NCBI GenBank assembly: GCA_963665235.2
Contig: CAXXLX010000001.1
Coordinates: forward strand, 3,872,001-3,936,000
Source of the DNA: Candidatus Poribacteria bacterium
Lineage (GTDB): Bacteria > Poribacteria > WGA-4E > WGA-3G
Length of the DNA stretch: 64,000 bases
Direction of reading: 5' to 3'
Under the pieces are notes generated by a model. That model had not been told where the DNA came from. It ran no database searches and worked only from the letters and a program-made list of their open reading frames with translations. A program made the position numbers and the translations under genes. How positions within the stretch are numbered: position 1 is the stretch's first letter; each line of letters opens with the position of its first letter. Below, in pieces: positions 1 to 64,000 of the stretch.

Positions 1-104
1 ACTAAGCAATATGGCTAGGACTTACGCAGCAGGTGTTTATAACTGCAATATTTCGTGTAAGTGCTCCATAACACGAAAAACCCACAGAAAAGGAGAGAAA
101 ACTC

Positions 105-896
105 ATGTTTGATAAGATAATGTTGATTTTAACTTTCACGACCTGTGCCCTGTTTCTCGCTATCCCTGCGGTGAATGCCGAATTCCCCGAAGATGGCGTG
201 GTCGGCTACTGGCCGTTCGACGATGGCACGATTCAAAACAAAAACGTCAAAGACGTTTTAGGCAAAAATGATGGTGAACTTAATGGAAACCCCAAATCCG
301 TTGCTGGTAAAGTTGGAAAAGCACTTGAATTCAACGGTGACAATTTTGTCCATATCCCTGGCGACGATTCATTAAACTTCGTTGGTGCCGAAGCGATGAC
401 TGTTGCGGCTTGGGTAAATGCTGACAACGATCTGCCAGTGAAAGGTGTGCTTGCTAACTGTTGCGGGACCATCGTTGCTCAACGCGATATGAATAGCTGG
501 GCATTGCGATTTGATGGCAGAAATGGTGGAGCGGAAATGGAATTTATTGCCACCCCAGGCTGGCAGGGAGATGGCGGTTTTGGAGCCGCTGCCTTTCCCG
601 CAGGTCAATGGAACCACCTCGTCGGAATTATTGATAAAAACAAGCGGTTTCTCTATGTGAATGGCAAATTAGAAAAAGAGGCGGATTACAACGGGCCGAT
701 GGCTTCAAACGGTTCTGAAACGGAAATTGGTAACGCAAGCGATGGCGGCTTCATCGGGATTATCGACGAGGTCGTGATTTACAACAGAGCCCTCTCCGCC
801 AATGAGGTGAAACAACTATTTGCTGCTGAAGGGCTGCCAGTTCAACCACAAGGCAAACTTGCCACCCGATGGGGACAAATCAAATCCTCATTTTAA
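105..896 (+). CDS. Secreted LamG-like jellyroll (concanavalin A-like) domain protein with conserved C-terminal tail
   Basis: Signal peptide; YWPFDDG, GKVGKALEFNG, W-H-L-V-G, LYVNG and GIIDEVVIYNRAL LamG_3 motifs; ends LPVQPQGKLATRWGQIK; AGGAG RBS. Confidence 0.85.
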   Translation: MFDKIMLILTFTTCALFLAIPAVNAEFPEDGVVGYWPFDDGTIQNKNVKDVLGKNDGELNGNPKSVAGKVGKALEFNGDNFVHIPGDDSLNFVGAEAMTVAAWVNADNDLPVKGVLANCCGTIVAQRDMNSWALRFDGRNGGAEMEFIATPGWQGDGGFGAAAFPAGQWNHLVGIIDKNKRFLYVNGKLEKEADYNGPMASNGSETEIGNASDGGFIGIIDEVVIYNRALSANEVKQLFAAEGLPVQPQGKLATRWGQIKSSF

Positions 897-991
897 ATTG
901 GCGCTCCTTCTCAATAGGCGGATTGACGAATCTACCTATATTGCATGTAGTTCAAAGTATAGCGGGACCGTTTTCAAAAAGAGGAAAAATT

Positions 992-1789
992 ATGTTTTCA
1001 AAGGGACTTACGATATTCATACTCAGTATTGGCGCGCTGTGCGTTCTTATTTCTAACGCCGATGCCCAACTGCCTATAAATGGCGTTGTCGGTTACTGGT
1101 CTTTCGATGATGGCACGATTAATGGCAAAAACGTCGAAGACCTACTAGGCGACAACGACGGTGAACTAGAGGGAAATCCGAAAATTGTCCCTGGAAAGGT
1201 CGGAAAAGCACTTGAATTCAACGGCGATAATGCAGTGCGTATTGCGGGCACAGCCTCTTTAAACTTCAAAGGTGCAGAAGAAATGAGCGTCGCCGCTTGG
1301 GTCAAGCCCGCGAGTGATAAGCCCGTTAAAGGCGTAATTGCCAATACGTGTTGCGGCACAATTGTTGGACAACGTGATAGTGAGGGGTGGGTGTTAAGAT
1401 TTGATGGTAGAAATGTCGGTAAAGAGATGGTGCTGATAGTGCAACCGGGCTGGCAGGGACACAATACACTTGGCGTTCCCCCGTTTAACAAAGGGACATG
1501 GCATCACTTGGTAGGCGTTGTTGATAAAAACAGGTTGCTGCTCTATGTTGATGGGAAATTGGAAAGTGAGGTTGGATACAACGGACCGATGTCTACAAAA
1601 GGCACGGCAACCGAAATCGGCAACGCCAAAGCGGATGGCGGTTTTATCGGGATTATTGACGAAGTCCTGATTTACAACAAAGCTGTCACCGCTAACGAGG
1701 TTAAACAACTTTTTACGGCACAAGGACTGCTAGTTCACCCACAAGGCAAACTTGCCACCCGATGGGGACAAATCAAAGCGGCACGGTAG
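992..1789 (+). CDS. Secreted LamG-like domain protein, tandem paralog of 105..896
   Basis: ATG at 992 after GAGG RBS (in frame with ORF 869..1789); same motifs and same C-terminal tail as the upstream gene. Confidence 0.85.
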   Translation: MFSKGLTIFILSIGALCVLISNADAQLPINGVVGYWSFDDGTINGKNVEDLLGDNDGELEGNPKIVPGKVGKALEFNGDNAVRIAGTASLNFKGAEEMSVAAWVKPASDKPVKGVIANTCCGTIVGQRDSEGWVLRFDGRNVGKEMVLIVQPGWQGHNTLGVPPFNKGTWHHLVGVVDKNRLLLYVDGKLESEVGYNGPMSTKGTATEIGNAKADGGFIGIIDEVLIYNKAVTANEVKQLFTAQGLLVHPQGKLATRWGQIKAAR

Positions 1790-1899
1790 GTGACATTCTT
1801 ATGTAGGAACGAGCTGTGCACGCGATAGGCGGTACAATTGACTATGCGCGCTGTGCGTTTTAGCAAGCGCGCATAGCCAAAAAAGTTAAGTGGGTTGTG

Positions 1900-2135
1900 T
1901 TAATACCGTGCTTTAACAGTTTCCCACGGAGTTGCTATTTGTTTGCCGATTCAACATCAGAGAGTGTAGGGGCAAGCCCTTTGTTCTTCAGCGTCTCAAT
2001 ATCACGCTGCTCCAGGGCAACGTTGAAAATTGTAACCTCATCAATAATTGCATTTCCCAATCTACCGGCACAACAGCTATTCCTACCGATAAAAACGGGA
2101 AATGTCACAACACCGAATTTTTCGAGGAATATCAC
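1900..2135 (-). pseudogene. 3' remnant of a LamG-family gene, frameshifted in its C-terminal tail
   Basis: IIDEVTIFNVAL...GL...VESANK* continues after a one-base shift as IATPWETVKARY*, a degenerate copy of the tail motif; no 5' part visible. Confidence 0.6.
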
Positions 2136-2140
2136 AACCG

Positions 2141-3283
2141 ATGAAAATTACAGCGATTCAAACCTTCATGGCGAACTTCGGCAACCGACCCCGGGGGCTT
2201 ATCAAAGTTGAAACGGACGAAGGCATCCACGGCTGGGGAGAAGCCTACTCCACAGGTCCAGACCTTTCGGTCGAACCGATTGCCGACTATATTTTTCAGA
2301 TGATTCAAGGGGACGACCCCCGCCGGATTGAATACATCATGCTGAAACTGCACCAGCAGTTCCGATTTCCGCCCGGTGGTGCGGGGCTTGCCGTTATCTC
2401 CGCAATTGACCACGCGCTGTGGGACATCAGCGGGAAAGCAGCGGGGTTGCCGGTCTACATGCTGCTTGGCGGGCACGCTCGAGACCGCATTCGGATCTAT
2501 CGCGGCATCGGCGGGAGAGACGGCATAGAAGCTGCCGAGCAGGCGCACAAACTACATGAGGAGTGGGGATTCACCGCCTTCAAAACAAGTCCGTATCAGC
2601 TCAATCCGGATGCTGATAGGTGGGGAAGGGTCTGTGCTGCTGCCGCCACGTACTTTGAACAGCTCCGGTTGAATACCCCGGACGATTGGGAGTTTGCTTT
2701 TGACCCGCACGCGAAGATTTTTGAGCCGATTCGTGCACTTCAGCTTGCTAACGCCTTAGCACCATTCGATCCGTTTTTCTACGAGGAGCCGCTGCGTCCG
2801 GAACATATACCTGCATGGGCGCGCCTCCGTTCACAAATGGCAGTGCCTCTGGCGACAGGTGAATCGCTATATACTCGGTTTGAATTCCTTGACCTCATCG
2901 CAGCGCAGGGGGCAGACATCATTCAGCCGGATGTTTGCGTTTGCGGTGGGTTATTAGAGATGCGAAAAATCGCAGCGATTGCAGAAGCACATTACGTCAC
3001 TGTTGCTCCGCACAACCCGATGGGACCGCTGGCAACTGCTGTCAATGTTCACTTCGCCGCTGCAACCCCGAACTTCAAAATCCTTGAATATCTCCTGCCA
3101 ACCGAGAGTGCTTGGAATACCTGGGTAGACGAACCGTATATGCCCAAAGATGGCTATCTGGAGCTACGAAATCGCCCCGGTCTCGGTGTAGACATCAACG
3201 AAGCAGCTGTCACAGATAACGAATACGTTCATTGGCAACGAACATGTCCCATACGGCCCGATGGATCAACCGGTTATATTTAA
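2141..3283 (+). CDS. Mandelate racemase/muconate lactonizing family enzyme (galactonate dehydratase-like)
   Basis: ETDEGIHGWGE, SAIDHALWDI, EEP, ATGE, QPD and APHNP enolase-superfamily motifs. Confidence 0.85.
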   Translation: MKITAIQTFMANFGNRPRGLIKVETDEGIHGWGEAYSTGPDLSVEPIADYIFQMIQGDDPRRIEYIMLKLHQQFRFPPGGAGLAVISAIDHALWDISGKAAGLPVYMLLGGHARDRIRIYRGIGGRDGIEAAEQAHKLHEEWGFTAFKTSPYQLNPDADRWGRVCAAAATYFEQLRLNTPDDWEFAFDPHAKIFEPIRALQLANALAPFDPFFYEEPLRPEHIPAWARLRSQMAVPLATGESLYTRFEFLDLIAAQGADIIQPDVCVCGGLLEMRKIAAIAEAHYVTVAPHNPMGPLATAVNVHFAAATPNFKILEYLLPTESAWNTWVDEPYMPKDGYLELRNRPGLGVDINEAAVTDNEYVHWQRTCPIRPDGSTGYI

Positions 3284-3333
3284 AAACAAGCACGCGGGAA
3301 ACCGCGTAACTACAAACGGAGAATAGAAAATTT

Positions 3334-4386
3334 ATGGAACCTGTAAAAATAGGTGTAATTGGATGTGGTGTCATCGGAAGTAGACACCTCAGTACCGCGT
3401 CGAACGCAGAAAATATTGAGCTGGTCGCCGCAGCGGACCTAATAGAGGCGAACAGGACGCGAGCCGCTGAACGTTTCAATCCACCGAAGATGTATGATAA
3501 CGATATTGACCTGCTTGACGATGATGCAGTGGAGGCGGTTGTCCTAGCGTTTCCAACGCAATACCGGACTGAAGTCGCTCTGCGCGCCTTTGAACGTGGA
3601 AAGCACGTCCTAATAGAGAAACCGATTGCTATGAACGCCGGGGAGGTTGAACAGATGATTGCCGCCCGGGGCGAGCTGGTGTCAGGGTGTTGCTCCTCCA
3701 GAAACCGTTTTAACAAGGCGGCCCGACTTGTTACGCAGCTGATTACGTCAGGCGGTTTGGGGGAACTCCGTACCGTTTACTGTCGCGCGATTGGCGGTGC
3801 AGGAAAAGAACCGGGCAGCCCACGTCCTGCATGGCGGTTGACGAAAGCTCTCAACGGCGGCGGTATTCTTGTTAACTGGGGATGTTACGATATTGACTAC
3901 CTGCTCGGGATTACGGGATGGCAGCTCAAACCGACAACTGTGTTAGCACAAACGTGGACGGTGCCCCCCGTATTTGACTCGCATATCGCATCCGGCTCCG
4001 ATGCTGAGACACATTACTCCGCGCTTATCCAATGCGAAGGGGGCACCGCGATTAGCCTAGAGCGAGGCGAGTTTATGACACTACAAGCACAGTCCGACTG
4101 GCAAATTGTCGGTTCAAAGGGCTCTCTCAAACTTAGGATGGGCAATGGAAACCCAGACAGTGTTGTCCACAATCAGACGACAACGGCAGAGGGGGTCAGT
4201 TCTCAGACACTTGAGGATACCGGGGACACCGATGGACCGCATCACACGGATCCGTTAGTCGATTTTGCCGCTGCAATCCGTGAAAACCGACAACCGCTAA
4301 CCGGCTTGGAAGAGTCTTTTGTGGTTCAGAAGATAACGGATGCAATTTACGCCTCTGCCGAAACGGGCAGTGCTGTTGCACTATAG
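3334..4386 (+). CDS. Gfo/Idh/MocA family oxidoreductase
   Basis: IGVIGCGVIG Rossmann motif, GKHVLIEKP, GGG. Confidence 0.88.
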   Translation: MEPVKIGVIGCGVIGSRHLSTASNAENIELVAAADLIEANRTRAAERFNPPKMYDNDIDLLDDDAVEAVVLAFPTQYRTEVALRAFERGKHVLIEKPIAMNAGEVEQMIAARGELVSGCCSSRNRFNKAARLVTQLITSGGLGELRTVYCRAIGGAGKEPGSPRPAWRLTKALNGGGILVNWGCYDIDYLLGITGWQLKPTTVLAQTWTVPPVFDSHIASGSDAETHYSALIQCEGGTAISLERGEFMTLQAQSDWQIVGSKGSLKLRMGNGNPDSVVHNQTTTAEGVSSQTLEDTGDTDGPHHTDPLVDFAAAIRENRQPLTGLEESFVVQKITDAIYASAETGSAVAL

Positions 4387-4520
4387 GAGAATGGCTGGGT
4401 TCGTGGTAGGGAAACCATTCATGGTTTCCCTCGATTTACCGAACTATTTATGGTGTAGAGAGCCAGAATGAGGCACATCAAGCGGTCATGAGGCACGTTA
4501 GCGAATGTGTTGTTGTGTTT

Positions 4521-5225
4521 TCTATAAATATACCGCCCCGATGGGGCTAGATTGTCTGGCACTTGTGCTTCTATAAACATACCGCCCCGATGGGGCTAGA
4601 TTGTCTGGCACTTGTGCTTCTATAAACATACCGCCCCGATGGGGCTAGATTGTGTTGTGTTGTTGTGTTTTCTATAAATATACCGCCCCGATGGGGCTAG
4701 ATTGTGTTGTGTTGTTGTGTTTTCTATAAATATACCGCCCCGATGGGGCTAGATTGTGTTGTGTTGTTGTGTTTTCTATAAATATACCGCCCCGATGGGG
4801 CTAGATTGTGTTGTGTTGTGTTTTCTATAAATATACCGCCCCGATGGGGCTAGATTGTCCGGCACTTGTGCTTCTATAAACATACCGCCCCGATGGGGCT
4901 AGATTGTGTTGTGTTGTTGTGTTTTCTATAAATATACCGCCCCGATGGGGCTAGATTGTCTGGTTGTTGTGTTCACTATTAAAATGTCGCCCCGATACGC
5001 CTAGTCCCGTAGGGACGATATATTTATAGAAGCAGATGTTTCCCCAACCCCTAGTTGTTGACGATATATTTATAAATATGTTTCCCCGCCCCGATGGGGC
5101 TAGATTGTCTGGCGTTCACATTAAACCTGTCGCCCCGATACGCCTAGTCCCGTAGGGACGATATATTTATAGAAGCAGATGTTTCCACAACCCCTAGGCC
5201 CGTAGGGACGATATATTTATAGAGA
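4521..5225. repeat. Tandem array of REP-like hairpin units followed by inverted related units
   Basis: 9 units of TCTATAAA(T/C)ATACCGCCCCGATGGGGCTAGATTGT at 49-52 bp period (cores at 4533-4937), then inverted CCCGTAGGGACGATATATTTATAGA copies near 5005, 5149 and 5199. Confidence 0.85.
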
Positions 5226-5281
5226 AAATGTTTCGGCACATTTATTTTCAAACTCACGTTTAAGTACAAAAATTTTACACA

Positions 5282-5520
5282 CCCATTTCTAATTGAAAAT
5301 GTCTCTTTGTAGTAGCATAAACTTCCAGTTTGTGCATTTTTGTAGTAGCATAAATATTTTGTGCGTTTTATCGTAGCATAAACTTATAGTTTGTGCGTTT
5401 TATCGTAGCATAAACTTATAGTTTGTGCGTTTTATCGTAGCATAAACTTATAGTTTGGGTCTTCCGTTCTCCGTTTCATTTCTAACAACCGGTAATGATA
5501 GAATAATTAATAAAAATGGT
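5282..5520 (-). mobile_element. MITE-like element family A (copy 1) with about 5 internal GTAG-REP units
   Basis: Same ends as copies at 7521-8158 and 60507-60744 (ACCATTTTTATTAA...TTAGAAATGGT), in reverse orientation. Confidence 0.7.
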
Positions 5521-5763
5521 ATAATATGCGCTTTGACGCGCGTCAGAGTTCTCTTTCTCTTTCTCTTGCCAATTGCTATTGCCAAAGAGATTGTTACGCA
5601 TCGGACACTCCGCGTTCTCCGTGTTCTCCGTGTGTCATCCGCGATTCTGACAACACAAGCGAAATCCGCCCTTCCATTCTTCCACCCTTCCACCCTTCCC
5701 TCTATCATAATACAAAAACTTTACACACCCAAATGAAAGCACGCCTACAGCGGATAGATAAAC

Positions 5764-7392
5764 CTAAGGATGGGGTTCACCTGCTTTCGGTTTCTCCTTG
5801 GGCGCATTGGAATCCGCTCCGAAACGGATGTGCAGGGCAGCACCGGGGGCGTGCTCCTTTCCATAAAGGAGGTGTTTGATACCCCAGAAAGCCACGGTTG
5901 TCCCGACCATCACGACTATACCCCATATCGGTATTTTCCAGAGCCATTCAGTGAAGGAGAAAAGGGTACCTGTCTGTTTCGGTACTGCTTGGGCACCTAA
6001 GGTTACCAATACGGTGCAAATAATAGCGTTAAAGGTGATTACTCCCTCTGTCACCAACCGATGCGGACTGAATCTGACTAAGGCGCGTTCAAAATTGAAG
6101 ATGACTATCACCCACAAAAAGACAAGATATAGCAGTTGTCCCTTCCCCAACCAGCTCGCTGAAATAAACGGGATGGATCGACGGAGATTGCCCGCCAAAA
6201 TCGCGATAATTGCGATACCAAGGGCGATATAGAAGAGTTCAAACCAGCCGACCCACCCTCTGGAACGCCGAAACCAGCCGACCATGGGCAAACCGAAGAA
6301 ACGCTCAGGCAACGGTTCAACACATTCTACCCAAGTGTCCACCGCTTTCCGATAATTCAGATATGTCAAGGCGATAAGCACACTGAAAACAGCGAACATC
6401 TCTATCCAACGTGGGAAATCAGGGTCAAGTGCTAGCGGCGGTGCGCGCTTGATGAGCAAACCAAACGTTACAGCAATACCGAGCCCAAAAAGCAAACCCT
6501 GCATCTGTTCCATGACGCTGTGCCAGTTCGTTTGGAGCCCGGTTCGGATGCAGAGCAGCTTTAGCAATTGTCCAAGTGAGAAGGCGACACCTCCAGCAAA
6601 ACCTGTTAGCAGCGTAGCGAAGGCGACTCCGCCTAATTTGTAATGCCAGCAGTAGACTAATACACCGATGACCATGCCGACACACCCCGCCCAATTGTCG
6701 CCGCGAGGTGGAGTCATTCGGAGCCCGAAAACGTTAACCAGGAGCAGAAAAGCCGCGAACCATCCCACGCTCATGTATAGGATAAGTGAGGTGCCCATGT
6801 CTAAGCCGCCGCGGAAAAGGGCGACACCTATTGCTGCGGCCATGGCAACAAGCGCGGCTAACCAATCGGTATCATACCAATAGAGCGGACTTTCATGCCT
6901 TTGCATCCGTTTAGGCGCGAAAATGAAATCCACCAGGACTGCTTGTAGTGACCATCCAATAAAAACAACACACATCGGAGCAAAGAATAGCGGCAGCGCG
7001 GAAGACGTAGGCTGCTCCGCATTGAAACCTGTGAGAAAGGCGGGCAGTGCCGTACCAGCACCACCGAGTGCTGCCCACAAGAAACCGATGGCGAACAGGT
7101 TTGCGAACCCGTAAAATACCGTGGGGACGTGGGAGGAGTGCGTATAACCGACCACCTGCATGTAGGACATGCTTCCGCCGAACGACCAGCCAAGTGCACC
7201 GAACAGTGCAAAGTAATGAACATACCGCCACCAATCCTCACGCCCAGATAGCAACACGATTGCCATAGCAGCGAGTGCACCGGCGAGTGCAGCACCATAT
7301 TCATGTCCAAAGTTGCCGCGAATCCCCCATCCTACACAGAGCGACACGCCGCACAAGAGAATCATTTGCCAAGGGATAGCTGTTATTTCCAT
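5764..7392 (-). CDS. Polytopic membrane protein of unknown function
   Basis: Many hydrophobic segments; GWGIRGNFGHEYGA and GGSMSY motifs; ATG at 7392 after GGAGG. Confidence 0.75.
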   Translation of the reverse strand: MEITAIPWQMILLCGVSLCVGWGIRGNFGHEYGAALAGALAAMAIVLLSGREDWWRYVHYFALFGALGWSFGGSMSYMQVVGYTHSSHVPTVFYGFANLFAIGFLWAALGGAGTALPAFLTGFNAEQPTSSALPLFFAPMCVVFIGWSLQAVLVDFIFAPKRMQRHESPLYWYDTDWLAALVAMAAAIGVALFRGGLDMGTSLILYMSVGWFAAFLLLVNVFGLRMTPPRGDNWAGCVGMVIGVLVYCWHYKLGGVAFATLLTGFAGGVAFSLGQLLKLLCIRTGLQTNWHSVMEQMQGLLFGLGIAVTFGLLIKRAPPLALDPDFPRWIEMFAVFSVLIALTYLNYRKAVDTWVECVEPLPERFFGLPMVGWFRRSRGWVGWFELFYIALGIAIIAILAGNLRRSIPFISASWLGKGQLLYLVFLWVIVIFNFERALVRFSPHRLVTEGVITFNAIICTVLVTLGAQAVPKQTGTLFSFTEWLWKIPIWGIVVMVGTTVAFWGIKHLLYGKEHAPGAALHIRFGADSNAPKEKPKAGEPHP

Positions 7393-7520
7393 ATTGCCGA
7401 CCTCCAATACTCAGGTGAAGTGAACTTTAATATCACCTAGAGTATGCCACAAATTGCATAAAAAATCAACATAAAACAATTTCTGCAGCAGCTTATACGA
7501 GGATTACCGCGTTAACTTAT

Positions 7521-8158
7521 ACCATTTTTATTAATTATACCTAAGTTGCCACATAGTAGCATAATCTTCCCAGATTGTGCATATTTGTGTGCAAATTGGA
7601 AGTGAACGGGACAAATATTAGCTCATTATCAGCATATTTTCATTAAAGACGGTGTTTCCAGGTCTAAAAACTTATAAGTAGCAACTTGGGTTAATTATTC
7701 TATCATTACCGGTTGTTAGAAATGAAACGGAGAACGGAAGACCCAAACTAAAAGTTTATGCTACAAGAAAGAGGCACAAACTGGAAGTTTATGCTACAAG
7801 AAAGAGGCACAAACTGGAAGTTTATGCTACAAGAAAGAGGCACAAACTGGAAGTTTATGCTACAAGAAAGAGGCACAAACTGGAAGTTTATGCTACAAGA
7901 AAGAGGCACAAACTGGAAGTTTATGCTACAAGAAAGAGGCACAAACTGGAAGTTTATGCTACAAGAAAGAGGCACAAACTGGAAGTTTATGCTACAAGAA
8001 AGAGGCACAAACTAAAAGTTTATGCTACAAGAAAGAGGCACAAACTGGAAGTTTATGCTACAAGAAAGAGGCACAAACTGGAAGTTTATGCTACAAGAAA
8101 GAGGCACAAACTGGAAGTTTATGCTACAAGAAAGAGACATTTTTCAATTAGAAATGGT
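7521..8158 (+). mobile_element. MITE-like element family A (copy 2) containing 12 x 33-bp tandem REP units and a nested family B element
   Basis: Imperfect terminal inverted repeats ACCATTT...AAATGGT; unit GCACAAACTGGAAGTTTATGCTACAAGAAAGAG repeated 12 times (7745-8135). Confidence 0.75.
7539..7691 (+). mobile_element. MITE-like element family B (~153 bp) nested in family A
   Basis: Terminal inverted repeats ACCTAAGTTGC...GCAACTTGGGT; flanking TAATTAT duplication; near-identical copies at 16881 and 21584. Confidence 0.75.
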
Positions 8159-8293
8159 ATTACTAAGAAACCCGCCTGCAACAACGGCGCAGGCGAGCGG
8201 AGGCCCACGATTCAAATTATTTGCTTGTATTGTAAGAGGATTTTTGATATACTTTGACATTAATATCTATTTATGGTGTGAGGTAAAAGAAAA

Positions 8294-9343
8294 ATGGCAG
8301 AAAAAACATATCGTGTTGGTGTTATTGGGTGCGGCGGCATGGGACGTGCCCATGCACGGAGTTGGAAAGGTACCGGGCGTGCCGAAGTGGTCACCGCCTC
8401 GGATATCAATCCGGCCTCCGCCGCGAAATTCGCCGAAGAATTATCGCTTCCCACGCATTATACAGATTTTGGTGAGATGTGCGACAAAGAGGAGCTGGAC
8501 ATTGTCAGTATTACTACTTGGCAGAGCGTCCGGGCGGAGCCGACTATCGCCGCAGCCGAAAGTGGCGTGTTAGGGGTTATCACCGAAAAACCGATGGCAG
8601 CTTCAGTCGGCGATGCGCGTGCTATGATGGACGCTTGTGAAAAAAGCGGGACCAAATTGGTAGTTGGACATCAACGACGTTTCACTCCGCAAAACTGTGA
8701 AGCACGTAGGCTTATCCAGGAGGGTGCGATTGGAAAACCGCAAGCCATGCTCCGCCGGGATGGACACGGATTGCTGAACCGCGGCACTCACGAAATTGAC
8801 GAAATGCGTTATATCCTCGGTGACCCTGATCCGTTGTGGCTTATCGCGCAGGTCGCCCGGAAAACCGACCGCTGGGAACGCCGCGTCAGATGTGAAGACC
8901 TATGTATGGCGGAACTCTGCTTTGAGGGGGGCATCCGCGGCATTTATGAAAGCGATTTACCGGGGCCAGGCCTCCGAGGCGATGCTGTCTACGGGGACGA
9001 TGGACAACTCCGCCGGGGCGGCGATGGCACAATTGAACTGCTCAACAGCAAAACCGCTGGCTGGCAACAGATAAAACCTCGCCAAGGCGAACCGAATCAG
9101 TACAACGAAATGCTGGCTTGGCTCGAAGGTGATATTGAGGAACATAGAAATGCAGGCAGACATGGGCTCTGCACAATCGAAATCCTGATGGCATTTTACG
9201 AATCGTTACGTATTCAGGATGTCGTCACCTTTCCGCTAACAACGGAGCCGAACCCACTTGACCTCCTCGTAGAGGGTGGAAAGCTGCCGGTTTTCGTCGA
9301 GGGCCGTTATGACATTCGGGCACCGTTTCCCGAACAGAAGTAG
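8294..9343 (+). CDS. Gfo/Idh/MocA family oxidoreductase
   Basis: VGVIGCGGMG, EKPMA, GHQRRF. Confidence 0.88.
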   Translation: MAEKTYRVGVIGCGGMGRAHARSWKGTGRAEVVTASDINPASAAKFAEELSLPTHYTDFGEMCDKEELDIVSITTWQSVRAEPTIAAAESGVLGVITEKPMAASVGDARAMMDACEKSGTKLVVGHQRRFTPQNCEARRLIQEGAIGKPQAMLRRDGHGLLNRGTHEIDEMRYILGDPDPLWLIAQVARKTDRWERRVRCEDLCMAELCFEGGIRGIYESDLPGPGLRGDAVYGDDGQLRRGGDGTIELLNSKTAGWQQIKPRQGEPNQYNEMLAWLEGDIEEHRNAGRHGLCTIEILMAFYESLRIQDVVTFPLTTEPNPLDLLVEGGKLPVFVEGRYDIRAPFPEQK

Positions 9344-9411
9344 GAATAACACCTAGTGTCCTTGTAGGGCGGAGCAGTGCTCCGCCCGCTTTTTTTGGAA
9401 TTACCCTTACT

Positions 9412-10032
9412 TCATCGGAACCACCAGGGTCTAGCTTTAGTCCGCCGAGCACGTTGGTATTCCTCGTGTGCATCGGTTGCCTCCGAAATCGTTTCTACGA
9501 GTAGTCGGGTAACATTAAGTACCCCGTATATCCTATTCATCAAGGAACGAGCCTCTGTTTTTTCCTCATTGAAACGTTGGAATTCTTCGGTCAGTGCTTT
9601 CATCTCTTCGTTCAACGCTATAAGTGATTCATCCAACTTCAAGTTCACCACAATATTTGTTTCAATTACCGATTTGGGAAGTGCGTTCTTTTCGTTGAGA
9701 CTTCGAAGCTCCTCAATACGCAATTGGACTCCCTCGCTTGCCTTGGTGAGAGCAACACTTGCCTCAGTGCCCGTTTCAGTGTGCGGCTTGAAGTTCGTCT
9801 CCGTATCCCATTCTATTTCGCTCCATGTTTCAATCGCCGCGATTATCTTTTCGGAAGCTTTAAGTGACAATTTAAGGTGCGATACGCCAACAGATTTTTG
9901 TTGTTCCTCTTTAATCTTTTGTCGTTTTTCGTTAATCTGTTTGATAAGTTTAGGCGTATAGATGCCGACAATTATCACCACGCATAAAGAGAGAACTACT
10001 GCTCCAGCAATTTTTAACGTTCTACCATTCAT
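9412..10032 (-). CDS. Hypothetical membrane-anchored coiled-coil protein
   Basis: N-terminal hydrophobic helix, E/K-rich helical body, ends RPWWFR; start uncertain (10032 or 10065). Confidence 0.6.
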   Translation of the reverse strand: MNGRTLKIAGAVVLSLCVVIIVGIYTPKLIKQINEKRQKIKEEQQKSVGVSHLKLSLKASEKIIAAIETWSEIEWDTETNFKPHTETGTEASVALTKASEGVQLRIEELRSLNEKNALPKSVIETNIVVNLKLDESLIALNEEMKALTEEFQRFNEEKTEARSLMNRIYGVLNVTRLLVETISEATDAHEEYQRARRTKARPWWFR

Positions 10033-10036
10033 GTCC

Positions 10037-11185
10037 CTAATCGCTCCTATTGTTGCATTCCGCAATTAACGTATCCAAATTCACAAATTTGACCGAAATA
10101 CCGTTGTATTCTTTGGTAAAAGGCTGTGCTACGTCGTGTGCGGCGACAAGATTCTTCCTCTCCGGATATTGTCTACGGAATGCAAGCAGGGGCCGTGGCG
10201 AAAATCCGGAAACAGTCCATTTGCATTCAATGGCGAGCGGGTTGCTACGTGCATGCGTCAGCACAAAATCAACTTCATGCCCTCTTTTGTCTCGCCAGTA
10301 CTGAATGTTGCGAGATTGGGTATAAGCCATAATTTCGTTGAGGACGATGTGTTCCCAAAGCGGGCCCAGGTCATCTTGTCGCAATTGCAACCATCGCTTG
10401 TAGTAGCAGACGAACCCGGTGTCGAAGCCGTAAACCTTCGGGGCGGTAACAATTTCAGTTGGGCATCTGGAGCTGAAAGGTCTGACAATGTGGACGACGA
10501 AAGTTGCCTCCAAAATGGCGAGATAGTTCGATATGGTGGTGCGGCTAACTTCACAGAGGCGTGCAAAGCGAGGTGCTTCAAAAATTCCGCCGCTTTGCGC
10601 CATAAGCAGTTCCGCGAATTTCTGAAACGAGTATCGGCGTTCAAGGCGAAAAAGTTCTTGTATATCCCTTGCCCAATAGGCATCCATCCATTCTTGGAAT
10701 TGATGTTCCGGGAGTTCCGCCTCAAGGAAAAAGGGCGGCACACCGCCGTGCAACAAGCGGTGGCGCATGTCTACCCGCTTGAAATCATCAAGGTCCGATC
10801 TTACCATGGGGGTTAACCACAATTCGGTTTTACGGCCGGCAAGTGTATCCCGAAATTTTGCACTTGCACCAAGCGTTGATGAACCGGTTGCCACGATATG
10901 AACTTGCGGATAGTAGTCAGCTGCGATTTTTAGGAGCTCCGATGGGTTGGACAGCCGATGAATCTCCTCCAGCACAACACGCCTATCCCCGATACTCTCA
11001 AGAAATCCCTGCGGGTCTTCCATCAATTGTCTCACGCGTGGGAGTTCACAATCAAAATATTCAATATCGGGCAACGTTTGACATAGACACGTCTTCCCAA
11101 CGCGTCGGACTCCGGACAGCCACACAACCGAGCGACGGTCCCAAGCAGTCTCAATTCGGTTAAGCCAAAATTGTCTTTCTATCAT
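10037..11185 (-). CDS. AAA_14 + DUF4143 ATP-binding protein
   Basis: GVRRVGKT Walker A, ATGSS, LAGR, GGVP, PKVYGFDTG, EVDFV...AIECK. Confidence 0.85.
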   Translation of the reverse strand: MIERQFWLNRIETAWDRRSVVWLSGVRRVGKTCLCQTLPDIEYFDCELPRVRQLMEDPQGFLESIGDRRVVLEEIHRLSNPSELLKIAADYYPQVHIVATGSSTLGASAKFRDTLAGRKTELWLTPMVRSDLDDFKRVDMRHRLLHGGVPPFFLEAELPEHQFQEWMDAYWARDIQELFRLERRYSFQKFAELLMAQSGGIFEAPRFARLCEVSRTTISNYLAILEATFVVHIVRPFSSRCPTEIVTAPKVYGFDTGFVCYYKRWLQLRQDDLGPLWEHIVLNEIMAYTQSRNIQYWRDKRGHEVDFVLTHARSNPLAIECKWTVSGFSPRPLLAFRRQYPERKNLVAAHDVAQPFTKEYNGISVKFVNLDTLIAECNNRSD

Positions 11186-11291
11186 AATAGCTTTATAATA
11201 GCATATCGTGTACTATATGTCAACTCTATTTGCACATAGTAGCACTATATGCAAATCTGCTTGCACATAGTAGCGGTTTTAGATATTTAGT

Positions 11292-13283
11292 TCAATCTAT
11301 TCTCCTGCGTTGATACAGAAACCACTCTACGACGCTTAAAATCACAGCTAGAAATATAAGGTAGAGCCAAGGCGGATACCGAAAAAATGAGCCGCCCCCG
11401 AGCAGTTCCGAGCCTGTCAATAGCTCCTCAATTTCAGCAGCAGCCCCGATGTGTGATTCTGTTTCGCTAGCAAGATTGACAGCCCATACCTTTTTCTCGA
11501 CATCCGCTTCTATTGCTGTTTCGTTTACCGGTTCGGATGAGAGGCGCAATTCATAAAAACCTGCTTGTTGTGTCTGGTCGAAGAGCAGGGAATCATTTTC
11601 AACAGGAACATCCCACGTTTTCTCTCCGGGACCGCTAACCTGGACAGTCCTTGGCGTGTTTTCGACATGTGGGTTAGGTTGTGTCTGCGGCTCCTGCTGC
11701 GCCTCCATTTTATAACGGAGCACTTCGCCTGTCCGCAGATGGTATTCCTGAATTCCTTCGCTCTGCTGGAACCACTGAATGGTGTTGGCAATAATGACAG
11801 GAAAGGCGATACGCAACGGCAAATCGGATTGCAGAATGTTGATAGCTGCAAAGACAATTTTGCGAGTGGGCGTAACATCAACGAATAGAATAGGCGATTC
11901 AAAAGAACGCGCGAGCACATGGGCTGTCGAGGGAGGGGTAACCTGATACGCCTCACCGATTTGTACATTCTCCAAATGAACGTGCCGCAGAATCGGGTGT
12001 GTCCGTTCCCAATCGGTGATAATAGGCGTTTCAAGCGGTTCACCGATATTCCACATTGCGGTGTCCCCTTCATTCGCTTTAGGCGGATAGATGAACATAT
12101 AATTGCCATCCCCGAGTATCGGCGGACTGAACCGATCGAAGATAATAACCTGATAACCGCTTGCAGTCGGGTCATATTCCGCAGGGGTTACAACGCTGAG
12201 TGCCAATTTTTCATCGACAGAGAGGACTTTTTCAAGGAATGGATTGTCATCCGCCACAAGCAGCACAGAAATCCGTTCGCGCTTAGGCAACGTAGCATAA
12301 GCGACGTTGTCAGTGTGTAGTGCATCTTCAACATCTAACACCGCCTTAAGTTGTCCGCCTTCAAAGGCGAAATTACCGAAAATTTCGGAGCGGCTCTCAC
12401 CGGGGGCAAGCGTGTAGGGACGCACATCAAAGAGGTTTTCATTGAAATAAAGCTCAACGTTGCACCTTTTTTCTTCCGCCGAGGCGTTGACAACGGTCAG
12501 CAGTGTTTGGTAATCAAAGGCGTTAGCGATACTTTTTCGCACCCGAAATTGTGTGATGCCGACATTATCCATCTCCTCACCAATGCGGAGGAGATGAAGT
12601 TTAACTTTTTCCACCTCTTCGGGTGGAACATCTTGGGCACTCACTCCTTGAAATGTAGTGAGCAGTTCTTCAGAAACCGCCTGAAAATCGCTGAGAACAA
12701 TAATTTCAGGATTAGACTTCGTTCGGGCGACAGTGTACGCTAAATCCACAGCGGGGTTCAGGTCTGTCTCTATATCGGTAGGCTGAATCGCTTCAATTGC
12801 CTGCCGAAGGGTTTTCTGATGCCCGGTAAACGGACTGTGAATTATAGGTTGTGTATGACAACTGATGATTGTCATTTCATCCATGAAGCGAAGTCCTTGG
12901 ACGATTCGGAGGGCTTGCTGTTTTGCGGAATCCAGTCGGGATTCGGTAGAGGGGTTATCAGACTCAAAGGTCAATACCGCATTCATGCTCGCGGAATGAT
13001 CGATTATGAGGATAAGCTGCCGCGCGGACCGCGTCAGGAATGCAAGCTGCGGCCGGGCAATAGCAAACACTAACAATGCAAGAAATAGCAATTGCAACAG
13101 GAGCGATAGGAGATGTTTGAGTCTTTGAAATAGGGATGTAGTTTGCCGCTCCTTGAAGAGCTGCTCCCAGAACATTAGGGTTGAAACCGGTTCACGCCGC
13201 CGCCTTAATTTGAGGATGTACAACGCGATAATCGGAATTGCTAGGGCAAATAGGAATAGAGAGGTGGGAGATAAGAAATTCAT
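11292..13283 (-). CDS. BatA N-terminal / vWA domain membrane protein
   Basis: MNFLSP...IPIIALY...ARP N-terminus, DHSASM MIDAS motif, C-terminal TM ending EWFLYQRR. Confidence 0.85.
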   Translation of the reverse strand: MNFLSPTSLFLFALAIPIIALYILKLRRRREPVSTLMFWEQLFKERQTTSLFQRLKHLLSLLLQLLFLALLVFAIARPQLAFLTRSARQLILIIDHSASMNAVLTFESDNPSTESRLDSAKQQALRIVQGLRFMDEMTIISCHTQPIIHSPFTGHQKTLRQAIEAIQPTDIETDLNPAVDLAYTVARTKSNPEIIVLSDFQAVSEELLTTFQGVSAQDVPPEEVEKVKLHLLRIGEEMDNVGITQFRVRKSIANAFDYQTLLTVVNASAEEKRCNVELYFNENLFDVRPYTLAPGESRSEIFGNFAFEGGQLKAVLDVEDALHTDNVAYATLPKRERISVLLVADDNPFLEKVLSVDEKLALSVVTPAEYDPTASGYQVIIFDRFSPPILGDGNYMFIYPPKANEGDTAMWNIGEPLETPIITDWERTHPILRHVHLENVQIGEAYQVTPPSTAHVLARSFESPILFVDVTPTRKIVFAAINILQSDLPLRIAFPVIIANTIQWFQQSEGIQEYHLRTGEVLRYKMEAQQEPQTQPNPHVENTPRTVQVSGPGEKTWDVPVENDSLLFDQTQQAGFYELRLSSEPVNETAIEADVEKKVWAVNLASETESHIGAAAEIEELLTGSELLGGGSFFRYPPWLYLIFLAVILSVVEWFLYQRRRID

Positions 13284-13348
13284 CTATCAATGTTTATTTG
13301 TTTCTTCCTCTTGCCAATGGTTTCCAACAGCCAACAGCCAATAGCCAA

Positions 13349-14236
13349 TCAAGACACAAAACCGCCCATTCGGAAAATACGCAGAATAAGCTCTTCAAAA
13401 GGGGATGTCGTCGTTGTCCGGACAAGGCCAATCTCTCGCTGTGTACAATATCGGTCAAGGTCATCACAATATTTTTTGAAAAGGGTTTTGTAACGTTTAA
13501 TGTGATTTTCATTAATGGTAACAGGGCGGAGTTGATTCGTCTCAACATCGACGAGGTGATAATCGCCAAGGAGCGTGGGCTCGGCTTCCTTTTCATCAAT
13601 AATGTGAATGACGAAGAGGTCATGTTTCTGAAATTTGAGCATATTCAGGCCGGCGGTGAACCCCTTCGGATCAAAGAGGTCGGAAATCAGGACGACTAAC
13701 CCGCGGCGTTTGGTCATGTGAACGAAATTGTGGAATGCAGTTTCCAAATCGGTTTCGCCTGTTCCCTGAATCTGGTCGAGGAAATTGAGGACGTTGAAAA
13801 TTTTTCCTTTTCCGCGTTCCGTAGGTAACCGATGCACGTCGGTCGTATTAAAAGCGGTAATACCGATTCGGTCGAGATTGGATAAACCGATATAGGCAAG
13901 CGCAGCGGCAACCTGTTTGGCATAGATGAGTTTCGGTAATTCTCCGTAAGTCATGGATTGACTGGCATCGACGAGGAAATAGATATGCAAGTCTTCGCGC
14001 TCTTCGTAGAGTTTTAGCAGCAGTTCATCTAATCTTGCGAAGGCGTTCCAATCGATATAGCGAAAATCGTCGCCGGGGGTGTAGTTCCGGTAATCGGCAA
14101 ATTCTACGCTAACCCCGCGCCGGGTGCTACGCCGTTCCGCCTTGATGCGTCCGGCAAAAATCTTTTTTGAGACGATATAGAGGTACTCAAGTTTTTTGAG
14201 AAACTCGCTATCGAAGGCGGACTGTGTCCCGTTCAT
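13349..14236 (-). CDS. DUF58 family protein
   Basis: EFADYRNYTPGDDFRYIDWN, DASQSM, ISD. Confidence 0.9.
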   Translation of the reverse strand: MNGTQSAFDSEFLKKLEYLYIVSKKIFAGRIKAERRSTRRGVSVEFADYRNYTPGDDFRYIDWNAFARLDELLLKLYEEREDLHIYFLVDASQSMTYGELPKLIYAKQVAAALAYIGLSNLDRIGITAFNTTDVHRLPTERGKGKIFNVLNFLDQIQGTGETDLETAFHNFVHMTKRRGLVVLISDLFDPKGFTAGLNMLKFQKHDLFVIHIIDEKEAEPTLLGDYHLVDVETNQLRPVTINENHIKRYKTLFKKYCDDLDRYCTQREIGLVRTTTTSPFEELILRIFRMGGFVS

Positions 14237-14285
14237 CTAAATGTCCTCTTTAAGTTCCCCCTGCTTGCGGGGGTTAGGGGGGGCT

Positions 14286-15269
14286 TCAATCAATTTCCTC
14301 TAACAGCCGCTGAATGATTTCGTCAGGGTCAATCCCTTCCGCCTCACCTTCAAAGCTAAGAATAAGTCGATGACGCAGGCTTGGCAGTGCCACAGTCTGA
14401 ATGTCCTCACGTGCGACGTTGTATCTGCCATCAAGAATTGCTCGGACCTTGCCTGCCAGGATAAGGGCTTGCGCGCCGCGGGGACTTGACCCGTATCGAA
14501 CATATTTTTTTGTGAGTTCCGGGGCATCCTCAACTTCGGGATGTGTTCCCATAACGATTCGTAGGGCATATCTACGCACATCTTCGGCAATTAGGATGTC
14601 TCGGACTATCTGTTCCAGTTCGTTAATGGACTCACCATCGCAAACCTTACTAACAGAAGGCATTTCGCGCTTGGTTGTGCGTTCCATAACGAGGTCAAGT
14701 TCATCGAGGCTTGGGTATTCAACCTTGAGTTTGAAAAAGAAGCGGTCCAGTTGCGCCTCTGGCAGGGGATAGGTGCCCTCCATTTCGAGGGGGTTTTGCG
14801 TAGCCATGACGAAGAACGGTAAAGTTAGCTGTCGCTGTTGTCCGGCAACAGTGACAGATTTTTCCTGCATCGCCTCAAGCAGAGCCGATTGTGTTTTGGG
14901 TGTTGCCCGGTTGATTTCGTCAGCGAGGACAAGATTTGCGAAGATAGGGCCGGGTTGGAATTCAAAGAATTTTCTCCCGGCTTCATCTTCCGCCACGACA
15001 GTCGTTCCCACGATGTCGGCGGGCATCAGATCAGGCGTGAACTGAATTCGGGAATCTTCCAAATCGAGTACTTCATGCAGCGTTCGGATGAGGAGCGTTT
15101 TGCCTAAGCCGGGGACACCCTCTAATAGCGCGTGTCCCCCTGTCATGAGGCAAATCAGCACACCTTCAATAATATCCTTTTGTCCGACGATGCGTTTGGA
15201 GACCTCCTGTTGTATTTTCAGGAAGGTCTCCCGGAATTCTTCATATTTTTGTTCAGCGTGTTCGGACAT
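14286..15269 (-). CDS. moxR: MoxR family AAA+ ATPase
   Basis: GVPGLGKT, RIQFTPDLMP, LADEINRATPKTQSALLEAM, ATQNP, LPEAQLDRF. Confidence 0.92.
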   Translation of the reverse strand: MSEHAEQKYEEFRETFLKIQQEVSKRIVGQKDIIEGVLICLMTGGHALLEGVPGLGKTLLIRTLHEVLDLEDSRIQFTPDLMPADIVGTTVVAEDEAGRKFFEFQPGPIFANLVLADEINRATPKTQSALLEAMQEKSVTVAGQQRQLTLPFFVMATQNPLEMEGTYPLPEAQLDRFFFKLKVEYPSLDELDLVMERTTKREMPSVSKVCDGESINELEQIVRDILIAEDVRRYALRIVMGTHPEVEDAPELTKKYVRYGSSPRGAQALILAGKVRAILDGRYNVAREDIQTVALPSLRHRLILSFEGEAEGIDPDEIIQRLLEEID

Positions 15270-15277
15270 CTCTTCCT

Positions 15278-16765
15278 CTACTCGTCGCTCGGCTTAATCG
15301 ATTCAAAATAACGTTTCACGTAGAACTTATACCCCAATGGAATCTGTTCTTGGGTGAGGGCATCTTCGGAAAGCTTCTGATATTTCATGTAGGCATCCTT
15401 ATAGCTGAGTGCGGATTGTTGTCCTTCAGCAGAGACCTCATCCGTTTGGACAGTAGAATCCCCTTCCCCCTGGACACCGGTGACGTGTTCGAGGTTCAGT
15501 TGAGAATCGAGTGAAGTGCGCTGTCCATGTTGGGTTGCGGAGGTTTGTTCACCTGCACCTTCGCTAGGTCTATTACTAAGTCGCTGTGTTAAACCGAGCC
15601 CTTTGCCTTCTCCTTTGCCTTGGCAAGCTCCAGCGATACATGCTTTGCACGCTTCGCATTCGGCGAGCAGTTTTGCCAGTTGGAGGTTACGGTTTTTGAG
15701 CAGGCTAAAGTCGCTTATCTTTTTACCTGCAGCTCGGAGTCCTTTTTGCGTTCCCTCCATGTCGTTTGCCTCCAACGCTGTGCCTGCTTTTGATAATTCC
15801 CCGCCAAGGCCATCACTTTGGGTGCCTTTAAGGCTTTTGCCGGCGCGTTTGAGTTCATCAGAGAGGTTTTGCCGTTTTTCTGCGTCAAACTTCGGTACAT
15901 CTTTGGCGACCTTTTCAAGTTTTTGTGCGGCTTTTTGGTAATCCCCGATTTTTAGCTGCTGTCCGAATTCCCCGAGGATAGGATTGCCGATGAACTGCTG
16001 CGCAAGCTCCTTCATGAGCTTCTCTTGCTGTGCAAGCTTGGCGGGGTTAAGTTTCGTTTTCAACAAAGCACTTAGTTCTGTCATTCGTGCGAGTGCTTCC
16101 TTGGGGGCAATCTGCGGTTTTTTCAATTGAAGGGTTCGTTCTTCAATCTCTTTCAAAATCTCCTCAAGTTCAGCATCGTCGCTCTGTTCGGCTTCCTTCT
16201 TTGCCTCCTCAATTTTTTTCAATAAGGTGTCGGCTTCCGCTGCGATTTGCGGCGAGAAGTCAATTTCGGTTGAGGTCGCTGGCGGTGAGAAAAACTCTAC
16301 AAACGAGAAAGTGATGAGAAAAATCGCTATAATCGCGATAAATTTGGTTTGACGCGGCACAGTGTATCGCGCAACCTGTTTAATGGGGATTGCTTCCAGT
16401 CTTTTAGACGTATCTTGCAGCTGAAGGGCAGTCAGCGGCTCATCGGTTTTACGTTCAATCTGCTCCAATCCACTTACAACGCGGTCTTTAAGGGATGCGT
16501 CTATATCAATTGCGCGGGCTGCTTCGTAGAGATTGACAGGTCGAATGAGGCAGACGACGAGTGCAACCGCAGCAATACCGCACGCCACATAGAGGAATAC
16601 CAGCGGTGAGATGTTAAACGATGTGACGAAACTATCAACGATAACCACCGGTACACAGACCAAAAGTCCGTAAAATAGAAACATGGCGAGGGTTTGAAAA
16701 TATTTCTGGACGCTTAAGCGTCGGCGTACGCTGTGAATTTTTTCGAGAATCAATTTTTCCTGCAT
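15278..16765 (-). CDS. Membrane protein with long coiled coil, MoxR-operon associated
   Basis: ATG at 16765 after AGGAG; TM segments, coiled coil, C-terminal IPLGYKFYVKRYF. Confidence 0.75.
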   Translation of the reverse strand: MQEKLILEKIHSVRRRLSVQKYFQTLAMFLFYGLLVCVPVVIVDSFVTSFNISPLVFLYVACGIAAVALVVCLIRPVNLYEAARAIDIDASLKDRVVSGLEQIERKTDEPLTALQLQDTSKRLEAIPIKQVARYTVPRQTKFIAIIAIFLITFSFVEFFSPPATSTEIDFSPQIAAEADTLLKKIEEAKKEAEQSDDAELEEILKEIEERTLQLKKPQIAPKEALARMTELSALLKTKLNPAKLAQQEKLMKELAQQFIGNPILGEFGQQLKIGDYQKAAQKLEKVAKDVPKFDAEKRQNLSDELKRAGKSLKGTQSDGLGGELSKAGTALEANDMEGTQKGLRAAGKKISDFSLLKNRNLQLAKLLAECEACKACIAGACQGKGEGKGLGLTQRLSNRPSEGAGEQTSATQHGQRTSLDSQLNLEHVTGVQGEGDSTVQTDEVSAEGQQSALSYKDAYMKYQKLSEDALTQEQIPLGYKFYVKRYFESIKPSDE

Positions 16766-16880
16766 GAAGTTGTTCTCCTTGTAGAGGAATTCGCTGAAAA
16801 AATAGGCGAACTGTCGGTAAATACAGGTCACGGTTTTCGGAGAAAGGATTGCATCGGCCCCGTTCTCCGCGTCCATTTTA

Positions 16881-17032
16881 ACCCAAATTGCTACTTATAA
16901 GTTTTTAGACCTGGAAACACCGTCTTTAATGAAGATATGCTGATAATTAGCTAATATTTGTCCCGTTCACTTCCAATTTGCACACAAATATGCACAATCT
17001 GGAAGATTATGCTACTATGTGGCAACTTGCGT
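16881..17032 (-). mobile_element. MITE-like element family B (copy 2)
   Basis: Reverse complement of 7539-7691; near-duplicated flanks CATTTTA/TATTTTA. Confidence 0.75.
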
Positions 17033-17090
17033 TATTTTATAGTATATCACATTTTTATGGGGAATGTCAAGTTTTTTTGGCTAGCTGACA

Positions 17091-18122
17091 TCAATCCACT
17101 TGCTTGATATGCCCCCATTGGATAGCGAGCTTGTCCAACGGAAACACACCCAGAAAACCCGGAGACCAATGCGGATGGTAGTCCCCCTTCGGATGCTTCG
17201 TTAGGTTTGTCAGACTACGACTATCCAGCCTATACCGATAGATTTCATAATTGGAAGTCGGAGCATCCAAGTCAGCTTTCATAGATAAAAGCACCGTCCG
17301 GTCGTCACCCATCCAACACTGTGTAGCGATGAGTGCATCGTTCCCGAAATCGTGTTCCTCACGATGCCCTGTGAATACGTTCTGAATGATGAGACGTACA
17401 GCAACAATACTCCAATCCCCGTTTCCCTTCCGTTCTGTTTCGCGATACATGATATAGGTGCCTGATGGAGACCAACTGGGGCCCCCTAAAAAGAAGTTGT
17501 GAGGTTTTCGGGGGCTGAACCGTTCTTTCCTTGTGCCATCCGCTTTCATAATCCAAATGTTTTCGCCATCCTTCCCCTCGTATTCATAAGCAAGCTGATT
17601 GCCTGATGGAGAGTAGTCCAGCCGGTGAACCCACCCTTTCCCGATATTGTCTGTCAGTTGGCGAAGGTTCGTGCCATCTAAGTCCATCGCATAGATATCC
17701 GCCTCGCCCGAACGATAACTCTTAAACGCAATCTGTTTGCCGTTTGGCGACACAACAGGGTGGCTATCTGTCGGATGGGTGTTCGGCACCTGGTCTGCCT
17801 CCGGAGCCCCTTTGACAGAGAGAATATAAAACTCGGAATCTTTGCCGATAGCTGCTCCTTTTGTTAGGTCTCGCACAAACATGACCTGTTTACCATCCGG
17901 AAACCAGCGCGGATTCCTATCATGAAATTCCGAATGCGTGAGCCGGTGAACGTTTCGACCGTTATCGTCCATCACGTAAAGCTGGCGGGTCCTCCCATCA
18001 CTACGCCTACTATTAAAAACAATCTTGGCGTGAGGGGTTTGTAGCAGCAGAAAAAGAAAAACAATGACCAGGATGGCACCGCACCAAAACCTACAGGACC
18101 CGACAAGAAGTTTATGTTTCAT
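17091..18122 (-). CDS. Secreted TolB-like (PD40 repeat) beta-propeller protein with conserved C-terminal tail
   Basis: Signal peptide; P-x-W-(S/F)PDG/SPNG repeats, IYAMDLDGTNLRQLT; ends VFPLDKLAIQWGHIK. Confidence 0.85.
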   Translation of the reverse strand: MKHKLLVGSCRFWCGAILVIVFLFLLLQTPHAKIVFNSRRSDGRTRQLYVMDDNGRNVHRLTHSEFHDRNPRWFPDGKQVMFVRDLTKGAAIGKDSEFYILSVKGAPEADQVPNTHPTDSHPVVSPNGKQIAFKSYRSGEADIYAMDLDGTNLRQLTDNIGKGWVHRLDYSPSGNQLAYEYEGKDGENIWIMKADGTRKERFSPRKPHNFFLGGPSWSPSGTYIMYRETERKGNGDWSIVAVRLIIQNVFTGHREEHDFGNDALIATQCWMGDDRTVLLSMKADLDAPTSNYEIYRYRLDSRSLTNLTKHPKGDYHPHWSPGFLGVFPLDKLAIQWGHIKQVD

Positions 18123-18182
18123 GAGAAAACTCCTTTTGAGGAATGCGGCTGCTCTGATGAGAGACAGCCGCGATTGGTTTCC

Positions 18183-19043
18183 CTATTCGTCCATTTCTAT
18201 GTCATCAAATGTTAGGTCCTGATACCCTTCTGCTTTGAATTTATCTTGTGGCTTCCATCCAACGTAGTGCGACACTGCCACCGTGGTCTCGGCTTCCACT
18301 CGGAACACATCTTCTTCTTCCCAGTCCCAATTTTTCAACCCATCATAAGACTTAGATGGGCTCTCAAGATCGACTAAGGGCTGGGTATCACCATCAGACA
18401 CTTTGCCCCTATTCACAACTAAAGGCAGCGTGTAAATGTCCTGAAGATGCTCGGCCTTCTCCCCGGGTTGTGTAATCCGGGTAATCCAAAGTTGGTATTT
18501 AAAAGCATAGAAGAGGTCCTGTCCTGTTATATTTGCAATCTCTCCGTATAGGTTCCAGTAGGCAGTAGCTCCGCGCCATCCTATTGAGGTGACTTCCGCA
18601 TGAACCCACGCCCCGGTGCTGCCCCCAAAGCCATTATCGGAATCTACAACGTCCGCCGTTGGGCGATAGGCTGTCACATCGTAGGACGCAGTGTCCGTTA
18701 GCGGCGCGTCCATTCTACAAGCGACCGCCTTGATTGTATGGCGGGTACCATAAACGGTGAGATCAAAGTGGGAGGGAATAGGAGTGAAAGACGCTTTTGT
18801 TTTGGCATGACCCCCATAGCTATAGCCTGCTAAAACATCATTAACATACCAGATAACGCTATAGTAGGGCTCATCCGTTTCCAATGTCGCGGTGTGTAGC
18901 ACAAGGCTACCGTCAACACGAATGTCATAATTCTTATCCTCGGGTTCCATTTTCAGAATCTCAAAACCCTCCGTGTAGCCCACAAAACCGAGGGTAAACA
19001 GTGCTGCGATTGTTGCGATGCTGAGCAATATCCTAAATTTCAT
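18183..19043 (-). CDS. Secreted hypothetical protein, distant paralog of 38705..39500
   Basis: Signal peptide, AGGAG RBS; ATLETDEPYYSVIWYV and TAYRP motifs shared with the 38705 protein. Confidence 0.75.
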   Translation of the reverse strand: MKFRILLSIATIAALFTLGFVGYTEGFEILKMEPEDKNYDIRVDGSLVLHTATLETDEPYYSVIWYVNDVLAGYSYGGHAKTKASFTPIPSHFDLTVYGTRHTIKAVACRMDAPLTDTASYDVTAYRPTADVVDSDNGFGGSTGAWVHAEVTSIGWRGATAYWNLYGEIANITGQDLFYAFKYQLWITRITQPGEKAEHLQDIYTLPLVVNRGKVSDGDTQPLVDLESPSKSYDGLKNWDWEEEDVFRVEAETTVAVSHYVGWKPQDKFKAEGYQDLTFDDIEMDE

Positions 19044-19204
19044 GTTTCATCTCCTGTTGACACCAAGATAGGTGCCGGTAGTTTCTAAAATAAACAGTGA
19101 TCCCAAACTTCAAAGAGGGGTACCCAACAACAAACGCAGCGGGTTAATATATGGGGACCGCTCATGTCAAGCTGAGTTTGTTGTTTAATCGTAACATCTT
19201 TATT

Positions 19205-19234
19205 CATTCTAAAATAAAGAGATAAAAAAGTCAA
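19205..19234 (-). promoter_or_regulatory. Putative sigma70 promoter for the 19043/18122 operon
   Basis: TTGACT-17 bp-TAGAAT on the minus strand. Confidence 0.5.
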
Positions 19235-19348
19235 GAAAAAATACTTGGCTCTTGGTAATTAGCTATTGGCTATTGGTTATTGGCAATTAGCAAGAAATAT
19301 AAGAAGAATCGCTAGCACAGCTCGCTCCTAACAAAAGAGGGTCTCCTT

Positions 19349-21532
19349 TTAATTCTGTTCAGTACTGTCGATTTTCAAATCCTCAAATGAGTTTCCATCC
19401 GTGTCGGTGATGCGGAGATAGAATCCCCAGCCGCCTATCTCCTCACATACCTTGATGAGAATGCTGTTTTTGCCTGCATTTAGGGTTACAGGAATAGTGT
19501 AATTGTCAATTTCTGCCGTATTCGTTTTCGTGTGTGAAAACACCTCTATCCCGTTCAACCAAATTACTCCTTGGTCATCGGAGTCAAATCGGAGTTGAAC
19601 TTCGCGTTCATCTGGGGAGGTTACAATTGCGAATGCATAAGCGATGCGCCAATCATCCTCTTCCCCGAGGCTGATGTAACCGTTTAGGATTTCATCTGCA
19701 TGTTTCCGCCAACGTATTTTCCCATATTTCCCATCGTATTCTGTTGTAGGGTCAATCTGTGGTAAATTTTCTGGGATGTACACTGTATCATATCCGATGC
19801 CATCCGTATTATCAAACGGTCCGAGAATTATCCAATCATCTTCTGCAACGAACCCGGTTTTTTGAATAAGTTCTTTCGCTTTTTCGGGCGCGTCATTTTC
19901 TCTGTAGAATTGCGCCAAAGCGAAAATAGCATTGAAACGTGCCGATGGATTGTGAGGCATATCGGCGATTAATCTCTCTAGCATGTCAACGTAACCCTCT
20001 TTATTCTTTACACGTCTTCCGATAGCGACGAGCCGGGCGAACCACTGACGTTCAAGATAAGGGGGTAATATTTCATCTAAGTTCGCGGCGATGACTTGAA
20101 AAGCCGCCTCATATATTCCATTGATGAGGAGTGCCTCGGTAAGGGTGAGTTCGTAAGCGAAACTTAATCTAAGCTCTGAGGCGTGCAGAGCGAATTCCAA
20201 AGCAACTTTAGGAAAAATGTTTTTGCTAAGTAGTTTTTCAGCTAGGGTGTGATATTCATCCACCCGCGCTCGCCTATTGATTTCTCTTTTTCGGATTTCA
20301 ATCCATCGCGTATAAGCAATTTCAGCTTTTTCTGTCTCACCAGCAGCTTTGTAAGCATCCCCTAAGAGCTCGTGTAGAATGGCACTTTTTTCCATTCTTG
20401 GTCTCAGCTCTTCAAGCAGCGTAACGAACGCCTCACCTGCGTCTCTGTCAGTGTAAAGTTTGTGGAGGGCACGAATTGCGTCGTTATGTTCGGCTTGTGT
20501 GAGGTGTGCGTCCAAGGCACGCAGATAGAGCTTTTCTGCTTCAGCAAAACGTTCGGTTTCGATATATATTTCGGCAAGATAACGGTAAGCCTCATAATAG
20601 TTAGTTTCACGCGTGAGGAATTCTTGATATGCGCTCGTTGCCGTGGCGAGTTGTTCCGTATCGGTTATGGCAACAACGGGCCGGATGTAATCAACCAGTT
20701 TTGCAGTGCCTATCAGTCTTCCATGGTTCCGATTCGGTGATGCATCGGAGACAATTCTGTCCGTTTGTTCGTCAAATTTCCAATATGCGACTAAACCGGG
20801 TTCATCGCCGTTAAGGTGTGCACGCATATCGGCGCGGATGTCAGCCTCAGTACGTGCGATATTCCAGACCCGTACCTCGTCGATGTTACCTACAAAAGCG
20901 GCGTGAAACGCCATTTCCTCTTCATGTGAACAGCCAATTCGGAGTGGCAGGATAGTTTTAAGGATATGTTCCTCCCCGTCAAAATCATCCATTGCGATCT
21001 CAATACCGTTTATATATAGTTTCATGACATCTTTTTCCGCATCAATGGTGCCTGCCACGTGGGACCATTCGTTTATCTCAAGTGCTCCTGGGCGCGACAT
21101 AAGGTATTGTGCGTCTTGCCCATTTGGAGATGTATCAAATTGAACAGCCCCATCATCCCTTAGCCAGAATGTGAATTGGCGATGCCTGATACCTGGGAGT
21201 CGCTTGTTACCTTTGAAAAGGATATTGGTATATCTTTTTGGAAAATCTGTCGGTTTGAGCCATGCGGATACCGTTACCTGTTTCGTAATGTTGTTTAATG
21301 TCTCACTGTCAAAGATTTCTACATAACTATCGTTGCCATCCAGTGCAAGGGCAGTATTCACGACAACCACATCGGATTCGGAAGGTTGACCGGTTTTTTC
21401 ACCATTTGCCCCCTCCTGCGCGAAAATGGGGGTGAAAACCGAAGAACTCAAGACGAACAGAGATAGGATGCAAATGAGCACTTTTTTGGTTCCAGAAACC
21501 TTCGGAGAGTGCCTACTACTCCGTTTTAGCAT
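19349..21532 (-). CDS. Secreted LamG + TPR + C-terminal beta-sandwich protein
   Basis: Signal peptide; ALALDGNDSYV...IDEVRVWN LamG; TPR helices; WIILGPFDN...SDDQG...GGWGFYLRITD domain. Confidence 0.85.
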   Translation of the reverse strand: MLKRSSRHSPKVSGTKKVLICILSLFVLSSSVFTPIFAQEGANGEKTGQPSESDVVVVNTALALDGNDSYVEIFDSETLNNITKQVTVSAWLKPTDFPKRYTNILFKGNKRLPGIRHRQFTFWLRDDGAVQFDTSPNGQDAQYLMSRPGALEINEWSHVAGTIDAEKDVMKLYINGIEIAMDDFDGEEHILKTILPLRIGCSHEEEMAFHAAFVGNIDEVRVWNIARTEADIRADMRAHLNGDEPGLVAYWKFDEQTDRIVSDASPNRNHGRLIGTAKLVDYIRPVVAITDTEQLATATSAYQEFLTRETNYYEAYRYLAEIYIETERFAEAEKLYLRALDAHLTQAEHNDAIRALHKLYTDRDAGEAFVTLLEELRPRMEKSAILHELLGDAYKAAGETEKAEIAYTRWIEIRKREINRRARVDEYHTLAEKLLSKNIFPKVALEFALHASELRLSFAYELTLTEALLINGIYEAAFQVIAANLDEILPPYLERQWFARLVAIGRRVKNKEGYVDMLERLIADMPHNPSARFNAIFALAQFYRENDAPEKAKELIQKTGFVAEDDWIILGPFDNTDGIGYDTVYIPENLPQIDPTTEYDGKYGKIRWRKHADEILNGYISLGEEDDWRIAYAFAIVTSPDEREVQLRFDSDDQGVIWLNGIEVFSHTKTNTAEIDNYTIPVTLNAGKNSILIKVCEEIGGWGFYLRITDTDGNSFEDLKIDSTEQN

Positions 21533-21583
21533 AGAAATAACCTCGTATTGTTTAACGGCACACAGCGTGTCCCTACTACTTTA

Positions 21584-21892
21584 ACCTAAGTTGCCACATA
21601 GTAGCATAATCTTCCAGATTGTGCATATTTGTGTGCAAATTGGAAGTGAACGGGACAAATTAGCTAATTATCACGCGAGTTTGAAAAAAGTTTTGACCTA
21701 GAGCGTTCTCTGGTAGTTTTAGCAAAAAACGGCACAAACTAGGAAGTTTATGCTACAATTATACCGCTTTTTTCGCGGTGAAAAAGGTTTAGAGCAAACG
21801 GATATTTATTATCAAGCTCACGTTAATTATCAGCATATTTTCATTATAGAAGGTGTTTCCAGGTCTAAAAACTTATAAGTAGCAACTTGGGT
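21584..21892 (+). mobile_element. MITE-like family B (copy 3) with nested family C element
   Basis: B ends ACCTAAGTTGC...GCAACTTGGGT with 7-bp target duplication TACTTTA; interrupted at ~21673-21821 by ACGCGAGTTTG...CAAGCTCACGT flanked by a TAATTATC duplication. Confidence 0.8.
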
Positions 21893-24800
21893 TACTTTAC
21901 CAGTTTCAAATCCGTAAACGGGTTTCCGTTTTGGTCAGTGATGCGGAGATAGAATCCCCAGCCGCCTGTCTGCTCGCATACCTTGACGAGAACGCTGTTT
22001 TTGCCTTTTTTGAGCGTCACAGGAACAGCGTATTTATCAATTCCTGCAGCATAGGTTTGGGTATGTGTAAACACCTTTTCACCGTTTAGGTAGAGTTTGC
22101 CCTGGTCATCGCTATCAAATCGGAATACGACCTGCCGTTCATCCGGTGATGTAATAGTTGTGAAGGCATAGGCGACCCGCCAGTCAAGGTTTTTCCCGAG
22201 CTCGATATAACCGTTCAAAACATCATCGTTAACTTTTTGCCAGCTGACGTATCCATTTCCCGCAGCATATTTTGCAGTCATGTCAATCTGGGTTAGATTT
22301 TCCGGGATGTAAGCGGTATTGTAACCGATACCATCGGTATTGTCAAAAGGCCCGAGATGCAGCCATTCATTTTCAGTGACGAAACCTGTTTTTTGAATCT
22401 GTGCTGCTGCTTCTTCATGCATATCATTTAGTTGATAAAATTCAGCCAGTACAATTTGTGCGTTTAGCAGGGCGGTTGCTTTGCCGGACATAGCCTCAAT
22501 TAATTTCTTCAGCATATCAATGTACCCGTGTTTGTCCTTTGTCCCTCTACCGATTTTGGCGAGCCGTACGAAAATGTCACGCTCAACAAATCCAAACATA
22601 TCGGTGTTTAGACCGCGTTCATACTGGACCAATGCATTCTCATGCTGGTCATTGGCGAGATATGCGTGTGCTAGGGTCACAACATAACTTGAGTTGGAGC
22701 TGCTTTGTGCAGCGCGTTCCGCATATTCCAACGCCACTTCTGGATAAACACCCCTTCTAAGCAGTTGTGTAGCAAAATCGTGATAGGTCCGGGCATCTTG
22801 GCGTTGGTTTATCTCTCTCCGTCGAAGTCGAAACCACTGTGTATTGGCAACTTCGGCTTTATCAGCATCCCCCGCTTCTTCGTAGGCATCGCCTAAGAGT
22901 TCATAGAGACGTGCACTGTTTTCTATTTTTTCTCTTAGTTCTTCAAGGAGTGCAACGCCTTTGTCTTGCTTCTCCGTGTTAGCGTAAAATGCCCAGATAG
23001 CTTGAATTGCATCATCGCGGTTACGCTGTGTAAGGGGTGCATCCAATGCCCGGAGATATACCGCCTCTGCATCTGATGAACGGTCCTGTTTCGCATAGAC
23101 CTCTGCTAAAGAACGGTATAATTGATAAGAGGTTGGGTCAATTTCAATCGCTTTTTCATAAGCTGCAGCTGCTTTTGTTAATTGCACACTTCTTGTAGTC
23201 TCGAAAATTGGACGGGTGTAAGGTGCAAATTTGGCATCTCCGATAAGTCTGCCGTGATTTTTATTAGCGGAAACGTCAAGGACCACTCCTTCCGTTTCCC
23301 CATCAAGTTTCCAGTATGCAACCAAACCGGGTTCATCCCCCTTCAGCTCCGTATTCATATTTGCGCGTATTTCAGCGTCTGTGCGTGCGATATTCCAAAT
23401 ACGCACCTCATCCATGAAGCCGACGAAAGGCGATTGTGTCGGTCTTTCCTCCTCATGTGTCCAGCCAATCCGAAGCGGGAACTGACTTTCATAAAAACTT
23501 TGTTCACCACTCAAGGTAGTACTGCCTACCTCAATTCCGTTGATAAACAGTTTTATGGAATCTCTTTTGGCATCAATAACGCCAGCGATGTGATACCATG
23601 TGTTGAGTTGAACAGTTCCGGTATCTGAATAGTATGACCTTTGTCCGCGTCCGTCCGGCGAAGAAGCGATTTGAACCTTCCCATCCTCTCGAAGATACAA
23701 GATATAGCTTCGATGACTGAAATCTGACGTTAGTTCGTCCCCTTTAAATATGATTGGCGTATATCTGTTCGGAAATGCAGTCGGTTTCATCCAAAGGGAT
23801 ACCGTCACCTGCTGTGTGATATTTCTCAAGGTGTCGGTGTTATCTACCTCTACGAAGCTCCTATTTCCATCAAGTTGCAGGGCGGTATTTTCAAGGATTT
23901 CTCCTGTTGGATGTTGCTGCACAGTTCCCGTTTGATAGAGCTCGCCTAATTTCTGCTGCCATTGTGCGGTATCAGGTTGGAGTTCGCTGAGCTTCTGATA
24001 TTGTGCAATTGTTTCATCAATCTTGTTGACCTTTTCATAAGTTTGGGCGAGCGCGAGACGTGCGTCTGGGTCATTAGGGTTTTCCTCAACCTTTTTCAGC
24101 AGTTTGGGTATCCATTTTTCATAAAGGTTGCCCAACCTTGATGCACTTTCTATCCTCTTTCTGGCTTCCTCTCTATCCCAAGAATATCTCGCCATGTTTT
24201 CCACTTGCTGATATGCATACACAGCTTCTTCATATCGTTTTGCGGCATATAAACTTTTCGCGAGAAGTTGGTATGCAGATTTTTCGGGTGAACCTGTACG
24301 GTATATCAGCATATCGACATTTTCAGCGATTGCAGCATCAGCAAATTTAATTGCCGGGTCGTACAATTTACCGTTGTAACAGACATCCCCGAGCTCTTCA
24401 AGGAGAGAGCTACTTCCCTTCCGATGGCTGACTGAAAGCGCGCTTTCACCTCGGTTTAACATCTCGTTCGCTAACTCAGATTGTCCATCTCTATTATATG
24501 CAGCAGCTGCGTTGTAATAGCTAAGAACGTTGTCGGGTTGTAGTTTGCTGATTGCTTTATACATCTCAGCAGCCTTGCCGTGGTCGTTTGCCCGCTTGTA
24601 AATTTCAGCAAGCATTTCCATATCATTAATAATATCCTTGGGCTCGTTCTCAAGTCTTGCATTAAATATTGATTTCAAAGTCTCAAGTTTGTTTTCCTTA
24701 TCGTAAGCATTGATTAGTCTGTTTCTTGCCAACTCAGCAGAATTGGAAATTGATACAGAAAAGGCGAGTTCATCATGCGTTTTGATGGCTGCCTCGTCAT

Positions 24801-27800
24801 TACCGAGTTTAGTGTAAATATCAAGCAATTGTTCATAGATTCTTTCGCGTTCGTAGCTATCAGAAGTCATATCAAGTGCCTTTTCATAGGCGGTGCTTGC
24901 CTCGGTGAGTTTTCTCTGATTTCGGAAAGTGTCTGCGCGTGCCTTTTGCATATCAAACGTAAGCGCGCCTTCATTCTCCGCCTTCTGTCCTGTCTCTTCT
25001 GGATTTTCCTGATTGTCGGAAAGTTCTAGAATTTCCCGTTGAATCTTCTCACGTTCATATTCTTGTCCAGTGAAACGTAGCGCCTCTTGGAACGCCTTTT
25101 TGGCAGAATCCTTATCCTTTTTTCGGAGATGCAGTGCAGCCAATTCACGATAACGTTCCACGTTCCCGGGGGCAAGTTCGATTAATTTTTGGTAGGTAGC
25201 GATTGCTTCATCTATCCTGTTATCATCCGCATAGAGTTTTGCTTTGCGGAGGTAATTGCTAGCATTGTCAGCGTCGCGGTTGATGTATTGTTGCGCGATT
25301 TCAAGTGCCTTCTCAATTTTACCAGCTTTTTGATAAGTACGAACAAGTCCATCCTGAAACTTTGTATTGCCTGCATCTTCGGAGAGCAGCGCCTCCCAAG
25401 TAGCAACTGCTTTATCGTCCTGATTTTGCGTTGTGTAAAGCGTAGCAAGTTGCGCGCGAGATTCGAAGTCTTCAGGCATCACCTTTTCTAGATGTGTATA
25501 GATGAGTAAAGCTTCTTGTGTATCACCACGCTGTGCGAAATCCTTTGCCAATGTCCGCAACGTACCAATGTCCATATTTTCTATTTTATCTTTTAGTTGG
25601 ACTGGACTGGAAACATTTGCGCGTCGCTTTTTAATAGCGACCAACTGTTCCTCCGCCTCTCTGCGATGATAGGATACAACTGAAAGATCATTAACGACTT
25701 TAGTCAGAAGGGGTTCAGCGTCTTCCCACATTTGGTTATGCATGTAGATTGATGCGAAATTCATATATTCAATGAAGTCGCCTCTCCCGGAACGAAATCT
25801 GAGTCTTGCCATCTTTCGGTATGCATCTTGCGCTTTCTCCTTTTCACCTTTTAGTGCATAGCTCATTCCGAGTCTATAATAGATATCCCATGCTCCTTCG
25901 GATTTTTGCACAATTTTCTCAAGGATTTGAAATTCCCGTTCTCGTCCCCCCGCGAGCCGATATGCCTCCGCCAAATTGCGGAGTTGTCCTATATTAAATG
26001 CGTCAGCATCAAGCAGTTGGTCCGTATGTTCATCTGCGCCTTTCAGGTCATTCGCTGCAATTTTCATTTTAGCAACGAAATAACGTAAGTTTTGATCTGT
26101 CGGGTTTTCTGCAAGTTTGGCTTCATATTCCTTGATGAATTGGTCCAATTCACCGTATAATTTATAGAAACGGGTCAACATTTCTAGGGTCGTTTCCTGT
26201 GAATATGCTTCCTCGTCAGTTTCTAGGAGGTCCCGCAACATCCGGATAGCTTTCTCATATTCACCCATGGCGGCGTAGGCATCTGCTAATTCGTGATAAT
26301 AGTAAGTCTGACTTGTCGGTTGTGCTTCGATGAGTTTTTCATAGATTTCGATAACAGCGTTGTGATTGTTTATGTCCTTAAGCTCCCTCGCCACATCTCG
26401 TGCAAGTTCGTTACTGAAATCATATCCGACAGATGGCATAATCAGCTCTTTGGATAGGGCGATAAGTTCGTCAACCTTTTCTGCCTTAAAGAAGCTTTCA
26501 ATTGCATCCCAGGTATCGTAACCGAGTGAATTTGGGTTATCCTTCAGCAGTTTGAGGTATTGTGGGACAGCCTCTTCATATTTTCCTCCCCGATACAACA
26601 TCTCCGCGTAACGTTTACGTGTAGTACTGTCTGTAGGTCTTAATGAGAGTGCGGTCTTGAATGCTTCTGATGCCTTGTCAATTTTGTCTTTACCTTCATA
26701 GAAAGCCGCCAAATTCATAAACGCCTTGTGTGAGTTGGGATTCTTTTCTGTAGCTGCTATTAATAACGTCTCCCGTTCTTGGGTAGATTTTGATTGGTTC
26801 GTTAGATGAGTTGCCTGCTGCCGTTTCCAAATAGAGAGCGTTTGTCCGTATCGGTCGCGTTGATTTGCGAATCGTAGGGCGCGTTCAGCCATCCGCGCGG
26901 CACCCTGGCCTCTCCCGAGTTCTTCTAAAAGGCGGCTTAAATCCATAAGAAAATCAGCATCTCGTATCCCCATCGCTAGGTGCATCGCTTTATTCATAAT
27001 AGCAGTCGCATGTTGCGTATACCCCGCACTTTGCAGCTGTTTCGAAAAGGTATAGAGTTCACGCGCGCTAGTTGGCGAATTCAGAAGTTTACCTATTAAA
27101 TCCCGAACAGCGACAGTATTCCCTGTCTGTAATGCCAATTTTAGGGTCAGGTCATAGTATTGACGGCGATTTCGTGGGTCAGCTACGGCAAGTTCCTCAA
27201 GTAATTGGAGCGTGCCAGCATGTTGTCCCGTTTGAATGGCGATAAACACAGTGCTGAGTTTGATCGAGAGGTCATGCGGAAATTCTTTCTGTAACGGGAC
27301 AAGGACTTCTTGCGATTTTTCGCGCTCCCCATTCCACCAATAGCAGTAGCTAAGGGCTAATCCTGAGAAGATTCGGTTTCGTCCTACCGCCGCATCAAAC
27401 GTAGTCCGCAACTTAGCGTATAAAACCTCAGGTTGATTTTTCAGCCACAATTGCCGAGAAAAATATTGCAGATACCGAAACCTACTCCCCTCGTAATAGA
27501 CAGTTGTTGTAGGAAAGATAGTCTGAAGAGATGCTCTGCTGGAAGAGAACGAACTTGTTGGTAGGAATGCTGTCCGTCGCGTGTTTGTGATTTGAGGTTG
27601 TGTTTTCTCACAGTAAGTCCAGAAGAGCTCAATCGCCTCGTCATACTGTTCCAAATTAAGGTATGCATCGGTAACCTTATCATAGAGCGAGCGATACTTC
27701 GCCTGTTGTGGTTGTGTTGGAATAGGCAACTTATCAATGATTCGCACAGCAACGTCAGTTTTCTTCATCAGTACAAGCGTCTCAATAAGTGCGTCTACGG

Positions 27801-30800
27801 TGTTAAGGTCCATCAACTTTATATCTTCAAATTCACCAATCAATTTTTCTGCTGCGTCCTTTTGTCCCTCACGATACCGTTTTTTGATATATTGGAACGT
27901 ATACCAAAGGCGTGTGTCTTGTGTTAACCCCGGGAGGCTATTCAGATATTTTTCTAACGTTTCAGAAGGTAGGTTTTTCTGAATTGCCCCATTTAATCGG
28001 ACCTCTTGGTATGTAAAATCGTTTGGAGATGCAGCAATCAATTGCTCAATCGTCCTATCTATTTTCTGGGTGTTCCCGGTCAAGGTATAGATTTGTGTCA
28101 AGATTTCAAGCGTTTTAATGTCCTTTGGGTTGGTTTCGAGATAGGTTTCGTACTGCTGAATAAATTCATTGAGTTTACCGTGTTGCTGAGCGATTGTGCT
28201 CAAATGCACGAGCGCGCCTGCCTGCGCCTCCTCAAAACTTTTTGGGAGCCAGCCATGGACGTTTTGTCCGAGATAGGATTCACCTTGAATCTCCCAGATT
28301 AGATCTAGCGCGAGTTCAAATTTGTTGGGGTCAATGCCGGGAGGTTTAGTTTGCGTTGCTGTTATGTGTCTACTACTCGCTTCCGGTTTCGGCATCGATA
28401 GGATTCGCTGGAAATGGGTCCGGGCGCGTTCGAATTCGCGCATACCCACCAACAGCGTCCCTACTTTGTAGTGTGCAATATGCGCATCTGCCCCTGAAAT
28501 TTTATCCGCTGCGCGGTCAATAACAGAAAGTGCCTCATCTAGGTGTCCATGCTGGATTAGCAGTACCGTCAGTTTTATCTCCGCGTCAAACGGCTGGTTT
28601 TTTGCATGGAGTAGCTTTGTCCAGGCTTGAATAGCTTCCTGCTCGCGTCCTGCATCAAACAAAAGTTCCCCGATTCGGCGTTGATGACTTGGGTCCGGGT
28701 GTACTGTGACGAGTCGTTGTTGGTATGTCAGCGCGTCTTGGTTATCGCCGAGGTCAAGGCTAATGTTCACGAGTTGTTCCAAGAGGTCAGGATTTTTGCG
28801 TTCTCTATCTAATGCCCGTGCAAGTTGGAAGCGTGCATTCTGCAAGTCTCCCTCCATCCGGTAAAGTTCAGCAAGTGCTAAGATAGGTGCAACGCCGCCG
28901 GTGTTGGATTTTGCCAGCTGCTTCAGTTTATTCTCAAACTCCGCACGCCGGCCTAGGTCGTAATATGCTTCGGAAAGCGGTTTGACAAAAACGAGTTTAT
29001 CGTTGACGGTATCACTCAATTCCCAACATCGCCAATATTGTGCAATTGCCTGTCGCGGTTTACCTGCAAGTTTGTAAGTCGCTGCCAACTCCTTACGGAT
29101 ATCAATTGCTTCCGGCTGTAAACGGAGTGCCTGTTTGAAATTATCTACGGCACTCTCATAATTTTCGGACTGTTTACCGATTTCCGCGAGCAGCTGATAC
29201 CCTTCAGGATTGCGTGGACTATGGGCTATCACCTGCTTTGCTGTAGCTGTAGCCTTTGTGAAGTCCATAACGTCTATATGCGACCGCGCAATATTGGTAT
29301 AGTATTCCCGGGCATTCGCGCTGTCAACTTGAATAAGATGCGTATAGATAGCATTCGCCTCATCTCGCTGGTTCTGCTTTGTATACACCGCTGCTAGCCA
29401 TCGATTGATAATTACATCGTCAGGTTGAAGTGCCTTTGCCTTCAAAATGATTTCAAGTGCGTAAGTCCTATTGCCCAGCTTGAGGTACATCTTTGCGAGC
29501 CGTTTCTGCTGCGTGAATATGTCCGCAGGTGTCAGGCCCGATTTTTCTAGTTCAGCTTCCACTGTTTCTATTTTGGAACGTAGGGTGCCTTGTCGTCGAT
29601 AGAGTTCAATCCGCTGGTTATCCATCTCTTCAGCAAAGAAGGCGTTCGGTGCAAGTTTTGCTGCTTCGGTAAATTCTGTTAGTGCTGCATCGAAATCCCC
29701 ATTTTTCATAAGCTGTTTCGCCAACGTCTCACGATATCCATAGACATCGGGCATCAATTCAACAGCCTTGCGGCTCGCAGCAATTGCCTCGGTGTGGAAA
29801 TTTTTCGCATTGAGGAGTTTTGCCAACCGGGCGTAATTCTCAGCGATTTCCTTGTCGCCCTCGACCATCCTATTCCATGTTTCAATCGCTTTTTCGCGAC
29901 TGCCTTGGCGAAGGTAGAATTCGCCGAAATATGCAATATAGTCCAGATTATCGGGTGATAGTGATAGCACCTTTTGGTATGCCGCAATTGCATCCGCTAT
30001 CCATTCATTTCCGGTGTAGATTTCAGCGAGCAGGAGATGGGTGCTTTCATTTTCCGGGTCGCGCGCAAGCATTCGCTGATATGTAGCCCGGGCTTTGGCT
30101 TCGTCCTCCACCTGTAGATACAATTCACCAAGTTCGCGGTAAATACCGAAATCGTCCGGGGTTTGTTCAGAAAGCACTTCGTATTCGGCTGCTGCGTCGG
30201 TGAACTTTTCAGCGTTGCGAAGCGCAGCGATAAGGTTTAAACGTAGAGTCGCGTCTGTCGGGGCAAGTTCTAGACCCTTCCGATATATATCTATTCCCTT
30301 TTCAAGCTGCTGATTTTCGACGTAAGCGGCTGCCAGCAAACCCATAAGTTCCGGCTCATTCGGTATGGTTTCAAGTTTTCGCTGGTAATACGCAATTAAG
30401 CCTTGCCAATTATTATCGGCAGCAAAAATGCCGATGATGCGGTGTTGTAAATCTTTCCGCAGCCAATTGCCGGGGGCAGTCAATGCAAGGGCGGTATCGT
30501 AGCTTTGAATAGCGTTTTGATAATCGCCTTTTGCCTCATAGATATTCCCAATTTCTCGCTGACTCAAGCAGACACGGTAAGGGTCATCCGCTTTGTGCCG
30601 AATAATTGCTTCATGTTGTGCAATTGCCTGCTCGTACAATTCCTGCTCTCGGAAAAGTGCAGCGAGTTCAATACGTGCAAAGATGTCTTGTGTATCTAGT
30701 TCAGCAATTTTGTGCCATGCTTGAATCGCTTCATCGACCCTGTCTCGACGGAAATATGCATGTCCAAGTGCCTTGTATATTGCTGTTAATTCTTCGAGGG

Positions 30801-31278
30801 GCACATCCTGTTTTTGTTCCGATAACGCTGCTGCCTGTTTCAAAGCACGGATGGCATTTTCATGCTGGTACAGTATTGCGGACATCTGTCCGAGGGCAAA
30901 GTGCGGATAATAATCGTTCGGGGCAAGTTCAACGGCGCGTTGATACGCAGAAATAGCTGAGGCATCCTGACCGAGCCGTTTGTAGATATGCCCCAAGGTA
31001 AGTTGAACGTTCGGGGCATCCGGTTTCGCTGCCGCCTCCGCTTGATAATCCGCCACCATTGCGTCTAAACCTGCCCCTTCCAGATAGAATTGATACAGCC
31101 GTTCAAACGTATTCCCCTCGCGCGGTTTGCGATTCAGCATCTGTTTATAGCGGTCGATGATTTTTGCATCGCTCGTTTCGTCTTGCGCGACGACTATGGA
31201 GGTTATCCACAAGCTAAGGCTTATGAAAATAAGACACAGAAAGTCCGCTGCAAACCGTTTTTTTTCAAATATAAACAT
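21892..31278 (-). CDS. Giant (3128 aa) secreted TPR-repeat protein with LamG and C-terminal beta-sandwich domains
   Basis: Signal peptide; dozens of TPR motifs (A..AY.KA.EL.P); LamG domain near residue 2470; same C-terminal domain as 19349..21532. Confidence 0.9.
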   Translation of the reverse strand: MFIFEKKRFAADFLCLIFISLSLWITSIVVAQDETSDAKIIDRYKQMLNRKPREGNTFERLYQFYLEGAGLDAMVADYQAEAAAKPDAPNVQLTLGHIYKRLGQDASAISAYQRAVELAPNDYYPHFALGQMSAILYQHENAIRALKQAAALSEQKQDVPLEELTAIYKALGHAYFRRDRVDEAIQAWHKIAELDTQDIFARIELAALFREQELYEQAIAQHEAIIRHKADDPYRVCLSQREIGNIYEAKGDYQNAIQSYDTALALTAPGNWLRKDLQHRIIGIFAADNNWQGLIAYYQRKLETIPNEPELMGLLAAAYVENQQLEKGIDIYRKGLELAPTDATLRLNLIAALRNAEKFTDAAAEYEVLSEQTPDDFGIYRELGELYLQVEDEAKARATYQRMLARDPENESTHLLLAEIYTGNEWIADAIAAYQKVLSLSPDNLDYIAYFGEFYLRQGSREKAIETWNRMVEGDKEIAENYARLAKLLNAKNFHTEAIAASRKAVELMPDVYGYRETLAKQLMKNGDFDAALTEFTEAAKLAPNAFFAEEMDNQRIELYRRQGTLRSKIETVEAELEKSGLTPADIFTQQKRLAKMYLKLGNRTYALEIILKAKALQPDDVIINRWLAAVYTKQNQRDEANAIYTHLIQVDSANAREYYTNIARSHIDVMDFTKATATAKQVIAHSPRNPEGYQLLAEIGKQSENYESAVDNFKQALRLQPEAIDIRKELAATYKLAGKPRQAIAQYWRCWELSDTVNDKLVFVKPLSEAYYDLGRRAEFENKLKQLAKSNTGGVAPILALAELYRMEGDLQNARFQLARALDRERKNPDLLEQLVNISLDLGDNQDALTYQQRLVTVHPDPSHQRRIGELLFDAGREQEAIQAWTKLLHAKNQPFDAEIKLTVLLIQHGHLDEALSVIDRAADKISGADAHIAHYKVGTLLVGMREFERARTHFQRILSMPKPEASSRHITATQTKPPGIDPNKFELALDLIWEIQGESYLGQNVHGWLPKSFEEAQAGALVHLSTIAQQHGKLNEFIQQYETYLETNPKDIKTLEILTQIYTLTGNTQKIDRTIEQLIAASPNDFTYQEVRLNGAIQKNLPSETLEKYLNSLPGLTQDTRLWYTFQYIKKRYREGQKDAAEKLIGEFEDIKLMDLNTVDALIETLVLMKKTDVAVRIIDKLPIPTQPQQAKYRSLYDKVTDAYLNLEQYDEAIELFWTYCEKTQPQITNTRRTAFLPTSSFSSSRASLQTIFPTTTVYYEGSRFRYLQYFSRQLWLKNQPEVLYAKLRTTFDAAVGRNRIFSGLALSYCYWWNGEREKSQEVLVPLQKEFPHDLSIKLSTVFIAIQTGQHAGTLQLLEELAVADPRNRRQYYDLTLKLALQTGNTVAVRDLIGKLLNSPTSARELYTFSKQLQSAGYTQHATAIMNKAMHLAMGIRDADFLMDLSRLLEELGRGQGAARMAERALRFANQRDRYGQTLSIWKRQQATHLTNQSKSTQERETLLIAATEKNPNSHKAFMNLAAFYEGKDKIDKASEAFKTALSLRPTDSTTRKRYAEMLYRGGKYEEAVPQYLKLLKDNPNSLGYDTWDAIESFFKAEKVDELIALSKELIMPSVGYDFSNELARDVARELKDINNHNAVIEIYEKLIEAQPTSQTYYYHELADAYAAMGEYEKAIRMLRDLLETDEEAYSQETTLEMLTRFYKLYGELDQFIKEYEAKLAENPTDQNLRYFVAKMKIAANDLKGADEHTDQLLDADAFNIGQLRNLAEAYRLAGGREREFQILEKIVQKSEGAWDIYYRLGMSYALKGEKEKAQDAYRKMARLRFRSGRGDFIEYMNFASIYMHNQMWEDAEPLLTKVVNDLSVVSYHRREAEEQLVAIKKRRANVSSPVQLKDKIENMDIGTLRTLAKDFAQRGDTQEALLIYTHLEKVMPEDFESRAQLATLYTTQNQDDKAVATWEALLSEDAGNTKFQDGLVRTYQKAGKIEKALEIAQQYINRDADNASNYLRKAKLYADDNRIDEAIATYQKLIELAPGNVERYRELAALHLRKKDKDSAKKAFQEALRFTGQEYEREKIQREILELSDNQENPEETGQKAENEGALTFDMQKARADTFRNQRKLTEASTAYEKALDMTSDSYERERIYEQLLDIYTKLGNDEAAIKTHDELAFSVSISNSAELARNRLINAYDKENKLETLKSIFNARLENEPKDIINDMEMLAEIYKRANDHGKAAEMYKAISKLQPDNVLSYYNAAAAYNRDGQSELANEMLNRGESALSVSHRKGSSSLLEELGDVCYNGKLYDPAIKFADAAIAENVDMLIYRTGSPEKSAYQLLAKSLYAAKRYEEAVYAYQQVENMARYSWDREEARKRIESASRLGNLYEKWIPKLLKKVEENPNDPDARLALAQTYEKVNKIDETIAQYQKLSELQPDTAQWQQKLGELYQTGTVQQHPTGEILENTALQLDGNRSFVEVDNTDTLRNITQQVTVSLWMKPTAFPNRYTPIIFKGDELTSDFSHRSYILYLREDGKVQIASSPDGRGQRSYYSDTGTVQLNTWYHIAGVIDAKRDSIKLFINGIEVGSTTLSGEQSFYESQFPLRIGWTHEEERPTQSPFVGFMDEVRIWNIARTDAEIRANMNTELKGDEPGLVAYWKLDGETEGVVLDVSANKNHGRLIGDAKFAPYTRPIFETTRSVQLTKAAAAYEKAIEIDPTSYQLYRSLAEVYAKQDRSSDAEAVYLRALDAPLTQRNRDDAIQAIWAFYANTEKQDKGVALLEELREKIENSARLYELLGDAYEEAGDADKAEVANTQWFRLRRREINQRQDARTYHDFATQLLRRGVYPEVALEYAERAAQSSSNSSYVVTLAHAYLANDQHENALVQYERGLNTDMFGFVERDIFVRLAKIGRGTKDKHGYIDMLKKLIEAMSGKATALLNAQIVLAEFYQLNDMHEEAAAQIQKTGFVTENEWLHLGPFDNTDGIGYNTAYIPENLTQIDMTAKYAAGNGYVSWQKVNDDVLNGYIELGKNLDWRVAYAFTTITSPDERQVVFRFDSDDQGKLYLNGEKVFTHTQTYAAGIDKYAVPVTLKKGKNSVLVKVCEQTGGWGFYLRITDQNGNPFTDLKLVK

Positions 31279-31350
31279 CGAATACCCTCGATTTTAAGTT
31301 GGCTATTGGCTATTGCCAATAACCAAATAAACAGCGCGTCTTCCTGATTT

Positions 31351-32322
31351 TTACTCGATAGACACCTTCGTTTTTTCCTTTGCCGATTCGTAGGTTGCAA
31401 GCACGATGGCTACAGCGTGTTTGCCGCCCCTACCATCGATGAGCGGGGTTTTATTATCACGAATGCACTCTACAAAATGGGTTAGTTCTCCAACGACTCC
31501 GTGCGGTCCGGAGCGGTCCGGTACAAGTTCCTGCCATTCAGACTCCCCCCGTTTTTTGAGATAAGCCACATCCGCTGACATGTCGAGACGGAGCGACCCT
31601 TCCGTGCCATCAATAATGGTTTCGTTAGTGCCGCGTGCCCCGAGGAAACCACCCCATCGCAGAATACCGACCGCCCCTGAATCGTAGCGGATAAGGGAGA
31701 CGGTGTAGTCCTCCCAATCATCGTGTCCAGAAAAACTGCCGACCTCTGCAGCGACCGTGAGCGCGGTTCCACCGAACCAGTTAATCAGGTCAGATTTGTG
31801 TATACCGTTTTCTAATAACCCCCCGACTGTGCCGTACCAACTCCCCGGACGATTGCGTGGGGCATTATAGGGGCCGGTGTAGTCCGTTTCAATATAGACG
31901 ATATCCCCGATTGCTCCATCATCGACGAGCTGCCTTCCGAGCTCGTGGACAGGATAGAAACGCAGCACCTGCCCTACCATGAGATGCGTGCTCGCCTTAT
32001 CCGATGCTGCAATCATCGCGTCGGACTCTTCAAGCGTCAGCGAGAGCGGTTTTTCACAGAAGGCGTGAACCCCTGCCTCTGCCGCATCAACGATTACCTG
32101 CGTATGTGCCACTGGGGGGGTGGCAACAACGACACCATCAACTACGGAAAAAAGTTCTTGATAATCTTGAAACGCACGGATATTATGCCGTTCGGCGACA
32201 GCTTTTGCCGCGTCAAGCCGCAAATCCGCGACCCCTACAAATTCACAATTTTCTACGTTCGGGAGTGAGTTGCAATGCGCATTTCCCATACCCCCTACTC
32301 CGACAACACCTATTTTAATCAT
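31351..32322 (-). CDS. Gfo/Idh/MocA family oxidoreductase
   Basis: IGVVGVGGMG, CEKP, GQVLRF; ATG at 32322 after AAGGA. Confidence 0.88.
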   Translation of the reverse strand: MIKIGVVGVGGMGNAHCNSLPNVENCEFVGVADLRLDAAKAVAERHNIRAFQDYQELFSVVDGVVVATPPVAHTQVIVDAAEAGVHAFCEKPLSLTLEESDAMIAASDKASTHLMVGQVLRFYPVHELGRQLVDDGAIGDIVYIETDYTGPYNAPRNRPGSWYGTVGGLLENGIHKSDLINWFGGTALTVAAEVGSFSGHDDWEDYTVSLIRYDSGAVGILRWGGFLGARGTNETIIDGTEGSLRLDMSADVAYLKKRGESEWQELVPDRSGPHGVVGELTHFVECIRDNKTPLIDGRGGKHAVAIVLATYESAKEKTKVSIE

Positions 32323-32415
32323 GAGTCTATTCCTTTTTATTTGGTATGCAAAGAATTTATCGTCATAATACCCACCACCTAAAGGTGGAGGCTTGTGCTT
32401 CCTCGACAACAGCGT

Positions 32416-32991
32416 TTATCCCTGGGGGACAACCCGTCTTATGTCGTCTCCACTTAGGGCAGCTAAGCCTGCCCGTTTGATGTTGATTGCAGCGTTGACA
32501 TCTCTATCGTGGTCTGAACCACATTCAGGACATGTCCACTGCCGATCTGAAAGAGTTAGTTTTTTGTTATGGTATCCACAATCACTACAAGGTTTCGTCG
32601 TTGCTGTCCACTGACCAATGGACACAAGTTCTTTACCGTGCTTCGCACACTTCTGTTCGAGTATCAGCAGGAATTGATAGAACGCGTGGTCAGAAACTTT
32701 GCGTCCCCATAGGCGTTTCATACCGTCTATGTTCAGCGTCTCAAAACAGAGTATATCAAACTCGGTGCAAAGTTTAGTAGCAAGTTTCCATTGCCAATCG
32801 AGACGTTGATTTGTTATTTTTCGGTAAAGTCTTGCCAAAGCACGACAGGCACGATACCAATTACCGGAACCTTTGACTTTACGGCTAAGGGCTTTAGACA
32901 AAGAGCACAACTTGTTGAGGGATTGCTTGGAAAATTGTGGGGATTCTATCGTGTTGCCTTCGTCGCTTGTTAGAACCGCTTTGACCTTCAA
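32416..32991 (-). pseudogene. tnpB: 5'-truncated TnpB (RNA-guided nuclease family)
   Basis: LSRKVKGSGN, CFETLNI (RuvC-II), CSDC/CPEC zinc finger, DRDVNAAINI (RuvC-III); lacks the N-terminal half and the RuvC-I aspartate. Confidence 0.85.
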
Positions 32992-33079
32992 GGTACTCTT
33001 TGATAACCTTCAGTGGCACACCGCCACAAGAACTCACAAACTTCGAACGGGTCCACAAAGTGAGTTGTTCGGTAATCAC
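32975..33079 (-). pseudogene. tnpA: C-terminal fragment of IS200-type TnpA (Y1 transposase)
   Basis: LWTRSKFVSSCGGVPLKVIKEYLEGQ resembles the TnpA consensus LWSPSYFxxSCGGAPLxxIKxYIExQ. Confidence 0.75.
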
Positions 33080-33313
33080 GCTTGTTGTTAGAGAGTTTCA
33101 GTGGCATAATATATTACCTGTCTATTAGAGTGTATAGGAGATTATACCACATATTTGTAGTGAATGTCAAGTCTTTGTTTATATCACGCACTTCGCCGTC
33201 TACATCCCGCAAGCGAAACAGTAGCATGGGGATTTGACAGGGGAGTGTTAAAGTTGGAACGGTGTCAACAGTTTTAATTGTCCGAAACCGGCGGGGCAAT
33301 CAAACCTTACGTG

Positions 33314-33988
33314 TTACCGATTTCTTACCAAATAAATGACGATTGAGATGGATATCGCAATGCCAAACCCCCACAGTAGTAATTTCATGTTACCCGATAT
33401 GCTCTCGCCGAGGTAGGAGTAAACTACGGTCGCAGGGAGCTGCCCGATGCCTGTGGCAACCCAAAATCCGAGAAACCGCATTCGCGTTAACCCCGCTACA
33501 TAACTGACTGCATCGAAAGAGATGACCGGAATTAGGCGTGCGATAAGAATAGCATAACTGCCGTACTTTTCGAAGAACAGATTGGTCCTCTCAACGATAG
33601 ATGTCCTGATAATTCGGGTGATATGTTTAGCACCGAGCCAACGTGTAATGTAAAAACAGAGAGCTGCACCGAGCATAGCACTGCTCCACGACAGGAGCAT
33701 TCCCCACCAAAAACCGAAGAGGGCACCGTTGGCAATTGTAAGCAGAAATGCAGGCAACGGCGCGATGACGCTCTGAAAAATCATAAGCAGTGCTGAGACG
33801 ATAGGCGCAAGTGCACCGTAACCGGCGATGTACTCGCGCGCAGTTTCAATGCTCTGGAAGGCAGTGAATATGTCTCTGAAAAACTGCCACACTGTTTCCC
33901 AGAAGAAGGCGAGACATACAATAACAAGCACAATGCCTGCTAGAAGGAGCCCGAGGGTTTTAGGCATCTGACGCGCTATTTTTAGCAT
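33314..33988 (-). CDS. TVP38/TMEM64 (DedA superfamily) membrane protein
   Basis: QSVIAPLPA, GALFG, ARLIPVISFDAVSY. Confidence 0.88.
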   Translation of the reverse strand: MLKIARQMPKTLGLLLAGIVLVIVCLAFFWETVWQFFRDIFTAFQSIETAREYIAGYGALAPIVSALLMIFQSVIAPLPAFLLTIANGALFGFWWGMLLSWSSAMLGAALCFYITRWLGAKHITRIIRTSIVERTNLFFEKYGSYAILIARLIPVISFDAVSYVAGLTRMRFLGFWVATGIGQLPATVVYSYLGESISGNMKLLLWGFGIAISISIVIYLVRNR

Positions 33989-34913
33989 CTTTCGTCTGCT
34001 GTATCAGGGCCCGATTCAGGCGAGCACGGAAGGCTTGCAGTTTTTCGTCTGTCCACTGATAAAAACCTTCACCGGTTTTTACACCCAGTTTTCCCGATTC
34101 AACCATTTTTTGAAGGAGCGGATTGATATCGGAGGAACTGTTCAGGTCGCGATAGAGTTCTTCAAAGGCATCGCGTACCAAATCCCACCCAGCGAGCTCA
34201 AACACTTCGAAGGGGCCAGCGACGCTAAGCCGTCTGCCGAAGCTATTTCGCACGACGAGGTCCACCGTTTCTGCGCTGGCAATGCCCTGTTCCACAATCG
34301 CAAACGCCTCCCGAATAAGGGCAGCTTGCAGCCTTGGTCCCACGAAACCGAGTGCCTCCTTCTCAATAATTGCGGGGGTTTTACCGATATCTGTTAAGAG
34401 GTCAAATGTGACAGACACGGTTTCATCGGATGTCTCCGGGCTGCGAATGAGTTCCACTACCGGAATCAGGTAAGGCGGGTTGAAGTAGTGGGTATTGAGT
34501 ATTTTATCGGTGCGTTTCGCCTTTATCCCGAGCTGACTGGGCATGATAGCAGTTGTATTACTGGCTAAAATTGTGTGCGGTTGGCACAATGTATCTAATT
34601 CGGCAAAAATCTGCTGTTTCAGTGCCAAATTTTCGGTGACAGCTTCAATTACAAAATCTGCGTTTTCAACCGCCTCCGCCAATAGGACGGTGCTGTGAAT
34701 GCGCTGCAACGTTTCGGAGATCCGTCCCTTTTCGGTGACACCGTTTTCAGCGAGCATTCTCAGGTTGTCCTCAATTTGGGTGCGTGCATTTTGGAGTTTT
34801 TTTTCGCTTACGTCGTGGAGTTGCACGCTGTAGCCTGCGGCTGCGAATTCTTGAGCGATGCCGTGTCCCATGAGGCCTGCCCCAATAATAGCAATATTTC
34901 TGATTTTTTCCAT
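33960..34913 (-). CDS. 3-hydroxyacyl-CoA dehydrogenase family protein
   Basis: GAGLMGHGIA, IEAVTENL, ASNT, HYFNPP, GKLGVKTGEGFY. Confidence 0.9.
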   Translation of the reverse strand: MEKIRNIAIIGAGLMGHGIAQEFAAAGYSVQLHDVSEKKLQNARTQIEDNLRMLAENGVTEKGRISETLQRIHSTVLLAEAVENADFVIEAVTENLALKQQIFAELDTLCQPHTILASNTTAIMPSQLGIKAKRTDKILNTHYFNPPYLIPVVELIRSPETSDETVSVTFDLLTDIGKTPAIIEKEALGFVGPRLQAALIREAFAIVEQGIASAETVDLVVRNSFGRRLSVAGPFEVFELAGWDLVRDAFEELYRDLNSSSDINPLLQKMVESGKLGVKTGEGFYQWTDEKLQAFRARLNRALIQQTKDAKNSASDA

Positions 34914-34931
34914 TTTCACTCTTCTCGTTGG

Positions 34932-35618
34932 TTACTGTTTTGCGATAACGATGGTAAACTCCCCGCGTGGCGGTGTGCTTTGGAATTTTTTTAGTGCCTC
35001 ACTGACAACCCCGCGGAATATTTCCTCAAACTGTTTCGTTAGCTCACGTGCAATAACGATGTTCCGTTCTCCCATCACTTCAAGCACATCTTCAAGGAAA
35101 CGGCACAACCGATGCGGCGACTCAAACAGAATTAACGTCCTCTCCTCGGTCGCAAGAGCGGCCAATTGACGTTTCCGCTTCCCCGATTTTGGCGAGAGAA
35201 ACCCTTCAAAGGTAAAGTTGTGCAGAGGCAACCCGGAGACAGTTGCTGCCGCAAGCACGGCGGATGCCCCCGGAATTGGCACAATTGGAATATCTTCAGC
35301 GATGCACGCTTGCAAGAGCGGATAGCCCGGGTCGGAAATTGCGGGTGTTCCCGCATCTGAAACGAGGGCAATTGTTTCACCCGCCTTGAGCCGTTGAATC
35401 AGTTTAGCCCCCTTTTTTACCTGCTGCTCTCCTTCGAAATAGCTGGTAAGTGGGGTTTGAATGTCGTAATGCGTTAGCAATCGTCGGGTTTTCCGTGTAT
35501 CTTCGGCTGCGATGCGGTCAACAGTTTTGAGAATACGAATCGCCCGAAGGGTTATATCCTCTAAATTCCCAATAGGGGTGCTAACGAGGTAAAGGGTACC
35601 ACTTTCTGTATCGCGCAT
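34932..35618 (-). CDS. rsmI: 16S rRNA C1402 2'-O-methyltransferase RsmI
   Basis: STPIGNLEDITLRA, AEDTR, SDAGTPAISDPG, ESPHR, RELTKQFEE. Confidence 0.95.
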   Translation of the reverse strand: MRDTESGTLYLVSTPIGNLEDITLRAIRILKTVDRIAAEDTRKTRRLLTHYDIQTPLTSYFEGEQQVKKGAKLIQRLKAGETIALVSDAGTPAISDPGYPLLQACIAEDIPIVPIPGASAVLAAATVSGLPLHNFTFEGFLSPKSGKRKRQLAALATEERTLILFESPHRLCRFLEDVLEVMGERNIVIARELTKQFEEIFRGVVSEALKKFQSTPPRGEFTIVIAKQ

Positions 35619-35674
35619 TATTTCCTTCTAGTTGATTGCCCATAGTCGTCTCCACGCGTGCTTAAGTTCTCACT

Positions 35675-36610
35675 TTAAAAATGCAACTCAGCAGCGATAA
35701 AATCGGAGGCGAAACGTTTCTCAAAAATTCGGGCGTAGCTGATATGTACCGCAGCGGTTCGTCCTGTTTTCCATGTTATGCCGATTCCGCCCGTTAGTGA
35801 ACCGTTTGAACTGCCGAGCCGGAGCGAGACTATCGGGAACGGTGTCCATTCAGCCCCAAAGTATACCCCCGGTGTTTCTCCTACGGTAGAGAGGGCAACA
35901 TCAGCGGAGAATTGATATGTGCTGTAGCGGTACGCCGTGCCGAGGGTCACCCACTGAATGCCGTATCCGTATAGGTTTTGCGCGAGGCATCCGAATTTAA
36001 GTCCTTTGCGCGGTTTGAAAAGCAAACCGATATCGTACGCGGTCTGATAACCGAAAAACTGATAATAATCGGCAGGGTGTCGCCGTTTAAATTTGAGACT
36101 CGCGCCGACTGCTGTGTAAGCTCCGAATTGTGACGCGATGGCATAGTAGTTAAAATCCGGAACCCCGCTTTCAACACCGAGCGCGATTTTGTTTCCCCAG
36201 AAAAGACTGTAACCCCGCCAACTATATCCGATGCCTTTCGGGTCGAACCGGTAATCCTGCCGGTCGTGAAATTTGTTGACACCGAAAAGTTTCACACCCT
36301 GCCACTGGATTAATCCGGCAGGATTCCAAAAACCAGCCGTCGCATCGTCTGCCACAGCAGTGAACGCGTTACCCATCGCTAACGCACGTGCCCCGACGTA
36401 GAGCGGACGCGCCGACTCAAACGGAAATTCTGTTTGGGCAGATACACACACTAACAACGCGAGAAAACAGAAAAGGAGTGTAGCACAAAAACACCATACC
36501 TTATAGAAACGTAACCTCCCGAAGAGCCGGCGGAGCCGTCGCGAAAATTGCCTTGATTCCGTTGTCTTGCCTATAAGCATTTGGTAACTGTCAGCACTTC
36601 CGAAAGGCAT
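35675..36610 (-). CDS. PorV/PorQ-like outer-membrane beta-barrel protein
   Basis: GARALAMGNAFTAVADDATAGFWNPAGL motif; C-terminal Phe; true start may be downstream. Confidence 0.7.
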   Translation of the reverse strand: MPFGSADSYQMLIGKTTESRQFSRRLRRLFGRLRFYKVWCFCATLLFCFLALLVCVSAQTEFPFESARPLYVGARALAMGNAFTAVADDATAGFWNPAGLIQWQGVKLFGVNKFHDRQDYRFDPKGIGYSWRGYSLFWGNKIALGVESGVPDFNYYAIASQFGAYTAVGASLKFKRRHPADYYQFFGYQTAYDIGLLFKPRKGLKFGCLAQNLYGYGIQWVTLGTAYRYSTYQFSADVALSTVGETPGVYFGAEWTPFPIVSLRLGSSNGSLTGGIGITWKTGRTAAVHISYARIFEKRFASDFIAAELHF

Positions 36611-36619
36611 GTGTAACGC

Positions 36620-38041
36620 CTATTCCGCTACTTTTACCTTTTCCCAATCCAATGCCGCTGAATTCCATTCGAACTGCTGCAACGGGCCGAATTTGAGGTT
36701 AACGGTTAAACTCTTCGGTGTTGGCGAGCTATCAAATAGATTGAAATCTCGGATGACAACATAGGTATGTTGTCCATCGGTAATCGTTTTGCATGCCTCG
36801 ATAAAATCGTCGAGGTTCCGAATCTGCTGCCCGTTTATATTCAGGATAACGACCTTAGAGTTTCCGTTTCGTTCTTGGACACCGACCCGCGAAAAACTAC
36901 TGCCCGCCGCAGCGTGCGGTAGATATACACCATCAGCTTCCAGATAGAGGAGCCGCCGTAACTGCGGCGTAATATCGTGAAATACTGCCCCCCCGAACCT
37001 AACGAATCGACGGACCTTTTTCTCCTCTAAATTTTCCACAGGCACATCAAGGCTGAGGTTTTCACCGTTCCGATAGATATCTAAGGTAACCTTTTTCCCG
37101 ACATTTTGGTTCAGGATAGCGTCAAAGGTGTAGAGATTGTCTCGGATAAGTTCATTGTTGATGCGGTAGATAATATCGGAGGCGCGGAGCACGGTTTCAC
37201 CTGTTGTTCGTGGCACGATGGATTCAATCTGGATAACCTTCGGGGTCCCAGTTTCAGAGGGTCCAATCTCTTTGCGTAACGCATCAGGAAAATTAAAGTG
37301 TTTAATCGCTTCACCGATGGAGATAAGTTCCAGGTCAACACCGATTTCACCCCGCACAATTGGCATTTTGTTCCGAATTAATTCCAGTGCGTCGAAGAGG
37401 TAATCGATAGGCAGTTCAAAGCTGGAGGTGTCGGTTCCGCGGGCGTGGATAGCGATGACTTCGCCTTTCGTGTTCCACACGGGACTTCCACTTGACCCAC
37501 CAGTTCGATCGAAAGTTGTGTGGATGTAGCTGGAGTGTCTATCGCCTTTGTTGACGTTAAGGTTTGTAATCGCGCCGAATTTGATGGAATACTCCTCTTT
37601 TTCATTGTTTCCGATAAGCAGCAGTTCATCACCGAGGGATAGGTCCGCCCAAGCCCCGAGTTCAACCGCTTTCAGTTCAAAATTGACTTCGGCTGGGTTA
37701 ATCTGATAAAACCCGAAGTCGTGTGTCGGGTCGTAGTAGAGAATACGTGCTTCTGTAAAGCTACCATCGTAAAAATTGATCTTTATATAGGCAGGGCTGC
37801 TCCCGGTGACGTGCCGGTTGGTGGCAATAATGCCGCGTTCCGCGTCAACAATGAAGCCTGTTGCAAAACTTGTGCCTTTCGTCTCCGTTTCAAAGACAAC
37901 CTCGGAGGAGGTTTCGACATTGACCACCATCGGTTTGTAGGCAGCAATCTGTTCTGTCCAGTTGTGTGCTGCCAAGGCATTTGCCGTAATAAATGCAAAA
38001 CCCCATAAGCAGATGAGGATTTTCTGAAAAACATGTTTCAT
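36620..38041 (-). CDS. Secreted trypsin-like (HtrA/Nma111-like) serine protease with PDZ domains
   Basis: Signal peptide; ATGFIVDAERGIIATNRHV (His), YDPTHDFGF (Asp), GGSSGSPV (Ser); PDZ-like C-terminal half. Confidence 0.85.
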   Translation of the reverse strand: MKHVFQKILICLWGFAFITANALAAHNWTEQIAAYKPMVVNVETSSEVVFETETKGTSFATGFIVDAERGIIATNRHVTGSSPAYIKINFYDGSFTEARILYYDPTHDFGFYQINPAEVNFELKAVELGAWADLSLGDELLLIGNNEKEEYSIKFGAITNLNVNKGDRHSSYIHTTFDRTGGSSGSPVWNTKGEVIAIHARGTDTSSFELPIDYLFDALELIRNKMPIVRGEIGVDLELISIGEAIKHFNFPDALRKEIGPSETGTPKVIQIESIVPRTTGETVLRASDIIYRINNELIRDNLYTFDAILNQNVGKKVTLDIYRNGENLSLDVPVENLEEKKVRRFVRFGGAVFHDITPQLRRLLYLEADGVYLPHAAAGSSFSRVGVQERNGNSKVVILNINGQQIRNLDDFIEACKTITDGQHTYVVIRDFNLFDSSPTPKSLTVNLKFGPLQQFEWNSAALDWEKVKVAE

Positions 38042-38354
38042 AAGTGCCGTTCCTTTCTGTAGTTCGTTTCGGAATTTTTAAACATTTTAGCACAGGGATG
38101 CCCTCTTTGTCAAATGGCTAATTGGCAATTAGCGATTGGCGATTAGCAATTAGCAAGATGTTGGGATTATAGATAATCCTCTGACGCGCGTCAGAGGTCT
38201 CTTCCTCTTGCTAACGGTTTCCAAGGATTTCTATTAGCCAGCGAGGTTTCCATAGGTTTCCGACAGCCAACAGGCTATAAACATAGTGCCCATACTGGGC
38301 TAATACCGAACAACTTGTACAAAAACTTTACACACCCCTATTGTGTAAAGTTTT

Positions 38355-38383
38355 TTGACAAAAGATGCAATTGTGTGTATAAT
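38355..38383 (+). promoter_or_regulatory. Consensus sigma70 promoter
   Basis: TTGACA (38355-38360), 17 bp, TATAAT (38378-38383). Confidence 0.7.
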
Positions 38384-38394
38384 TAGATAAAGTG

Positions 38395-38589
38395 AAAGTT
38401 TGGAAAATGTCTGACAGATTCTGCGCGCCTCCTGGCACCCGGTCGCATCAGAGGTAGCAACTTTGCGGACTTCGATCCGATGCTATGCTTTCAAACGTGG
38501 ACACTATTTGTTAAAGCCGCCCGGACGCGGTAAATAGAGGAATAAACCCCTGTCCTTCTCAGCAAACGCAGACACATTATCCAAACTTT
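38395..38589 (+). ncRNA. Candidate structured 5' leader RNA
   Basis: Closing stem AAAGTTTGGA.AATGT / ACATT.TCCAAACTTT enclosing smaller hairpins; begins just after the promoter; no ORF. Confidence 0.4.
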
Positions 38590-38704
38590 AGTTGTCTATA
38601 AAACTTTGTAGTATATGAGCACAGGCGCTTTCGCGCCAGTGTCATATATTATATTCAACGATGTCCTTGGTAGCGTATATTTACTTCTATGAAGGAGAAT
38701 TAAA

Positions 38705-39500
38705 ATGAAAAGGTTGAAAATAATCAGCATCGCTGCGGTGATGCTTTGTTCCCTTGTGCTAATCGTGCCCCATAGCAGTCAGGCAGCGTCTATCACATCG
38801 CTGTCTGTCAATGCGAGTCCGGATTACGGAGGCGGCGGGTCCACCTGCGCGCGTCTGACCGCGGATGAAGACATCAGCTATATCGATTGGTATGTGAAAC
38901 AGACGTATCCGGCAGATGAGGTAGATAATAATTGGACACGGATCCATACGAGTATGCACCCCACTGGCACAAGAAGTGTCTCTGTCGGCATCGGTTCTCT
39001 TGACGGTCACATCAAGATCGCCGAGTATGATATAAAGGCAGAGGTTAAGTTTTCGGTTGCCTCTGACACTAGCACGACTACGACCTCTGTCTATAAACCT
39101 GTTTTTGATAGTAGCGGATACCAAGAAACCGGTGTGTACGGTTATTCGGAATTTGACAGCTCATTACTTTAATGGGACAGCCATTGTCATGGATGGGTTT
39201 GTCTGGGCATATAACGGAACCGGTAAGATAGCATTAGGTTTCGGGAGGTTCAGACATACAGCCGAAGGCAAAGAGGCGTTAGAAAACGACTTGCCATTTG
39301 AAAACTTTAAAGACGGCAAACTTTACGGTTATGGCACCAGTCATTGGGGCACTTACTTCAATTTCCACACCGGCGGAGATATAAAGAGAGGTGTCGAGTG
39401 GGTGTGTGAAGCGTATCTTCGGCTCAAAGTGTCGCAAAGGGTAACAGATGACTGGTTCGCGGGTGATACAAATACGTTTGACCATGAAGATAATAGATAA
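38705..39500 (+). pseudogene. Secreted hypothetical protein split by a one-base frameshift (ORFs 38705..39172 and 39057..39500)
   Basis: Signal peptide, AGGAG RBS; removing one T at ~39152-39154 gives ...GYSELTAHYFNG... continuing to 39500, co-linear with the 18183..19043 paralog. Confidence 0.65.
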
Positions 39501-39558
39501 ACCGATTCTAATGGCAGGGGACACGTGCCCCTGCCACGCTTTTTTAAGGAGTATAACC

Positions 39559-40584
39559 ATGCGGTTACGAAAAATCAGTTTGCTTTGTCTACTGCTGTTT
39601 CTGCTGTTTGGGACAGTAGCAGATGCGAAAATCGTTTTTGGCTCAAAACGCGATGGTGTGAAAGGTATCTATGTGATGGATGACGATGGTAGCAACGAGA
39701 CGCTTCTCTTAGAAGGGAACCGCTGGTACCCATTCCCTTGGTGCTGGTCTCCAGACGGTCAACACATCCTGTGTGAGGATACAAATGGAGACCCATCTTT
39801 GATGCGTCCAGATGGCACAAACATCCGGAAACTGAAAGTTCCCGATAAAGCGTCCATCGGTAGGATGTCATTTTCACCTGACAGCAAATCTATCGTTTTT
39901 AATATGAGAGTGGAAATAGACGACAAAGAGAAAAAGAGCGTCAACGTGTTCAATATAGAAACGGGGGAAACGAAAAAAATAGCGGATGTTGTTGCGAGCC
40001 TCTGTGATTGGTCTCCCGATGGCGAGTTAATTGTTTACTCAGCTCAACCTGTGGCCGGCGAACCGGTAGGTGGGACGCTTTGGATAATGGACTCGGATGG
40101 TCGTAACTCACGAAAACTGCTGCCCCCGCCCATAAGAGGACGCTTCAAAGCCCCGCGCTGGTCGCCGGATGGCAAACACATCGTCTATCTTCATGACGAG
40201 TATGTGTGGGAGCGACCCCATGAACTTGCAGCACTTACGCTCATCTACAAGGCGCATCGATATCTGATTTGTGATCGGAATGGGGAGCACATCAAACAAC
40301 TCCTAATACCGAAAGACTGGCGCCCCTTACAAATTGACTGGATGGATGATGGGGAATCGGTTGTTTTCAGTGCGTATGTCGGGCTTGAGCTAAACAAACC
40401 GGCACCGCCGCTGGATCAGTTCCCTCCGGCTAATATCTATAAGTATCACATTCGGACAGGTGTGAGAACACAGCTAACAAACCATCCAGGTAAGGATGGG
40501 ACAATAGATTGGATAAGCGATGATGTATTGCCTGTATTCCCACAGGGGAAAAAAAAAGTAACGTGGGGGGCGATTAAGGAGTAA
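39559..40584 (+). CDS. Secreted TolB-like (PD40 repeat) protein with conserved C-terminal tail
   Basis: ATG at 39559 after AAGGAG; AKIVF, IYVMDDDG, WSPDG x3; ends VFPQGKKKVTWGAIKE. Confidence 0.85.
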   Translation: MRLRKISLLCLLLFLLFGTVADAKIVFGSKRDGVKGIYVMDDDGSNETLLLEGNRWYPFPWCWSPDGQHILCEDTNGDPSLMRPDGTNIRKLKVPDKASIGRMSFSPDSKSIVFNMRVEIDDKEKKSVNVFNIETGETKKIADVVASLCDWSPDGELIVYSAQPVAGEPVGGTLWIMDSDGRNSRKLLPPPIRGRFKAPRWSPDGKHIVYLHDEYVWERPHELAALTLIYKAHRYLICDRNGEHIKQLLIPKDWRPLQIDWMDDGESVVFSAYVGLELNKPAPPLDQFPPANIYKYHIRTGVRTQLTNHPGKDGTIDWISDDVLPVFPQGKKKVTWGAIKE

Positions 40585-40725
40585 AGTCGTAATCAGTAGC
40601 GATTAGCAATTAGCAATTAGCAAGAGGAAGAGGTCTCTGACACGCGTCAAAGCGTTCATTAGAAGGACAACATCTTGCCAACTGCCAACTGCCAATTAGC
40701 ATAAGGCAAAAAAACGCAACTTGTC

Positions 40726-41559
40726 CTACTCTGAATTGCTGTTCATTTTGAGGGCTGCCATGCTTCTAAGATTCAACAGCGGTGTCATTACCCCGCCAGA
40801 AGCGGGAAGGACAACCCCTGTATCGTAAAGTCTCATGGCAGCGATAGTTGCCTGTGCGACATCCTCCGGCGTGCCGGGGCGCACCATAAAAATGTACCCC
40901 TTTTCAGCCGCTTCCTCATAATCTGGGATTCGGACGCGCGACAGGTCCGTGTCAATTACGCCCGCGGCAATACCGTTCACCTTAATCCCGTGTGAAGCCA
41001 ATCGGCCCGCGTAGGCGCGCATGCTCATCTCCAACCCCGCTTTTGAGATGCAGTACGCGGTGCGGTTATCGGATGCCATCGTGTCGGAAATTGAGAGCGT
41101 ATAAATAATACACCCCCGAATAGCGTTGTCGACCATGTAATTTGCAACCTGTTGTGTGAGGAAGTGCGGTGCCTTCAGATTTGTGTTGACGAGTAGGTCG
41201 AACTGTTCAGGGGTTTCCTCGAGAATGTCAGCGATTCGAGTGATACCCGCATTGTTAATGAGGATATTGACCTTTCCGAAGGCGTTGCAGGCGGTGTCAA
41301 GCAGTTTTGCGTGCCCATCAAGGTCGCTAATATCCGCTTGGACGATAACCGCCTTTCTGCCGAGGGCTTCCACTTCACGTTGAACCGTTTGAGCCGCGTC
41401 TCGATTTTGGTTGTAGTTGATAAGCACGTCCGCGCCTTGCCGTGCCAATTCAATAGCGATGGCGCGTCCGATGCCTCGGCTTGCCCCTGTTACAATTGCT
41501 GCACTGTCCTCAAACGAAACATCTGTTTCAAAAAATCCGAGGTCCGTGTGTGTTGCCAT
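40726..41559 (-). CDS. SDR family oxidoreductase
   Basis: TGASRGIG, NNAG, YCISK. Confidence 0.9.
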   Translation of the reverse strand: MATHTDLGFFETDVSFEDSAAIVTGASRGIGRAIAIELARQGADVLINYNQNRDAAQTVQREVEALGRKAVIVQADISDLDGHAKLLDTACNAFGKVNILINNAGITRIADILEETPEQFDLLVNTNLKAPHFLTQQVANYMVDNAIRGCIIYTLSISDTMASDNRTAYCISKAGLEMSMRAYAGRLASHGIKVNGIAAGVIDTDLSRVRIPDYEEAAEKGYIFMVRPGTPEDVAQATIAAMRLYDTGVVLPASGGVMTPLLNLRSMAALKMNSNSE

Positions 41560-41589
41560 ATTACTCCTCCTTAATCAAAAATGTGAATT

Positions 41590-42534
41590 TTAGATATCCT
41601 CCGCTTGCTGTGCAAGTCGGTCTGTGAACGTCCTCAGTTCTTGAGAGACGTTTGCGAAGAGCTCTCCAATAGCCTTTGCATGTGCTTCGGTTTTGTCATA
41701 CTCTATTTCACTGCCGTAGATATTTCGGACCTTGTGTCGGAAGTCCAAGAGTGCTTCCAGCAGTGGATATGTCTTTTCAGAAATTACGGGGGGTCTTTCA
41801 GGCTGTTTTTTTGTCATCTGTTCGAGCAGGTCTTTATGCCATCTACTCCCGCCCGGCAGCTGGGCATCGACTTCTCGTGCAATCCGTTCAAAGATTCGCT
41901 CTAAGCCATTGGAGATATCGGCCAGGTCGTTAGCGATTGACCTCTCTATATACTCTTTGATATCGACAGGAGCTGTCTCAATTACCTCCAAACCTCTCTG
42001 TATCCTTGCAAGCGTTTCCGAAATCTTTGTGAGTTCATCGTTGATGCGTTGTGTGAGTTTTTTTCTCTTCACTTCGTAGATGTCGGTCCCCTTAATTGGA
42101 AAACCGTGTTGTTGTGTCTGCGACAATGTGTGTTGTGCACCTCTTTTAATCGGTATCGCCTGCTGTTGGAGTCTTTTTCGGAAGAGTCCCTTAGATGTCT
42201 CGAAGTGAATCAGGTCTATTTTGAACCCTGTCTTCATATCTATGGCCTGATATTTAGCCTCCGTGTGCGCGTCATCGGAGAGACCCCATACGGCAATATC
42301 TATATCCGAGGACGTTGTAAACCCGATGGGTTCCGAAAGTGAACCGAAGACAGCAACCTGTGTCGCACCGAACTGTTCATAAAGCAGTGCAGCAACCTGA
42401 TGTGCAGCGTGCCATGCGCGGTTTAGCAGCGCGTCATCTACTGCCCTGTTTTTCCATCTGCGTTCCAGCTGCTTTCTGCAAGCGGCAAGGGCAGCAGGCG
42501 ACATCTCTACTATTGCATGATTTAATTTTGACAC
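41590..42534 (-). CDS. Fused minimal nucleotidyltransferase (MNT) + HepT-like HEPN protein
   Basis: VFGSL...SDIDIAV...KIDL MNT motif; C-terminal ERIFERIA...WHKDLL.QM...FRHKVRNIYG HEPN-like domain. Confidence 0.75.
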   Translation of the reverse strand: MSKLNHAIVEMSPAALAACRKQLERRWKNRAVDDALLNRAWHAAHQVAALLYEQFGATQVAVFGSLSEPIGFTTSSDIDIAVWGLSDDAHTEAKYQAIDMKTGFKIDLIHFETSKGLFRKRLQQQAIPIKRGAQHTLSQTQQHGFPIKGTDIYEVKRKKLTQRINDELTKISETLARIQRGLEVIETAPVDIKEYIERSIANDLADISNGLERIFERIAREVDAQLPGGSRWHKDLLEQMTKKQPERPPVISEKTYPLLEALLDFRHKVRNIYGSEIEYDKTEAHAKAIGELFANVSQELRTFTDRLAQQAEDI

Positions 42535-42536
42535 GA

Positions 42537-43535
42537 CTATACTCCTTGCAATTCTAACGTTTCACTTAGGTGACACGCCACCTTAGCCCCGGGGGTAATT
42601 TCGCGAAGTTCCGGTGTTTCCTGTTTACAGATATCGGTTGCATAACGGCACCGTGGATGAAAATGGCATCCTGTTGGGGGTTGGGAGGGGTCCGGGACAT
42701 CCCCCTCAAGCCGAATCTGTTGACGTTTGCGTTGCAGGTTCGGGTCTGGTAGCGGGACAGCAGAAATTAACGCTTCTGTGTAGGGATGCTTGGGAGAGTG
42801 GTAAAGCACCTCCGCAGTGCTAATCTCCACAATTCTGCCGAGGTACATGACCGCAACGCGGTCACTGATATGTTCAACGACGCTCAAGTCGTGAGCGATA
42901 AAGATATAGGAGAGGTTGAACTTTTCGCGAAGCTCCACTAAAAGGTTGAGAATTTGTGCTTGCACTGAGACATCAAGGGCAGACACCGGTTCATCAGCGA
43001 TAATAAGTTCCGGTTGAAGTGCCAACGCACGCGCAATACCGATACGTTGACGTTGTCCGCCACTGAAGGCATGTGGATAGCGGTGCATATCCTGCGGTGT
43101 CAAACCGACAGATTCCAGCAGTTCAACGATTCGGGTCTGGAGCTCTTTCCCTTTTGCGATACGATTGATACGCATCGGTTCACCGACAATATCTCCTACA
43201 GTCATTCGTGGGTTGAGTGAGGCGTGTGGGTCTTGGAAGATTAGCTGCATGCGTCTGCGAAAAGGCAACATCTCGCGATGTGTCAATTTTGTAAGGTCCA
43301 CCCCCGCGTCTCCAAAGGTGAAGCTGCCGCTTGAAGCCGGAATTAACCGGAGCAGACATCTCCCTGTGGTTGTTTTCCCGCATCCGCTTTCACCGACAAG
43401 CCCGAGCGTTTCCCCGCGGTGCACATCGAAACTGACACCATCCACAGCCTTCACATATCCGATGGGACGTCGAAGAATACCTCTCCGAATTGGAAAATAT
43501 TTTTTAAGATTTTTGACATCAAGGATTTTCGGCAT
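42537..43535 (-). CDS. Oligopeptide/dipeptide ABC transporter ATP-binding subunit (OppF/DppF-like)
   Basis: [33 protein letters not shown]. Confidence 0.92.
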
Positions 43536-44583
43536 CGATTTTTTCCTCGTAAAGCCAGCATCTTACCGTGTGTCGCGTGTTTTCGGGATTAACCACGTCT
43601 AACTGGGGCATCTTTGTGCATTCGGGTTTATGTTCGGAACATCGCGGTTGAAACGAGCACCCTTCAGGCAGTGCTAACGGGTGTGGCACTGTGCCGGGAA
43701 TAGTGGCTAAAGTTTTCTTCGTATTATTTTCCCCGAGAATAGGAATGGACTGGAGCAATCCGCGGGTATAAGGGTGCAACGGGTTATAGAAGATATCATC
43801 AACACTGCCCTTTTCTACAACGCGGCCTGCGTACATGACAACGACCTCATCAGCTATGTCTGCAATAACCCCTAGGTCGTGTGTAATCAGTATAATCGCC
43901 ATTCCCATTTCGGTTTGAAGTTCCTGCATGAGTGCCAGCACTTGTGCCTGAATGGTAACATCCAGTGCTGTGGTCGGTTCATCAGCGATAAGGAGTGCTG
44001 GCGAGCAGCAGAGTGCCATGGCAATCATGACGCGCTGCCGCATGCCGCCAGAGAGCTGGTGCGGATATTCGTCAGCGCGTTGTGCCGGGGCGGGTATGCC
44101 GACGCGTGTGAGCATCTCAATTGCGCGCTCGCGGGCCCATTTTGGCGTAGTTTTCACGGTTCGCAAACGGGCAAACGACGACTTTTTACCCGCTTCATGC
44201 AGCACAATCGCTTCTGCAATCTGGTCTCCGACCGTATACACAGGATTGAGCGATGTCATCGGCTCTTGAAAGATGATAGCGATTTCGTTCCCACGGATGT
44301 CGCGCATCAACTCGCTTCGGGGTGATACCTGTGCAATATCGAGCGGTTCATCAATGCCCTCCCGGTAAAATCGAATTGCCCCTGCTTCAATCTGCCCCGG
44401 CGGGGGAACGAGTTGCAGTAGGGATAACCCGGTGACGCTTTTCCCGCAGCCGCTTTCACCGACAACCCCGACAGTTTGGCCGCGCGCGACCGAAAAGCTG
44501 ACATCGTTCACAGCGTTTACGGGCCCGTTGTCCGTGGGGAATACTGTCTTTAATCCAGAAATTTCAAGTAGAGGTTGCGCCAA
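43519..44583 (-). CDS. Oligopeptide/dipeptide ABC transporter ATP-binding subunit (OppD/DppD-like)
   Basis: [31 protein letters not shown]. Confidence 0.92.
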
Positions 44584-44642
44584 TTTTTTATTTCCGATGT
44601 ATGTATTTTACAGCAATCAGGACTTACGCAAATTATGTTGTC

Positions 44643-45323
44643 CTACAGTTTCGTTTTAATGTCGTTCCAGAAGAGGGCAAGTTTTCGGTCTGAAGTGCCT
44701 GCAAGCTGCAGGTCAACCGTTTCCAGTGCAGTACCGATAGACTTTGCACGCCACATTTTTGCCGCCGTTGTACTAAAGAATTGACTAGGCAGGGCCATAT
44801 CATTCTTTGTTAGCGTTCGGTGTATCAGGGGACTGTCCGTTTTCAGTATTCTATTTTTCAGGGAGCCCCAAGACGCGGCAGAGACTCGTATCTGTTGTAG
44901 TCGTGCTTCTTGCATGGTGCTTAAGCCGGTGTCCTGTTCCGGTGTGCTGGTAAAGAACGCAAGTTTCACAAGGAAAACCGATGCGAGCATGTAAAAGAGC
45001 AGGGCCGCGTAATTCACAAACTGTGGTGAAATTTTTAACCTCAGTTTGTCAACAACCCATGACATAGGGTTGGCAAAGAAAGCAACCTGCTGCTGCTTAT
45101 GCGCGGTCCGAATCTGTTGCTGGATTTTCTCAGCTAAATCGGGCGGGGGTATCGGTGTCTCAACATTATCAAGCAGTGCTGCAGTGTGCCATAAACCTTC
45201 ATATTCAATTTGACACGGCTCACAGTGCCGCAGGTGTTCTAAGAATTCACGCCGATTTGCCCCTTTTAAAACGGTATCTTGCCGATGTAAAACCAGATTT
45301 TGACGAGTCATTTCACAATTCAT
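44643..45323 (-). CDS. Zinc-binding (zf-HC2) anti-sigma factor
   Basis: C at position 3, HLRHCEPC (HxxxCxxC), one TM; directly downstream of an ECF sigma gene. Confidence 0.8.
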   Translation of the reverse strand: MNCEMTRQNLVLHRQDTVLKGANRREFLEHLRHCEPCQIEYEGLWHTAALLDNVETPIPPPDLAEKIQQQIRTAHKQQQVAFFANPMSWVVDKLRLKISPQFVNYAALLFYMLASVFLVKLAFFTSTPEQDTGLSTMQEARLQQIRVSAASWGSLKNRILKTDSPLIHRTLTKNDMALPSQFFSTTAAKMWRAKSIGTALETVDLQLAGTSDRKLALFWNDIKTKL

Positions 45324-45367
45324 TGTCCAAACCTCCGTTTTTAGAGAGAGAACGAATGACTGTTCCT

Positions 45368-45925
45368 TCAGAGATAGTATTTTTCAAGTTTTTCCTTCAA
45401 AGTTTTCAACGCCTGATTTAATCGAGAGGCAACGGTGCCTTCAGAACAATCCAGTATTTCAGCAATCTCCCGATATTTGAGGTGTTGCATATAATAAAGT
45501 GTCACAACCTCGCGTTGCTTCGGCGGCAAGCAGTTAATAGCAGCCTGTACGACCTGGTTCCGCTCCGTTTTAAGCACAGTTCTATCGGGTATTTCTGCTT
45601 CGGACGTTGCCTCTTGGACATCAACCTCTTCGGTGTAGGCGGCTACTATTTCGTCACGGCGCGTCGCTCTACGAAGGGTTTGATTGCATGTGTTTATACC
45701 GATTTTATACAACCAAGTACCGAATTTCGACTGGAATTGAAATGCCTTAATTGCTTTGTAAGCCGCTAAGAACGTTTCTTGGGTTGCATCTTGGGCATCT
45801 TCGGCATTGCCGAGTATCCGGTATGCAAGCCCATAAATTTTAGTGTAATGGCGATTGACCAATTCGTTAAATGCCTCGACATCGCCCTCCACTGTTTTGT
45901 GCACGTAGACATCATCAGGTATCAT
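45368..45925 (-). CDS. ECF sigma-70 family RNA polymerase sigma factor
   Basis: DAQDATQETF, FGTWLYKI, YREIAEIL...GTVASRL. Confidence 0.92.
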   Translation of the reverse strand: MIPDDVYVHKTVEGDVEAFNELVNRHYTKIYGLAYRILGNAEDAQDATQETFLAAYKAIKAFQFQSKFGTWLYKIGINTCNQTLRRATRRDEIVAAYTEEVDVQEATSEAEIPDRTVLKTERNQVVQAAINCLPPKQREVVTLYYMQHLKYREIAEILDCSEGTVASRLNQALKTLKEKLEKYYL

Positions 45926-46006
45926 AAAAATCCACCTTGCGCAATTTTTCAGATGTTAAATAGTTTGTTGCATCTGCCTTCAGTTTTCTTCATTTTTTTT
46001 ACCGAC

Positions 46007-46555
46007 CTACCCTTCAGAGGGTTCACATGCCTCACAAATTAGGGCGAAACGTTTGCTGCCTTGTGTTTGAAACTCGGTTTCATAATCATAGCTGACCGGG
46101 ACGTTTGCCTTACCGCACCAATCGCAGCGTCCGGAAAAGGTGTGTGCTTTCTGTGCTAACAGTGCTGCTTTCTGTTCCTCCACTTTCCGGGTGGCGGCAA
46201 TAAGGTCGAGGGCGCGTTGGCGTAACGCTGGGTCCGTTTCTGTTTTGGCAATTTTTTCAAGCAGCGGTTTAAGCCTCGGGTCGTTTGGATTTCCGCCATC
46301 GTCAAGCGTGTGCCATGCAGCTTTGCGGACACGCAAATCCGAATCCACTAGCCCTTTGTACAGTGCTACCCAGACAGCATCGATACGTTTCCGAACGTGA
46401 CATGGGCAGAGGTTTTCCATTGCTAGTGCACGGTCTTTGGGATTTTCGGCATAAGCAAGCGCGAGATAGTAGTCTACCTCGTTGCCCCGCAAACGGTTTT
46501 CGCGTCTGCGATGTGCCCGTTTCTGATGTCTGTTCATGCTATTTTTCTTCGCCAT
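46007..46555 (-). CDS. HEAT-repeat protein with CPCH motif and C-terminal CxxC...CxxC
   Basis: LCPCH, D.DLRVRKAA, D.ALRQRA, CDWC...CEAC. Confidence 0.7.
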   Translation of the reverse strand: MAKKNSMNRHQKRAHRRRENRLRGNEVDYYLALAYAENPKDRALAMENLCPCHVRKRIDAVWVALYKGLVDSDLRVRKAAWHTLDDGGNPNDPRLKPLLEKIAKTETDPALRQRALDLIAATRKVEEQKAALLAQKAHTFSGRCDWCGKANVPVSYDYETEFQTQGSKRFALICEACEPSEG

Positions 46556-46998
46556 CTGGTACCTCCACTTTTAAAATTATAGCATGAATTTCACGGTTTC
46601 TCAACAAATTTGGCAGGGCCATTTAGTTTTCCAGATTCACTATATATATATGTATATTTTCCTCTGTAGGAGCGTGTTTTGCACGCGACACATTATATCA
46701 CATACCGACACGGACAAACGAGGGGGGTCGCAATATAGGAAACCCGTAAGCACCCGTATTTGGGAAACCCCCAGCCCGTTCCTTCCTATCGCGTGCGAAG
46801 CACGCTCCTACAGAAGAGGTTTTTTGAAAAAACCTGCGGAAAATATGGAGAACTAAATAGCCCTGTGGAGAGCTACACGGTAGGTTGACATATCAGCACA
46901 AAATATTTACACACCCTATTCCCTATCAAAATTCCTGCTTGCTAATTATCTTCGATTGTGATAATATTGTCATAAAATTTCAAAGGAGACACACAACT

Positions 46999-47868
46999 AT
47001 GTTTAAACTCGGCGTTATCGGTGATGAGGTCTCGCAAGACTTCGCCACCGTAGTCAATTTTGTAAAAGAATATAACCTGGACTCCATCGAAGTTCGTTCG
47101 GTGTGGGATAAACAGCCCCATCAACTCACGGATACCGACATAGATACTATGAAACGGCTGCTGGATGGGACAGATATCGAAATTATTGGGGTCGCTTCAC
47201 CTTTCTTCAAATGTGATATGGACAATGCACAGGACCGGAAGGAACATCTCGATATTCTGAAAGGATGTATCCGAACTGCAAAGGCGTTTGACACAAATCT
47301 GATTCGCACCTTCGTTTTTTGGGACACCGGGCAGACAGAGGAACGGTGGGACGAAATTATCGACGCTTACGATGAACCGTGCCGAATGGTTGACGGTGAA
47401 GGGATTGTCCTCGGTATGGAAAACGAATCCACTACCTCGCTTCGGACCGCTCAACTTACCGCGGAATTTATTGGAGAGCTCAATTCACCTAACGTCCGCG
47501 CTATCTGGGACCCCGCCAATGAGGCACACGCGCTGGATGGCGAAACCCCATACCCCGACGCATACAATCGACTCAAACCGACGATGATTCATGCACACCT
47601 CAAGGACGCAGCACCAAATCCGGATACCGGGGAGATGGAATCTGTGCCTGTCGGCGAGGGTGTTATTGACTGGCAAGGACAACTGCAAGCCTTCGTTGAT
47701 GATGGATATGAAGGACATCTCTGCCTCGAAACGCATTGGCGACCGTCTCTCAAAATTGACGATGAACTTCTCAATAAGCCGGGCGGACAAGCGTTCTCTG
47801 AAGCGGGGGAAGAAGCCTCGCGCATCTGTATCGAAAAATTGCAGGCGATGATTGAAAAATTGAGGTAA
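46999..47868 (+). CDS. Sugar phosphate isomerase/epimerase (AP endonuclease 2 TIM barrel)
   Basis: ATG at 46999 after AAGGAG; MENE, WDPAN, HAHLKD, GEGVIDW, LETH. Confidence 0.88.
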   Translation: MFKLGVIGDEVSQDFATVVNFVKEYNLDSIEVRSVWDKQPHQLTDTDIDTMKRLLDGTDIEIIGVASPFFKCDMDNAQDRKEHLDILKGCIRTAKAFDTNLIRTFVFWDTGQTEERWDEIIDAYDEPCRMVDGEGIVLGMENESTTSLRTAQLTAEFIGELNSPNVRAIWDPANEAHALDGETPYPDAYNRLKPTMIHAHLKDAAPNPDTGEMESVPVGEGVIDWQGQLQAFVDDGYEGHLCLETHWRPSLKIDDELLNKPGGQAFSEAGEEASRICIEKLQAMIEKLR

Positions 47869-47905
47869 ACGACACACACCATCGAATTTTAGGGGGAAAA
47901 AGTCA

Positions 47906-48991
47906 GTGAAAATTAAAGCGGTCCGGACCTCACTTTACGACATTCCACCGCAAGTCGAACGTGTTGATGCCATTCAAGCCTTTGTCTCTATGGAGTTTCC
48001 GTTCATTGAGATTGAAGATGTGGATGGTGTTATCGGCACCGGCTTCTCTTACACTATCGGCAAGGGTGGGGAAGCGATTAAACAGATTATGGATGCCTAT
48101 CTCACGCCTATCCTGCTTGAAGAGGATGCCGCGAACATCGACCGGATTTGGAACCGGATGTGGATGGAAACCCATTGGGTAGGGAGAGGCGGTATTGTCG
48201 GTTTAGGTATGGCAGCGGTAGACATTGCACTCTGGGATTTGATGGCAAAACGCGCGGAATTGCCGCTCTATCAACTGCTCGGCGGGGCAAGAGCGGCTGT
48301 CCCCGTTTACAATACCGATGGCGGTTGGTTACACCTCTCCGAAACCGAGCTCGTTAGACAATCCATAGAATTCGTGAAACAGGGGTTCAAAGGGATAAAG
48401 ATTAAGGTGGGACGCGACAGCCTACACGAGGATGTCGACCGAATCTTCGCTGTCAGAAACGCAATCGGACAAGAGCCCTACCTGATGATAGATGCAAACA
48501 TGAAGTGGAACGCACGCGAAGCTATTCAACTTGCATGTCGGGTGGAGGAAGCTGATATCTTCTGGTTTGAAGAACCGATTGAGGCGGACGATGTCGATAG
48601 CCACGTACTGTTGCGTGAAAAAACCACTATCCCAATTGCTGTCGGTGAAACGATTTACAATAAATATGTCTTTCAGGAATACATCGCACAAGGTGCGGCG
48701 GACATTCTACAACCGGACGCGGTGCGCGTCGGCGGTATTTCGGAATGGATGAAGGTGGCACATACAGCGGAATGCTTCGGGCTCTCTGTATCCCCCCATT
48801 TTCTGATGGATTTGCATGTACATCTCTCCGCAGCGGTACCGCATTCGCTCTTCGTGGAATATATCCCATCCCTGGACCCGGTGCTTAGCGATACTTTAAC
48901 GCTGGTAGATGGTCATTTTTCGCCGCCTGCTCGACCGGGACACGGCATTCTGTTCGATAAACAGAAGTTGGAAGAGTATAGGGTGTTATAG
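47906..48991 (+). CDS. Mandelate racemase/muconate lactonizing family enzyme
   Basis: VDIALWDL, KIKVG, DAN, EEP, GE, QPD. Confidence 0.88.
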   Translation: MKIKAVRTSLYDIPPQVERVDAIQAFVSMEFPFIEIEDVDGVIGTGFSYTIGKGGEAIKQIMDAYLTPILLEEDAANIDRIWNRMWMETHWVGRGGIVGLGMAAVDIALWDLMAKRAELPLYQLLGGARAAVPVYNTDGGWLHLSETELVRQSIEFVKQGFKGIKIKVGRDSLHEDVDRIFAVRNAIGQEPYLMIDANMKWNAREAIQLACRVEEADIFWFEEPIEADDVDSHVLLREKTTIPIAVGETIYNKYVFQEYIAQGAADILQPDAVRVGGISEWMKVAHTAECFGLSVSPHFLMDLHVHLSAAVPHSLFVEYIPSLDPVLSDTLTLVDGHFSPPARPGHGILFDKQKLEEYRVL

Positions 48992-49008
48992 GATTTCTCT
49001 TAGTCTAT

Positions 49009-49719
49009 TCAATCCGCCCTACAAACGCTAACCCGCTCACGCGCGATTTCTACATACTTACTGTCCAGATCACAACCGGCAAACCTACGCTGATTTTTAA
49101 CTGCGGCAACCGCGGTCGTACCTGAACCCAAAAATGGGTCTACGACTAAATCGTCCTGATTGCTATGCTTTAGCACTAACATATCGAACAGTGACAACGG
49201 TTTTTGTGTCGGATGGAGTCTATTCCCGTTGTGTCGCGGGATAGCAAACTCATAAACGCCGATGTCGTATTCGCTATTGAAGGTAGGTTTACCGCCTTTG
49301 ACTCCGACAACCGCCATCTCTCTGCTGTTAGATAGATAGGTCGACCTCATGTTCAACGGCACAGGATTGGTTTTCTGCCAGATAATCTGCCGTAGCATTT
49401 TAAACCCGGCTGTTTCCATCGCCTCCTTTAATCGTCCGATTTTCCATATATCGTACCATACGATGACAGTACCACCGCGGCGTATTGCGCGGTAAAAGAC
49501 TTTTGCCATATCGTCCAGATCTATCTCAGTCCCATCCCAGGGGCCGAAGTCCATACTCACAGCGAACCGCTTTTCGCCATTGACAACCGATGAGAAACCT
49601 GTTTTTCTGCTAATGTTATAGGGTGGGTCGGTCAAGATAAGGTCTGCCGAGCTGGGGGGTAAATCGGTCATAAAGTCGTGATAATCGGAATTTTCGATGC
49701 AAAATTCCTGGCATGTCAT
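49009..49719 (-). CDS. Site-specific DNA methyltransferase (N6A/N4C, beta class)
   Basis: DPPY, HPTQKP, DPFLGSGTT. Confidence 0.9.
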   Translation of the reverse strand: MTCQEFCIENSDYHDFMTDLPPSSADLILTDPPYNISRKTGFSSVVNGEKRFAVSMDFGPWDGTEIDLDDMAKVFYRAIRRGGTVIVWYDIWKIGRLKEAMETAGFKMLRQIIWQKTNPVPLNMRSTYLSNSREMAVVGVKGGKPTFNSEYDIGVYEFAIPRHNGNRLHPTQKPLSLFDMLVLKHSNQDDLVVDPFLGSGTTAVAAVKNQRRFAGCDLDSKYVEIARERVSVCRAD

Positions 49720-49728
49720 GTGGAACTC

Positions 49729-50559
49729 CTATCGTTCGGTTTTATTGACATTTGATTTGATGTGCTCTTTTGCGATCTGATAGTACTGCGGCAAGATTTC
49801 AATACCGGTAGAATTTCTTGATAACCGCTGAGCCACCTGACAGGTCGTTCCGGACCCCGCAAACGGATCCAACACCCAATCCTTTTCCTTCGTAAACAGC
49901 TTGATAAACCATTCGGGCAACGTCTTCGGAAAAACGGCACTATGTTTGCGATTGCCCGTTTCCGTTGCAAGATGCAAAACGTTCGTCGGATACGCCATTT
50001 TTCTGCCTACCCAATTGGAAACGTTTTTACCAAACCCGCTTCCTACTTTTGATGTATCCCGACCTTTATCTGTCTCGCTGAGGTTTTTCAACCGTTTTTC
50101 CGCCCACTCTCCCATCGGCACCATGACAGCCTCTTGATACATATTGAACTTCTTCGTTTTGTTGAACTGTAAGCACCGCTCCCATGCATCTCTGAATCGG
50201 TTTGGCCATTTGCCGGGATAGCAATTTTTTTTGTGCCAGACAAACTCCTCTGTCCACAACCAGCCCTGTTTTCTCATTTCAAGTATCAACTCAAGAACAT
50301 AGGTGTGCCGTTCGCCGTTAACAGCGTTCTCTTTAATGTTCAGGATGAAGGTGCCAGATGGCTTGAGTACCCTTAGAAATTGTTCTGCACGAGGCATAAA
50401 CCAACTAACGTATTCATCGTGTTTGATTCCGCTATATGTTTTGGCGCGGCGGTCTGCGTAAGGGGGAGATGTCATGATTAGGTCAGACGAATCGGTGTCA
50501 AAATTGGCGAGGACCTCTAAACAATCTCCGAGATACAAATCGGTTTTTACTATTTTCAT
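49729..50559 (-). CDS. Site-specific DNA methyltransferase (likely N4-cytosine, beta class)
   Basis: TSPPY, HSAVFP, DPFAGSGTT. Confidence 0.9.
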   Translation of the reverse strand: MKIVKTDLYLGDCLEVLANFDTDSSDLIMTSPPYADRRAKTYSGIKHDEYVSWFMPRAEQFLRVLKPSGTFILNIKENAVNGERHTYVLELILEMRKQGWLWTEEFVWHKKNCYPGKWPNRFRDAWERCLQFNKTKKFNMYQEAVMVPMGEWAEKRLKNLSETDKGRDTSKVGSGFGKNVSNWVGRKMAYPTNVLHLATETGNRKHSAVFPKTLPEWFIKLFTKEKDWVLDPFAGSGTTCQVAQRLSRNSTGIEILPQYYQIAKEHIKSNVNKTER

Positions 50560-50768
50560 AGGCAACCTGCCTTTGGATACTAGCTTTGGACGAAGTGATG
50601 GATAGCCTCCTTTAAATATTATAGCAGATGTGGCGTTGCCAATGCAAGCGAAAAAACAGGAGGCGAAGTGAATATTTTGTCAAAAGGTTGAACAGTTCTG
50701 AGATAAAAATATCTCGACAGCGTGAAAATTTTGGAAGGGTGTGTAAAGTTTTTGTACTATGATAGTTT

Positions 50769-50890
50769 TTAGTCCAAGAATCGCTCGATTTTCATTTTTC
50801 TTCTATCAACTCTATGAGCTTTATACCAATGAACCTCCGCTTCTCGGATGTTACCATTGGTCAACCGAATATAGGCAAACCCTTTAGGAA
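50769..50890 (-). pseudogene. Probable 3' remnant of a small conserved hypothetical gene
   Basis: KGFAYIRLTNGNIREAEVHWYKAHRVDRRKMKIERFLD looks like a real C-terminus; upstream part does not look coding. Confidence 0.4.
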
Positions 50891-50969
50891 GCTTAACGGA
50901 AAATAAAAGAGGCAGGCACCCAAAAATGGATACCTGCCTGTCCAGATTGATGTTAGTGGTTGGTGTCAA

Positions 50970-52715
50970 TTAGTCTTGGTGTTTTTGTACTTCACCGTAT
51001 ATATTCTCACACCTTCTCCAACGGCAGCGTGCCCAGGGCTCATTACACACCCCCCAAACAGCTTGATACCGATTTTTCTGTTTAATCCATTTTTGCTGAA
51101 CCACCTTTTTACGCGTGCAGATGCGTGTCTTGTGCAACTCCATTTGGTGGGTATTACAAGACCAGTACAGGTGCCCATGCATACAAGTGACGCGATGATC
51201 ATCCCGAGAAAGCAGCATCTCATTACAGGCACCACGTCGGCATTTCACACGCGTCGGATACTGGTGTGTATGGCTCTGACACGCATAGAAACTCGCCATC
51301 GAACAATTATCACCATAACTATTCGTCACCGAACACGTCGCTTGAAATGAATGATCACCTGACACAGATGTCGCATGAACACCACACACATGCATCGTTC
51401 CCATTCCATGACTACTCGTCTCAGGACATTGCGTATATACACAACCCCAATATACGCGATTGTTACAAGGGGGTGTGTTGCACGTATACGATACATGGTA
51501 ACCTGAAGTCCCCGCAGCATGAACACCACACGCCTCCATCGCAGGGTTCGGCGTTGGTGTCGGATTCGGTGATGGTGCAGGGGGCAGAACAAGCGACGGA
51601 TCCGTGCTTTGCGCAGGAAGTGTAAAAGTTGGTGCTGGCGGTATTGGATTTTTCGGGGGCCACGAATCATCGCGCCAATCGGCATGCACATGACCCGTTG
51701 AATAAAGGAAGGCTCTTCTGGCTGGAGGGTCGGCATTTAAGGCTGCCTGCCGCATCTTTTCCTGGTCATTGCCATCTTCACCATCAATATTCATTCCTCG
51801 GACATCTAAGGCGAGCCCGTATTGATGCAGACCATGCACTGCCGTTCCTCCCGAGTGGTAGACGTTATGATGCGGATTCCGATACCCACTTGTCACAACC
51901 AATTGGTAGCGTGTTAAATCGGGTAAATTTTGGCGCTCTCGTTTATTAATTGCCGTCACCCACGCGTCATGTTTACCTTGCAAGTCTTCGTTAATCATCT
52001 GAGCGTAATGACCGAAATCGTAGAAATCTTCAGGGTCAAAACTGCCGCGTCCCGGAATTTGACGCGCCAGGTCTAAGTATTCCTGACGTATCTGGTCGAT
52101 TTCGTCCTGGTTTAGCTCTAATGACTTTGTAACCGTCTTACCCTGCGTTGTCTGCGCTGTAAACCCGATCGTAATCGTCATGGGCGTACCACCGCGGTGC
52201 CTCGGTGTCCGATTATGACGCTCAGCATTTCCCGCGTCCGTACATATCGCTGGGGTTGTGTTAGGATTAGGGTATTGAGATGTATCGTCATGCCTTGGGA
52301 CATCCAGCTCTGCTACGACATTAAACGATGTGTAACCGCTAAGTTTCGATGGATGCGGACCTGACCAAGAGGTGCTAATAGAGTCCTCGTCAAGTTTTAT
52401 GCCCTGATTCGCCGAAAACGACCACGAAACCGTATCGGGATTAATCGGATCAGTGTTTTGCGGCTGGTTACTATTATAACCGACAGACGCTGAGACCGAA
52501 CACGATGTCTGGGTGCTGGTGATAAAGGTCCTATGTATAGGGACAGAGAGACTATACCCTTTGACACCCCGACCAACACGCCACTCTTTGAAAATTATTG
52601 ACGGTGGAGTCATGGAACCTGAACCGGACCCCGTGTTGAGTGCCGAAAAACTCAGAGTACTAAAAACAGACAGAAACAGAAAAATAGATAGAAACACAAT
52701 ATATTTGATTCGCAT
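50970..52715 (-). CDS. Secreted protein with peptidase M15-like domain and Cys/His-rich C-terminus
   Basis: Signal peptide; TSGYRNPHHN...GLHQYGLALDV...HVHAD (M15 zinc motif); Pro linker; CGVH repeats. Confidence 0.75.
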   Translation of the reverse strand: MRIKYIVFLSIFLFLSVFSTLSFSALNTGSGSGSMTPPSIIFKEWRVGRGVKGYSLSVPIHRTFITSTQTSCSVSASVGYNSNQPQNTDPINPDTVSWSFSANQGIKLDEDSISTSWSGPHPSKLSGYTSFNVVAELDVPRHDDTSQYPNPNTTPAICTDAGNAERHNRTPRHRGGTPMTITIGFTAQTTQGKTVTKSLELNQDEIDQIRQEYLDLARQIPGRGSFDPEDFYDFGHYAQMINEDLQGKHDAWVTAINKRERQNLPDLTRYQLVVTSGYRNPHHNVYHSGGTAVHGLHQYGLALDVRGMNIDGEDGNDQEKMRQAALNADPPARRAFLYSTGHVHADWRDDSWPPKNPIPPAPTFTLPAQSTDPSLVLPPAPSPNPTPTPNPAMEACGVHAAGTSGYHVSYTCNTPPCNNRVYWGCVYTQCPETSSHGMGTMHVCGVHATSVSGDHSFQATCSVTNSYGDNCSMASFYACQSHTHQYPTRVKCRRGACNEMLLSRDDHRVTCMHGHLYWSCNTHQMELHKTRICTRKKVVQQKWIKQKNRYQAVWGVCNEPWARCRWRRCENIYGEVQKHQD

Positions 52716-52734
52716 TTGAAAATCTCCTTTTTTG

Positions 52735-53568
52735 CTATTGAAGTTGAGCAAGGGCTGCTTGTGCATCTATTACCGACCCTGAACTAAAACGTTCGAAATG
52801 TTCATCTGCAGCAATTGTTGTGATGTTCGGGATAATGATGTGTTCGACGATACCGCCGAGGTCGTCGCGATATTTTACAGCAATGCGAGCTAAAATCTTT
52901 GCAGCCGTTCCTGCCCACAAGTTATCTTCATGCAAGTATGGAAGAATGAATTGCACGGCTGGAGGACCGATTGCGACTAACCCATCGAACATTTCCCTGC
53001 CCGCAACGGATCCCTCACAAATGTTCGTGATTAAGACCTCCGCTGCTCGTGGATCTCCTTGCGCGATGAGTTCTTCTATTAGAGCATATACTCGATCACC
53101 GTCAGCGTGGTCAATTAAGACTGGCGGTGGCATCAGTTGTGCGATCAGTTCTGTCGCACGTGGCGAATGCACACCACCCCAGGCATAAGGATTGTTTTTG
53201 ATATACTCAAGCCGTTTGTATGCGACTTTTACTGGATCCGCTTTGGGATCAACCTTCGGAAAATCGGGTTTGGTGACGGTCCCCTCGGGTGCGGTCCATT
53301 GCACCTTTGGTTCTGTAGGTTCAGGCGTTTCCTCTTGCCACACATCCGGTGCATCAATCGGCACTTCATGCCAATGATCACCATGCCGCACCATCTTGAA
53401 GCCCGGTCCTGCGACTGGCGGTTTATCGCTTTGTTCAAGTTGTTTCTCGTCTTGTGCAATTTCTTCTTTGGGCTGCGGCACTTCTGACCACTGCCAATAT
53501 ATAAAACCACCTACAGCAATCACGATTATAATGAGAACTGCTATGCCGAAATAAAGTTTTTTGTTCAT
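52735..53568 (-). CDS. Membrane-anchored hypothetical protein with HGDHWH motif and HEAT-like C-terminus
   Basis: N-terminal TM, HGDHWHEVP, GDPRAAEVL...IGPPAV; GAGG RBS. Confidence 0.7.
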   Translation of the reverse strand: MNKKLYFGIAVLIIIVIAVGGFIYWQWSEVPQPKEEIAQDEKQLEQSDKPPVAGPGFKMVRHGDHWHEVPIDAPDVWQEETPEPTEPKVQWTAPEGTVTKPDFPKVDPKADPVKVAYKRLEYIKNNPYAWGGVHSPRATELIAQLMPPPVLIDHADGDRVYALIEELIAQGDPRAAEVLITNICEGSVAGREMFDGLVAIGPPAVQFILPYLHEDNLWAGTAAKILARIAVKYRDDLGGIVEHIIIPNITTIAADEHFERFSSGSVIDAQAALAQLQ

Positions 53569-53619
53569 GAAACTATCCTCCTATATAGGATTATCCCTTG
53601 TTATTTCGCTGCATCCAGC

Positions 53620-53833
53620 GGGCAGGGGTAGCTTGGATTCGGACACGGTTTTTGTTGTCTCTTTAATACTTCTGGCGCGAGGGCAGACATCGCGGGTAAA
53701 ACCCATCGTTAGCATCTCGGATAACGGCTCCGAAAAACTCAACAGCGAACGATTTTAGCGTCCCTAAAATCGATGACTTGCTAAGAAAAAAATTGCCGGC
53801 AAGCTCACATGGAGGAACCGTCTAACCCTGCCT
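53620..53833 (-). ncRNA. Candidate structured 5' leader RNA
   Basis: Closing stem GGCAGGGGTAG / CTAACCCTGCC enclosing several hairpins (e.g. CGATTTTAG/CTAAAATCG, TCGGA/TCCGA, CGCGA/TCGCG). Confidence 0.35.
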
Positions 53834-53885
53834 CTTTTCTAACGGTATAAGCAGGATTAGCAAAGTTTTTGAAATTACACCTTAA

Positions 53886-53914
53886 AGTATACTGCATTCC
53901 AAAAACTTTGTCAA
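53886..53914 (-). promoter_or_regulatory. Near-consensus sigma70 promoter
   Basis: TTGACA-17 bp-TATACT on the minus strand, ~315 nt upstream of the 53568 start. Confidence 0.6.
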
Positions 53915-54009
53915 AATTAAAAATTTTAAAATCACAACTTGCATTTATCTAACCGCTGTGTTATTATACTACATGGTATGTAGTCCGAATTTGTAGGTAA
54001 AGGAAAAAG

Positions 54010-54771
54010 ATGTTTATTGATTCACACACGCACATTCAACTCTCACAATTTAAACACGACCGGACCGCTGTGTTGCATCGTGCTAAGGAAGCGGGTGTCT
54101 CTAAAATGTTAGTCATCGGGTTTGACTTGGCAAGCAGTTTGGGTGCAATTGAATTGGCGGAAAATTATGATAACGTTTATGCTACCGTTGGCATGCATCC
54201 GCACGACGCGACAGACTTAACCCCCGATGTGCTAAAAACCTTTCGTGACCTATTAGAACATCCGAAGGTGATTGCCCTCGGTGAAATTGGGTTGGATTAC
54301 TATAGGAATCTCTCACCGCGTGATGTACAAAAAGCGGCATTTGAAAAACAATTGGACGTTGCCGATGAATTTGATATGCCTATCGTTATTCATAACCGCG
54401 ATGCGTATATGGACATCCTTCCTATTTTGGAATCCCGTGACAGAAATGCATCCGGGGTCTTACACTGCTTTACAGGCGATGTTGAATTGATGCAGCGGAG
54501 TGTTGAACTCGGTTTTCATATCGGCATCGGGGGTATTGTTACCTATCCGAAGGCTAAGGAGATGCAAGCTGTGGCGAGAGAAGTGCCAGCGGAGCGATTA
54601 TTGATAGAAACGGACTGCCCGTGGTTGGCACCGCAATTTCGGCGTGGTAAACGAAATGAGCCCGCGTATCTCCGCGCTGTGGCAGAAAAGATTGCCGAGC
54701 TCCGGGCGACTTCTGTAGAATCCATTGGCGAAATAACAACGAGGAATTTTGAGAATCTCTTCTTCGCATGA
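54010..54771 (+). CDS. tatD: TatD family hydrolase/DNase
   Basis: DSHTH, GMHPH, GEIGLDY, IHNRDA, LHCF, ETDCPWLAP, RNEP. Confidence 0.93.
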   Translation: MFIDSHTHIQLSQFKHDRTAVLHRAKEAGVSKMLVIGFDLASSLGAIELAENYDNVYATVGMHPHDATDLTPDVLKTFRDLLEHPKVIALGEIGLDYYRNLSPRDVQKAAFEKQLDVADEFDMPIVIHNRDAYMDILPILESRDRNASGVLHCFTGDVELMQRSVELGFHIGIGGIVTYPKAKEMQAVAREVPAERLLIETDCPWLAPQFRRGKRNEPAYLRAVAEKIAELRATSVESIGEITTRNFENLFFA

Positions 54772-55877
54772 AACACCTAAACCTCCGCATGTATGCAATG
54801 GTGTTTGCCCTGCTCGGTGTCTGGGTAATTTTCAGCCTACTGACTGGTGGCACCTTCCTCAGCACTCGGAACCTTTCCAACCTCTCTCGTCAAGCGGTGG
54901 AGACAGCTATTCTCGCCGTTGGCATGACGCTTGTCATCGTTTCCGCGAACATTGACCTATCCGTAGGCTACGGTGCTGGGTTGCTCGGCGCGATCACAGC
55001 GATTCTGCACGTTTGGTGGGGGCAACCGATTATTTTAACACTCCTTGCTGTTATCTGTGTCGGTGTCCTGATAGGCGCGCTGCACGGTTATCTGGTAGCG
55101 TATCAGCGAATTCCGGCGTTTATCGTCACACTGGGCGGCTTTTTGGCATACCGCGGGTTGATGTTAGCCTTTACTAAAGGCGAGACTATCCTGCTTCCCG
55201 ATAATTGGTTGAAAGCTCTCGGCGGGGCTTACCTGCCACACACACTCGGATGGGGTATTCTAATTGTTGCGCTTGGTGTAAGTGGATACCTGTTTTTCAA
55301 TCAATTTACAAAACCGCAGTCGGAACGTACCTACAAAACGTATCTCCCCACAATTTTCAAAATAATTGGGACGTGGGGGGGACTTATCGCGTTCGTCACA
55401 GTGATGAATTCTCACAAAGGGATTCCGATGCCGGTATGTGTTCTGTCTGGGTTGGTATTTCTATTTCATTTTGTAGCGAATCACACCCGTTTTGGGCGTT
55501 ATGTCTATGCTGTCGGTGGTAACGCGGAGGCGGCGTATCTCTCCGGGGTCAATGTCCGCAGCGTTACACTACGGGTTTTTGCGACGATGGGGGCACTCAT
55601 GGCAATTGCTGGCGTTGTCTTGACCGCACGTGTCGGGAGTGCTAGTCCGGAAGCAGGACGTTTGCTGGAATTAGATGCGATTGCTGCATGTGTTATCGGC
55701 GGTGCCAGTTTAATGGGTGGACGCGGTAGCATTTTCGGGGCCGTTTTGGGTGCGTTCGTTATGGAAAGTCTGGATAACGGGATGAGCCTAGCAAATATGG
55801 ACGCTGCATGGCAGGATATTATCAAAGGGATTGTCCTTGTCGCCGCTGTCGGGTTTGACATGGCATCACGGAAATAA
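54768..55877 (+). CDS. Sugar ABC transporter permease (XylH/GguB-like)
   Basis: IDLSVG, IPAFIVTLGG, FGRYVYAVGGN, ELDAIAACVIGG. Confidence 0.9.
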   Translation: MKHLNLRMYAMVFALLGVWVIFSLLTGGTFLSTRNLSNLSRQAVETAILAVGMTLVIVSANIDLSVGYGAGLLGAITAILHVWWGQPIILTLLAVICVGVLIGALHGYLVAYQRIPAFIVTLGGFLAYRGLMLAFTKGETILLPDNWLKALGGAYLPHTLGWGILIVALGVSGYLFFNQFTKPQSERTYKTYLPTIFKIIGTWGGLIAFVTVMNSHKGIPMPVCVLSGLVFLFHFVANHTRFGRYVYAVGGNAEAAYLSGVNVRSVTLRVFATMGALMAIAGVVLTARVGSASPEAGRLLELDAIAACVIGGASLMGGRGSIFGAVLGAFVMESLDNGMSLANMDAAWQDIIKGIVLVAAVGFDMASRK

Positions 55878-56049
55878 AATCCCTCAGGTTGCGCCGCCCT
55901 CGATTGGAATTTTGTCCCCCCCCACAGTCGACTTCCTCAAAAAACAGAATTTTCCGACATGTCTCCATTTTTTTAAACCGTTTGCCGAAAATTTCCCCTC
56001 TTTTAACCAAACTCTAATTGGGAATTTACTTATGCATTACGATTTAGTT

Positions 56050-59000
56050 ATGCCCAATGACCTGACAGATGCGGAGCTCGTTCGACGGGTGCAAGCCCGA
56101 GATGAGGCAGCTTTTGCAGAATTGGTAGCCCGTTATAGTCCACGGATTTGGAGTACCGTTGTTGAGAATTCAAGGCAACACCGGGATGCTGAAGAAATTC
56201 TGATGGACATCTGGCAGGTAGTGTGGGAAAACATCAACGGACTGCGGAAAGTGGAAAGTTTTGGCGCGTGGCTGAGACGCATTACGTTTACTGCTTGCAA
56301 CAGATATTACAGCACCGGAACACACGGACGCGAAATTGTTCTAGACTACGAAGATTTGGCCTTTCAAATCGATAGAGATGCTGAACAACGTTTTCACGAT
56401 GAAAGACTTCGAGCTGAGGCAAGAGAGGCTGTGCATCACCTGCCACAGCGAGTGCGGCCCGTTGGAATATTATATTACCTTGAATTGTGGAGTGTCAAAG
56501 AGGTTGCAGCTGAACTTGGCCTAGCGATAGGCACGGTTAAGACGAGGCTGAGTGAAATCAGACGACTGCTCCGTAAAGAATTTGGGGTTGAAGAGGGGAA
56601 AATTATGTCACATAAACAGGAAAAACCTGCAAGTTTGCCAAGTAAATTAAAGGTAATCGGAGTCGGTGGTGCCGGTTGCAATGTGGTCAACGCTATGATT
56701 GAAGCCGGGGCATCGGGCATAGAATTTTGTGTGGTGGATACGGACAAGGCGGCACTTAGTGCCTGTGAGAGAGCAACGCAGGTGCAAATCGGTGTTCGCA
56801 CCACCCTTGGAAGTGGCACGGATGGCATTCTCGAACTTGGCAGACGCGCCGCTGAGGAAAACATGGAGGCACTCCGCGCAATTGTTGCTGATGCAAAGAT
56901 GGTCTTCGTTATAGCGGGTATGGGGGGCGGGACTGGCACTTACGTCGCCCCGCTGATAGCATCTCTATCGCGAGAACAGGGAACATTGACAGCCTGCTTT
57001 GTGACATGTCCGTTCGATGCTGAAGGCGAACGTTGTGCCGAACAAGCAGCACTCGGTTTACAGCAACTGCAAACTGCTTCTCGATATCGGGCAGATGCAG
57101 TCATTGTTGTGCGAAACCAACAGGTTATTGAAATGAGTGACCAGCAATTATCTATGCACGAGGCGTGTCAGAAAACCGATGAAATCCTGCTTTACGGCAT
57201 TCGAAGCATTTCGGATATCATCGTAGAGGCTGGGGAAATCAACGTTGGCTTTCCTGACATTCAGAAGATGTTGCGCGACCAGGGGAACGTGCTAATGGGG
57301 ATAGGAAAAGCAAAAGGTGAAAATCGGGCGAAAATCGCTGCCGAGAACGCCATCGCCTCACCCCTACTCGGAGACGCTAGCCTCGTCGGAGATAAGGTGA
57401 TGATTGTTAATATCACCGCATCCCCAGAGTTTGCAATACACGAATTAGAGCAGGCCATGAAAGTCATCAGGAAAACAGCAGCGGACGCACAACCTATTTT
57501 CGGATTGGTCTACAAGGATGAATTGCAACATAGCGGTGAAGTGGTGGTGACTATAATTGCCAATGGCTCCGATTTACCAAAGGAAATCGCTTCGCCAAGT
57601 ATGGATATGGTAGACGATGCATCGCCAGGGCAAGGTGCTATTATCTTACCATCAAACAGTTCAGACTTTGTGCATCTACACAATCACAGCGAATATAGTC
57701 TACTGGATGGCGCGTGCCGGATACCGGATATGGTCCAGTGGGCAGTTGAGCACAGCTCGCCTGCTGTTGCCATTACAGACCACGGCAACATGTTCGGTGC
57801 ACGGGAATTTTACAACGCCACGAAAGAAGCCGGTGTGAACCCAATTGTCGGATGTGAGGTGTATGTTGAAGCTGGGAATGGGCAATCTGAACCGTCCCAT
57901 CTCACCTTGCTGGCAGAGGACGCTATAGGTTACGCGAATCTCTTAAAATTGACATCGTTCGGATGGACGCAAGGTTTCCGTAGAAAACCGTGTATCACTC
58001 TGGAAATCTTACGGGAATATCACGACGGTATTATTGCCCTGACAGGGTGTATCTATGGGATAGTGCCGCAGCTAATCTGTTCGGATAGAAAAGATGAGGC
58101 ACTCCGAAACTTTTTGACGTTGAAAGACATCATGGGAGAGAATAACCTGTATGTTGAGATACAGAATCACTATCTCGATACGGAGTTGGCAGCGTATCCT
58201 GTGATGCTCGAATTGGCGAAAGAACACGACCTTCCTATCGTAGGAACGAACGATTGTCACTACCTCCGAAAATCTGACCACCGCATGCACGATGTGCTTT
58301 GCTGTATCCGGACAAGGAAAACTGTCAATGACGCTGAACGCCTAAGGTTTGACAATCATTTCTATTTCAAAAATGTTGACGAAATGCAAGCGGCACTTAA
58401 AACGTATCCTCCTGAGGCGATTAGCAATACCGTTGAAATTGCGAATCGATGTAACCTACAACTGGAGGACAACAAAAGTGTGATGCCGATATTTGAGGTG
58501 CCGGCGGGACATACACACGACACTTATCTGAAAACGTTGTCTTATGAGGGGTTACGTCAAAAATATGGAGGGCATCTCGCTGAACCGATTCGCACCCGAC
58601 TGGAATATGAACTGGATATCATCGAACAGATTGGGCACGCTAACTATTTCCTGCTTGTAGCAGATTATGCCACCTACGCGAACAGCCAGGGATATCCCTT
58701 CTCTGCGCGCGGTTCGGCGGCAGGCAGCCTTGTGCTTTACGCCCTCGGTATCATCAATTTTAATCCGATGAATTACGGATGTCTGTTTGAAAGGTTTCTA
58801 AACCTTGATAGGCTTACCACGCCAGATATTGACATAGATTTCCCCGGACATGCTCGTCAAGACATGGTGGATTACCTTGCGAAAAAGTACGGACAGGACT
58901 CTGTCGGTCGTATTGTTACCTTTACTACGTTGGGGGCGAGGTCAGCTATCAAAGATGTCGGACGGGCCCTTGAAATTCCGCTTGATTCCATCGAAAAGTT

Positions 59001-60291
59001 GACAGACCTAATTCCACACATTCCGGGAATCACGCTTGAGGCAGTTTTGAAAGAGGTTCCAGAATTTCAGACGTTTGCTGCACTCCCTGAAAATAGAGAG
59101 TTGATAGAAATTAGTCAAGCGGTAGAGGGGACGAAACGGCATGTCTCCTGTCATAATTCTGCTGTTGTGATTTCAAACGGGCCCCTTACCGATTACGTCC
59201 CACTTTTCAAAGATAAACATGGACAGGTCGCGGTACAGCTTGAACGAAACGCAGTTGAAGATGTCGGTGTCGTCAAATTGGATATCCTCGGTTTGTGTAG
59301 CCTCTCCAGCATCTCTACCTGTCTCAGGACGATTCAGGAAAACCGTGGCCGCAGGATTGCACTTGAAGATATTCCGCTTGACGACAAAAAAACCTATTCA
59401 CTCATCAGTGAAGGCTTGCTGGCTGGGCTTTTTCAACTTGAAACCTCTCCCGACATGCAGCAGGTTGTTACCGAGCTCAAAGCGGAAAATTTTGAGGAAT
59501 TTTCGGCAATCCCGGCACTCTATCGACCCGGTCCCATTGAAAATGGTGACCTGCAGCGGTTCATTGCAAGGAAAAATGGCATCGCCCCGACAAGGTACGC
59601 GCATCCATCGCTTGAAAATGTGCTTAAAAGCACTTTCGGTGTCTGTATCTATCAGGAACAGGTGATGAAGATAGCGTGTGAGATAGCAGGTTTCACGCTC
59701 GGCGAGGCGGATATCCTCCGTTCTGCAATGGGCAAAAAAGATGAAATGCTTATTGCGGGGCAGCGACAGAAATTCGTTGAAGGCGCGATGAAAAATGGCA
59801 TCGCCGAAGCGGAGGCGGAAGAGGTCTTTGAATATCTGAAATCTGTCGGGAGATATGCCTTCAACAAATCGCACAGTGTCACGTATTCTCTGTTAAGCTA
59901 TCGGATGGCGTATCTGAAAACGCACTACCCGCACGAATTTATGGCGGCGATGCTGACAAGTGAAGCAGCATATACCGAGAAAATCACCCGCTACCGTGCT
60001 GAATGTTCTGAACTGGCTGACTTCCTCGGCGTAGAAATTAACCTCTTACCCCTTGATATCAACCACAGTGAGAAGCATTTCACAGTGGATGGCAACGATA
60101 TTCGTTGTGGCCTTCTTGCTGTTGCGGTTTTGGGGGATGAAGCGATAGATTCAATTATAGCAGAGAGACATCAGCGAGGGGTGTTCACCTCACTCCAAAA
60201 TTTCCGAGAACGCGTGGATACGGAACACGTGAATGCGTACGCTATTGAAAGCCTTGTGGCAAGCGGCGCATTCAAAACGTTTCCGATGTAA
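56050..60291 (+). CDS. Fusion protein: ECF sigma factor + FtsZ-like domain + DNA polymerase III alpha (DnaE, C-terminally truncated)
   Basis: Sigma regions 2 and 4 (56050-56590); KVIGVGGAGCN and AGMGGGTGT FtsZ domain (56644-57567); FVHLHNHSEYSLLDG PHP, RGSAAGS, PDIDIDF, KLDILGL, YQEQVM, FNKSH (57667-60291); start 56032 or 56050. Confidence 0.9.
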   Translation: MPNDLTDAELVRRVQARDEAAFAELVARYSPRIWSTVVENSRQHRDAEEILMDIWQVVWENINGLRKVESFGAWLRRITFTACNRYYSTGTHGREIVLDYEDLAFQIDRDAEQRFHDERLRAEAREAVHHLPQRVRPVGILYYLELWSVKEVAAELGLAIGTVKTRLSEIRRLLRKEFGVEEGKIMSHKQEKPASLPSKLKVIGVGGAGCNVVNAMIEAGASGIEFCVVDTDKAALSACERATQVQIGVRTTLGSGTDGILELGRRAAEENMEALRAIVADAKMVFVIAGMGGGTGTYVAPLIASLSREQGTLTACFVTCPFDAEGERCAEQAALGLQQLQTASRYRADAVIVVRNQQVIEMSDQQLSMHEACQKTDEILLYGIRSISDIIVEAGEINVGFPDIQKMLRDQGNVLMGIGKAKGENRAKIAAENAIASPLLGDASLVGDKVMIVNITASPEFAIHELEQAMKVIRKTAADAQPIFGLVYKDELQHSGEVVVTIIANGSDLPKEIASPSMDMVDDASPGQGAIILPSNSSDFVHLHNHSEYSLLDGACRIPDMVQWAVEHSSPAVAITDHGNMFGAREFYNATKEAGVNPIVGCEVYVEAGNGQSEPSHLTLLAEDAIGYANLLKLTSFGWTQGFRRKPCITLEILREYHDGIIALTGCIYGIVPQLICSDRKDEALRNFLTLKDIMGENNLYVEIQNHYLDTELAAYPVMLELAKEHDLPIVGTNDCHYLRKSDHRMHDVLCCIRTRKTVNDAERLRFDNHFYFKNVDEMQAALKTYPPEAISNTVEIANRCNLQLEDNKSVMPIFEVPAGHTHDTYLKTLSYEGLRQKYGGHLAEPIRTRLEYELDIIEQIGHANYFLLVADYATYANSQGYPFSARGSAAGSLVLYALGIINFNPMNYGCLFERFLNLDRLTTPDIDIDFPGHARQDMVDYLAKKYGQDSVGRIVTFTTLGARSAIKDVGRALEIPLDSIEKLTDLIPHIPGITLEAVLKEVPEFQTFAALPENRELIEISQAVEGTKRHVSCHNSAVVISNGPLTDYVPLFKDKHGQVAVQLERNAVEDVGVVKLDILGLCSLSSISTCLRTIQENRGRRIALEDIPLDDKKTYSLISEGLLAGLFQLETSPDMQQVVTELKAENFEEFSAIPALYRPGPIENGDLQRFIARKNGIAPTRYAHPSLENVLKSTFGVCIYQEQVMKIACEIAGFTLGEADILRSAMGKKDEMLIAGQRQKFVEGAMKNGIAEAEAEEVFEYLKSVGRYAFNKSHSVTYSLLSYRMAYLKTHYPHEFMAAMLTSEAAYTEKITRYRAECSELADFLGVEINLLPLDINHSEKHFTVDGNDIRCGLLAVAVLGDEAIDSIIAERHQRGVFTSLQNFRERVDTEHVNAYAIESLVASGAFKTFPM

Positions 60292-60506
60292 ACGTTAGCG
60301 TGTGTGAAAAAAGAGCTCAACAAACAGAACTATATAGTGTAAAATTACTAAACTTTGGACAATTTTAGGGTGTGTCCAGTTTTTGTCAAAGGGATAGGTG
60401 GAAGATTGGAAGGGGGGAAGGCTGGAAGACTGGAAGCAGGGTGTGTAAAGTTTTTGTACGTCTGCGATATTTTTTCTGAAGAAAAATCAAACCATTGGCA
60501 ACTAAT

Positions 60507-60744
60507 ACCATTTTTATTAATTATTCTATCATTACCGGTTGTTAGAAATGAAACGGAGAACGGCACAAACTGGAAGTTTATGCTACGATAAAACGCACAA
60601 ACTGGAAGTTTATGCTACGATAAAACGCACAAACTGGAAGTTTATGCTACGATAAAACGCACAAACTGGAAGTTTATGCTACGATAAAACGCACAAACTG
60701 GAAGTTTATGCTACTACAAAGAGACATTTTCAATTAGAAATGGT
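60507..60744 (+). mobile_element. MITE-like family A (copy 3) with 5 x 32-bp REP units
   Basis: Same termini as the other copies; unit GCACAAACTGGAAGTTTATGCTACGATAAAAC at 60563, 60595, 60627, 60659, 60691. Confidence 0.75.
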
Positions 60745-60826
60745 ATAACATAACAGAGAACCAAAACATTTTTCGGAGGAACGCGGCACGGTTTGCAACT
60801 TACCTGACCAGACATCGATAGCGAAA

Positions 60827-61395
60827 GTGTCACATTTCTTTTTTTTTGAAAATCGTCCAAGGGGGTGTAAACGGCGGACAAACATAGATGGGGCGGGCGT
60901 TTGGGCACATTCAGCACCGAGAACCGGATGTTACACTTTGTGTCGAAAGTGTAACTTATGCACACAAATGGCACAAAAAATAGGAGGCAGAACCATCCGA
61001 AGAGTCCGAAGAACTGATACCCGAAAACCGTCAGTTGAAATGACACATTTTGTTTTTTTGTGTTGCGAAAAAGATAGGGGTAAATCGCTTGAAAACATAG
61101 ACGTGGCGTGAGTTTGTGCGACTGCAGCACCGAGAAGCGAATGTTACACTTTGTGTCAAAAGTGTAACTTATGCACCGGAGCGGCAGAGAAAAATAGCAG
61201 ACACATCGGTAAGAAAAGTAGGCAGAACTGATAAACGAAAACCGGTGGTCGAAATGTCACACTTCATTTTTTTTGTGTTGTGAAAAAGACGGGTCGAAAC
61301 CGCTTGAAAACATAGACGTGGCGTGAGTTTGTGCGACTGCAGCACCGAGAAGCGAATGTTACACTTTGTGTCAAAAGTGTAACTTATGCACCGGT
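60827..61395. repeat. ~215-bp degenerate tandem repeat (~2.6 units) with palindromic core
   Basis: GCACCGAGAA..GATGTTACACTTTGTGTC(G/A)AAAGTGTAACTTATGCAC near 60914, 61127 and 61342. Confidence 0.8.
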
Positions 61396-61750
61396 TTTGT
61401 ACAAAAACTTTACACACCCTCTCATCCACTATCGCTTGACACATCGACGCATTTTCCTTGACTTCACAACTTTCTAATGATATACTAAACATTGGTATCC
61501 TCTCTTTTTTCACAAGTTTATTATTTACTAAACTTTGGACAATTTTAGGGTGTGTAAAGTCAAAGGCTCTTTATAGATGGAAGGGTGGAAGAGGGTGTGG
61601 TCAAAGGGATAGATGGAAGGGTGGAAGAGTGGAAGGGTGGATTTCGCTTGTGTTGTCTGAATCACGGAAGGCACGGAGAACAGAGAGAACGCGGAATGGA
61701 AGGTGCGGAACAATCAAAGGTTTGTGATTATAGGTTAGGGTGTTGTTCTT

Positions 61751-62223
61751 TCTATAAAGATACCGCCCCGCTGGGGCTATTTTGTGGTGTGGTTGCGTTT
61801 TCTATAAAGATACCGCCCCGCTGGGGCTATGCTTTTGCACATTGGTGTCTCTTTTCTACTGTTTGTGTTTGTGTGAGCAACAGTGAGAAAAATCAGAAAT
61901 GCTTTGAAAATCGGGCATCAGGCTCACGGATATTGTCCAAACTATAGTATTATTTAGAAAGGATACCATTTTTTTATTTTCCTGACAACAAGGCTTTGTA
62001 CAAACAGTCCGATGTCTTATGTAGGAGTGTGCTTCGCACGCGACTGGCACCCCTCGACCTGTCTGGAATCCCGACATTCATCTTATGTAGAAACCTGCTT
62101 CGCACGCGACCTCCTAACGTAACTTGAGGGGAACAGTCCGCTCTTAGCCCCAGCGGGGCGGTATCTTTATAGAAAACCCAAACAAAACACAAAATAGCCC
62201 CAGCGGGGCGATATGTTTATAGA
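61751..62223. repeat. REP-like units of the 4521 family, two forward and two inverted
   Basis: TCTATAAAGATACCGCCCCGCTGGGGCTA at ~61751 and ~61801; inverted copies at ~62145 and ~62194. Confidence 0.75.
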
Positions 62224-62577
62224 TGTTAGCCAAACCCCGCTTCTTTCCGCCTCCGCCGCGTCCTCCGCACCTTCCTTGATTCAGCAAAAAATGCGTAGAT
62301 GTTAGCAACAAACCTCTTTTTTCCGCGTCCGCTGTGTCCTCTGTGTCCACCGCACTTTGCGGCATCCTCGCCCAAATGCGACGGGCATTCTGACAAAAAA
62401 AGCACAACATCCCTTAATCACAAAACCTTGACGCATACACACCTTAAAATCCGCGTAATCCGCGATAATCCGCGATTTGCGGCGTATTCGCCCAAATGCG
62501 CCGTGCATTCTGACAACACACGCGAAATCCACCCTGCCCCGCTTCCACCCTTCCACCCTTCCACTTATCATAGTGCA

Positions 62578-62741
62578 ACGTGAGTTTGATAATAAATGTC
62601 GGTTTGCACTAACCCCTATAAAGGTATCGTCCCGATGGGACTAAGATTTGGGGCGTGTCCCTCTGCTTCTATAAAGATAGCGTTCCTAAGGAGCGAGCTG
62701 GTTGCCGGAATACTAAGGGAAAACTTTTTCCAAACTCACGT
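62578..62741. mobile_element. MITE-like family C element
   Basis: Terminal inverted repeats ACGTGAGTTTG...CAAACTCACGT as in the nested element at ~21673; contains REP-like units. Confidence 0.65.
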
Positions 62742-62780
62742 TAGTACAAAAACTTTACACACTCATTCCGAAAAAAGAGG

Positions 62781-62998
62781 TTGACAAATAATTCTGCATA
62801 GTGTAAACTTTAAAATGAATTCTGTGAGCGAAAGCGGACCGAAAAACCATAGACCCTCACAGAAGGGGTTGAACCCTTATAGACTGTGGCTTGAAATGTC
62901 CATCTACCTATTTTTGGCAATTTCTGTTGCGGGAAAAAGTGCCGCTCACAGAAATGCAGGCTTTCATGCTATGTACAGTAAGGGTTGAAAACGCGGGC
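62781..62998 (+). promoter_or_regulatory. CRISPR leader with putative promoter
   Basis: TTGACA-17 bp-TAAACT (62781-62809); inverted motif TCTGTGAGCG (62821) / CGCTCACAGA (62943); abuts first repeat; the variant repeat lies at the far end of the array. Confidence 0.65.
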
Positions 62999-63788
62999 GT
63001 TGAAACGAAAAGATGCCCGATTACGAGATTGAAACGATACCGTTTGACTTTGGCGAGAATCCGATTCTTATTGATGGTTGAAACGAAAAGATGCCCGATT
63101 ACGAGATTGAAACACTGACAGTCACCATGGACGTAGCTGGCAGTCTCGGGTGTTGAAACGAAAAGATGCCCGATTACGAGATTGAAACTTCCGTCATATT
63201 GTTGCCCCGAAAAGTTTCTCGGTTAGTTGAAACGAAAAGATGCCCGATTACGAGATTGAAACTGAAAACATAGCATCAGACCGAAGTGAACAAGGTTTCC
63301 GTTGAAACGAAAAGATGCCCGATTACGAGATTGAAACGAGGAGACAGAGTTGTCCGGCCCGCCCGATGTGTTGAAGTTGAAACGAAAAGATGCCCGATTA
63401 CGAGATTGAAACCCCGTGTAAGCCGTCTATGGTGGATTTAGACGCGATTGAGTTGAAACGAAAAGATGCCCGATTACGAGATTGAAACGGTACCTAATTC
63501 CAATCCGATGGTGGAAAGCATCAAAGTTGAAACGAAAAGATGCCCGATTACGAGATTGAAACCCATCGGTTCGTTGGTAACAATCGGAGACAAGGTCAGT
63601 TGAAACGAAAAGATGCCCGATTACGAGATTGAAACGATAAATCTCCTCGTGGTCAGCTTTCTCACCTGTTTCCTCCCAGTTGAAACGAAAAGATGCCCGA
63701 TTACGAGATTGAAACCAGCAGTTGTCAAAATGGTTGACGGGGCGGAAAAGTGTTGAAACGAAAAGATGCTCGATTACGAGATTGAAAC
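62999..63788 (+). CRISPR. CRISPR array, 11 repeats / 10 spacers
   Basis: 37-bp repeat GTTGAAACGAAAAGATGCCCGATTACGAGATTGAAAC at 62999, 63077, 63152, 63226, 63301, 63376, 63452, 63526, 63599, 63679, 63752 (last has one C>T); unique 36-43 bp spacers. Confidence 0.97.
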
Positions 63789-63795
63789 AAATATT

Positions 63796-64000
63796 TTAGG
63801 GTGGAGAAACAGTATACGTAAACCAACATCGCGTCCCATCGGTTTTCAAAATAATCGCCCCGACCTGATCGGTCCGTAACTGAACAGCATTCCGTTTCCG
63901 ATACCGGGCCACGACCTCCGGATGCGGCAATCGATACCGATTCCTTTCACCAAGTGAAAAGATAGCATACCGGGGTTGAACAGCATCTAAAAACTCGGCA
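63796..64000 (-). CDS. 3' end of ComEC/Rec2-like competence protein (MBL-fold C-terminus), partial
   Basis: Own translation of minus strand: ...EFLDAVQPRYAIFSLGERNRYRLPHPEVVARY...RTDQVGAI...*, matching the ComEC C-terminal pattern P..A..S.G..N.Y.HP...RTD..G.I. Confidence 0.75.
   Translation of the reverse strand, partial: AEFLDAVQPRYAIFSLGERNRYRLPHPEVVARYRKRNAVQLRTDQVGAIILKTDGTRCWFTYTVSPP

What the first reader, a model, noticed from the sequence alone, without database searches (positions are those of the whole stretch)
56050..60291. One polypeptide fusing ECF sigma factor, FtsZ and DNA polymerase III alpha
Seen: one stop-free frame holds sigma region 2 (DAEEILMDIW...SFGAWLRRI) and region 4 (WSVKEVAAELGLAIGTVKTRL), a full FtsZ/tubulin fold, a ~30-aa linker, then DnaE PHP and polymerase domains. 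Known: these three normally act separately in transcription initiation, division and replication, and I know of no described triple fusion. The gene is outside any dcw or replication cluster, so it is probably an extra copy. Inference: the FtsZ and DnaE parts may be repurposed as sensory C-terminal extensions of the sigma factor (reporting GTP or Z-ring state and primer-template or damaged DNA), i.e. a cell-cycle checkpoint regulator. Alternatively it is a promoter- or septum-targeted repair polymerase.
Basis: partly seen in the sequence, partly recalled or inferred. Interest (0 to 1): 0.93.

Follow-up and report, generated by a model that had tools for sequence, protein, structure and literature searches.

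The report
Sigma factor fused to FtsZ and DnaE
A sponge-associated bacterium (Candidatus Poribacteria) really does encode one protein that joins a transcription start factor to spare copies of the cell-division protein FtsZ and the core of the replicative DNA polymerase, and related species keep this and similar fusions, which hints at an unstudied link between transcription, replication and division.

Summary
Window 56032-60291 (+) is one 1,419-codon gene. It encodes an ECF sigma factor (sigma2 + sigma4), then an FtsZ paralogue lacking its C-terminal tether peptide, then a ~30-aa variable linker, then the Pol III alpha core (PHP-palm-thumb-fingers-HhH). The core stops about 27 residues before the clamp-binding-like motif of the canonical copy.

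It is not an artefact:
- Contigs from three studies bridge both junctions without indels.
- 118 of the 120 best database clusters have the same architecture.
- By my count, 57 of 112 genomes of one Poribacteria family have a frame of at least 1,200 aa.
- All three modules are under purifying selection.

Canonical ftsZ and dnaE lie elsewhere in the genome.

The gene belongs to a lineage-specific set of fusions: sigma-FtsZ, sigma-FtsZ N-domain, sigma-DnaE, sigma-DnaN (formed twice independently), DnaN-FtsZ and sigma-WD40. The members that carry this gene's sigma subfamily share a conserved ECF-like promoter. They also keep an internal Shine-Dalgarno + ATG at the sigma/extension junction.

The most likely mechanism is inferred, not shown. 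I read it as a self-activating one-component sigma factor whose extension couples it to replisome or divisome state, with free FtsZ-DnaE as a second product. I found no publication describing it. [quoted passage not shown]

The parts
55965..56011 (+). Conserved promoter-like element. It has a -35-like block TTTTTTTAAACC (55968-55979), a spacer of about 16 nt, and a -10-like block CCCTCTTTT (55995-56003).
   Evidence: The blocks are conserved upstream of all 10 S-Z-E orthologues aligned. Most subfamily-A paralogues inspected also have them: sigma-FtsZ, sigma-FtsZ N-domain, the sigma-DnaN of G016, and 6 of 9 sigma-WD40 loci. A weight matrix built from 30 instances in relatives scores this site 49.0 bits; the next best site in the genome scores 23.8 and the reversed-genome control peaks at 18.3.
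56013..56027 (+). TCTAATTGGGAATTT element between the promoter-like site and the start codon. Its role is unknown; it could be an operator or part of the 5' leader.
   Evidence: It is conserved just upstream of the ATG in the orthologues. It occurs in two or three copies in genus g6.
56032..60291 (+). The gene: 1419 codons plus stop, encoding sigma-FtsZ-DnaE(core).
   Evidence: Orthologous open frames of 1349-1454 aa lie at the same locus in relatives.
56032..56604 (+). ECF sigma module. Sigma2 spans about 56122-56310 and sigma4 about 56416-56571.
   Evidence: Pfam and NCBIfam hits. dN/dS is 0.07-0.13.
56591..56607 (+). Internal Shine-Dalgarno-like GAAGAGGGGA (56590-56599) and in-frame ATG (56605-56607) at the sigma/FtsZ junction. 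This is a probable second translation start.
   Evidence: The Met is conserved in at least 95% of the 121 aligned proteins. An SD core lies at -17..-5 in 10 of 10 S-Z-E genes, against 32 of 315 other in-frame ATGs. The same feature is present in sigma-WD40 and in both sigma-DnaN types.
56605..57567 (+). FtsZ paralogue module. The Tubulin GTPase domain spans 56647-57138 and FtsZ_C spans 57283-57567. There is no C-terminal tether peptide.
   Evidence: The G-box GGGTGT is kept; the first T7-loop Asp is replaced by Gly at codon 473 (57247-57249). The canonical FtsZ of this genome ends with ...WDIPTFLRV..., which this module lacks.
57568..57666 (+). Variable linker between the FtsZ and DnaE modules.
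   Evidence: Poorly conserved. dN/dS is 0.2-1.5.
57667..60288 (+). Pol III alpha core. PHP spans 57673-58170, palm/thumb (DNA_pol3_alpha) 58525-59292, fingers 59302-59799 and HhH 60037-60282. It ends before the clamp-binding-like motif, the OB fold and the C-terminal domain.
   Evidence: The catalytic Asp triad and PHP motifs are conserved. It aligns with residues 5-889 of the crystallised E. coli alpha fragments 2hnh and 2hqa.

Best explanation
WHAT IT IS (shown; about 0.95 sure).
This is a genuine single gene of a Candidatus Poribacteria genome. It encodes an ECF-type sigma factor whose C-terminal extension has two parts:
(i) a paralogue of FtsZ without the membrane-tether tail;
(ii) the catalytic core of a paralogue of DNA polymerase III alpha, cut off just before the clamp-binding motif, the OB fold and the C-terminal domain.

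Both paralogues arose by duplication inside this Poribacteria family, and the housekeeping ftsZ and dnaE are kept elsewhere. The gene is one member of a lineage-specific set of fusions. One ECF sigma subfamily (A) is joined to WD40 propellers, FtsZ, FtsZ-DnaE, DnaE or the beta clamp DnaN. A second ECF subfamily (B) was joined to DnaN independently. The FtsZ paralogue is joined to DnaN in another genus.

HOW IT MOST LIKELY WORKS (inferred; about 0.35-0.4 sure).
I read it as a one-component sigma factor.
- The sigma part is a working sigma that drives its own conserved ECF-like promoter, giving positive feedback.
- The extension does not act as a replicase, because it cannot bind the clamp or the clamp loader. 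Through the partner-binding properties of FtsZ (head-to-tail assembly) and of the alpha core (primer-template DNA, replisome partners), it holds, places or releases the sigma. Transcription from that promoter would then follow the state of replication and division.
- The closest mechanistic precedent is phage T4, where the sliding clamp loaded during replication activates the sigma-like gp55. The sigma-DnaN fusions of relatives look like a covalent version of that link.
- A conserved internal ribosome-binding site and ATG probably also yield free FtsZ-DnaE. This product could co-assemble with, or titrate, the extension of the full-length protein.

The confidence figure given for this explanation (0.4) is for the whole statement, mechanism included.
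For: The frame and junctions are real.
- The frame is open.
- Logan contigs bridge the sigma/FtsZ junction: run X5 (study P2) record 18 covers 56352-56753, and run X1 (study P1) record 1 reaches 56649.
- Contigs bridge the FtsZ/DnaE junction: X1 record 3 covers 57523-57696, and X6 (study P3) records 28 and 29 cover 57385-57696.
- No indel is listed between 55917 and 60366 in the four runs laid.

The fusion is conserved.
- 118 of the 120 best clusters carry sigma r4 + Tubulin + PHP + DNA_pol3_alpha. The named ones are all Candidatus Poribacteria.
- A sigma-FtsZ match at E <= 1e-110 occurs in 98 of 111 other genomes of family f1, and in 0 of 64 genomes of ten other families of the phylum.
- By my count of the table, 57 genomes including this one have an open frame of at least 1200 aa.
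- The gene is syntenic behind the same ABC permease.

Selection (dN/dS, NG86, the six closest pairs).
- Sigma 0.07-0.13, FtsZ 0.16-0.39, DnaE core 0.09-0.18, linker 0.19-1.47.
- For the same pairs, canonical DnaE gives 0.04-0.07 and canonical FtsZ 0.02-0.06.

Active-site residues among 120 homologues.
- Polymerase Asp triad: 119, 115 and 119.
- The four PHP motif residues I tallied (H615, H617, D650, E676) are conserved in 120-121 of 121 aligned sequences, query included.
- The G-box GGGTGT is kept in 116-120 at each position.

Single origin.
- The DnaE parts of 11 fusions form one clade (SH-aLRT 99) inside the family's canonical DnaE.
- All fused FtsZ paralogues form one clade (99) apart from canonical FtsZ.

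The sigma looks functional.
- It has the lowest dN/dS of the three modules.
- The -35/-10-like blocks carry 1.6-1.7 bits per position, against 0-0.9 in the spacer. They are found upstream of most subfamily-A paralogues inspected.
- In five relatives the pattern hits 15 times, against 0 for the reversed control.
- No anti-sigma gene lies next to it.

Sister fusions.
- Sigma-DnaN class A occurs in 9 genomes, and class B in at least 27 genomes with a sigma only 26-32% identical.
- DnaN-FtsZ occurs in genus g2.
- Sigma-WD40 is present.

Internal start.

Background from papers.
- ECF sigmas with regulatory extensions, including WD40-bearing ECF57: PMC8999054 (passages).
- T4 gp45/gp55/gp33: PMC2988020 and PMC7892883 (abstracts in the search listing).
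Against: - No expression, protein or activity data exist. No RNA run holding the stretch was listed.
- The strict conservation of the polymerase and PHP catalytic residues is more than a pure docking or sensing role would need. It favours an enzymatically active polymerase (see rival 1).
- The modules are individually dispensable. DnaE was lost at least 2-3 times, giving sigma-FtsZ forms nested among the triple fusions; one ends in a PHP remnant. A 93-95% identical relative has an in-frame deletion of the FtsZ module.
- This window's copy lacks the first T7 Asp.
- In this genome the promoter model finds no target other than the gene itself, so no regulon that would give the coupling a purpose is visible.
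- The shared promoter could partly reflect common descent of the paralogues' 5' regions.
- The T4 analogy covers the clamp fusions, not FtsZ.
Confidence: 0.4

Rival explanations
1. RNA-polymerase-tethered DNA polymerase. The enzyme is the point and the sigma is the address label. The sigma module docks an active, clamp-independent Pol III alpha core on RNA polymerase or at its promoter. Possible roles are short-patch synthesis or repair at transcribed or open DNA, or extension of short promoter transcripts as primers. The FtsZ module would act as a spacer or oligomeriser.
For: - The polymerase Asp triad is kept in 115-119 of 120 homologues, and the four PHP motif residues tallied in 120-121 of 121 aligned sequences.
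- dN/dS of the core is 0.09-0.18.
- The module matches residues 5-889 of the crystallised E. coli alpha fragments 2hnh and 2hqa. I recall, from no call, that this fragment is an active polymerase.
- A close relative keeps sigma-DnaE in frame after losing FtsZ.
- In this genome the sigma's only recognisable promoter is its own, so the sigma may have no regulon of its own.
Against: - DnaE was lost several times while sigma-FtsZ persisted at the same locus.
- The same sigma subfamily carries WD40 propellers or DnaN, which are not enzymes.
- About half of the homologues lack the HhH DNA-binding domain (length classes).
- There is no precedent and no activity data.
Confidence: 0.15
2. Bait (integrated-decoy) sensor. 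The fused copies of FtsZ, Pol III alpha and the beta clamp mimic the cell's machines that phage proteins, toxins and natural-product antibiotics attack. Binding of such an inhibitor to the bait changes the activity of the attached sigma and switches on a response.
For: - The three kinds of cargo (FtsZ, DnaE core, DnaN) are all extra copies of essential machines. They are joined again and again to ECF sigmas of two subfamilies in one lineage.
- The parts that tie them to the real machines are missing: the FtsZ tail and the clamp-binding region of alpha.
- Ligand and active sites are kept, while overall constraint is relaxed 1.5- to 8-fold against the canonical genes.
- A CRISPR array lies 2.7 kb downstream in this genome.
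- From memory, not from any call: extra DnaN and DnaE copies serve as self-resistance genes in griselimycin and nargenicin producers.
Against: - No defence or resistance genes are conserved next to the gene; downstream neighbours differ between genomes.
- No regulon is detectable.
- WD40 paralogues do not fit a bait of a known target.
- The gene is at a fixed, syntenic chromosomal locus and not in a variable island.
- The idea is purely inferential.
Confidence: 0.15
3. A tolerated fusion in slow decay. Only the sigma, or only the internally started product, matters. The rest is kept by linkage and is being lost piecemeal.
For: - DnaE was lost repeatedly, with one PHP remnant left.
- The FtsZ module is deleted in a near relative.
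- The T7 Asp is lost in this copy.
- Branches are longer, and dN/dS is 1.5- to 8-fold higher, than in the canonical genes.
Against: - dN/dS is far below 1 in every module across pairs with dS 0.06-1.1.
- Catalytic residues are nearly invariant in 120 homologues.
- The reading frame is kept across variable-length linkers in 57 genomes.
- All deletions seen are in frame.
Confidence: 0.1
4. Cytoskeletal DNA-positioning device. The design would resemble plasmid TubZ/TubR (recalled, not tested): a DNA-binding helix-turn-helix part (sigma4) joined to a polymerising tubulin-like GTPase that moves or anchors a DNA site or the replisome.
For: - The FtsZ paralogue is the commonest cargo of sigma subfamily A after WD40. 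It is also joined to DnaN without any sigma.
- The T7 loop, which only works in a polymer, is kept in 113 of 120 homologues.
Against: - Sigma factors generally need core RNA polymerase to bind DNA (textbook knowledge).
- The sigma-FtsZ N-domain paralogues end before the T7 loop and could only cap a filament.
- This copy lacks the first T7 Asp.
- There is no repeated centromere-like site apart from the 1-3 TCTAATTGG copies.
Confidence: 0.05
5. Artefact. Three neighbouring genes were merged by a chimeric assembly or by homopolymer indel errors.
For: The genome has only 4 contigs, so it may be a long-read assembly. The sigma/FtsZ junction holds G runs and an SD + ATG that look like a normal gene start.
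Against: - Short contigs from three independent studies bridge both junctions with no indel.
- The same in-frame architecture appears in 118 of the 120 best clusters from many assemblies and in 57 genomes.
- The frame is kept despite linker length changes.
Confidence: 0.01

Closest known systems
[quoted passage not shown] Review PMC8999054, passages read.
   Same: - A sigma2 + sigma4 core with no adjacent anti-sigma gene and a long C-terminal extension in the same polypeptide.
- Sister genes of the same sigma subfamily carry WD40 propellers, as described for ECF57.
- A probable self-activated promoter.
   Different: - The extension here is about 1,230 residues of recognisable housekeeping enzymes (FtsZ + Pol III alpha core; DnaN in relatives), with their catalytic residues conserved.
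- Neither FtsZ, tubulin nor DNA polymerase is mentioned in the main text of the review or of the ECF re-classification paper PMC7826278. The supplements were not available.
- Membership of ECF57 or any numbered group could not be tested, because no ECF-group models are on hand.
Phage T4 late transcription (gp55 sigma-like factor + gp33 + sliding clamp gp45), and phage Mu MuC with the host beta clamp. PMC2988020, PMC7892883 and PMC12867686; abstracts in the search listing.
   Same: A promoter-specificity factor is physically linked to a replisome component, so that transcription follows replication. Relatives of this gene join an ECF sigma directly to DnaN.
   Different: - In the phages the link is non-covalent. 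Here it is a gene fusion in a cellular genome.
- The partner in this window is the polymerase core plus FtsZ, not the clamp.
- No loading or activation has been tested.
DNA polymerase III alpha (DnaE1). The crystallised E. coli core fragments are 2hnh (910 aa) and 2hqa (917 aa).
   Same: - PHP, palm, thumb, fingers and HhH are present.
- It is 70% identical to the genome's own DnaE over 877 aligned residues.
- The Asp triad and PHP motifs are kept.
- It aligns with residues 5-889 of the E. coli fragments.
   Different: - It lacks the clamp-binding-like motif, the OB fold and the C-terminal domain.
- It is fused behind sigma and FtsZ.
- It scores 1001.5 bits against the 1002-bit cut-off of NF004226.
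- It evolves about 1.5-3 times faster than the canonical copy.
FtsZ (TIGR00065) and FtsZ/tubulin paralogues.
   Same: - The Tubulin GTPase and FtsZ_C domains and the G-box are present.
- It is 55% identical to the genome's FtsZ core.
   Different: - It scores below the equivalog cut-off: 265-269 bits against 295.2.
- It has no C-terminal tether peptide.
- The T1 loop is altered (GVGDAGGN in most homologues).
- The first T7 Asp is lost in this copy.
- It is always found fused, apart from one stand-alone form in genus g5.
Cyanobacterial split DnaE (N-terminal half, NF007079).
   Same: It is a DnaE that ends early, with the rest missing from the polypeptide.
   Different: - It scores 594.5 bits against a cut-off of 1525.
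- No intein and no second half are encoded downstream; 60292-62900 holds only repeats.
- The genome has a separate full-length dnaE.

Membership tests
ECF (group 4) sigma-70 family | Sigma2 and sigma4 domains only, recognised by the family models | tested here: met
   TIGR02937 scores 59.1 bits (cut-off 42.9) over residues 94-250. Sigma70_r4_2 scores 32.5 bits (cut-off 25.7). Sigma70_r2 scores only 20.9 bits (cut-off 24) in this copy, but 31-34 bits in relatives.
ECF (group 4) sigma-70 family | Binds core RNA polymerase and directs initiation at a cognate -35/-10 promoter, often its own | tested here: inconclusive
   A conserved -35/-10-like element precedes most family members inspected. Binding and initiation cannot be tested with these tools.
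ECF sigma with regulatory C-terminal extension (for example ECF57, WD40 type) | Extension fused to sigma4, no cognate anti-sigma gene nearby, membership of the numbered phylogenetic group | tested here: inconclusive
   The extension is present and there is no neighbouring anti-sigma gene. WD40-bearing sister genes exist. Group assignment needs the ECF-group models, which are not on hand.
FtsZ (cell-division equivalog TIGR00065) | Score over the curated cut-off | tested here: not met
   It scores 265.3-268.8 bits against a cut-off of 295.2. The canonical copy on contig 2 scores 386.6.
FtsZ (cell-division equivalog TIGR00065) | GTP-binding G-box and catalytic T7-loop aspartates | tested here: inconclusive
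   The G-box GGGTGT is kept. The first T7 Asp is Gly in this copy, but Asp in 113 of 120 homologues. The second Asp is kept.
FtsZ (cell-division equivalog TIGR00065) | C-terminal conserved peptide that binds the membrane tethers (FtsA/ZipA) | tested here: not met
   The module runs into a variable linker and then DnaE. The canonical FtsZ of this genome ends ...WDIPTFLRVKKGNNRRN. That this peptide is the tether site is recalled knowledge.
DNA polymerase III alpha, DnaE (NF004226 equivalog) | Polymerase Asp triad and PHP metal-site motifs | tested here: met
   D999, D1001, D1151, HLHNHSEYS, TDHGNMFG and GCEVY are present. The Asp triad is kept in 115-119 of 120 homologues; the tallied PHP residues H615, H617, D650 and E676 in 120-121 of 121 aligned sequences.
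DNA polymerase III alpha, DnaE (NF004226 equivalog) | Full length with clamp-binding motif, OB fold and C-terminal (tau-binding) domain; score over the cut-off | tested here: not met
   It matches model positions 3-884 of 1146 and scores 1001.5 bits against a cut-off of 1002. There is no tRNA_anti-codon OB domain, unlike the canonical copy. It ends before the canonical QMNLF at 911-915.
T4-type clamp-activated sigma system | Sigma-family factor bound to a DNA-loaded sliding clamp that activates initiation | not testable with these tools
   Only the architectural parallel is shown: sigma-DnaN fusions in relatives. This window's gene has no clamp module.

The most novel reading that the evidence does not exclude
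These Poribacteria use ECF sigma factors with built-in baits. Spare copies of the machines most often attacked by phages, toxins and antibiotics (FtsZ, Pol III alpha, the beta clamp) are stripped of the parts that would plug them into the real divisome and replisome. They are wired directly to a sigma factor, so that an attack on the bait is reported as transcription. This would be a bacterial counterpart of the integrated decoys of plant immune receptors.

A second bold reading is not excluded either: a cellular, covalent version of phage T4's replication-coupled transcription.
Probability: 0.15. Interest if true: 0.9.

Novelty: new variant of a known kind. Interest (0 to 1): 0.8.

Why it matters
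Transcription initiation, chromosome replication and cell division are taught as separate machines that talk through diffusible regulators. Here evolution has tied parts of all three into one polypeptide. It has kept that polypeptide under selection in dozens of species. In the same lineage it has also made the sister combinations: sigma-clamp (twice), clamp-FtsZ and sigma-FtsZ.

By the logic of gene fusions, this says that these proteins work together in Poribacteria. It gives a concrete handle on how an uncultivated sponge-associated phylum might couple gene expression to its cell cycle, or guard its cell-cycle machines.

It also widens the known range of sigma-factor extensions from small sensor domains to whole enzymes. 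It offers a natural clamp-independent Pol III core and a tail-less FtsZ for biochemistry. The public records label these proteins simply 'DNA polymerase III subunit alpha' or 'cell division protein FtsZ', which hides the architecture.

Tried and rejected
- Chimeric assembly or frameshift: rejected.
- Split gene or intein with the DnaE C-terminus encoded downstream: rejected. 60292-62900 holds no ORF over 138 aa, only repeats, and Rfam found nothing in 55000-64000.
- Gene conversion or repeated origin of the DnaE part from each genome's own dnaE: rejected. The fusion parts form one clade.
- Regulon search. An exact pattern gave 1 hit in the own genome and a looser pattern gave 11 mostly implausible hits. 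A 47-nt weight matrix from relatives found no second site. In five relatives the extra hits lay upstream of another ECF-propeller gene, an ABC-2-like membrane protein and one likely chance site. I did not follow these further.
- Complex prediction on the sigma module against the FtsZ module: no verdict (score 0.00, controls not run). This is evidence neither way.
- Expression: no RNA holder was listed for the stretch. All four runs laid were contigs, so nothing can be said about transcripts, starts or levels.
- Literature. Searches, and term look-ups in PMC8999054 and PMC7826278, found no description of a sigma-FtsZ, sigma-DnaE or sigma-DnaN fusion. Supplementary tables of the ECF re-classification, which list group architectures, could not be opened and might mention such proteins.
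- I did not run a structure prediction, a fold search, the representative-protein search or the protein atlas. The domain identities were already unambiguous.
- The counts of 57 long and 25 short frames come from my reading of the table. Open-frame length is a proxy there; domain content was checked by Pfam only for the examples cited.
- The trees used the quick method with LG+G4 and SH-aLRT support only.
I added it and sent the same report again.

Full report

The + strand is open from 55831 to 60291. Pfam finds Sigma70_r2 (weak), Sigma70_r4_2, Tubulin, FtsZ_C, PHP, DNA_pol3_alpha, DNA_pol3_finger and HHH_6, in that order and without overlap. NCBIfam adds sigma70-ECF above its cut-off. It also gives an FtsZ hit below the equivalog cut-off and a DnaE hit that covers only positions 3-884 of 1146.

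The start is most likely ATG 56032. All ten orthologues I aligned start at the equivalent Met, directly after a conserved TCTAATTGGGAA element.

- The DnaE part is a core fragment. It ends about 27 residues before the QMNLF clamp-motif-like site of the genome's own 1173-aa DnaE, and it lacks the OB fold and the C-terminal domain.
- The FtsZ part of this particular copy has Gly where 113 of 120 homologues have the first T7-loop Asp.

2. IT IS NOT AN ARTEFACT

Logan contigs of runs from three studies were laid on 55900-60400.
- X5 record 18 (56352-56753) and X1 record 1 (to 56649) bridge the sigma/FtsZ junction.
- X1 record 3 (57523-57696) and X6 records 28 and 29 (57385-57696, a diverged strain) bridge the FtsZ/DnaE junction.
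- No insertion or deletion is listed between 55917 and 60366.

The best DNA holder may be the sample of origin, but runs X5 and X6 come from other studies.

Evidence from other assemblies is more telling.
- A word-indexed search of 5.8 billion proteins listed 120 clusters. Of these, 118 carry sigma r4 + Tubulin + PHP + DNA_pol3_alpha in one protein of 1200-1743 aa. Every source name given is Candidatus Poribacteria, labelled 'DNA polymerase III subunit alpha' or 'cell division protein FtsZ'.
- The two exceptions are an 829-aa truncated form and P0114 (see section 4).

3. DISTRIBUTION AND ORIGIN

The window's genome (5.3 Mb, 4 contigs, 92.6% complete) has a canonical ftsZ on contig 2 and a full-length dnaE elsewhere on contig 1. 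The fusion is therefore an extra copy.

Among 176 genomes of the phylum, a sigma-FtsZ match at E <= 1e-110 occurs as follows:
- 98 of 111 other genomes of the window's family;
- 0 of 64 genomes of ten other families.

By genus the figures are g3 35/40, g6 62/65, g4 1/1, g2 0/3 and g5 0/2.

By my count of that table:
- 57 genomes, including this one, have the match in an open frame of at least 1200 aa;
- 24 genomes (25 rows) have it in frames of 554-700 aa;
- 4 rows are cut or partial.

The gene always follows the same ABC permease.

Quick ML trees give the origin.
- The DnaE parts of 11 fusions form one clade (SH-aLRT 99) nested among the family's canonical DnaE, on longer branches.
- All fused FtsZ copies form one clade (99) apart from canonical FtsZ.

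So each module arose once, by duplication within this family.

4. SELECTION AND MODULE TURNOVER

Pairwise dN/dS (Nei-Gojobori) for the six closest pairs:
- sigma 0.07-0.13;
- FtsZ module 0.16-0.39;
- DnaE core 0.09-0.18;
- DnaE tail 0.16-0.23;
- FtsZ/DnaE linker 0.19-1.47.

For the same pairs, canonical DnaE gives 0.04-0.07 and canonical FtsZ 0.02-0.06. All modules are constrained, but less so than the housekeeping genes, FtsZ most of all.

Conserved residues in 120 homologues:
- the polymerase aspartates in 119, 115 and 119;
- the four PHP motif residues I tallied (H615, H617, D650, E676) in 120-121 of 121 aligned sequences, query included;
- the G-box in 116-120 at each position;
- the T7 aspartates in 113 and 118.

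The modules can nonetheless be lost.
- Sigma-FtsZ forms at the syntenic locus are nested within the triple fusions on the FtsZ tree. One of them (G003) ends ...FVHLHNHSEYSLLV, a stump of the PHP domain.
- P0114, 93-95% identical to the window's protein, has an in-frame deletion of residues 275-561. This removes the FtsZ module and leaves sigma-DnaE.
- About half of the homologues (1342-1376 aa) lack the HhH domain.

Every loss I saw kept the remaining parts in frame with the sigma.

5. THE WIDER FAMILY OF FUSIONS

This is the main new context. The sigma of this gene belongs to a subfamily (A) whose members are 59-70% identical to each other. In relatives, subfamily A is fused to:
- WD40 double propellers;
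- the FtsZ GTPase domain alone, ending in helix H7 before the T7 loop (412-425 aa);
- the beta clamp DnaN (580 aa in G016; 9 genomes of genus g6 at 65-100% identity).

Other fusions in the same family of genomes:
- A second ECF subfamily (B) is only 26-32% identical to A and is otherwise fused to BNR or WD40 propellers. It is fused to DnaN independently in at least 27 listed g6 genomes.
- In genus g2, which lacks sigma-FtsZ, the FtsZ paralogue is fused behind a complete DnaN (694 and 710 aa). That gene sits behind a sigma54-type promoter, next to a sigma54-type activator.
- Genus g5 has the paralogue alone.

In one bacterial family, therefore, an ECF sigma, an FtsZ paralogue and two Pol III subunits are joined in nearly every pairwise combination.

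6. REGULATORY SIGNALS

Upstream of the subfamily-A genes I inspected, with few exceptions, lies TTTTTTTAAACC, about 16-17 variable bases, then CnCTCTTTA.
- The two blocks carry 1.6-1.7 bits per position, against 0-0.9 in the spacer.
- In five relatives the pattern occurs 15 times, against 0 for the reversed control.
- In the window's genome, a matrix built from 30 instances in relatives scores the gene's own site 49.0 bits. The next best site scores 23.8 and the reversed-genome control peaks at 18.3.

This looks like an ECF promoter with positive autoregulation. It also means that no other target is visible in this genome.

At the sigma/extension junction an in-frame ATG is conserved in at least 95% of 121 proteins.
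- It is preceded by AGAGGGG, AAGGAG or AAGGGG at the right distance.
- An SD core is present in 10 of 10 S-Z-E genes, against 32 of 315 other in-frame ATGs.
- The same holds in sigma-WD40 and in both kinds of sigma-DnaN, although the encoded linker peptides differ.

I infer a second translation start that yields free FtsZ-DnaE. It could also be a relic of an ancestral two-gene operon, but its conservation at the nucleotide level argues for use. The FtsZ/DnaE junction has no such signal.

7. MECHANISM

Shown: the anatomy, the conservation, the extra-copy status and the family of fusions.

Inferred:
(a) The sigma works and activates its own promoter.
(b) The polymerase core cannot join the replisome as a replicase, because the clamp-binding region, the OB fold and the C-terminal domain are missing. 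The FtsZ module cannot be tethered to the membrane, because the tail peptide is missing.
(c) The extension therefore acts through what is left: nucleotide binding and head-to-tail contacts of FtsZ, and DNA, primer-terminus and partner binding of the alpha core. It would hold, place or release the sigma.

Known ECF sigmas with extensions work by conformational change, partner binding or proteolysis (PMC8999054). The nearest precedent for tying a sigma to the replisome is T4 gp55/gp33 with the clamp gp45, and phage Mu MuC with the host clamp (abstracts only).

I put about 0.95 on the anatomy and 0.35-0.4 on this mechanism.

The strongest point against it is the near-perfect conservation of catalytic residues. 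This favours the rival in which the active polymerase is the payload and the sigma the address. A third reading, spare copies of much-attacked machines used as baits wired to a sigma, explains why FtsZ, DnaE and DnaN recur. It has no direct support.

8. COMPARISON AND NOVELTY

The gene passes the tests for an ECF sigma. It fails the equivalog tests for FtsZ and DnaE on defined features (see the membership table).

It works like, and probably is, an ECF sigma with a C-terminal extension. The nature of the extension is without a described counterpart in the texts I could search (supplements closed).

I therefore rate it a new variant of a known kind, and of high interest. The interest comes mainly from the recurrence of sigma/FtsZ/replisome fusions under selection across dozens of species.

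9. LIMITS
- No expression or biochemical data are available.
- The organisms are uncultivated.
- The trees are quick ML trees with SH-aLRT support only.
- The frame-length counts are proxies for architecture.
- The promoter reading could partly reflect shared ancestry of the paralogues' 5' regions.
- The complex prediction gave no verdict.

Noticed in passing
window 62999-63794: A CRISPR-like array: 11 copies of a 37-nt repeat (GTTGAAACGAAAAGATGCCCGATTACGAGATTGAAAC) at 73-80 nt spacing, 2.7 kb downstream of the fusion gene. I did not look for cas genes; the window ends at 64000.
   Followed up: no
window 60292-62900: A repeat-rich stretch with no ORF over 138 aa directly after the gene. It holds a 32-nt tandem repeat (60548-60720), a ~213-nt repeat in three copies (60840-61394) and GGAAG-rich repeats. 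Contig depth jumps 5-10 fold at 60340-60400 with many loose ends, which indicates a dispersed repeat.
   Followed up: partly
L071:1529-3610 (-) in G006; L072:1569-3698 (-) in G001: DnaN (all three beta-clamp domains) is fused in front of the FtsZ paralogue, giving proteins of 694 and 710 aa. The gene sits behind a TGGCAC-N5-TTGCA sigma54-type promoter, next to a sigma54-type activator. This is in the genus that lacks sigma-FtsZ.
   Followed up: partly
L094:304-2043 (+) in G016; L105:2122-3849 (+) in G172: ECF sigma-DnaN fusions of two independent kinds. Class A uses the same sigma subfamily and promoter as the window's gene and occurs in 9 genomes. Class B uses a different subfamily, occurs in at least 27 listed genomes, and lies 3-5 kb from the sigma-FtsZ N-domain gene.
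   Followed up: partly
P0114 (protein): A 93-95% identical relative has an in-frame deletion of residues 275-561 of the window's protein. The FtsZ module is gone and sigma-DnaE is left. The junction Met is changed to Val.
   Followed up: yes
P0110 (1743 aa); G143:C1:2600055 (open frame 1744 aa): A longer variant of the triple fusion with about 320 extra C-terminal residues that match no Pfam family.
   Followed up: no
own genome G000, for example L099:415-3468 (-) and L101:286-2979 (-): About a dozen further ECF sigma factors lie in open frames of 900-1065 aa. The two I checked carry BNR/Sortilin-type or WD40 propellers.
   Followed up: partly
genus g6 genomes (table): Two or three stand-alone DnaN paralogues per genome (371-375 aa, 55-68% identical to the DnaN of class A fusions). 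Extra full-length DnaE copies occur in G013, G017 and G019.
   Followed up: no
window 21892-31278 (-): A 3128-aa protein made almost entirely of TPR repeats, with one Laminin_G_3 domain.
   Followed up: no
L081 (G016:C1:2418278-2421310): Two copies of the promoter-like element lie 164 nt apart in front of sigma-DnaN. The first is followed by what looks like a degraded start of an older sigma gene and a degraded end of the ABC permease gene. This suggests that the cargo was swapped at the syntenic locus.
   Followed up: no

Follow-up and report, generated by a model that had tools for sequence, protein, structure and literature searches.

The window, the whole 64,000-nucleotide stretch of DNA analysed here, belongs to Candidatus Poribacteria, a sponge-symbiont-type bacterium, and contains a second FtsZ copy besides the normal ftsZ of the same genome. 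This copy is encoded within one long gene, between an ECF sigma factor of the stress type and a truncated DnaE. The features of the locus are as follows:

55969..56008, + strand: promoter-like element TTTTTTAAACC-N17-CCTCTTTTAACC, conserved upstream of the gene
56032 (ATG)..60291 (stop), + strand: whole open reading frame, encoding a 1419-aa protein made up of an ECF sigma factor, an FtsZ paralog and a truncated DnaE
56032..56604, + strand: ECF sigma-70 domain (sigma2 and sigma4), residues 1-191, from Pfam and NCBIfam
56593..56607, + strand: SD-like GAGGGG with an in-frame ATG at the sigma/FtsZ junction, a possible internal start
56605..57567, + strand: FtsZ-like core (Tubulin/FtsZ GTPase domain, PF00091, and FtsZ_C, PF12327)
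57568..57657, + strand: P/S-rich linker of ~30 aa, replacing the FtsZ C-terminal linker and anchor peptide
57658..60291, + strand: truncated DnaE paralog (PHP, palm, fingers, HHH_6), which ends after the HhH domain

Translation with table 11 is free of stops from 56032 to 60288 across sigma, FtsZ and DnaE, which bears out the description of the FtsZ domain as fused. Since the frame is already open under this table, another genetic code or a hidden stop is unnecessary, and both were dropped. The gene stands after genes for TatD and an ABC permease, whereas the canonical ftsZ of the genome, which scores 386.6 bits with TIGR00065, adjoins ftsA. A full-length dnaE is also present. Pfam scans of the neighbours identified SDR, TatD, ABC permease, SBP, M23 peptidase, ComF-like and SMC proteins, and the loci of relatives contain one neighbouring ORF of ~270-288 aa that has no Pfam match. 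Among the neighbours with a Pfam match, no anti-sigma domain was seen beside the fusion gene. There is likewise no conserved adjoining defence or effector gene, and the downstream neighbours vary from genus to genus.

A 933-nt contig matches 56620-57552 with 0 differences in runs X1, X2 and X3 of study P1, and contigs of run X5 of study P2 show no change at the Y113 and G215 codons and bridge both domain junctions; among these four runs, one may itself be the source of the window. No RNA dataset was listed for the gene. Given the identical 933-nt contig and the X5 contigs, from two studies, the motif departures described below are not sequencing or assembly errors. An assembly chimera was rejected: both junctions are spanned by independent contigs, and relatives share the fusion.

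The sigma domain scores 32.5 bits with Sigma70_r4_2 (cut-off 25.7) and 59.1 with NCBIfam TIGR02937 (cut-off 42.9); with Sigma70_r2 it reaches 20.9 bits, under the cut-off of 24, which orthologs exceed. Both blocks of the promoter-like element are found upstream of the sigma start in 17 of 17 sequences (the window and 16 loci), and the element is a putative promoter. A search of the window's own genome for a regulon with the strict promoter-like pattern returned 3 matches against 5 for a reversed control, of which none but the gene's own site carries meaning, and a scan of the 17 upstream regions for an ECF consensus (GGAAC...CGTC-like) matched in 2, neither conserved. Genome-wide, 16 of 39 sigma4 matches lie in open frames of at least 360 aa; the 15 of these that were scanned carry WD40 or BNR-type propellers or unnamed extensions.

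The methionine at the sigma/FtsZ junction is present in all 66 aligned orthologs, and its ATG lies 15 codons ahead of KVIGVG in 17 of 18 genes; in the remaining gene, L023, a non-homologous ATG 24 codons ahead of KVIGVG was taken as the junction ATG. With that ATG included, an SD-like core precedes the junction ATG in 18/18 genes versus 42/413 other in-frame ATGs, and the gene call P0042 begins exactly there. The junction ATG may thus give rise to a sigma-less FtsZ-DnaE isoform. The linker that follows the FtsZ core is of low complexity in every tripartite ortholog shown, and is without a conserved Met.

The attached DnaE aligns to positions 3-884 of the 1146 of NF004226 and stops at ...SGAFKTFPM, without the beta-binding, OB and tau-binding end. 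The genome's full-length DnaE, to which it is 69% identical, extends ~290 aa beyond the truncation point. A split DnaE was rejected, as no downstream ORF with the missing end was found in the window or in 20 loci of relatives. The PHP and polymerase Asp residues are retained in 61-63 of 63 orthologs, and by these residues the attached DnaE looks catalytically competent.

Fold, motifs and key residues of the FtsZ module

The FtsZ-like core scores 122 bits with PF00091 and 68 bits with PF12327, and the module scores 269.4 with TIGR00065, under the equivalog cut-off of 295.2. It shares 55% sequence identity (178/323) with the genome's own FtsZ. An AlphaFold model of the module has a pLDDT of 87.4 and a pTM of 0.87, and its best fold matches are solved FtsZ structures, with TM up to 0.88/0.95. 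In a two-domain model of sigma and FtsZ (pTM 0.60), the junction residues 185-201 have pLDDT values below 50 and the domains show no confident packing, an observation that counts against an adaptor function of the module.

The translation of 56644-57567 (+ strand) reads KLKVIGVGGAGC...VVVTIIANG and corresponds to residues 14-321 of the domain counted from the ATG at 56605. All six motif readings for this segment, those of the preliminary description among them, were confirmed by translation and are reproduced in the contigs from two studies. The motifs, read from the translation, are:

56659-56682, + strand: T1, GVGGAGCN
56737..56751, + strand: T2/H2 segment DTDKA (the DTD reading itself at 56737-56745), with the SaFtsZ N44 equivalent D, D46 kept and the Q48 equivalent A
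56809..56832, + strand: T3 loop GSGTDGIL, with the SaFtsZ G72 equivalent D
56923..56943, + strand: T4 signature GGGTGTY, with GGGTGT kept and the last G replaced by Y
57010..57036, + strand: T5/H5 segment PFDAEGERC, with the SaFtsZ R143 equivalent C
57241..57258, + strand: T7 loop NVGFPD, with the SaFtsZ D210 equivalent G and D213 kept

Canonical Poribacteria FtsZ copies, in 7 of 7 cases, have GGAGGN, NTD, GLGAGANP, GGGTGTG, RPF[ND]FEGxRR and NVDFAD, and the departures of the module are therefore real differences from the organism's own FtsZ. The reported absence of a DIPAFLR-type C-terminal peptide also held: [DE]IPxFL[RK] does not occur anywhere in the 1419-aa protein, whereas the canonical FtsZ of the same genome ends in ...WDIPTFLRVKK and all seven canonical Poribacteria copies contain [DE]IP[AT]FLRV.

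We mapped eight key residues (N44, D46, Q48, G72, R143, N208, D210 and D213 of SaFtsZ) by alignment to SaFtsZ, taking their roles in assembly and hydrolysis from the available text of an experimental mutational study of that protein (PMC8936486). According to the same text, R143Q and D210N abolish assembly, Q48A lowers GTPase activity ~6-fold, and G72 holds the catalytic water. Five of the eight are altered in the window (N44D, Q48A, G72D, R143C and D210G). Across 66 cluster representatives with a fused FtsZ domain, which were aligned from a source search that gave 102 proteins, two key residues are changed in 23, three in 31, four in 7 and five in 5, compared with none in the 7 canonical copies. 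Poor hydrolysis and self-assembly, as the preliminary description proposed, would be expected from the five substitutions in the window.

The replacements are unevenly distributed over the family. None of the 66 fused domains has Q at the Q48 equivalent (E in 52, D in 6, A in 3, N in 3 and K in 2), and the G72 equivalent, which is G in 7/7 canonical copies, is replaced in 65 of them (D in 55, N in 7, E in 3; G in 1). The R143 equivalent, R in all seven canonical copies, is still R in 53 (C in 10; L, P and H in one each). At the D210 equivalent, D occurs in 60, N in 4, and G and E in one each; the nearest ortholog, P0003, has D, and the G is thus private to the window's genome. The D213 equivalent is retained in 64, and the N171 and Q172 columns are invariant. 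Four of the six GGGTGT columns are invariant in all 66, and in each of the other two a single domain deviates (S at 107, A at 111). The last position of T4 is variable (G in 48, A in 7, S in 4, V in 4, and others), with Y in the window's copy only. The preliminary description had regarded random variation of the substitutions among orthologs as a mark of decay, and on this point the result was split. The replacements of the Q48 and G72 equivalents are fixed throughout the family and so are not decay. In contrast, Y113, C135, C144, R170, G215 and P217 are either variable from one ortholog to another or private (Y113, C144 and G215 being clade-specific or private), which argues for relaxed constraint.

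The window's copy keeps nucleotide-scaffold residues, namely GGGTGT and the N26, E140, N171 and D192 columns, which makes binding of guanine nucleotide plausible. Most orthologs retain the R143, N208, D210 and D213 equivalents together with the nearly invariant GGGTGT, so that some GTPase or assembly activity is possible family-wide, an observation that weighs against a purely adaptor-like module.

Family distribution, selection and loss

Relatives were typed by ORF length (24 same-family genomes) and by Pfam scans of 20 loci. Among the 24 genomes, 9 have the tripartite gene, 8 a sigma-FtsZ form only, 2 a confirmed and 1 a likely DnaN-FtsZ fusion, and 1 a lone paralog; 2 are without a full-length paralog and 1 is fragmentary. 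The DnaN-FtsZ fusions belong to the sister genus g2, and a sigma factor joined to half of an FtsZ paralog was also found. None of 16 genomes from other families of the order contains the fused form, and on this sampling the fusion gene is specific to one Poribacteria family. The fused paralogs are 46-58% identical to canonical FtsZ. In the tree, the non-canonical paralogs all group together (SH-aLRT 99), on long branches nested among the canonical FtsZ of the family, and the module is shown to be a within-family duplicate of ftsZ that then lost the C-terminal linker and anchor peptide. Within the paralog clade, DnaE dropped out at least four times and the FtsZ core once.

For the fused FtsZ domain, dN/dS lies at 0.15-0.42, compared with 0.018-0.064 for canonical ftsZ in the same genome pairs; DnaE gives 0.10-0.18, and sigma stays within 0.07-0.18 for 7 of 9 ortholog pairs. 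The FtsZ module has the highest value of the three domains in 6 of 6 tripartite pairs and in 2 of 3 others. No dN/dS reaches 1, and at the resolution of this analysis positive selection left no sign. These ratios show selection on the module to be purifying, though clearly relaxed. All 66 fused-domain representatives have an open reading frame, and 103 FtsZ columns are conserved at 90% or more among 63 full-length orthologs. With dN/dS well below 1, this conservation argues for a specific role of the module in most lineages. The window departs at 8 of the 103 columns (median 2), which places it at rank 7 of 63; the window's copy is divergent but no extreme outlier, and this measure alone does not support an exceptional decay of it.

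One relative, P0104, shows 93-95% identity in its sigma and DnaE parts, but 288 residues of its FtsZ core are deleted in frame. A matching 864-nt skip, with linked variants at 56605 and 56611, is found in contigs of X2 and X5. By this single deletion allele, the FtsZ module is probably nearly dispensable in the window's lineage.

Possible functions of the module

The reading that we prefer, with a probability of about one half, is that of a repurposed or fading, hydrolysis-defective and anchor-less adaptor or regulatory extension derived from FtsZ, under relaxed constraint and nearly dispensable here. The whole family has lost the SaFtsZ Q48 and G72 equivalents, both of them part of the gamma-phosphate 'crosstalk' site. 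What is left would be a module that is still FtsZ-folded and probably holds guanine nucleotide, but that would be hydrolysis-defective and no division FtsZ. Most likely it would serve passively, for association or regulation, as a C-terminal extension of sigma and a tether for the polymerase. The window's lineage has gone further, with an arginine-finger-like R replaced by C and a water-positioning D by G. As five of the eight key residues are changed and the core is deleted in the closest sampled relative, the window's module is probably non-catalytic, non-polymerising and close to dispensable, and probably no evolved FtsZ inhibitor.

Several other readings are unlikely. The least unlikely of them is an integrated sensor: one Poribacteria family would have wired a transcription factor to replicas of its division and replication cores (sigma-FtsZ-DnaE, DnaN-FtsZ in the sister genus, and sigma with half-FtsZ). 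The catalytically disabled FtsZ replica would either register phage or competitor inhibitors that attack FtsZ or the replisome, as a bacterial 'integrated decoy', or sense how far the divisome is assembled; the signal would be turned into sigma-dependent transcription, and the internal start would yield a sigma-less competitor isoform. After this we would place a sensor or decoy in which replicas of FtsZ and DnaE, and of DnaN in the sister genus, are wired to sigma, so that transcription would report an inhibitor encoded by a phage or competitor, or else what state the divisome and replisome are in. The fused paralogs do copy the host's FtsZ and DnaE (and DnaN-FtsZ exists in genus g2), the dN/dS of the FtsZ module is 3- to 20-fold above that of canonical ftsZ, and the catalytic site is disabled with the fold retained, in a genome rich in sigma-sensor fusions. 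The lack of any sign of positive selection and of a conserved defence or effector neighbour speaks against such a sensor, as do the search for a regulon with the promoter-like pattern, which found none, and the intact catalytic residues of DnaE, which a decoy would not need. The preliminary description suggested that the module could cap or poison native FtsZ filaments. In this reading an anchor-less copy would dock on the end of a native filament through one preserved longitudinal face and block its growth or hydrolysis, with an effect like that of SulA or MciZ. The FtsZ fold, the identity to native FtsZ, the missing membrane-anchor peptide and the nearly universal D213 equivalent are consistent with this, and family-wide the identity to the canonical consensus is higher on the T7 side (0.69) than on the nucleotide side (0.58; third class, 0.63), as would fit a subunit that adds but blocks addition. 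However, this asymmetry is too weak for a one-faced capper, within-family conservation being equal on both faces (0.75-0.76), and in the window both faces are altered, when milder substitutions already abolish SaFtsZ assembly (R143Q and D210N, in the available text of PMC8936486). The conserved context with its promoter-like element looks constitutive rather than of a damage or sporulation type, fusion to a sigma factor and a polymerase is superfluous for an inhibitor, and the 93-95% identical relative has deleted the core. We consider capping less likely than the adaptor function, and it ranks behind both sensors.

A lower probability again is assigned to an active, atypical GTPase polymer, for instance a filament with a cytomotive or scaffolding role by which the attached polymerase would be carried or positioned, and in which acidic replacements of Q48 and G72 would re-tune cation use. 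Across the family the conserved GGGTGT, N171 and Q172, the retention of the R143, D210 and D213 equivalents, the conservation of the acidic or polar residues introduced by the two family-wide changes, and the joining of FtsZ paralogs to a competent-looking DnaE and, separately, to DnaN would all suit a filament. In the window, though, R143C, D210G and Q48A make activity unlikely; the water-holding G72 of SaFtsZ (from the same portion of PMC8936486) is replaced almost throughout the family, and both DnaE, repeatedly, and the FtsZ core, once, were lost. Lowest of all we rate a functionless relic, in which the FtsZ segment of every family member would merely separate sigma from DnaE and be in decay. 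The high dN/dS relative to the other two domains, the variable states of the key residues and the piecemeal loss of modules, as in the bipartite forms, the half-FtsZ gene and the P0104 deletion, would be expected of a relic, but its dN/dS should then approach 1, the 103 conserved columns and the uniformly open frame would be unexplained, and what is usually lost is DnaE, with the FtsZ module kept (8 bipartite genomes).

Comparison with known systems

The module shares the two-domain fold of cell-division FtsZ (SaFtsZ 3vo8/7ojc, B. subtilis 2vam) and keeps GGGTGT and the columns that contact guanine and ribose. It differs in its score below the TIGR00065 cut-off, in the five altered residues, in lacking the linker and anchor, in its location away from ftsA and in its position inside a 1419-aa fusion. 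It has no homology to the FtsZ inhibitors SulA and MciZ, neither of which is listed in the Pfam and NCBIfam scans; the FtsZ:MciZ complex 4u39 is among the fold matches, via its FtsZ chain only, and no SulA- or MciZ-type regulatory context was found at the fusion locus. The magnetosome protein FtsZm is another second FtsZ copy without the membrane-anchor-binding tail. So are the extra FtsZ homologs of A. tumefaciens, likewise derived from the housekeeping copy, two of three of which keep GTPase activity and co-polymerise (bioRxiv 10.1101/412759, available text); in the Poribacteria module, by contrast, active-site residues are replaced and the domain is covalently joined to other proteins. FtsZl1 and FtsZl2 (Makarova and Koonin 2010) are divergent families within the FtsZ-tubulin superfamily, for which roles outside division were suggested on the basis of context (PMC2875224, in the part available). 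Those families are ancient and distant, whereas the Poribacteria module arose recently, as a duplicate at the family level.

Among the ways in which ECF sigmas are regulated, C-terminal extensions rank second in frequency according to the available text of PMC7826278. There, ECF41/56 (SnoaL-like), ECF42 (TPR) and ECF238 (Cys-rich) likewise combine a sigma2 and sigma4 core with a long extension in one polypeptide; here, unlike in those groups, the extension is ~1230 aa long and consists of an FtsZ paralog and a DNA polymerase core. The available main text of PMC7826278 and PMC7671368 makes no mention of an FtsZ, tubulin or DNA polymerase extension. Literature searches on Poribacteria FtsZ, on FtsZ-DnaE-sigma fusions and on ECF extensions with FtsZ found no description of the fusion gene.

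To our knowledge, FtsZ paralogs that no longer serve division are rare and mostly ancient. The Poribacteria module is young and derived from the host's ftsZ, with a datable series of losses that runs from the tail to the Q48/G72 site, to R143 and D210, and to the whole core; it thus offers a natural experiment on which FtsZ residues are expendable once the division role is gone. With this gene, the built-in extensions of ECF sigmas come to include a protein of the cytoskeleton and the core of a replicative polymerase. Should the module prove to bind native FtsZ or to sense nucleotide, the fusion protein would directly link transcription, division and replication in one polypeptide in this uncultured symbiont lineage.

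Parts of the sigma–FtsZ–DnaE gene

A single frame is open from 55831 to 60291 on the + strand, and its product divides, in sequence order, into a sigma factor, an FtsZ paralog and a DnaE part (Pfam, NCBIfam). The start is likely ATG 56032, giving a protein of 1419 aa, because annotated orthologs have the FtsZ part beginning near residue 196. Numbered from ATG 56605, the stretch 56644–57567 corresponds to residues 14–321 of the FtsZ part; between its core and ...SSDFVHLHNHS, where DnaE starts, lies a linker some 30 residues long.

Features of the fusion gene and its upstream region
55969–56008, upstream of the gene: promoter-like element TTTTTTAAACC-N17-CCTCTTTATAAC (also as TTTTTTAAACC-N17-CCTCTTT(A/T)TAAC)
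N-terminal part, +: ECF sigma factor (Sigma70_r4_2, 32.5 bits; TIGR02937, 59.1 against a cut-off of 42.9)
56593–56607, +: in-frame SD-like GAGGGG and conserved ATG at the sigma/FtsZ junction
From ATG 56605, +: FtsZ part (PF00091, 122 bits; PF12327, 68 bits; TIGR00065, 269.4 bits, below the equivalog cut-off of 295.2)
56659–56682, +: GVGGAGCN
56737–56745, +: DTD
56809–56832, +: GSGTDGIL
56923–56943, +: GGGTGTY
57010–57036, +: PFDAEGERC
57241–57258, +: NVGFPD
C-terminal part to 60291, +: DnaE (model positions 3–884 of 1146 aligned; PHP, palm, fingers, HHH_6)

Retranslation returned every motif reading of the preliminary description, and its statement that the C-terminal anchor peptide is missing also holds: the 1419-aa protein has no DIPxFLR-type peptide at any position. 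This genome, 5.3 Mb in 4 contigs, also carries an ordinary ftsZ (386.6 bits, 463 aa) with every motif canonical and the C-terminus WDIPTFLRVKK, adjoining an ORF that Pfam assigns to FtsA; its product shares 55% identity (178/323) with the fused FtsZ part. A full-length dnaE is present too (1187.7 bits, 1173-aa ORF), to which the fused DnaE part is 69% identical (611/882). This part is truncated at about residue 884, without the beta-binding (clamp-binding), OB and tau-binding C-terminal parts, and its catalytic residues, the PHP histidines and polymerase aspartates, are kept in 61–63 of 63 orthologs. No ORF supplying the missing DnaE end was found among the downstream genes of the window and of the relatives' loci. 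The upstream neighbors (SDR, TatD, an unnamed ORF and an ABC permease) are conserved in synteny; those downstream vary between genera.

Directly 3′ of the gene lies an AT-richer, repeat-dense non-coding stretch (60300–62800), with four 32-nt-spaced tandem units at 60548–60720, three copies of about 127 nt at 60840–61394 and several inverted repeats, such as 61751–61829 with 62145–62223. A CRISPR-like array follows at 62999–63794, running toward the window end, in which a 37-nt repeat (GTTGAAACGAAAAGATGCCCGATTACGAGATTGAAAC) is present 11 times at spacings of 73–80 nt.

A sequencing or assembly artefact was ruled out: four public runs, drawn from two studies, contain contigs that reproduce the sequence, and one of the runs may be the window's own source. 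A 933-nt contig spanning 56620–57552 occurs with zero differences in three runs of one study (X1, X2, X3), the codons for Y113 and G215 are unchanged in contigs of the run from the other (X5), and both domain junctions, sigma/FtsZ and FtsZ/DnaE, are spanned by run contigs. None of the runs that carry the gene is an RNA run.

The ATG at the sigma/FtsZ junction is a probable internal start, judging from its conservation and context. Met occupies this position in all 66 aligned orthologs, and at the DNA level the ATG lies 15 codons before KVIGVG in 17 of 18 genes, the exception (locus L023) having a non-homologous ATG 24 codons before it. A GGAG-like core stands 4–16 nt upstream in 18/18 genes, compared with 10% (42/413) of the other in-frame ATGs of those genes, although a binomial figure would overstate the case for these non-independent relatives. 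The purine core stays while the encoded residues change (KRGTT, TKENT, IKGEA, EEGKI). In the related protein P0042 (1230 aa, 5.9-Mb contig), the gene call begins exactly at the homologous Met, and the sigma part is absent. No Met is conserved at the FtsZ/DnaE junction. Each of the 17 sequences compared (the window and 16 loci) has the conserved promoter-like element ahead of the gene, and a pattern search of the same genome returned no second copy beyond chance.

Distribution, origin and selection

The sigma–FtsZ–DnaE fusion is a conserved gene and no accident. We searched the FtsZ part against 40 relatives and ran Pfam on 20 fetched loci. Among the 24 same-family genomes, nine have the tripartite form (ORFs of 1349–1454 aa), eight have sigma–FtsZ alone (446–622 aa), two have a confirmed fusion of FtsZ to DnaN, the beta clamp (694 and 710 aa; a third is likely, without a Pfam scan), and one has a lone FtsZ-like ORF of 316 aa; two carry no full-length second FtsZ copy, and in one it is fragmentary. 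In other families of the order, 15/16 genomes have a single FtsZ, and the sixteenth carries, as a second copy, a divergent FtsZ-like ORF that is not fused. A search of a large protein collection with the fused region, limited to proteins of 817–2601 aa, yielded 102 proteins, of which about 70 have the same sigma/FtsZ/DnaE Pfam set; the named sources of these matches are Candidatus Poribacteria.

Several variant architectures were seen among the relatives. The DnaN–FtsZ fusions, from another genus of the family, carry the FtsZ paralog on the C-terminus of a complete beta clamp, with neither sigma nor DnaE (L029:5429–7510 and L030:5569–7698, both on the − strand). The divergent ORF from another family (L056:1366–3360, +; 665 aa) is 35% identical and has only Tubulin and FtsZ_C, with a long unassigned C-terminal part. 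A third paralog of 406–425 aa joins an ECF sigma factor to the N-terminal (GTPase) half of FtsZ only (L043:852–2126, L044, L045:915–2165, L046, L047); it is absent from the window's genome.

In a 69-row maximum-likelihood tree, all non-canonical copies (tripartite, bipartite, sigma with half-FtsZ, DnaN–FtsZ and lone) form one clade with an SH-aLRT of 99, nested among the family's canonical FtsZ on much longer branches; the tree comes from a quick, short search (LG+G4) in which several long branches meet, and only its starred groupings are to be trusted. Bipartite forms emerge at least four times within tripartite clades, and a stub of the PHP start still ends two bipartite genes; the DnaE part has therefore been lost secondarily.

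Nei–Gojobori estimates for nine ortholog pairs with unsaturated dS gave dN/dS of 0.15–0.42 for the fused FtsZ part, 0.10–0.18 for the DnaE part and 0.07–0.18 for the sigma part (0.43 for one partial sigma), and of 0.018–0.064 for canonical ftsZ in the same genome pairs. The FtsZ module is thus under purifying selection yet is the least constrained of the three parts. In a set of 63 full-length orthologs, 103 FtsZ columns are conserved in at least 90%. The window differs at 8 of them, against a median of 2, and ranks 7 of 63; its DnaE (32/445 columns; median 7) and sigma (4/98; median 1) parts are similarly divergent.

One related protein, P0104 (1131 aa, 108-kb contig), matches the window at 93% identity over sigma and 95% over DnaE, with residues V17–K304 of the FtsZ part (288 aa) missing, an in-frame join of ...KLK to DELQH... 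and Val in place of the junction Met. The runs show the same allele (window 56649–57517): X2 and X5 each have one contig that skips 864 nt between 56649 and 57514, its shorter flank being 63–75 letters long, and two linked variants, 56605 A>G and 56611 C>T, are seen at the same depths. A similar 867-nt skip in X1 and X2 is weaker, with just 30 letters on one side. Core-deleted and full-length alleles appear to co-occur in the runs. In the window's immediate lineage the gene thus persists with intact sigma and polymerase parts and without the FtsZ core.

Fold and nucleotide site of the fused FtsZ

An AlphaFold model of the FtsZ part (42-row alignment) reached a pLDDT of 87.4 and a pTM of 0.87, and the top Foldseek matches are FtsZ structures only. 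The best superpositions are to the closed-form monomers 2vam, 1rlu and 5mn6 (TM 0.88/0.95, rmsd 1.5–1.7 Å), and open filament-state Staphylococcus aureus FtsZ (SaFtsZ) fits worse (TM 0.79, rmsd 3.4 Å); this is the usual outcome for such models and carries no inference. A two-domain model of sigma and FtsZ (pTM 0.60) has no confident packing, and its junction, 185–201, is disordered.

The fused domain was mapped onto SaFtsZ by HMMER alignment to 3vo8_A; residue names in PDB titles (F138, G196, D210) and in passages of PMC8936486 served to verify the numbering offset. As described there, N44 and D46 are associated with Mg waters, Q48 locks K+ in the neighbor's T7 loop, G72 holds and D210 positions the catalytic water, R143 is arginine-finger-like, and N208 and D213 are also named; D46A, R143Q, N208L, D210N and D213N abolish assembly, and Q48A and R143K retain it with GTPase about 6-fold lower. 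N25 is given a nucleotide-scaffold role in the same source.

Five of these eight key residues are changed in the window (N44D, Q48A, G72D, R143C, D210G), and the equivalents of D46, N208 and D213 are retained. We aligned 66 FtsZ parts from the 102 proteins, leaving out those without the N-terminal part of the match: 23 have two changes, 31 three, seven four and five five, compared with none in 7/7 canonical Poribacteria FtsZ. The preliminary description had held that random variation among orthologs would indicate decay, and the alignment divides on this point. The Q48 position is never Q (E in 52, D in 6, A in 3, N in 3, K in 2) and that of G72 is G once only (D in 55, N in 7, E in 3), family-wide changes that speak against decay; other changes are sporadic or private, a sign of relaxed constraint. 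Cys at R143 occurs in 10/66, and Gly at D210 and Tyr after GGGTGT are found in the window alone; the nearest full-length ortholog, P0003 (82–83% identical), has Asp at D210. The fused domains fall into two subclades. In the window's, N44 is replaced by D, T1 reads GGAGC, the T4 signature varies in its last residue and there is a 4-residue insert; in the other, T1 reads GDAGG, and both N44 and the glycine of T4 are retained. The nucleotide scaffold is preserved: none of the GGGTGT columns has more than one exception, E140, N171 and Q172 are invariant (66/66), N26 is N in 60 and D192 is D in 62.

Possible roles of the fused FtsZ

The fused FtsZ paralog is young, conserved and selected, has a predicted FtsZ fold and has no anchor tail. 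By alignment, its predicted gamma-phosphate site is remodelled family-wide, and the window's extra changes map to two positions at which SaFtsZ fails to assemble even after milder substitutions. A sister allele has lost the module altogether. From all of this we infer that the paralog has no part in division as an FtsZ. Our functional statements draw on sequence, homology to the SaFtsZ experiments and comparative genomics; on these grounds it would at most bind nucleotide, with defective hydrolysis, and in the window's lineage it probably does not form polymers and is not needed.

The proposal of the preliminary description, that the module caps native FtsZ filaments, would draw on a T7 side that is family-wide slightly more canonical than the nucleotide side (0.69 vs 0.58), but the window is altered on both faces and we consider capping improbable. 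An integrated sensor or decoy is unlikely. A still-active atypical polymer is a more doubtful prospect, though one that suits the less altered subclade better than it does the window. Least probable is that the module is pure junk family-wide, against which stand the dN/dS of 0.15–0.42 and the repeated retention of FtsZ where DnaE was lost.

Long sigma ORFs are common in this genome, 16/39 sigma4 matches lying within open frames of at least 360 aa. The 15 others (L057–L071), with extensions of 360–1065 aa, comprise five WD40 propellers, seven BNR/Sortilin-type propeller signals and three extensions without a Pfam match. Among modes of ECF sigma regulation, C-terminal extensions are described as second commonest, usually with the anti-sigma factor absent (PMC7826278); the main texts of PMC7826278 and PMC7671368 do not mention FtsZ, tubulin, DNA polymerase or Poribacteria, and their supplements may list more extension types. 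The most economical role for the fused FtsZ would be passive association or a regulatory extension of the sigma factor, a reading that we hold at a probability of about 0.5 on sequence and comparative grounds; possible partners of the FtsZ module would be the sigma-less isoform of the same protein or surfaces of the FtsZ type.
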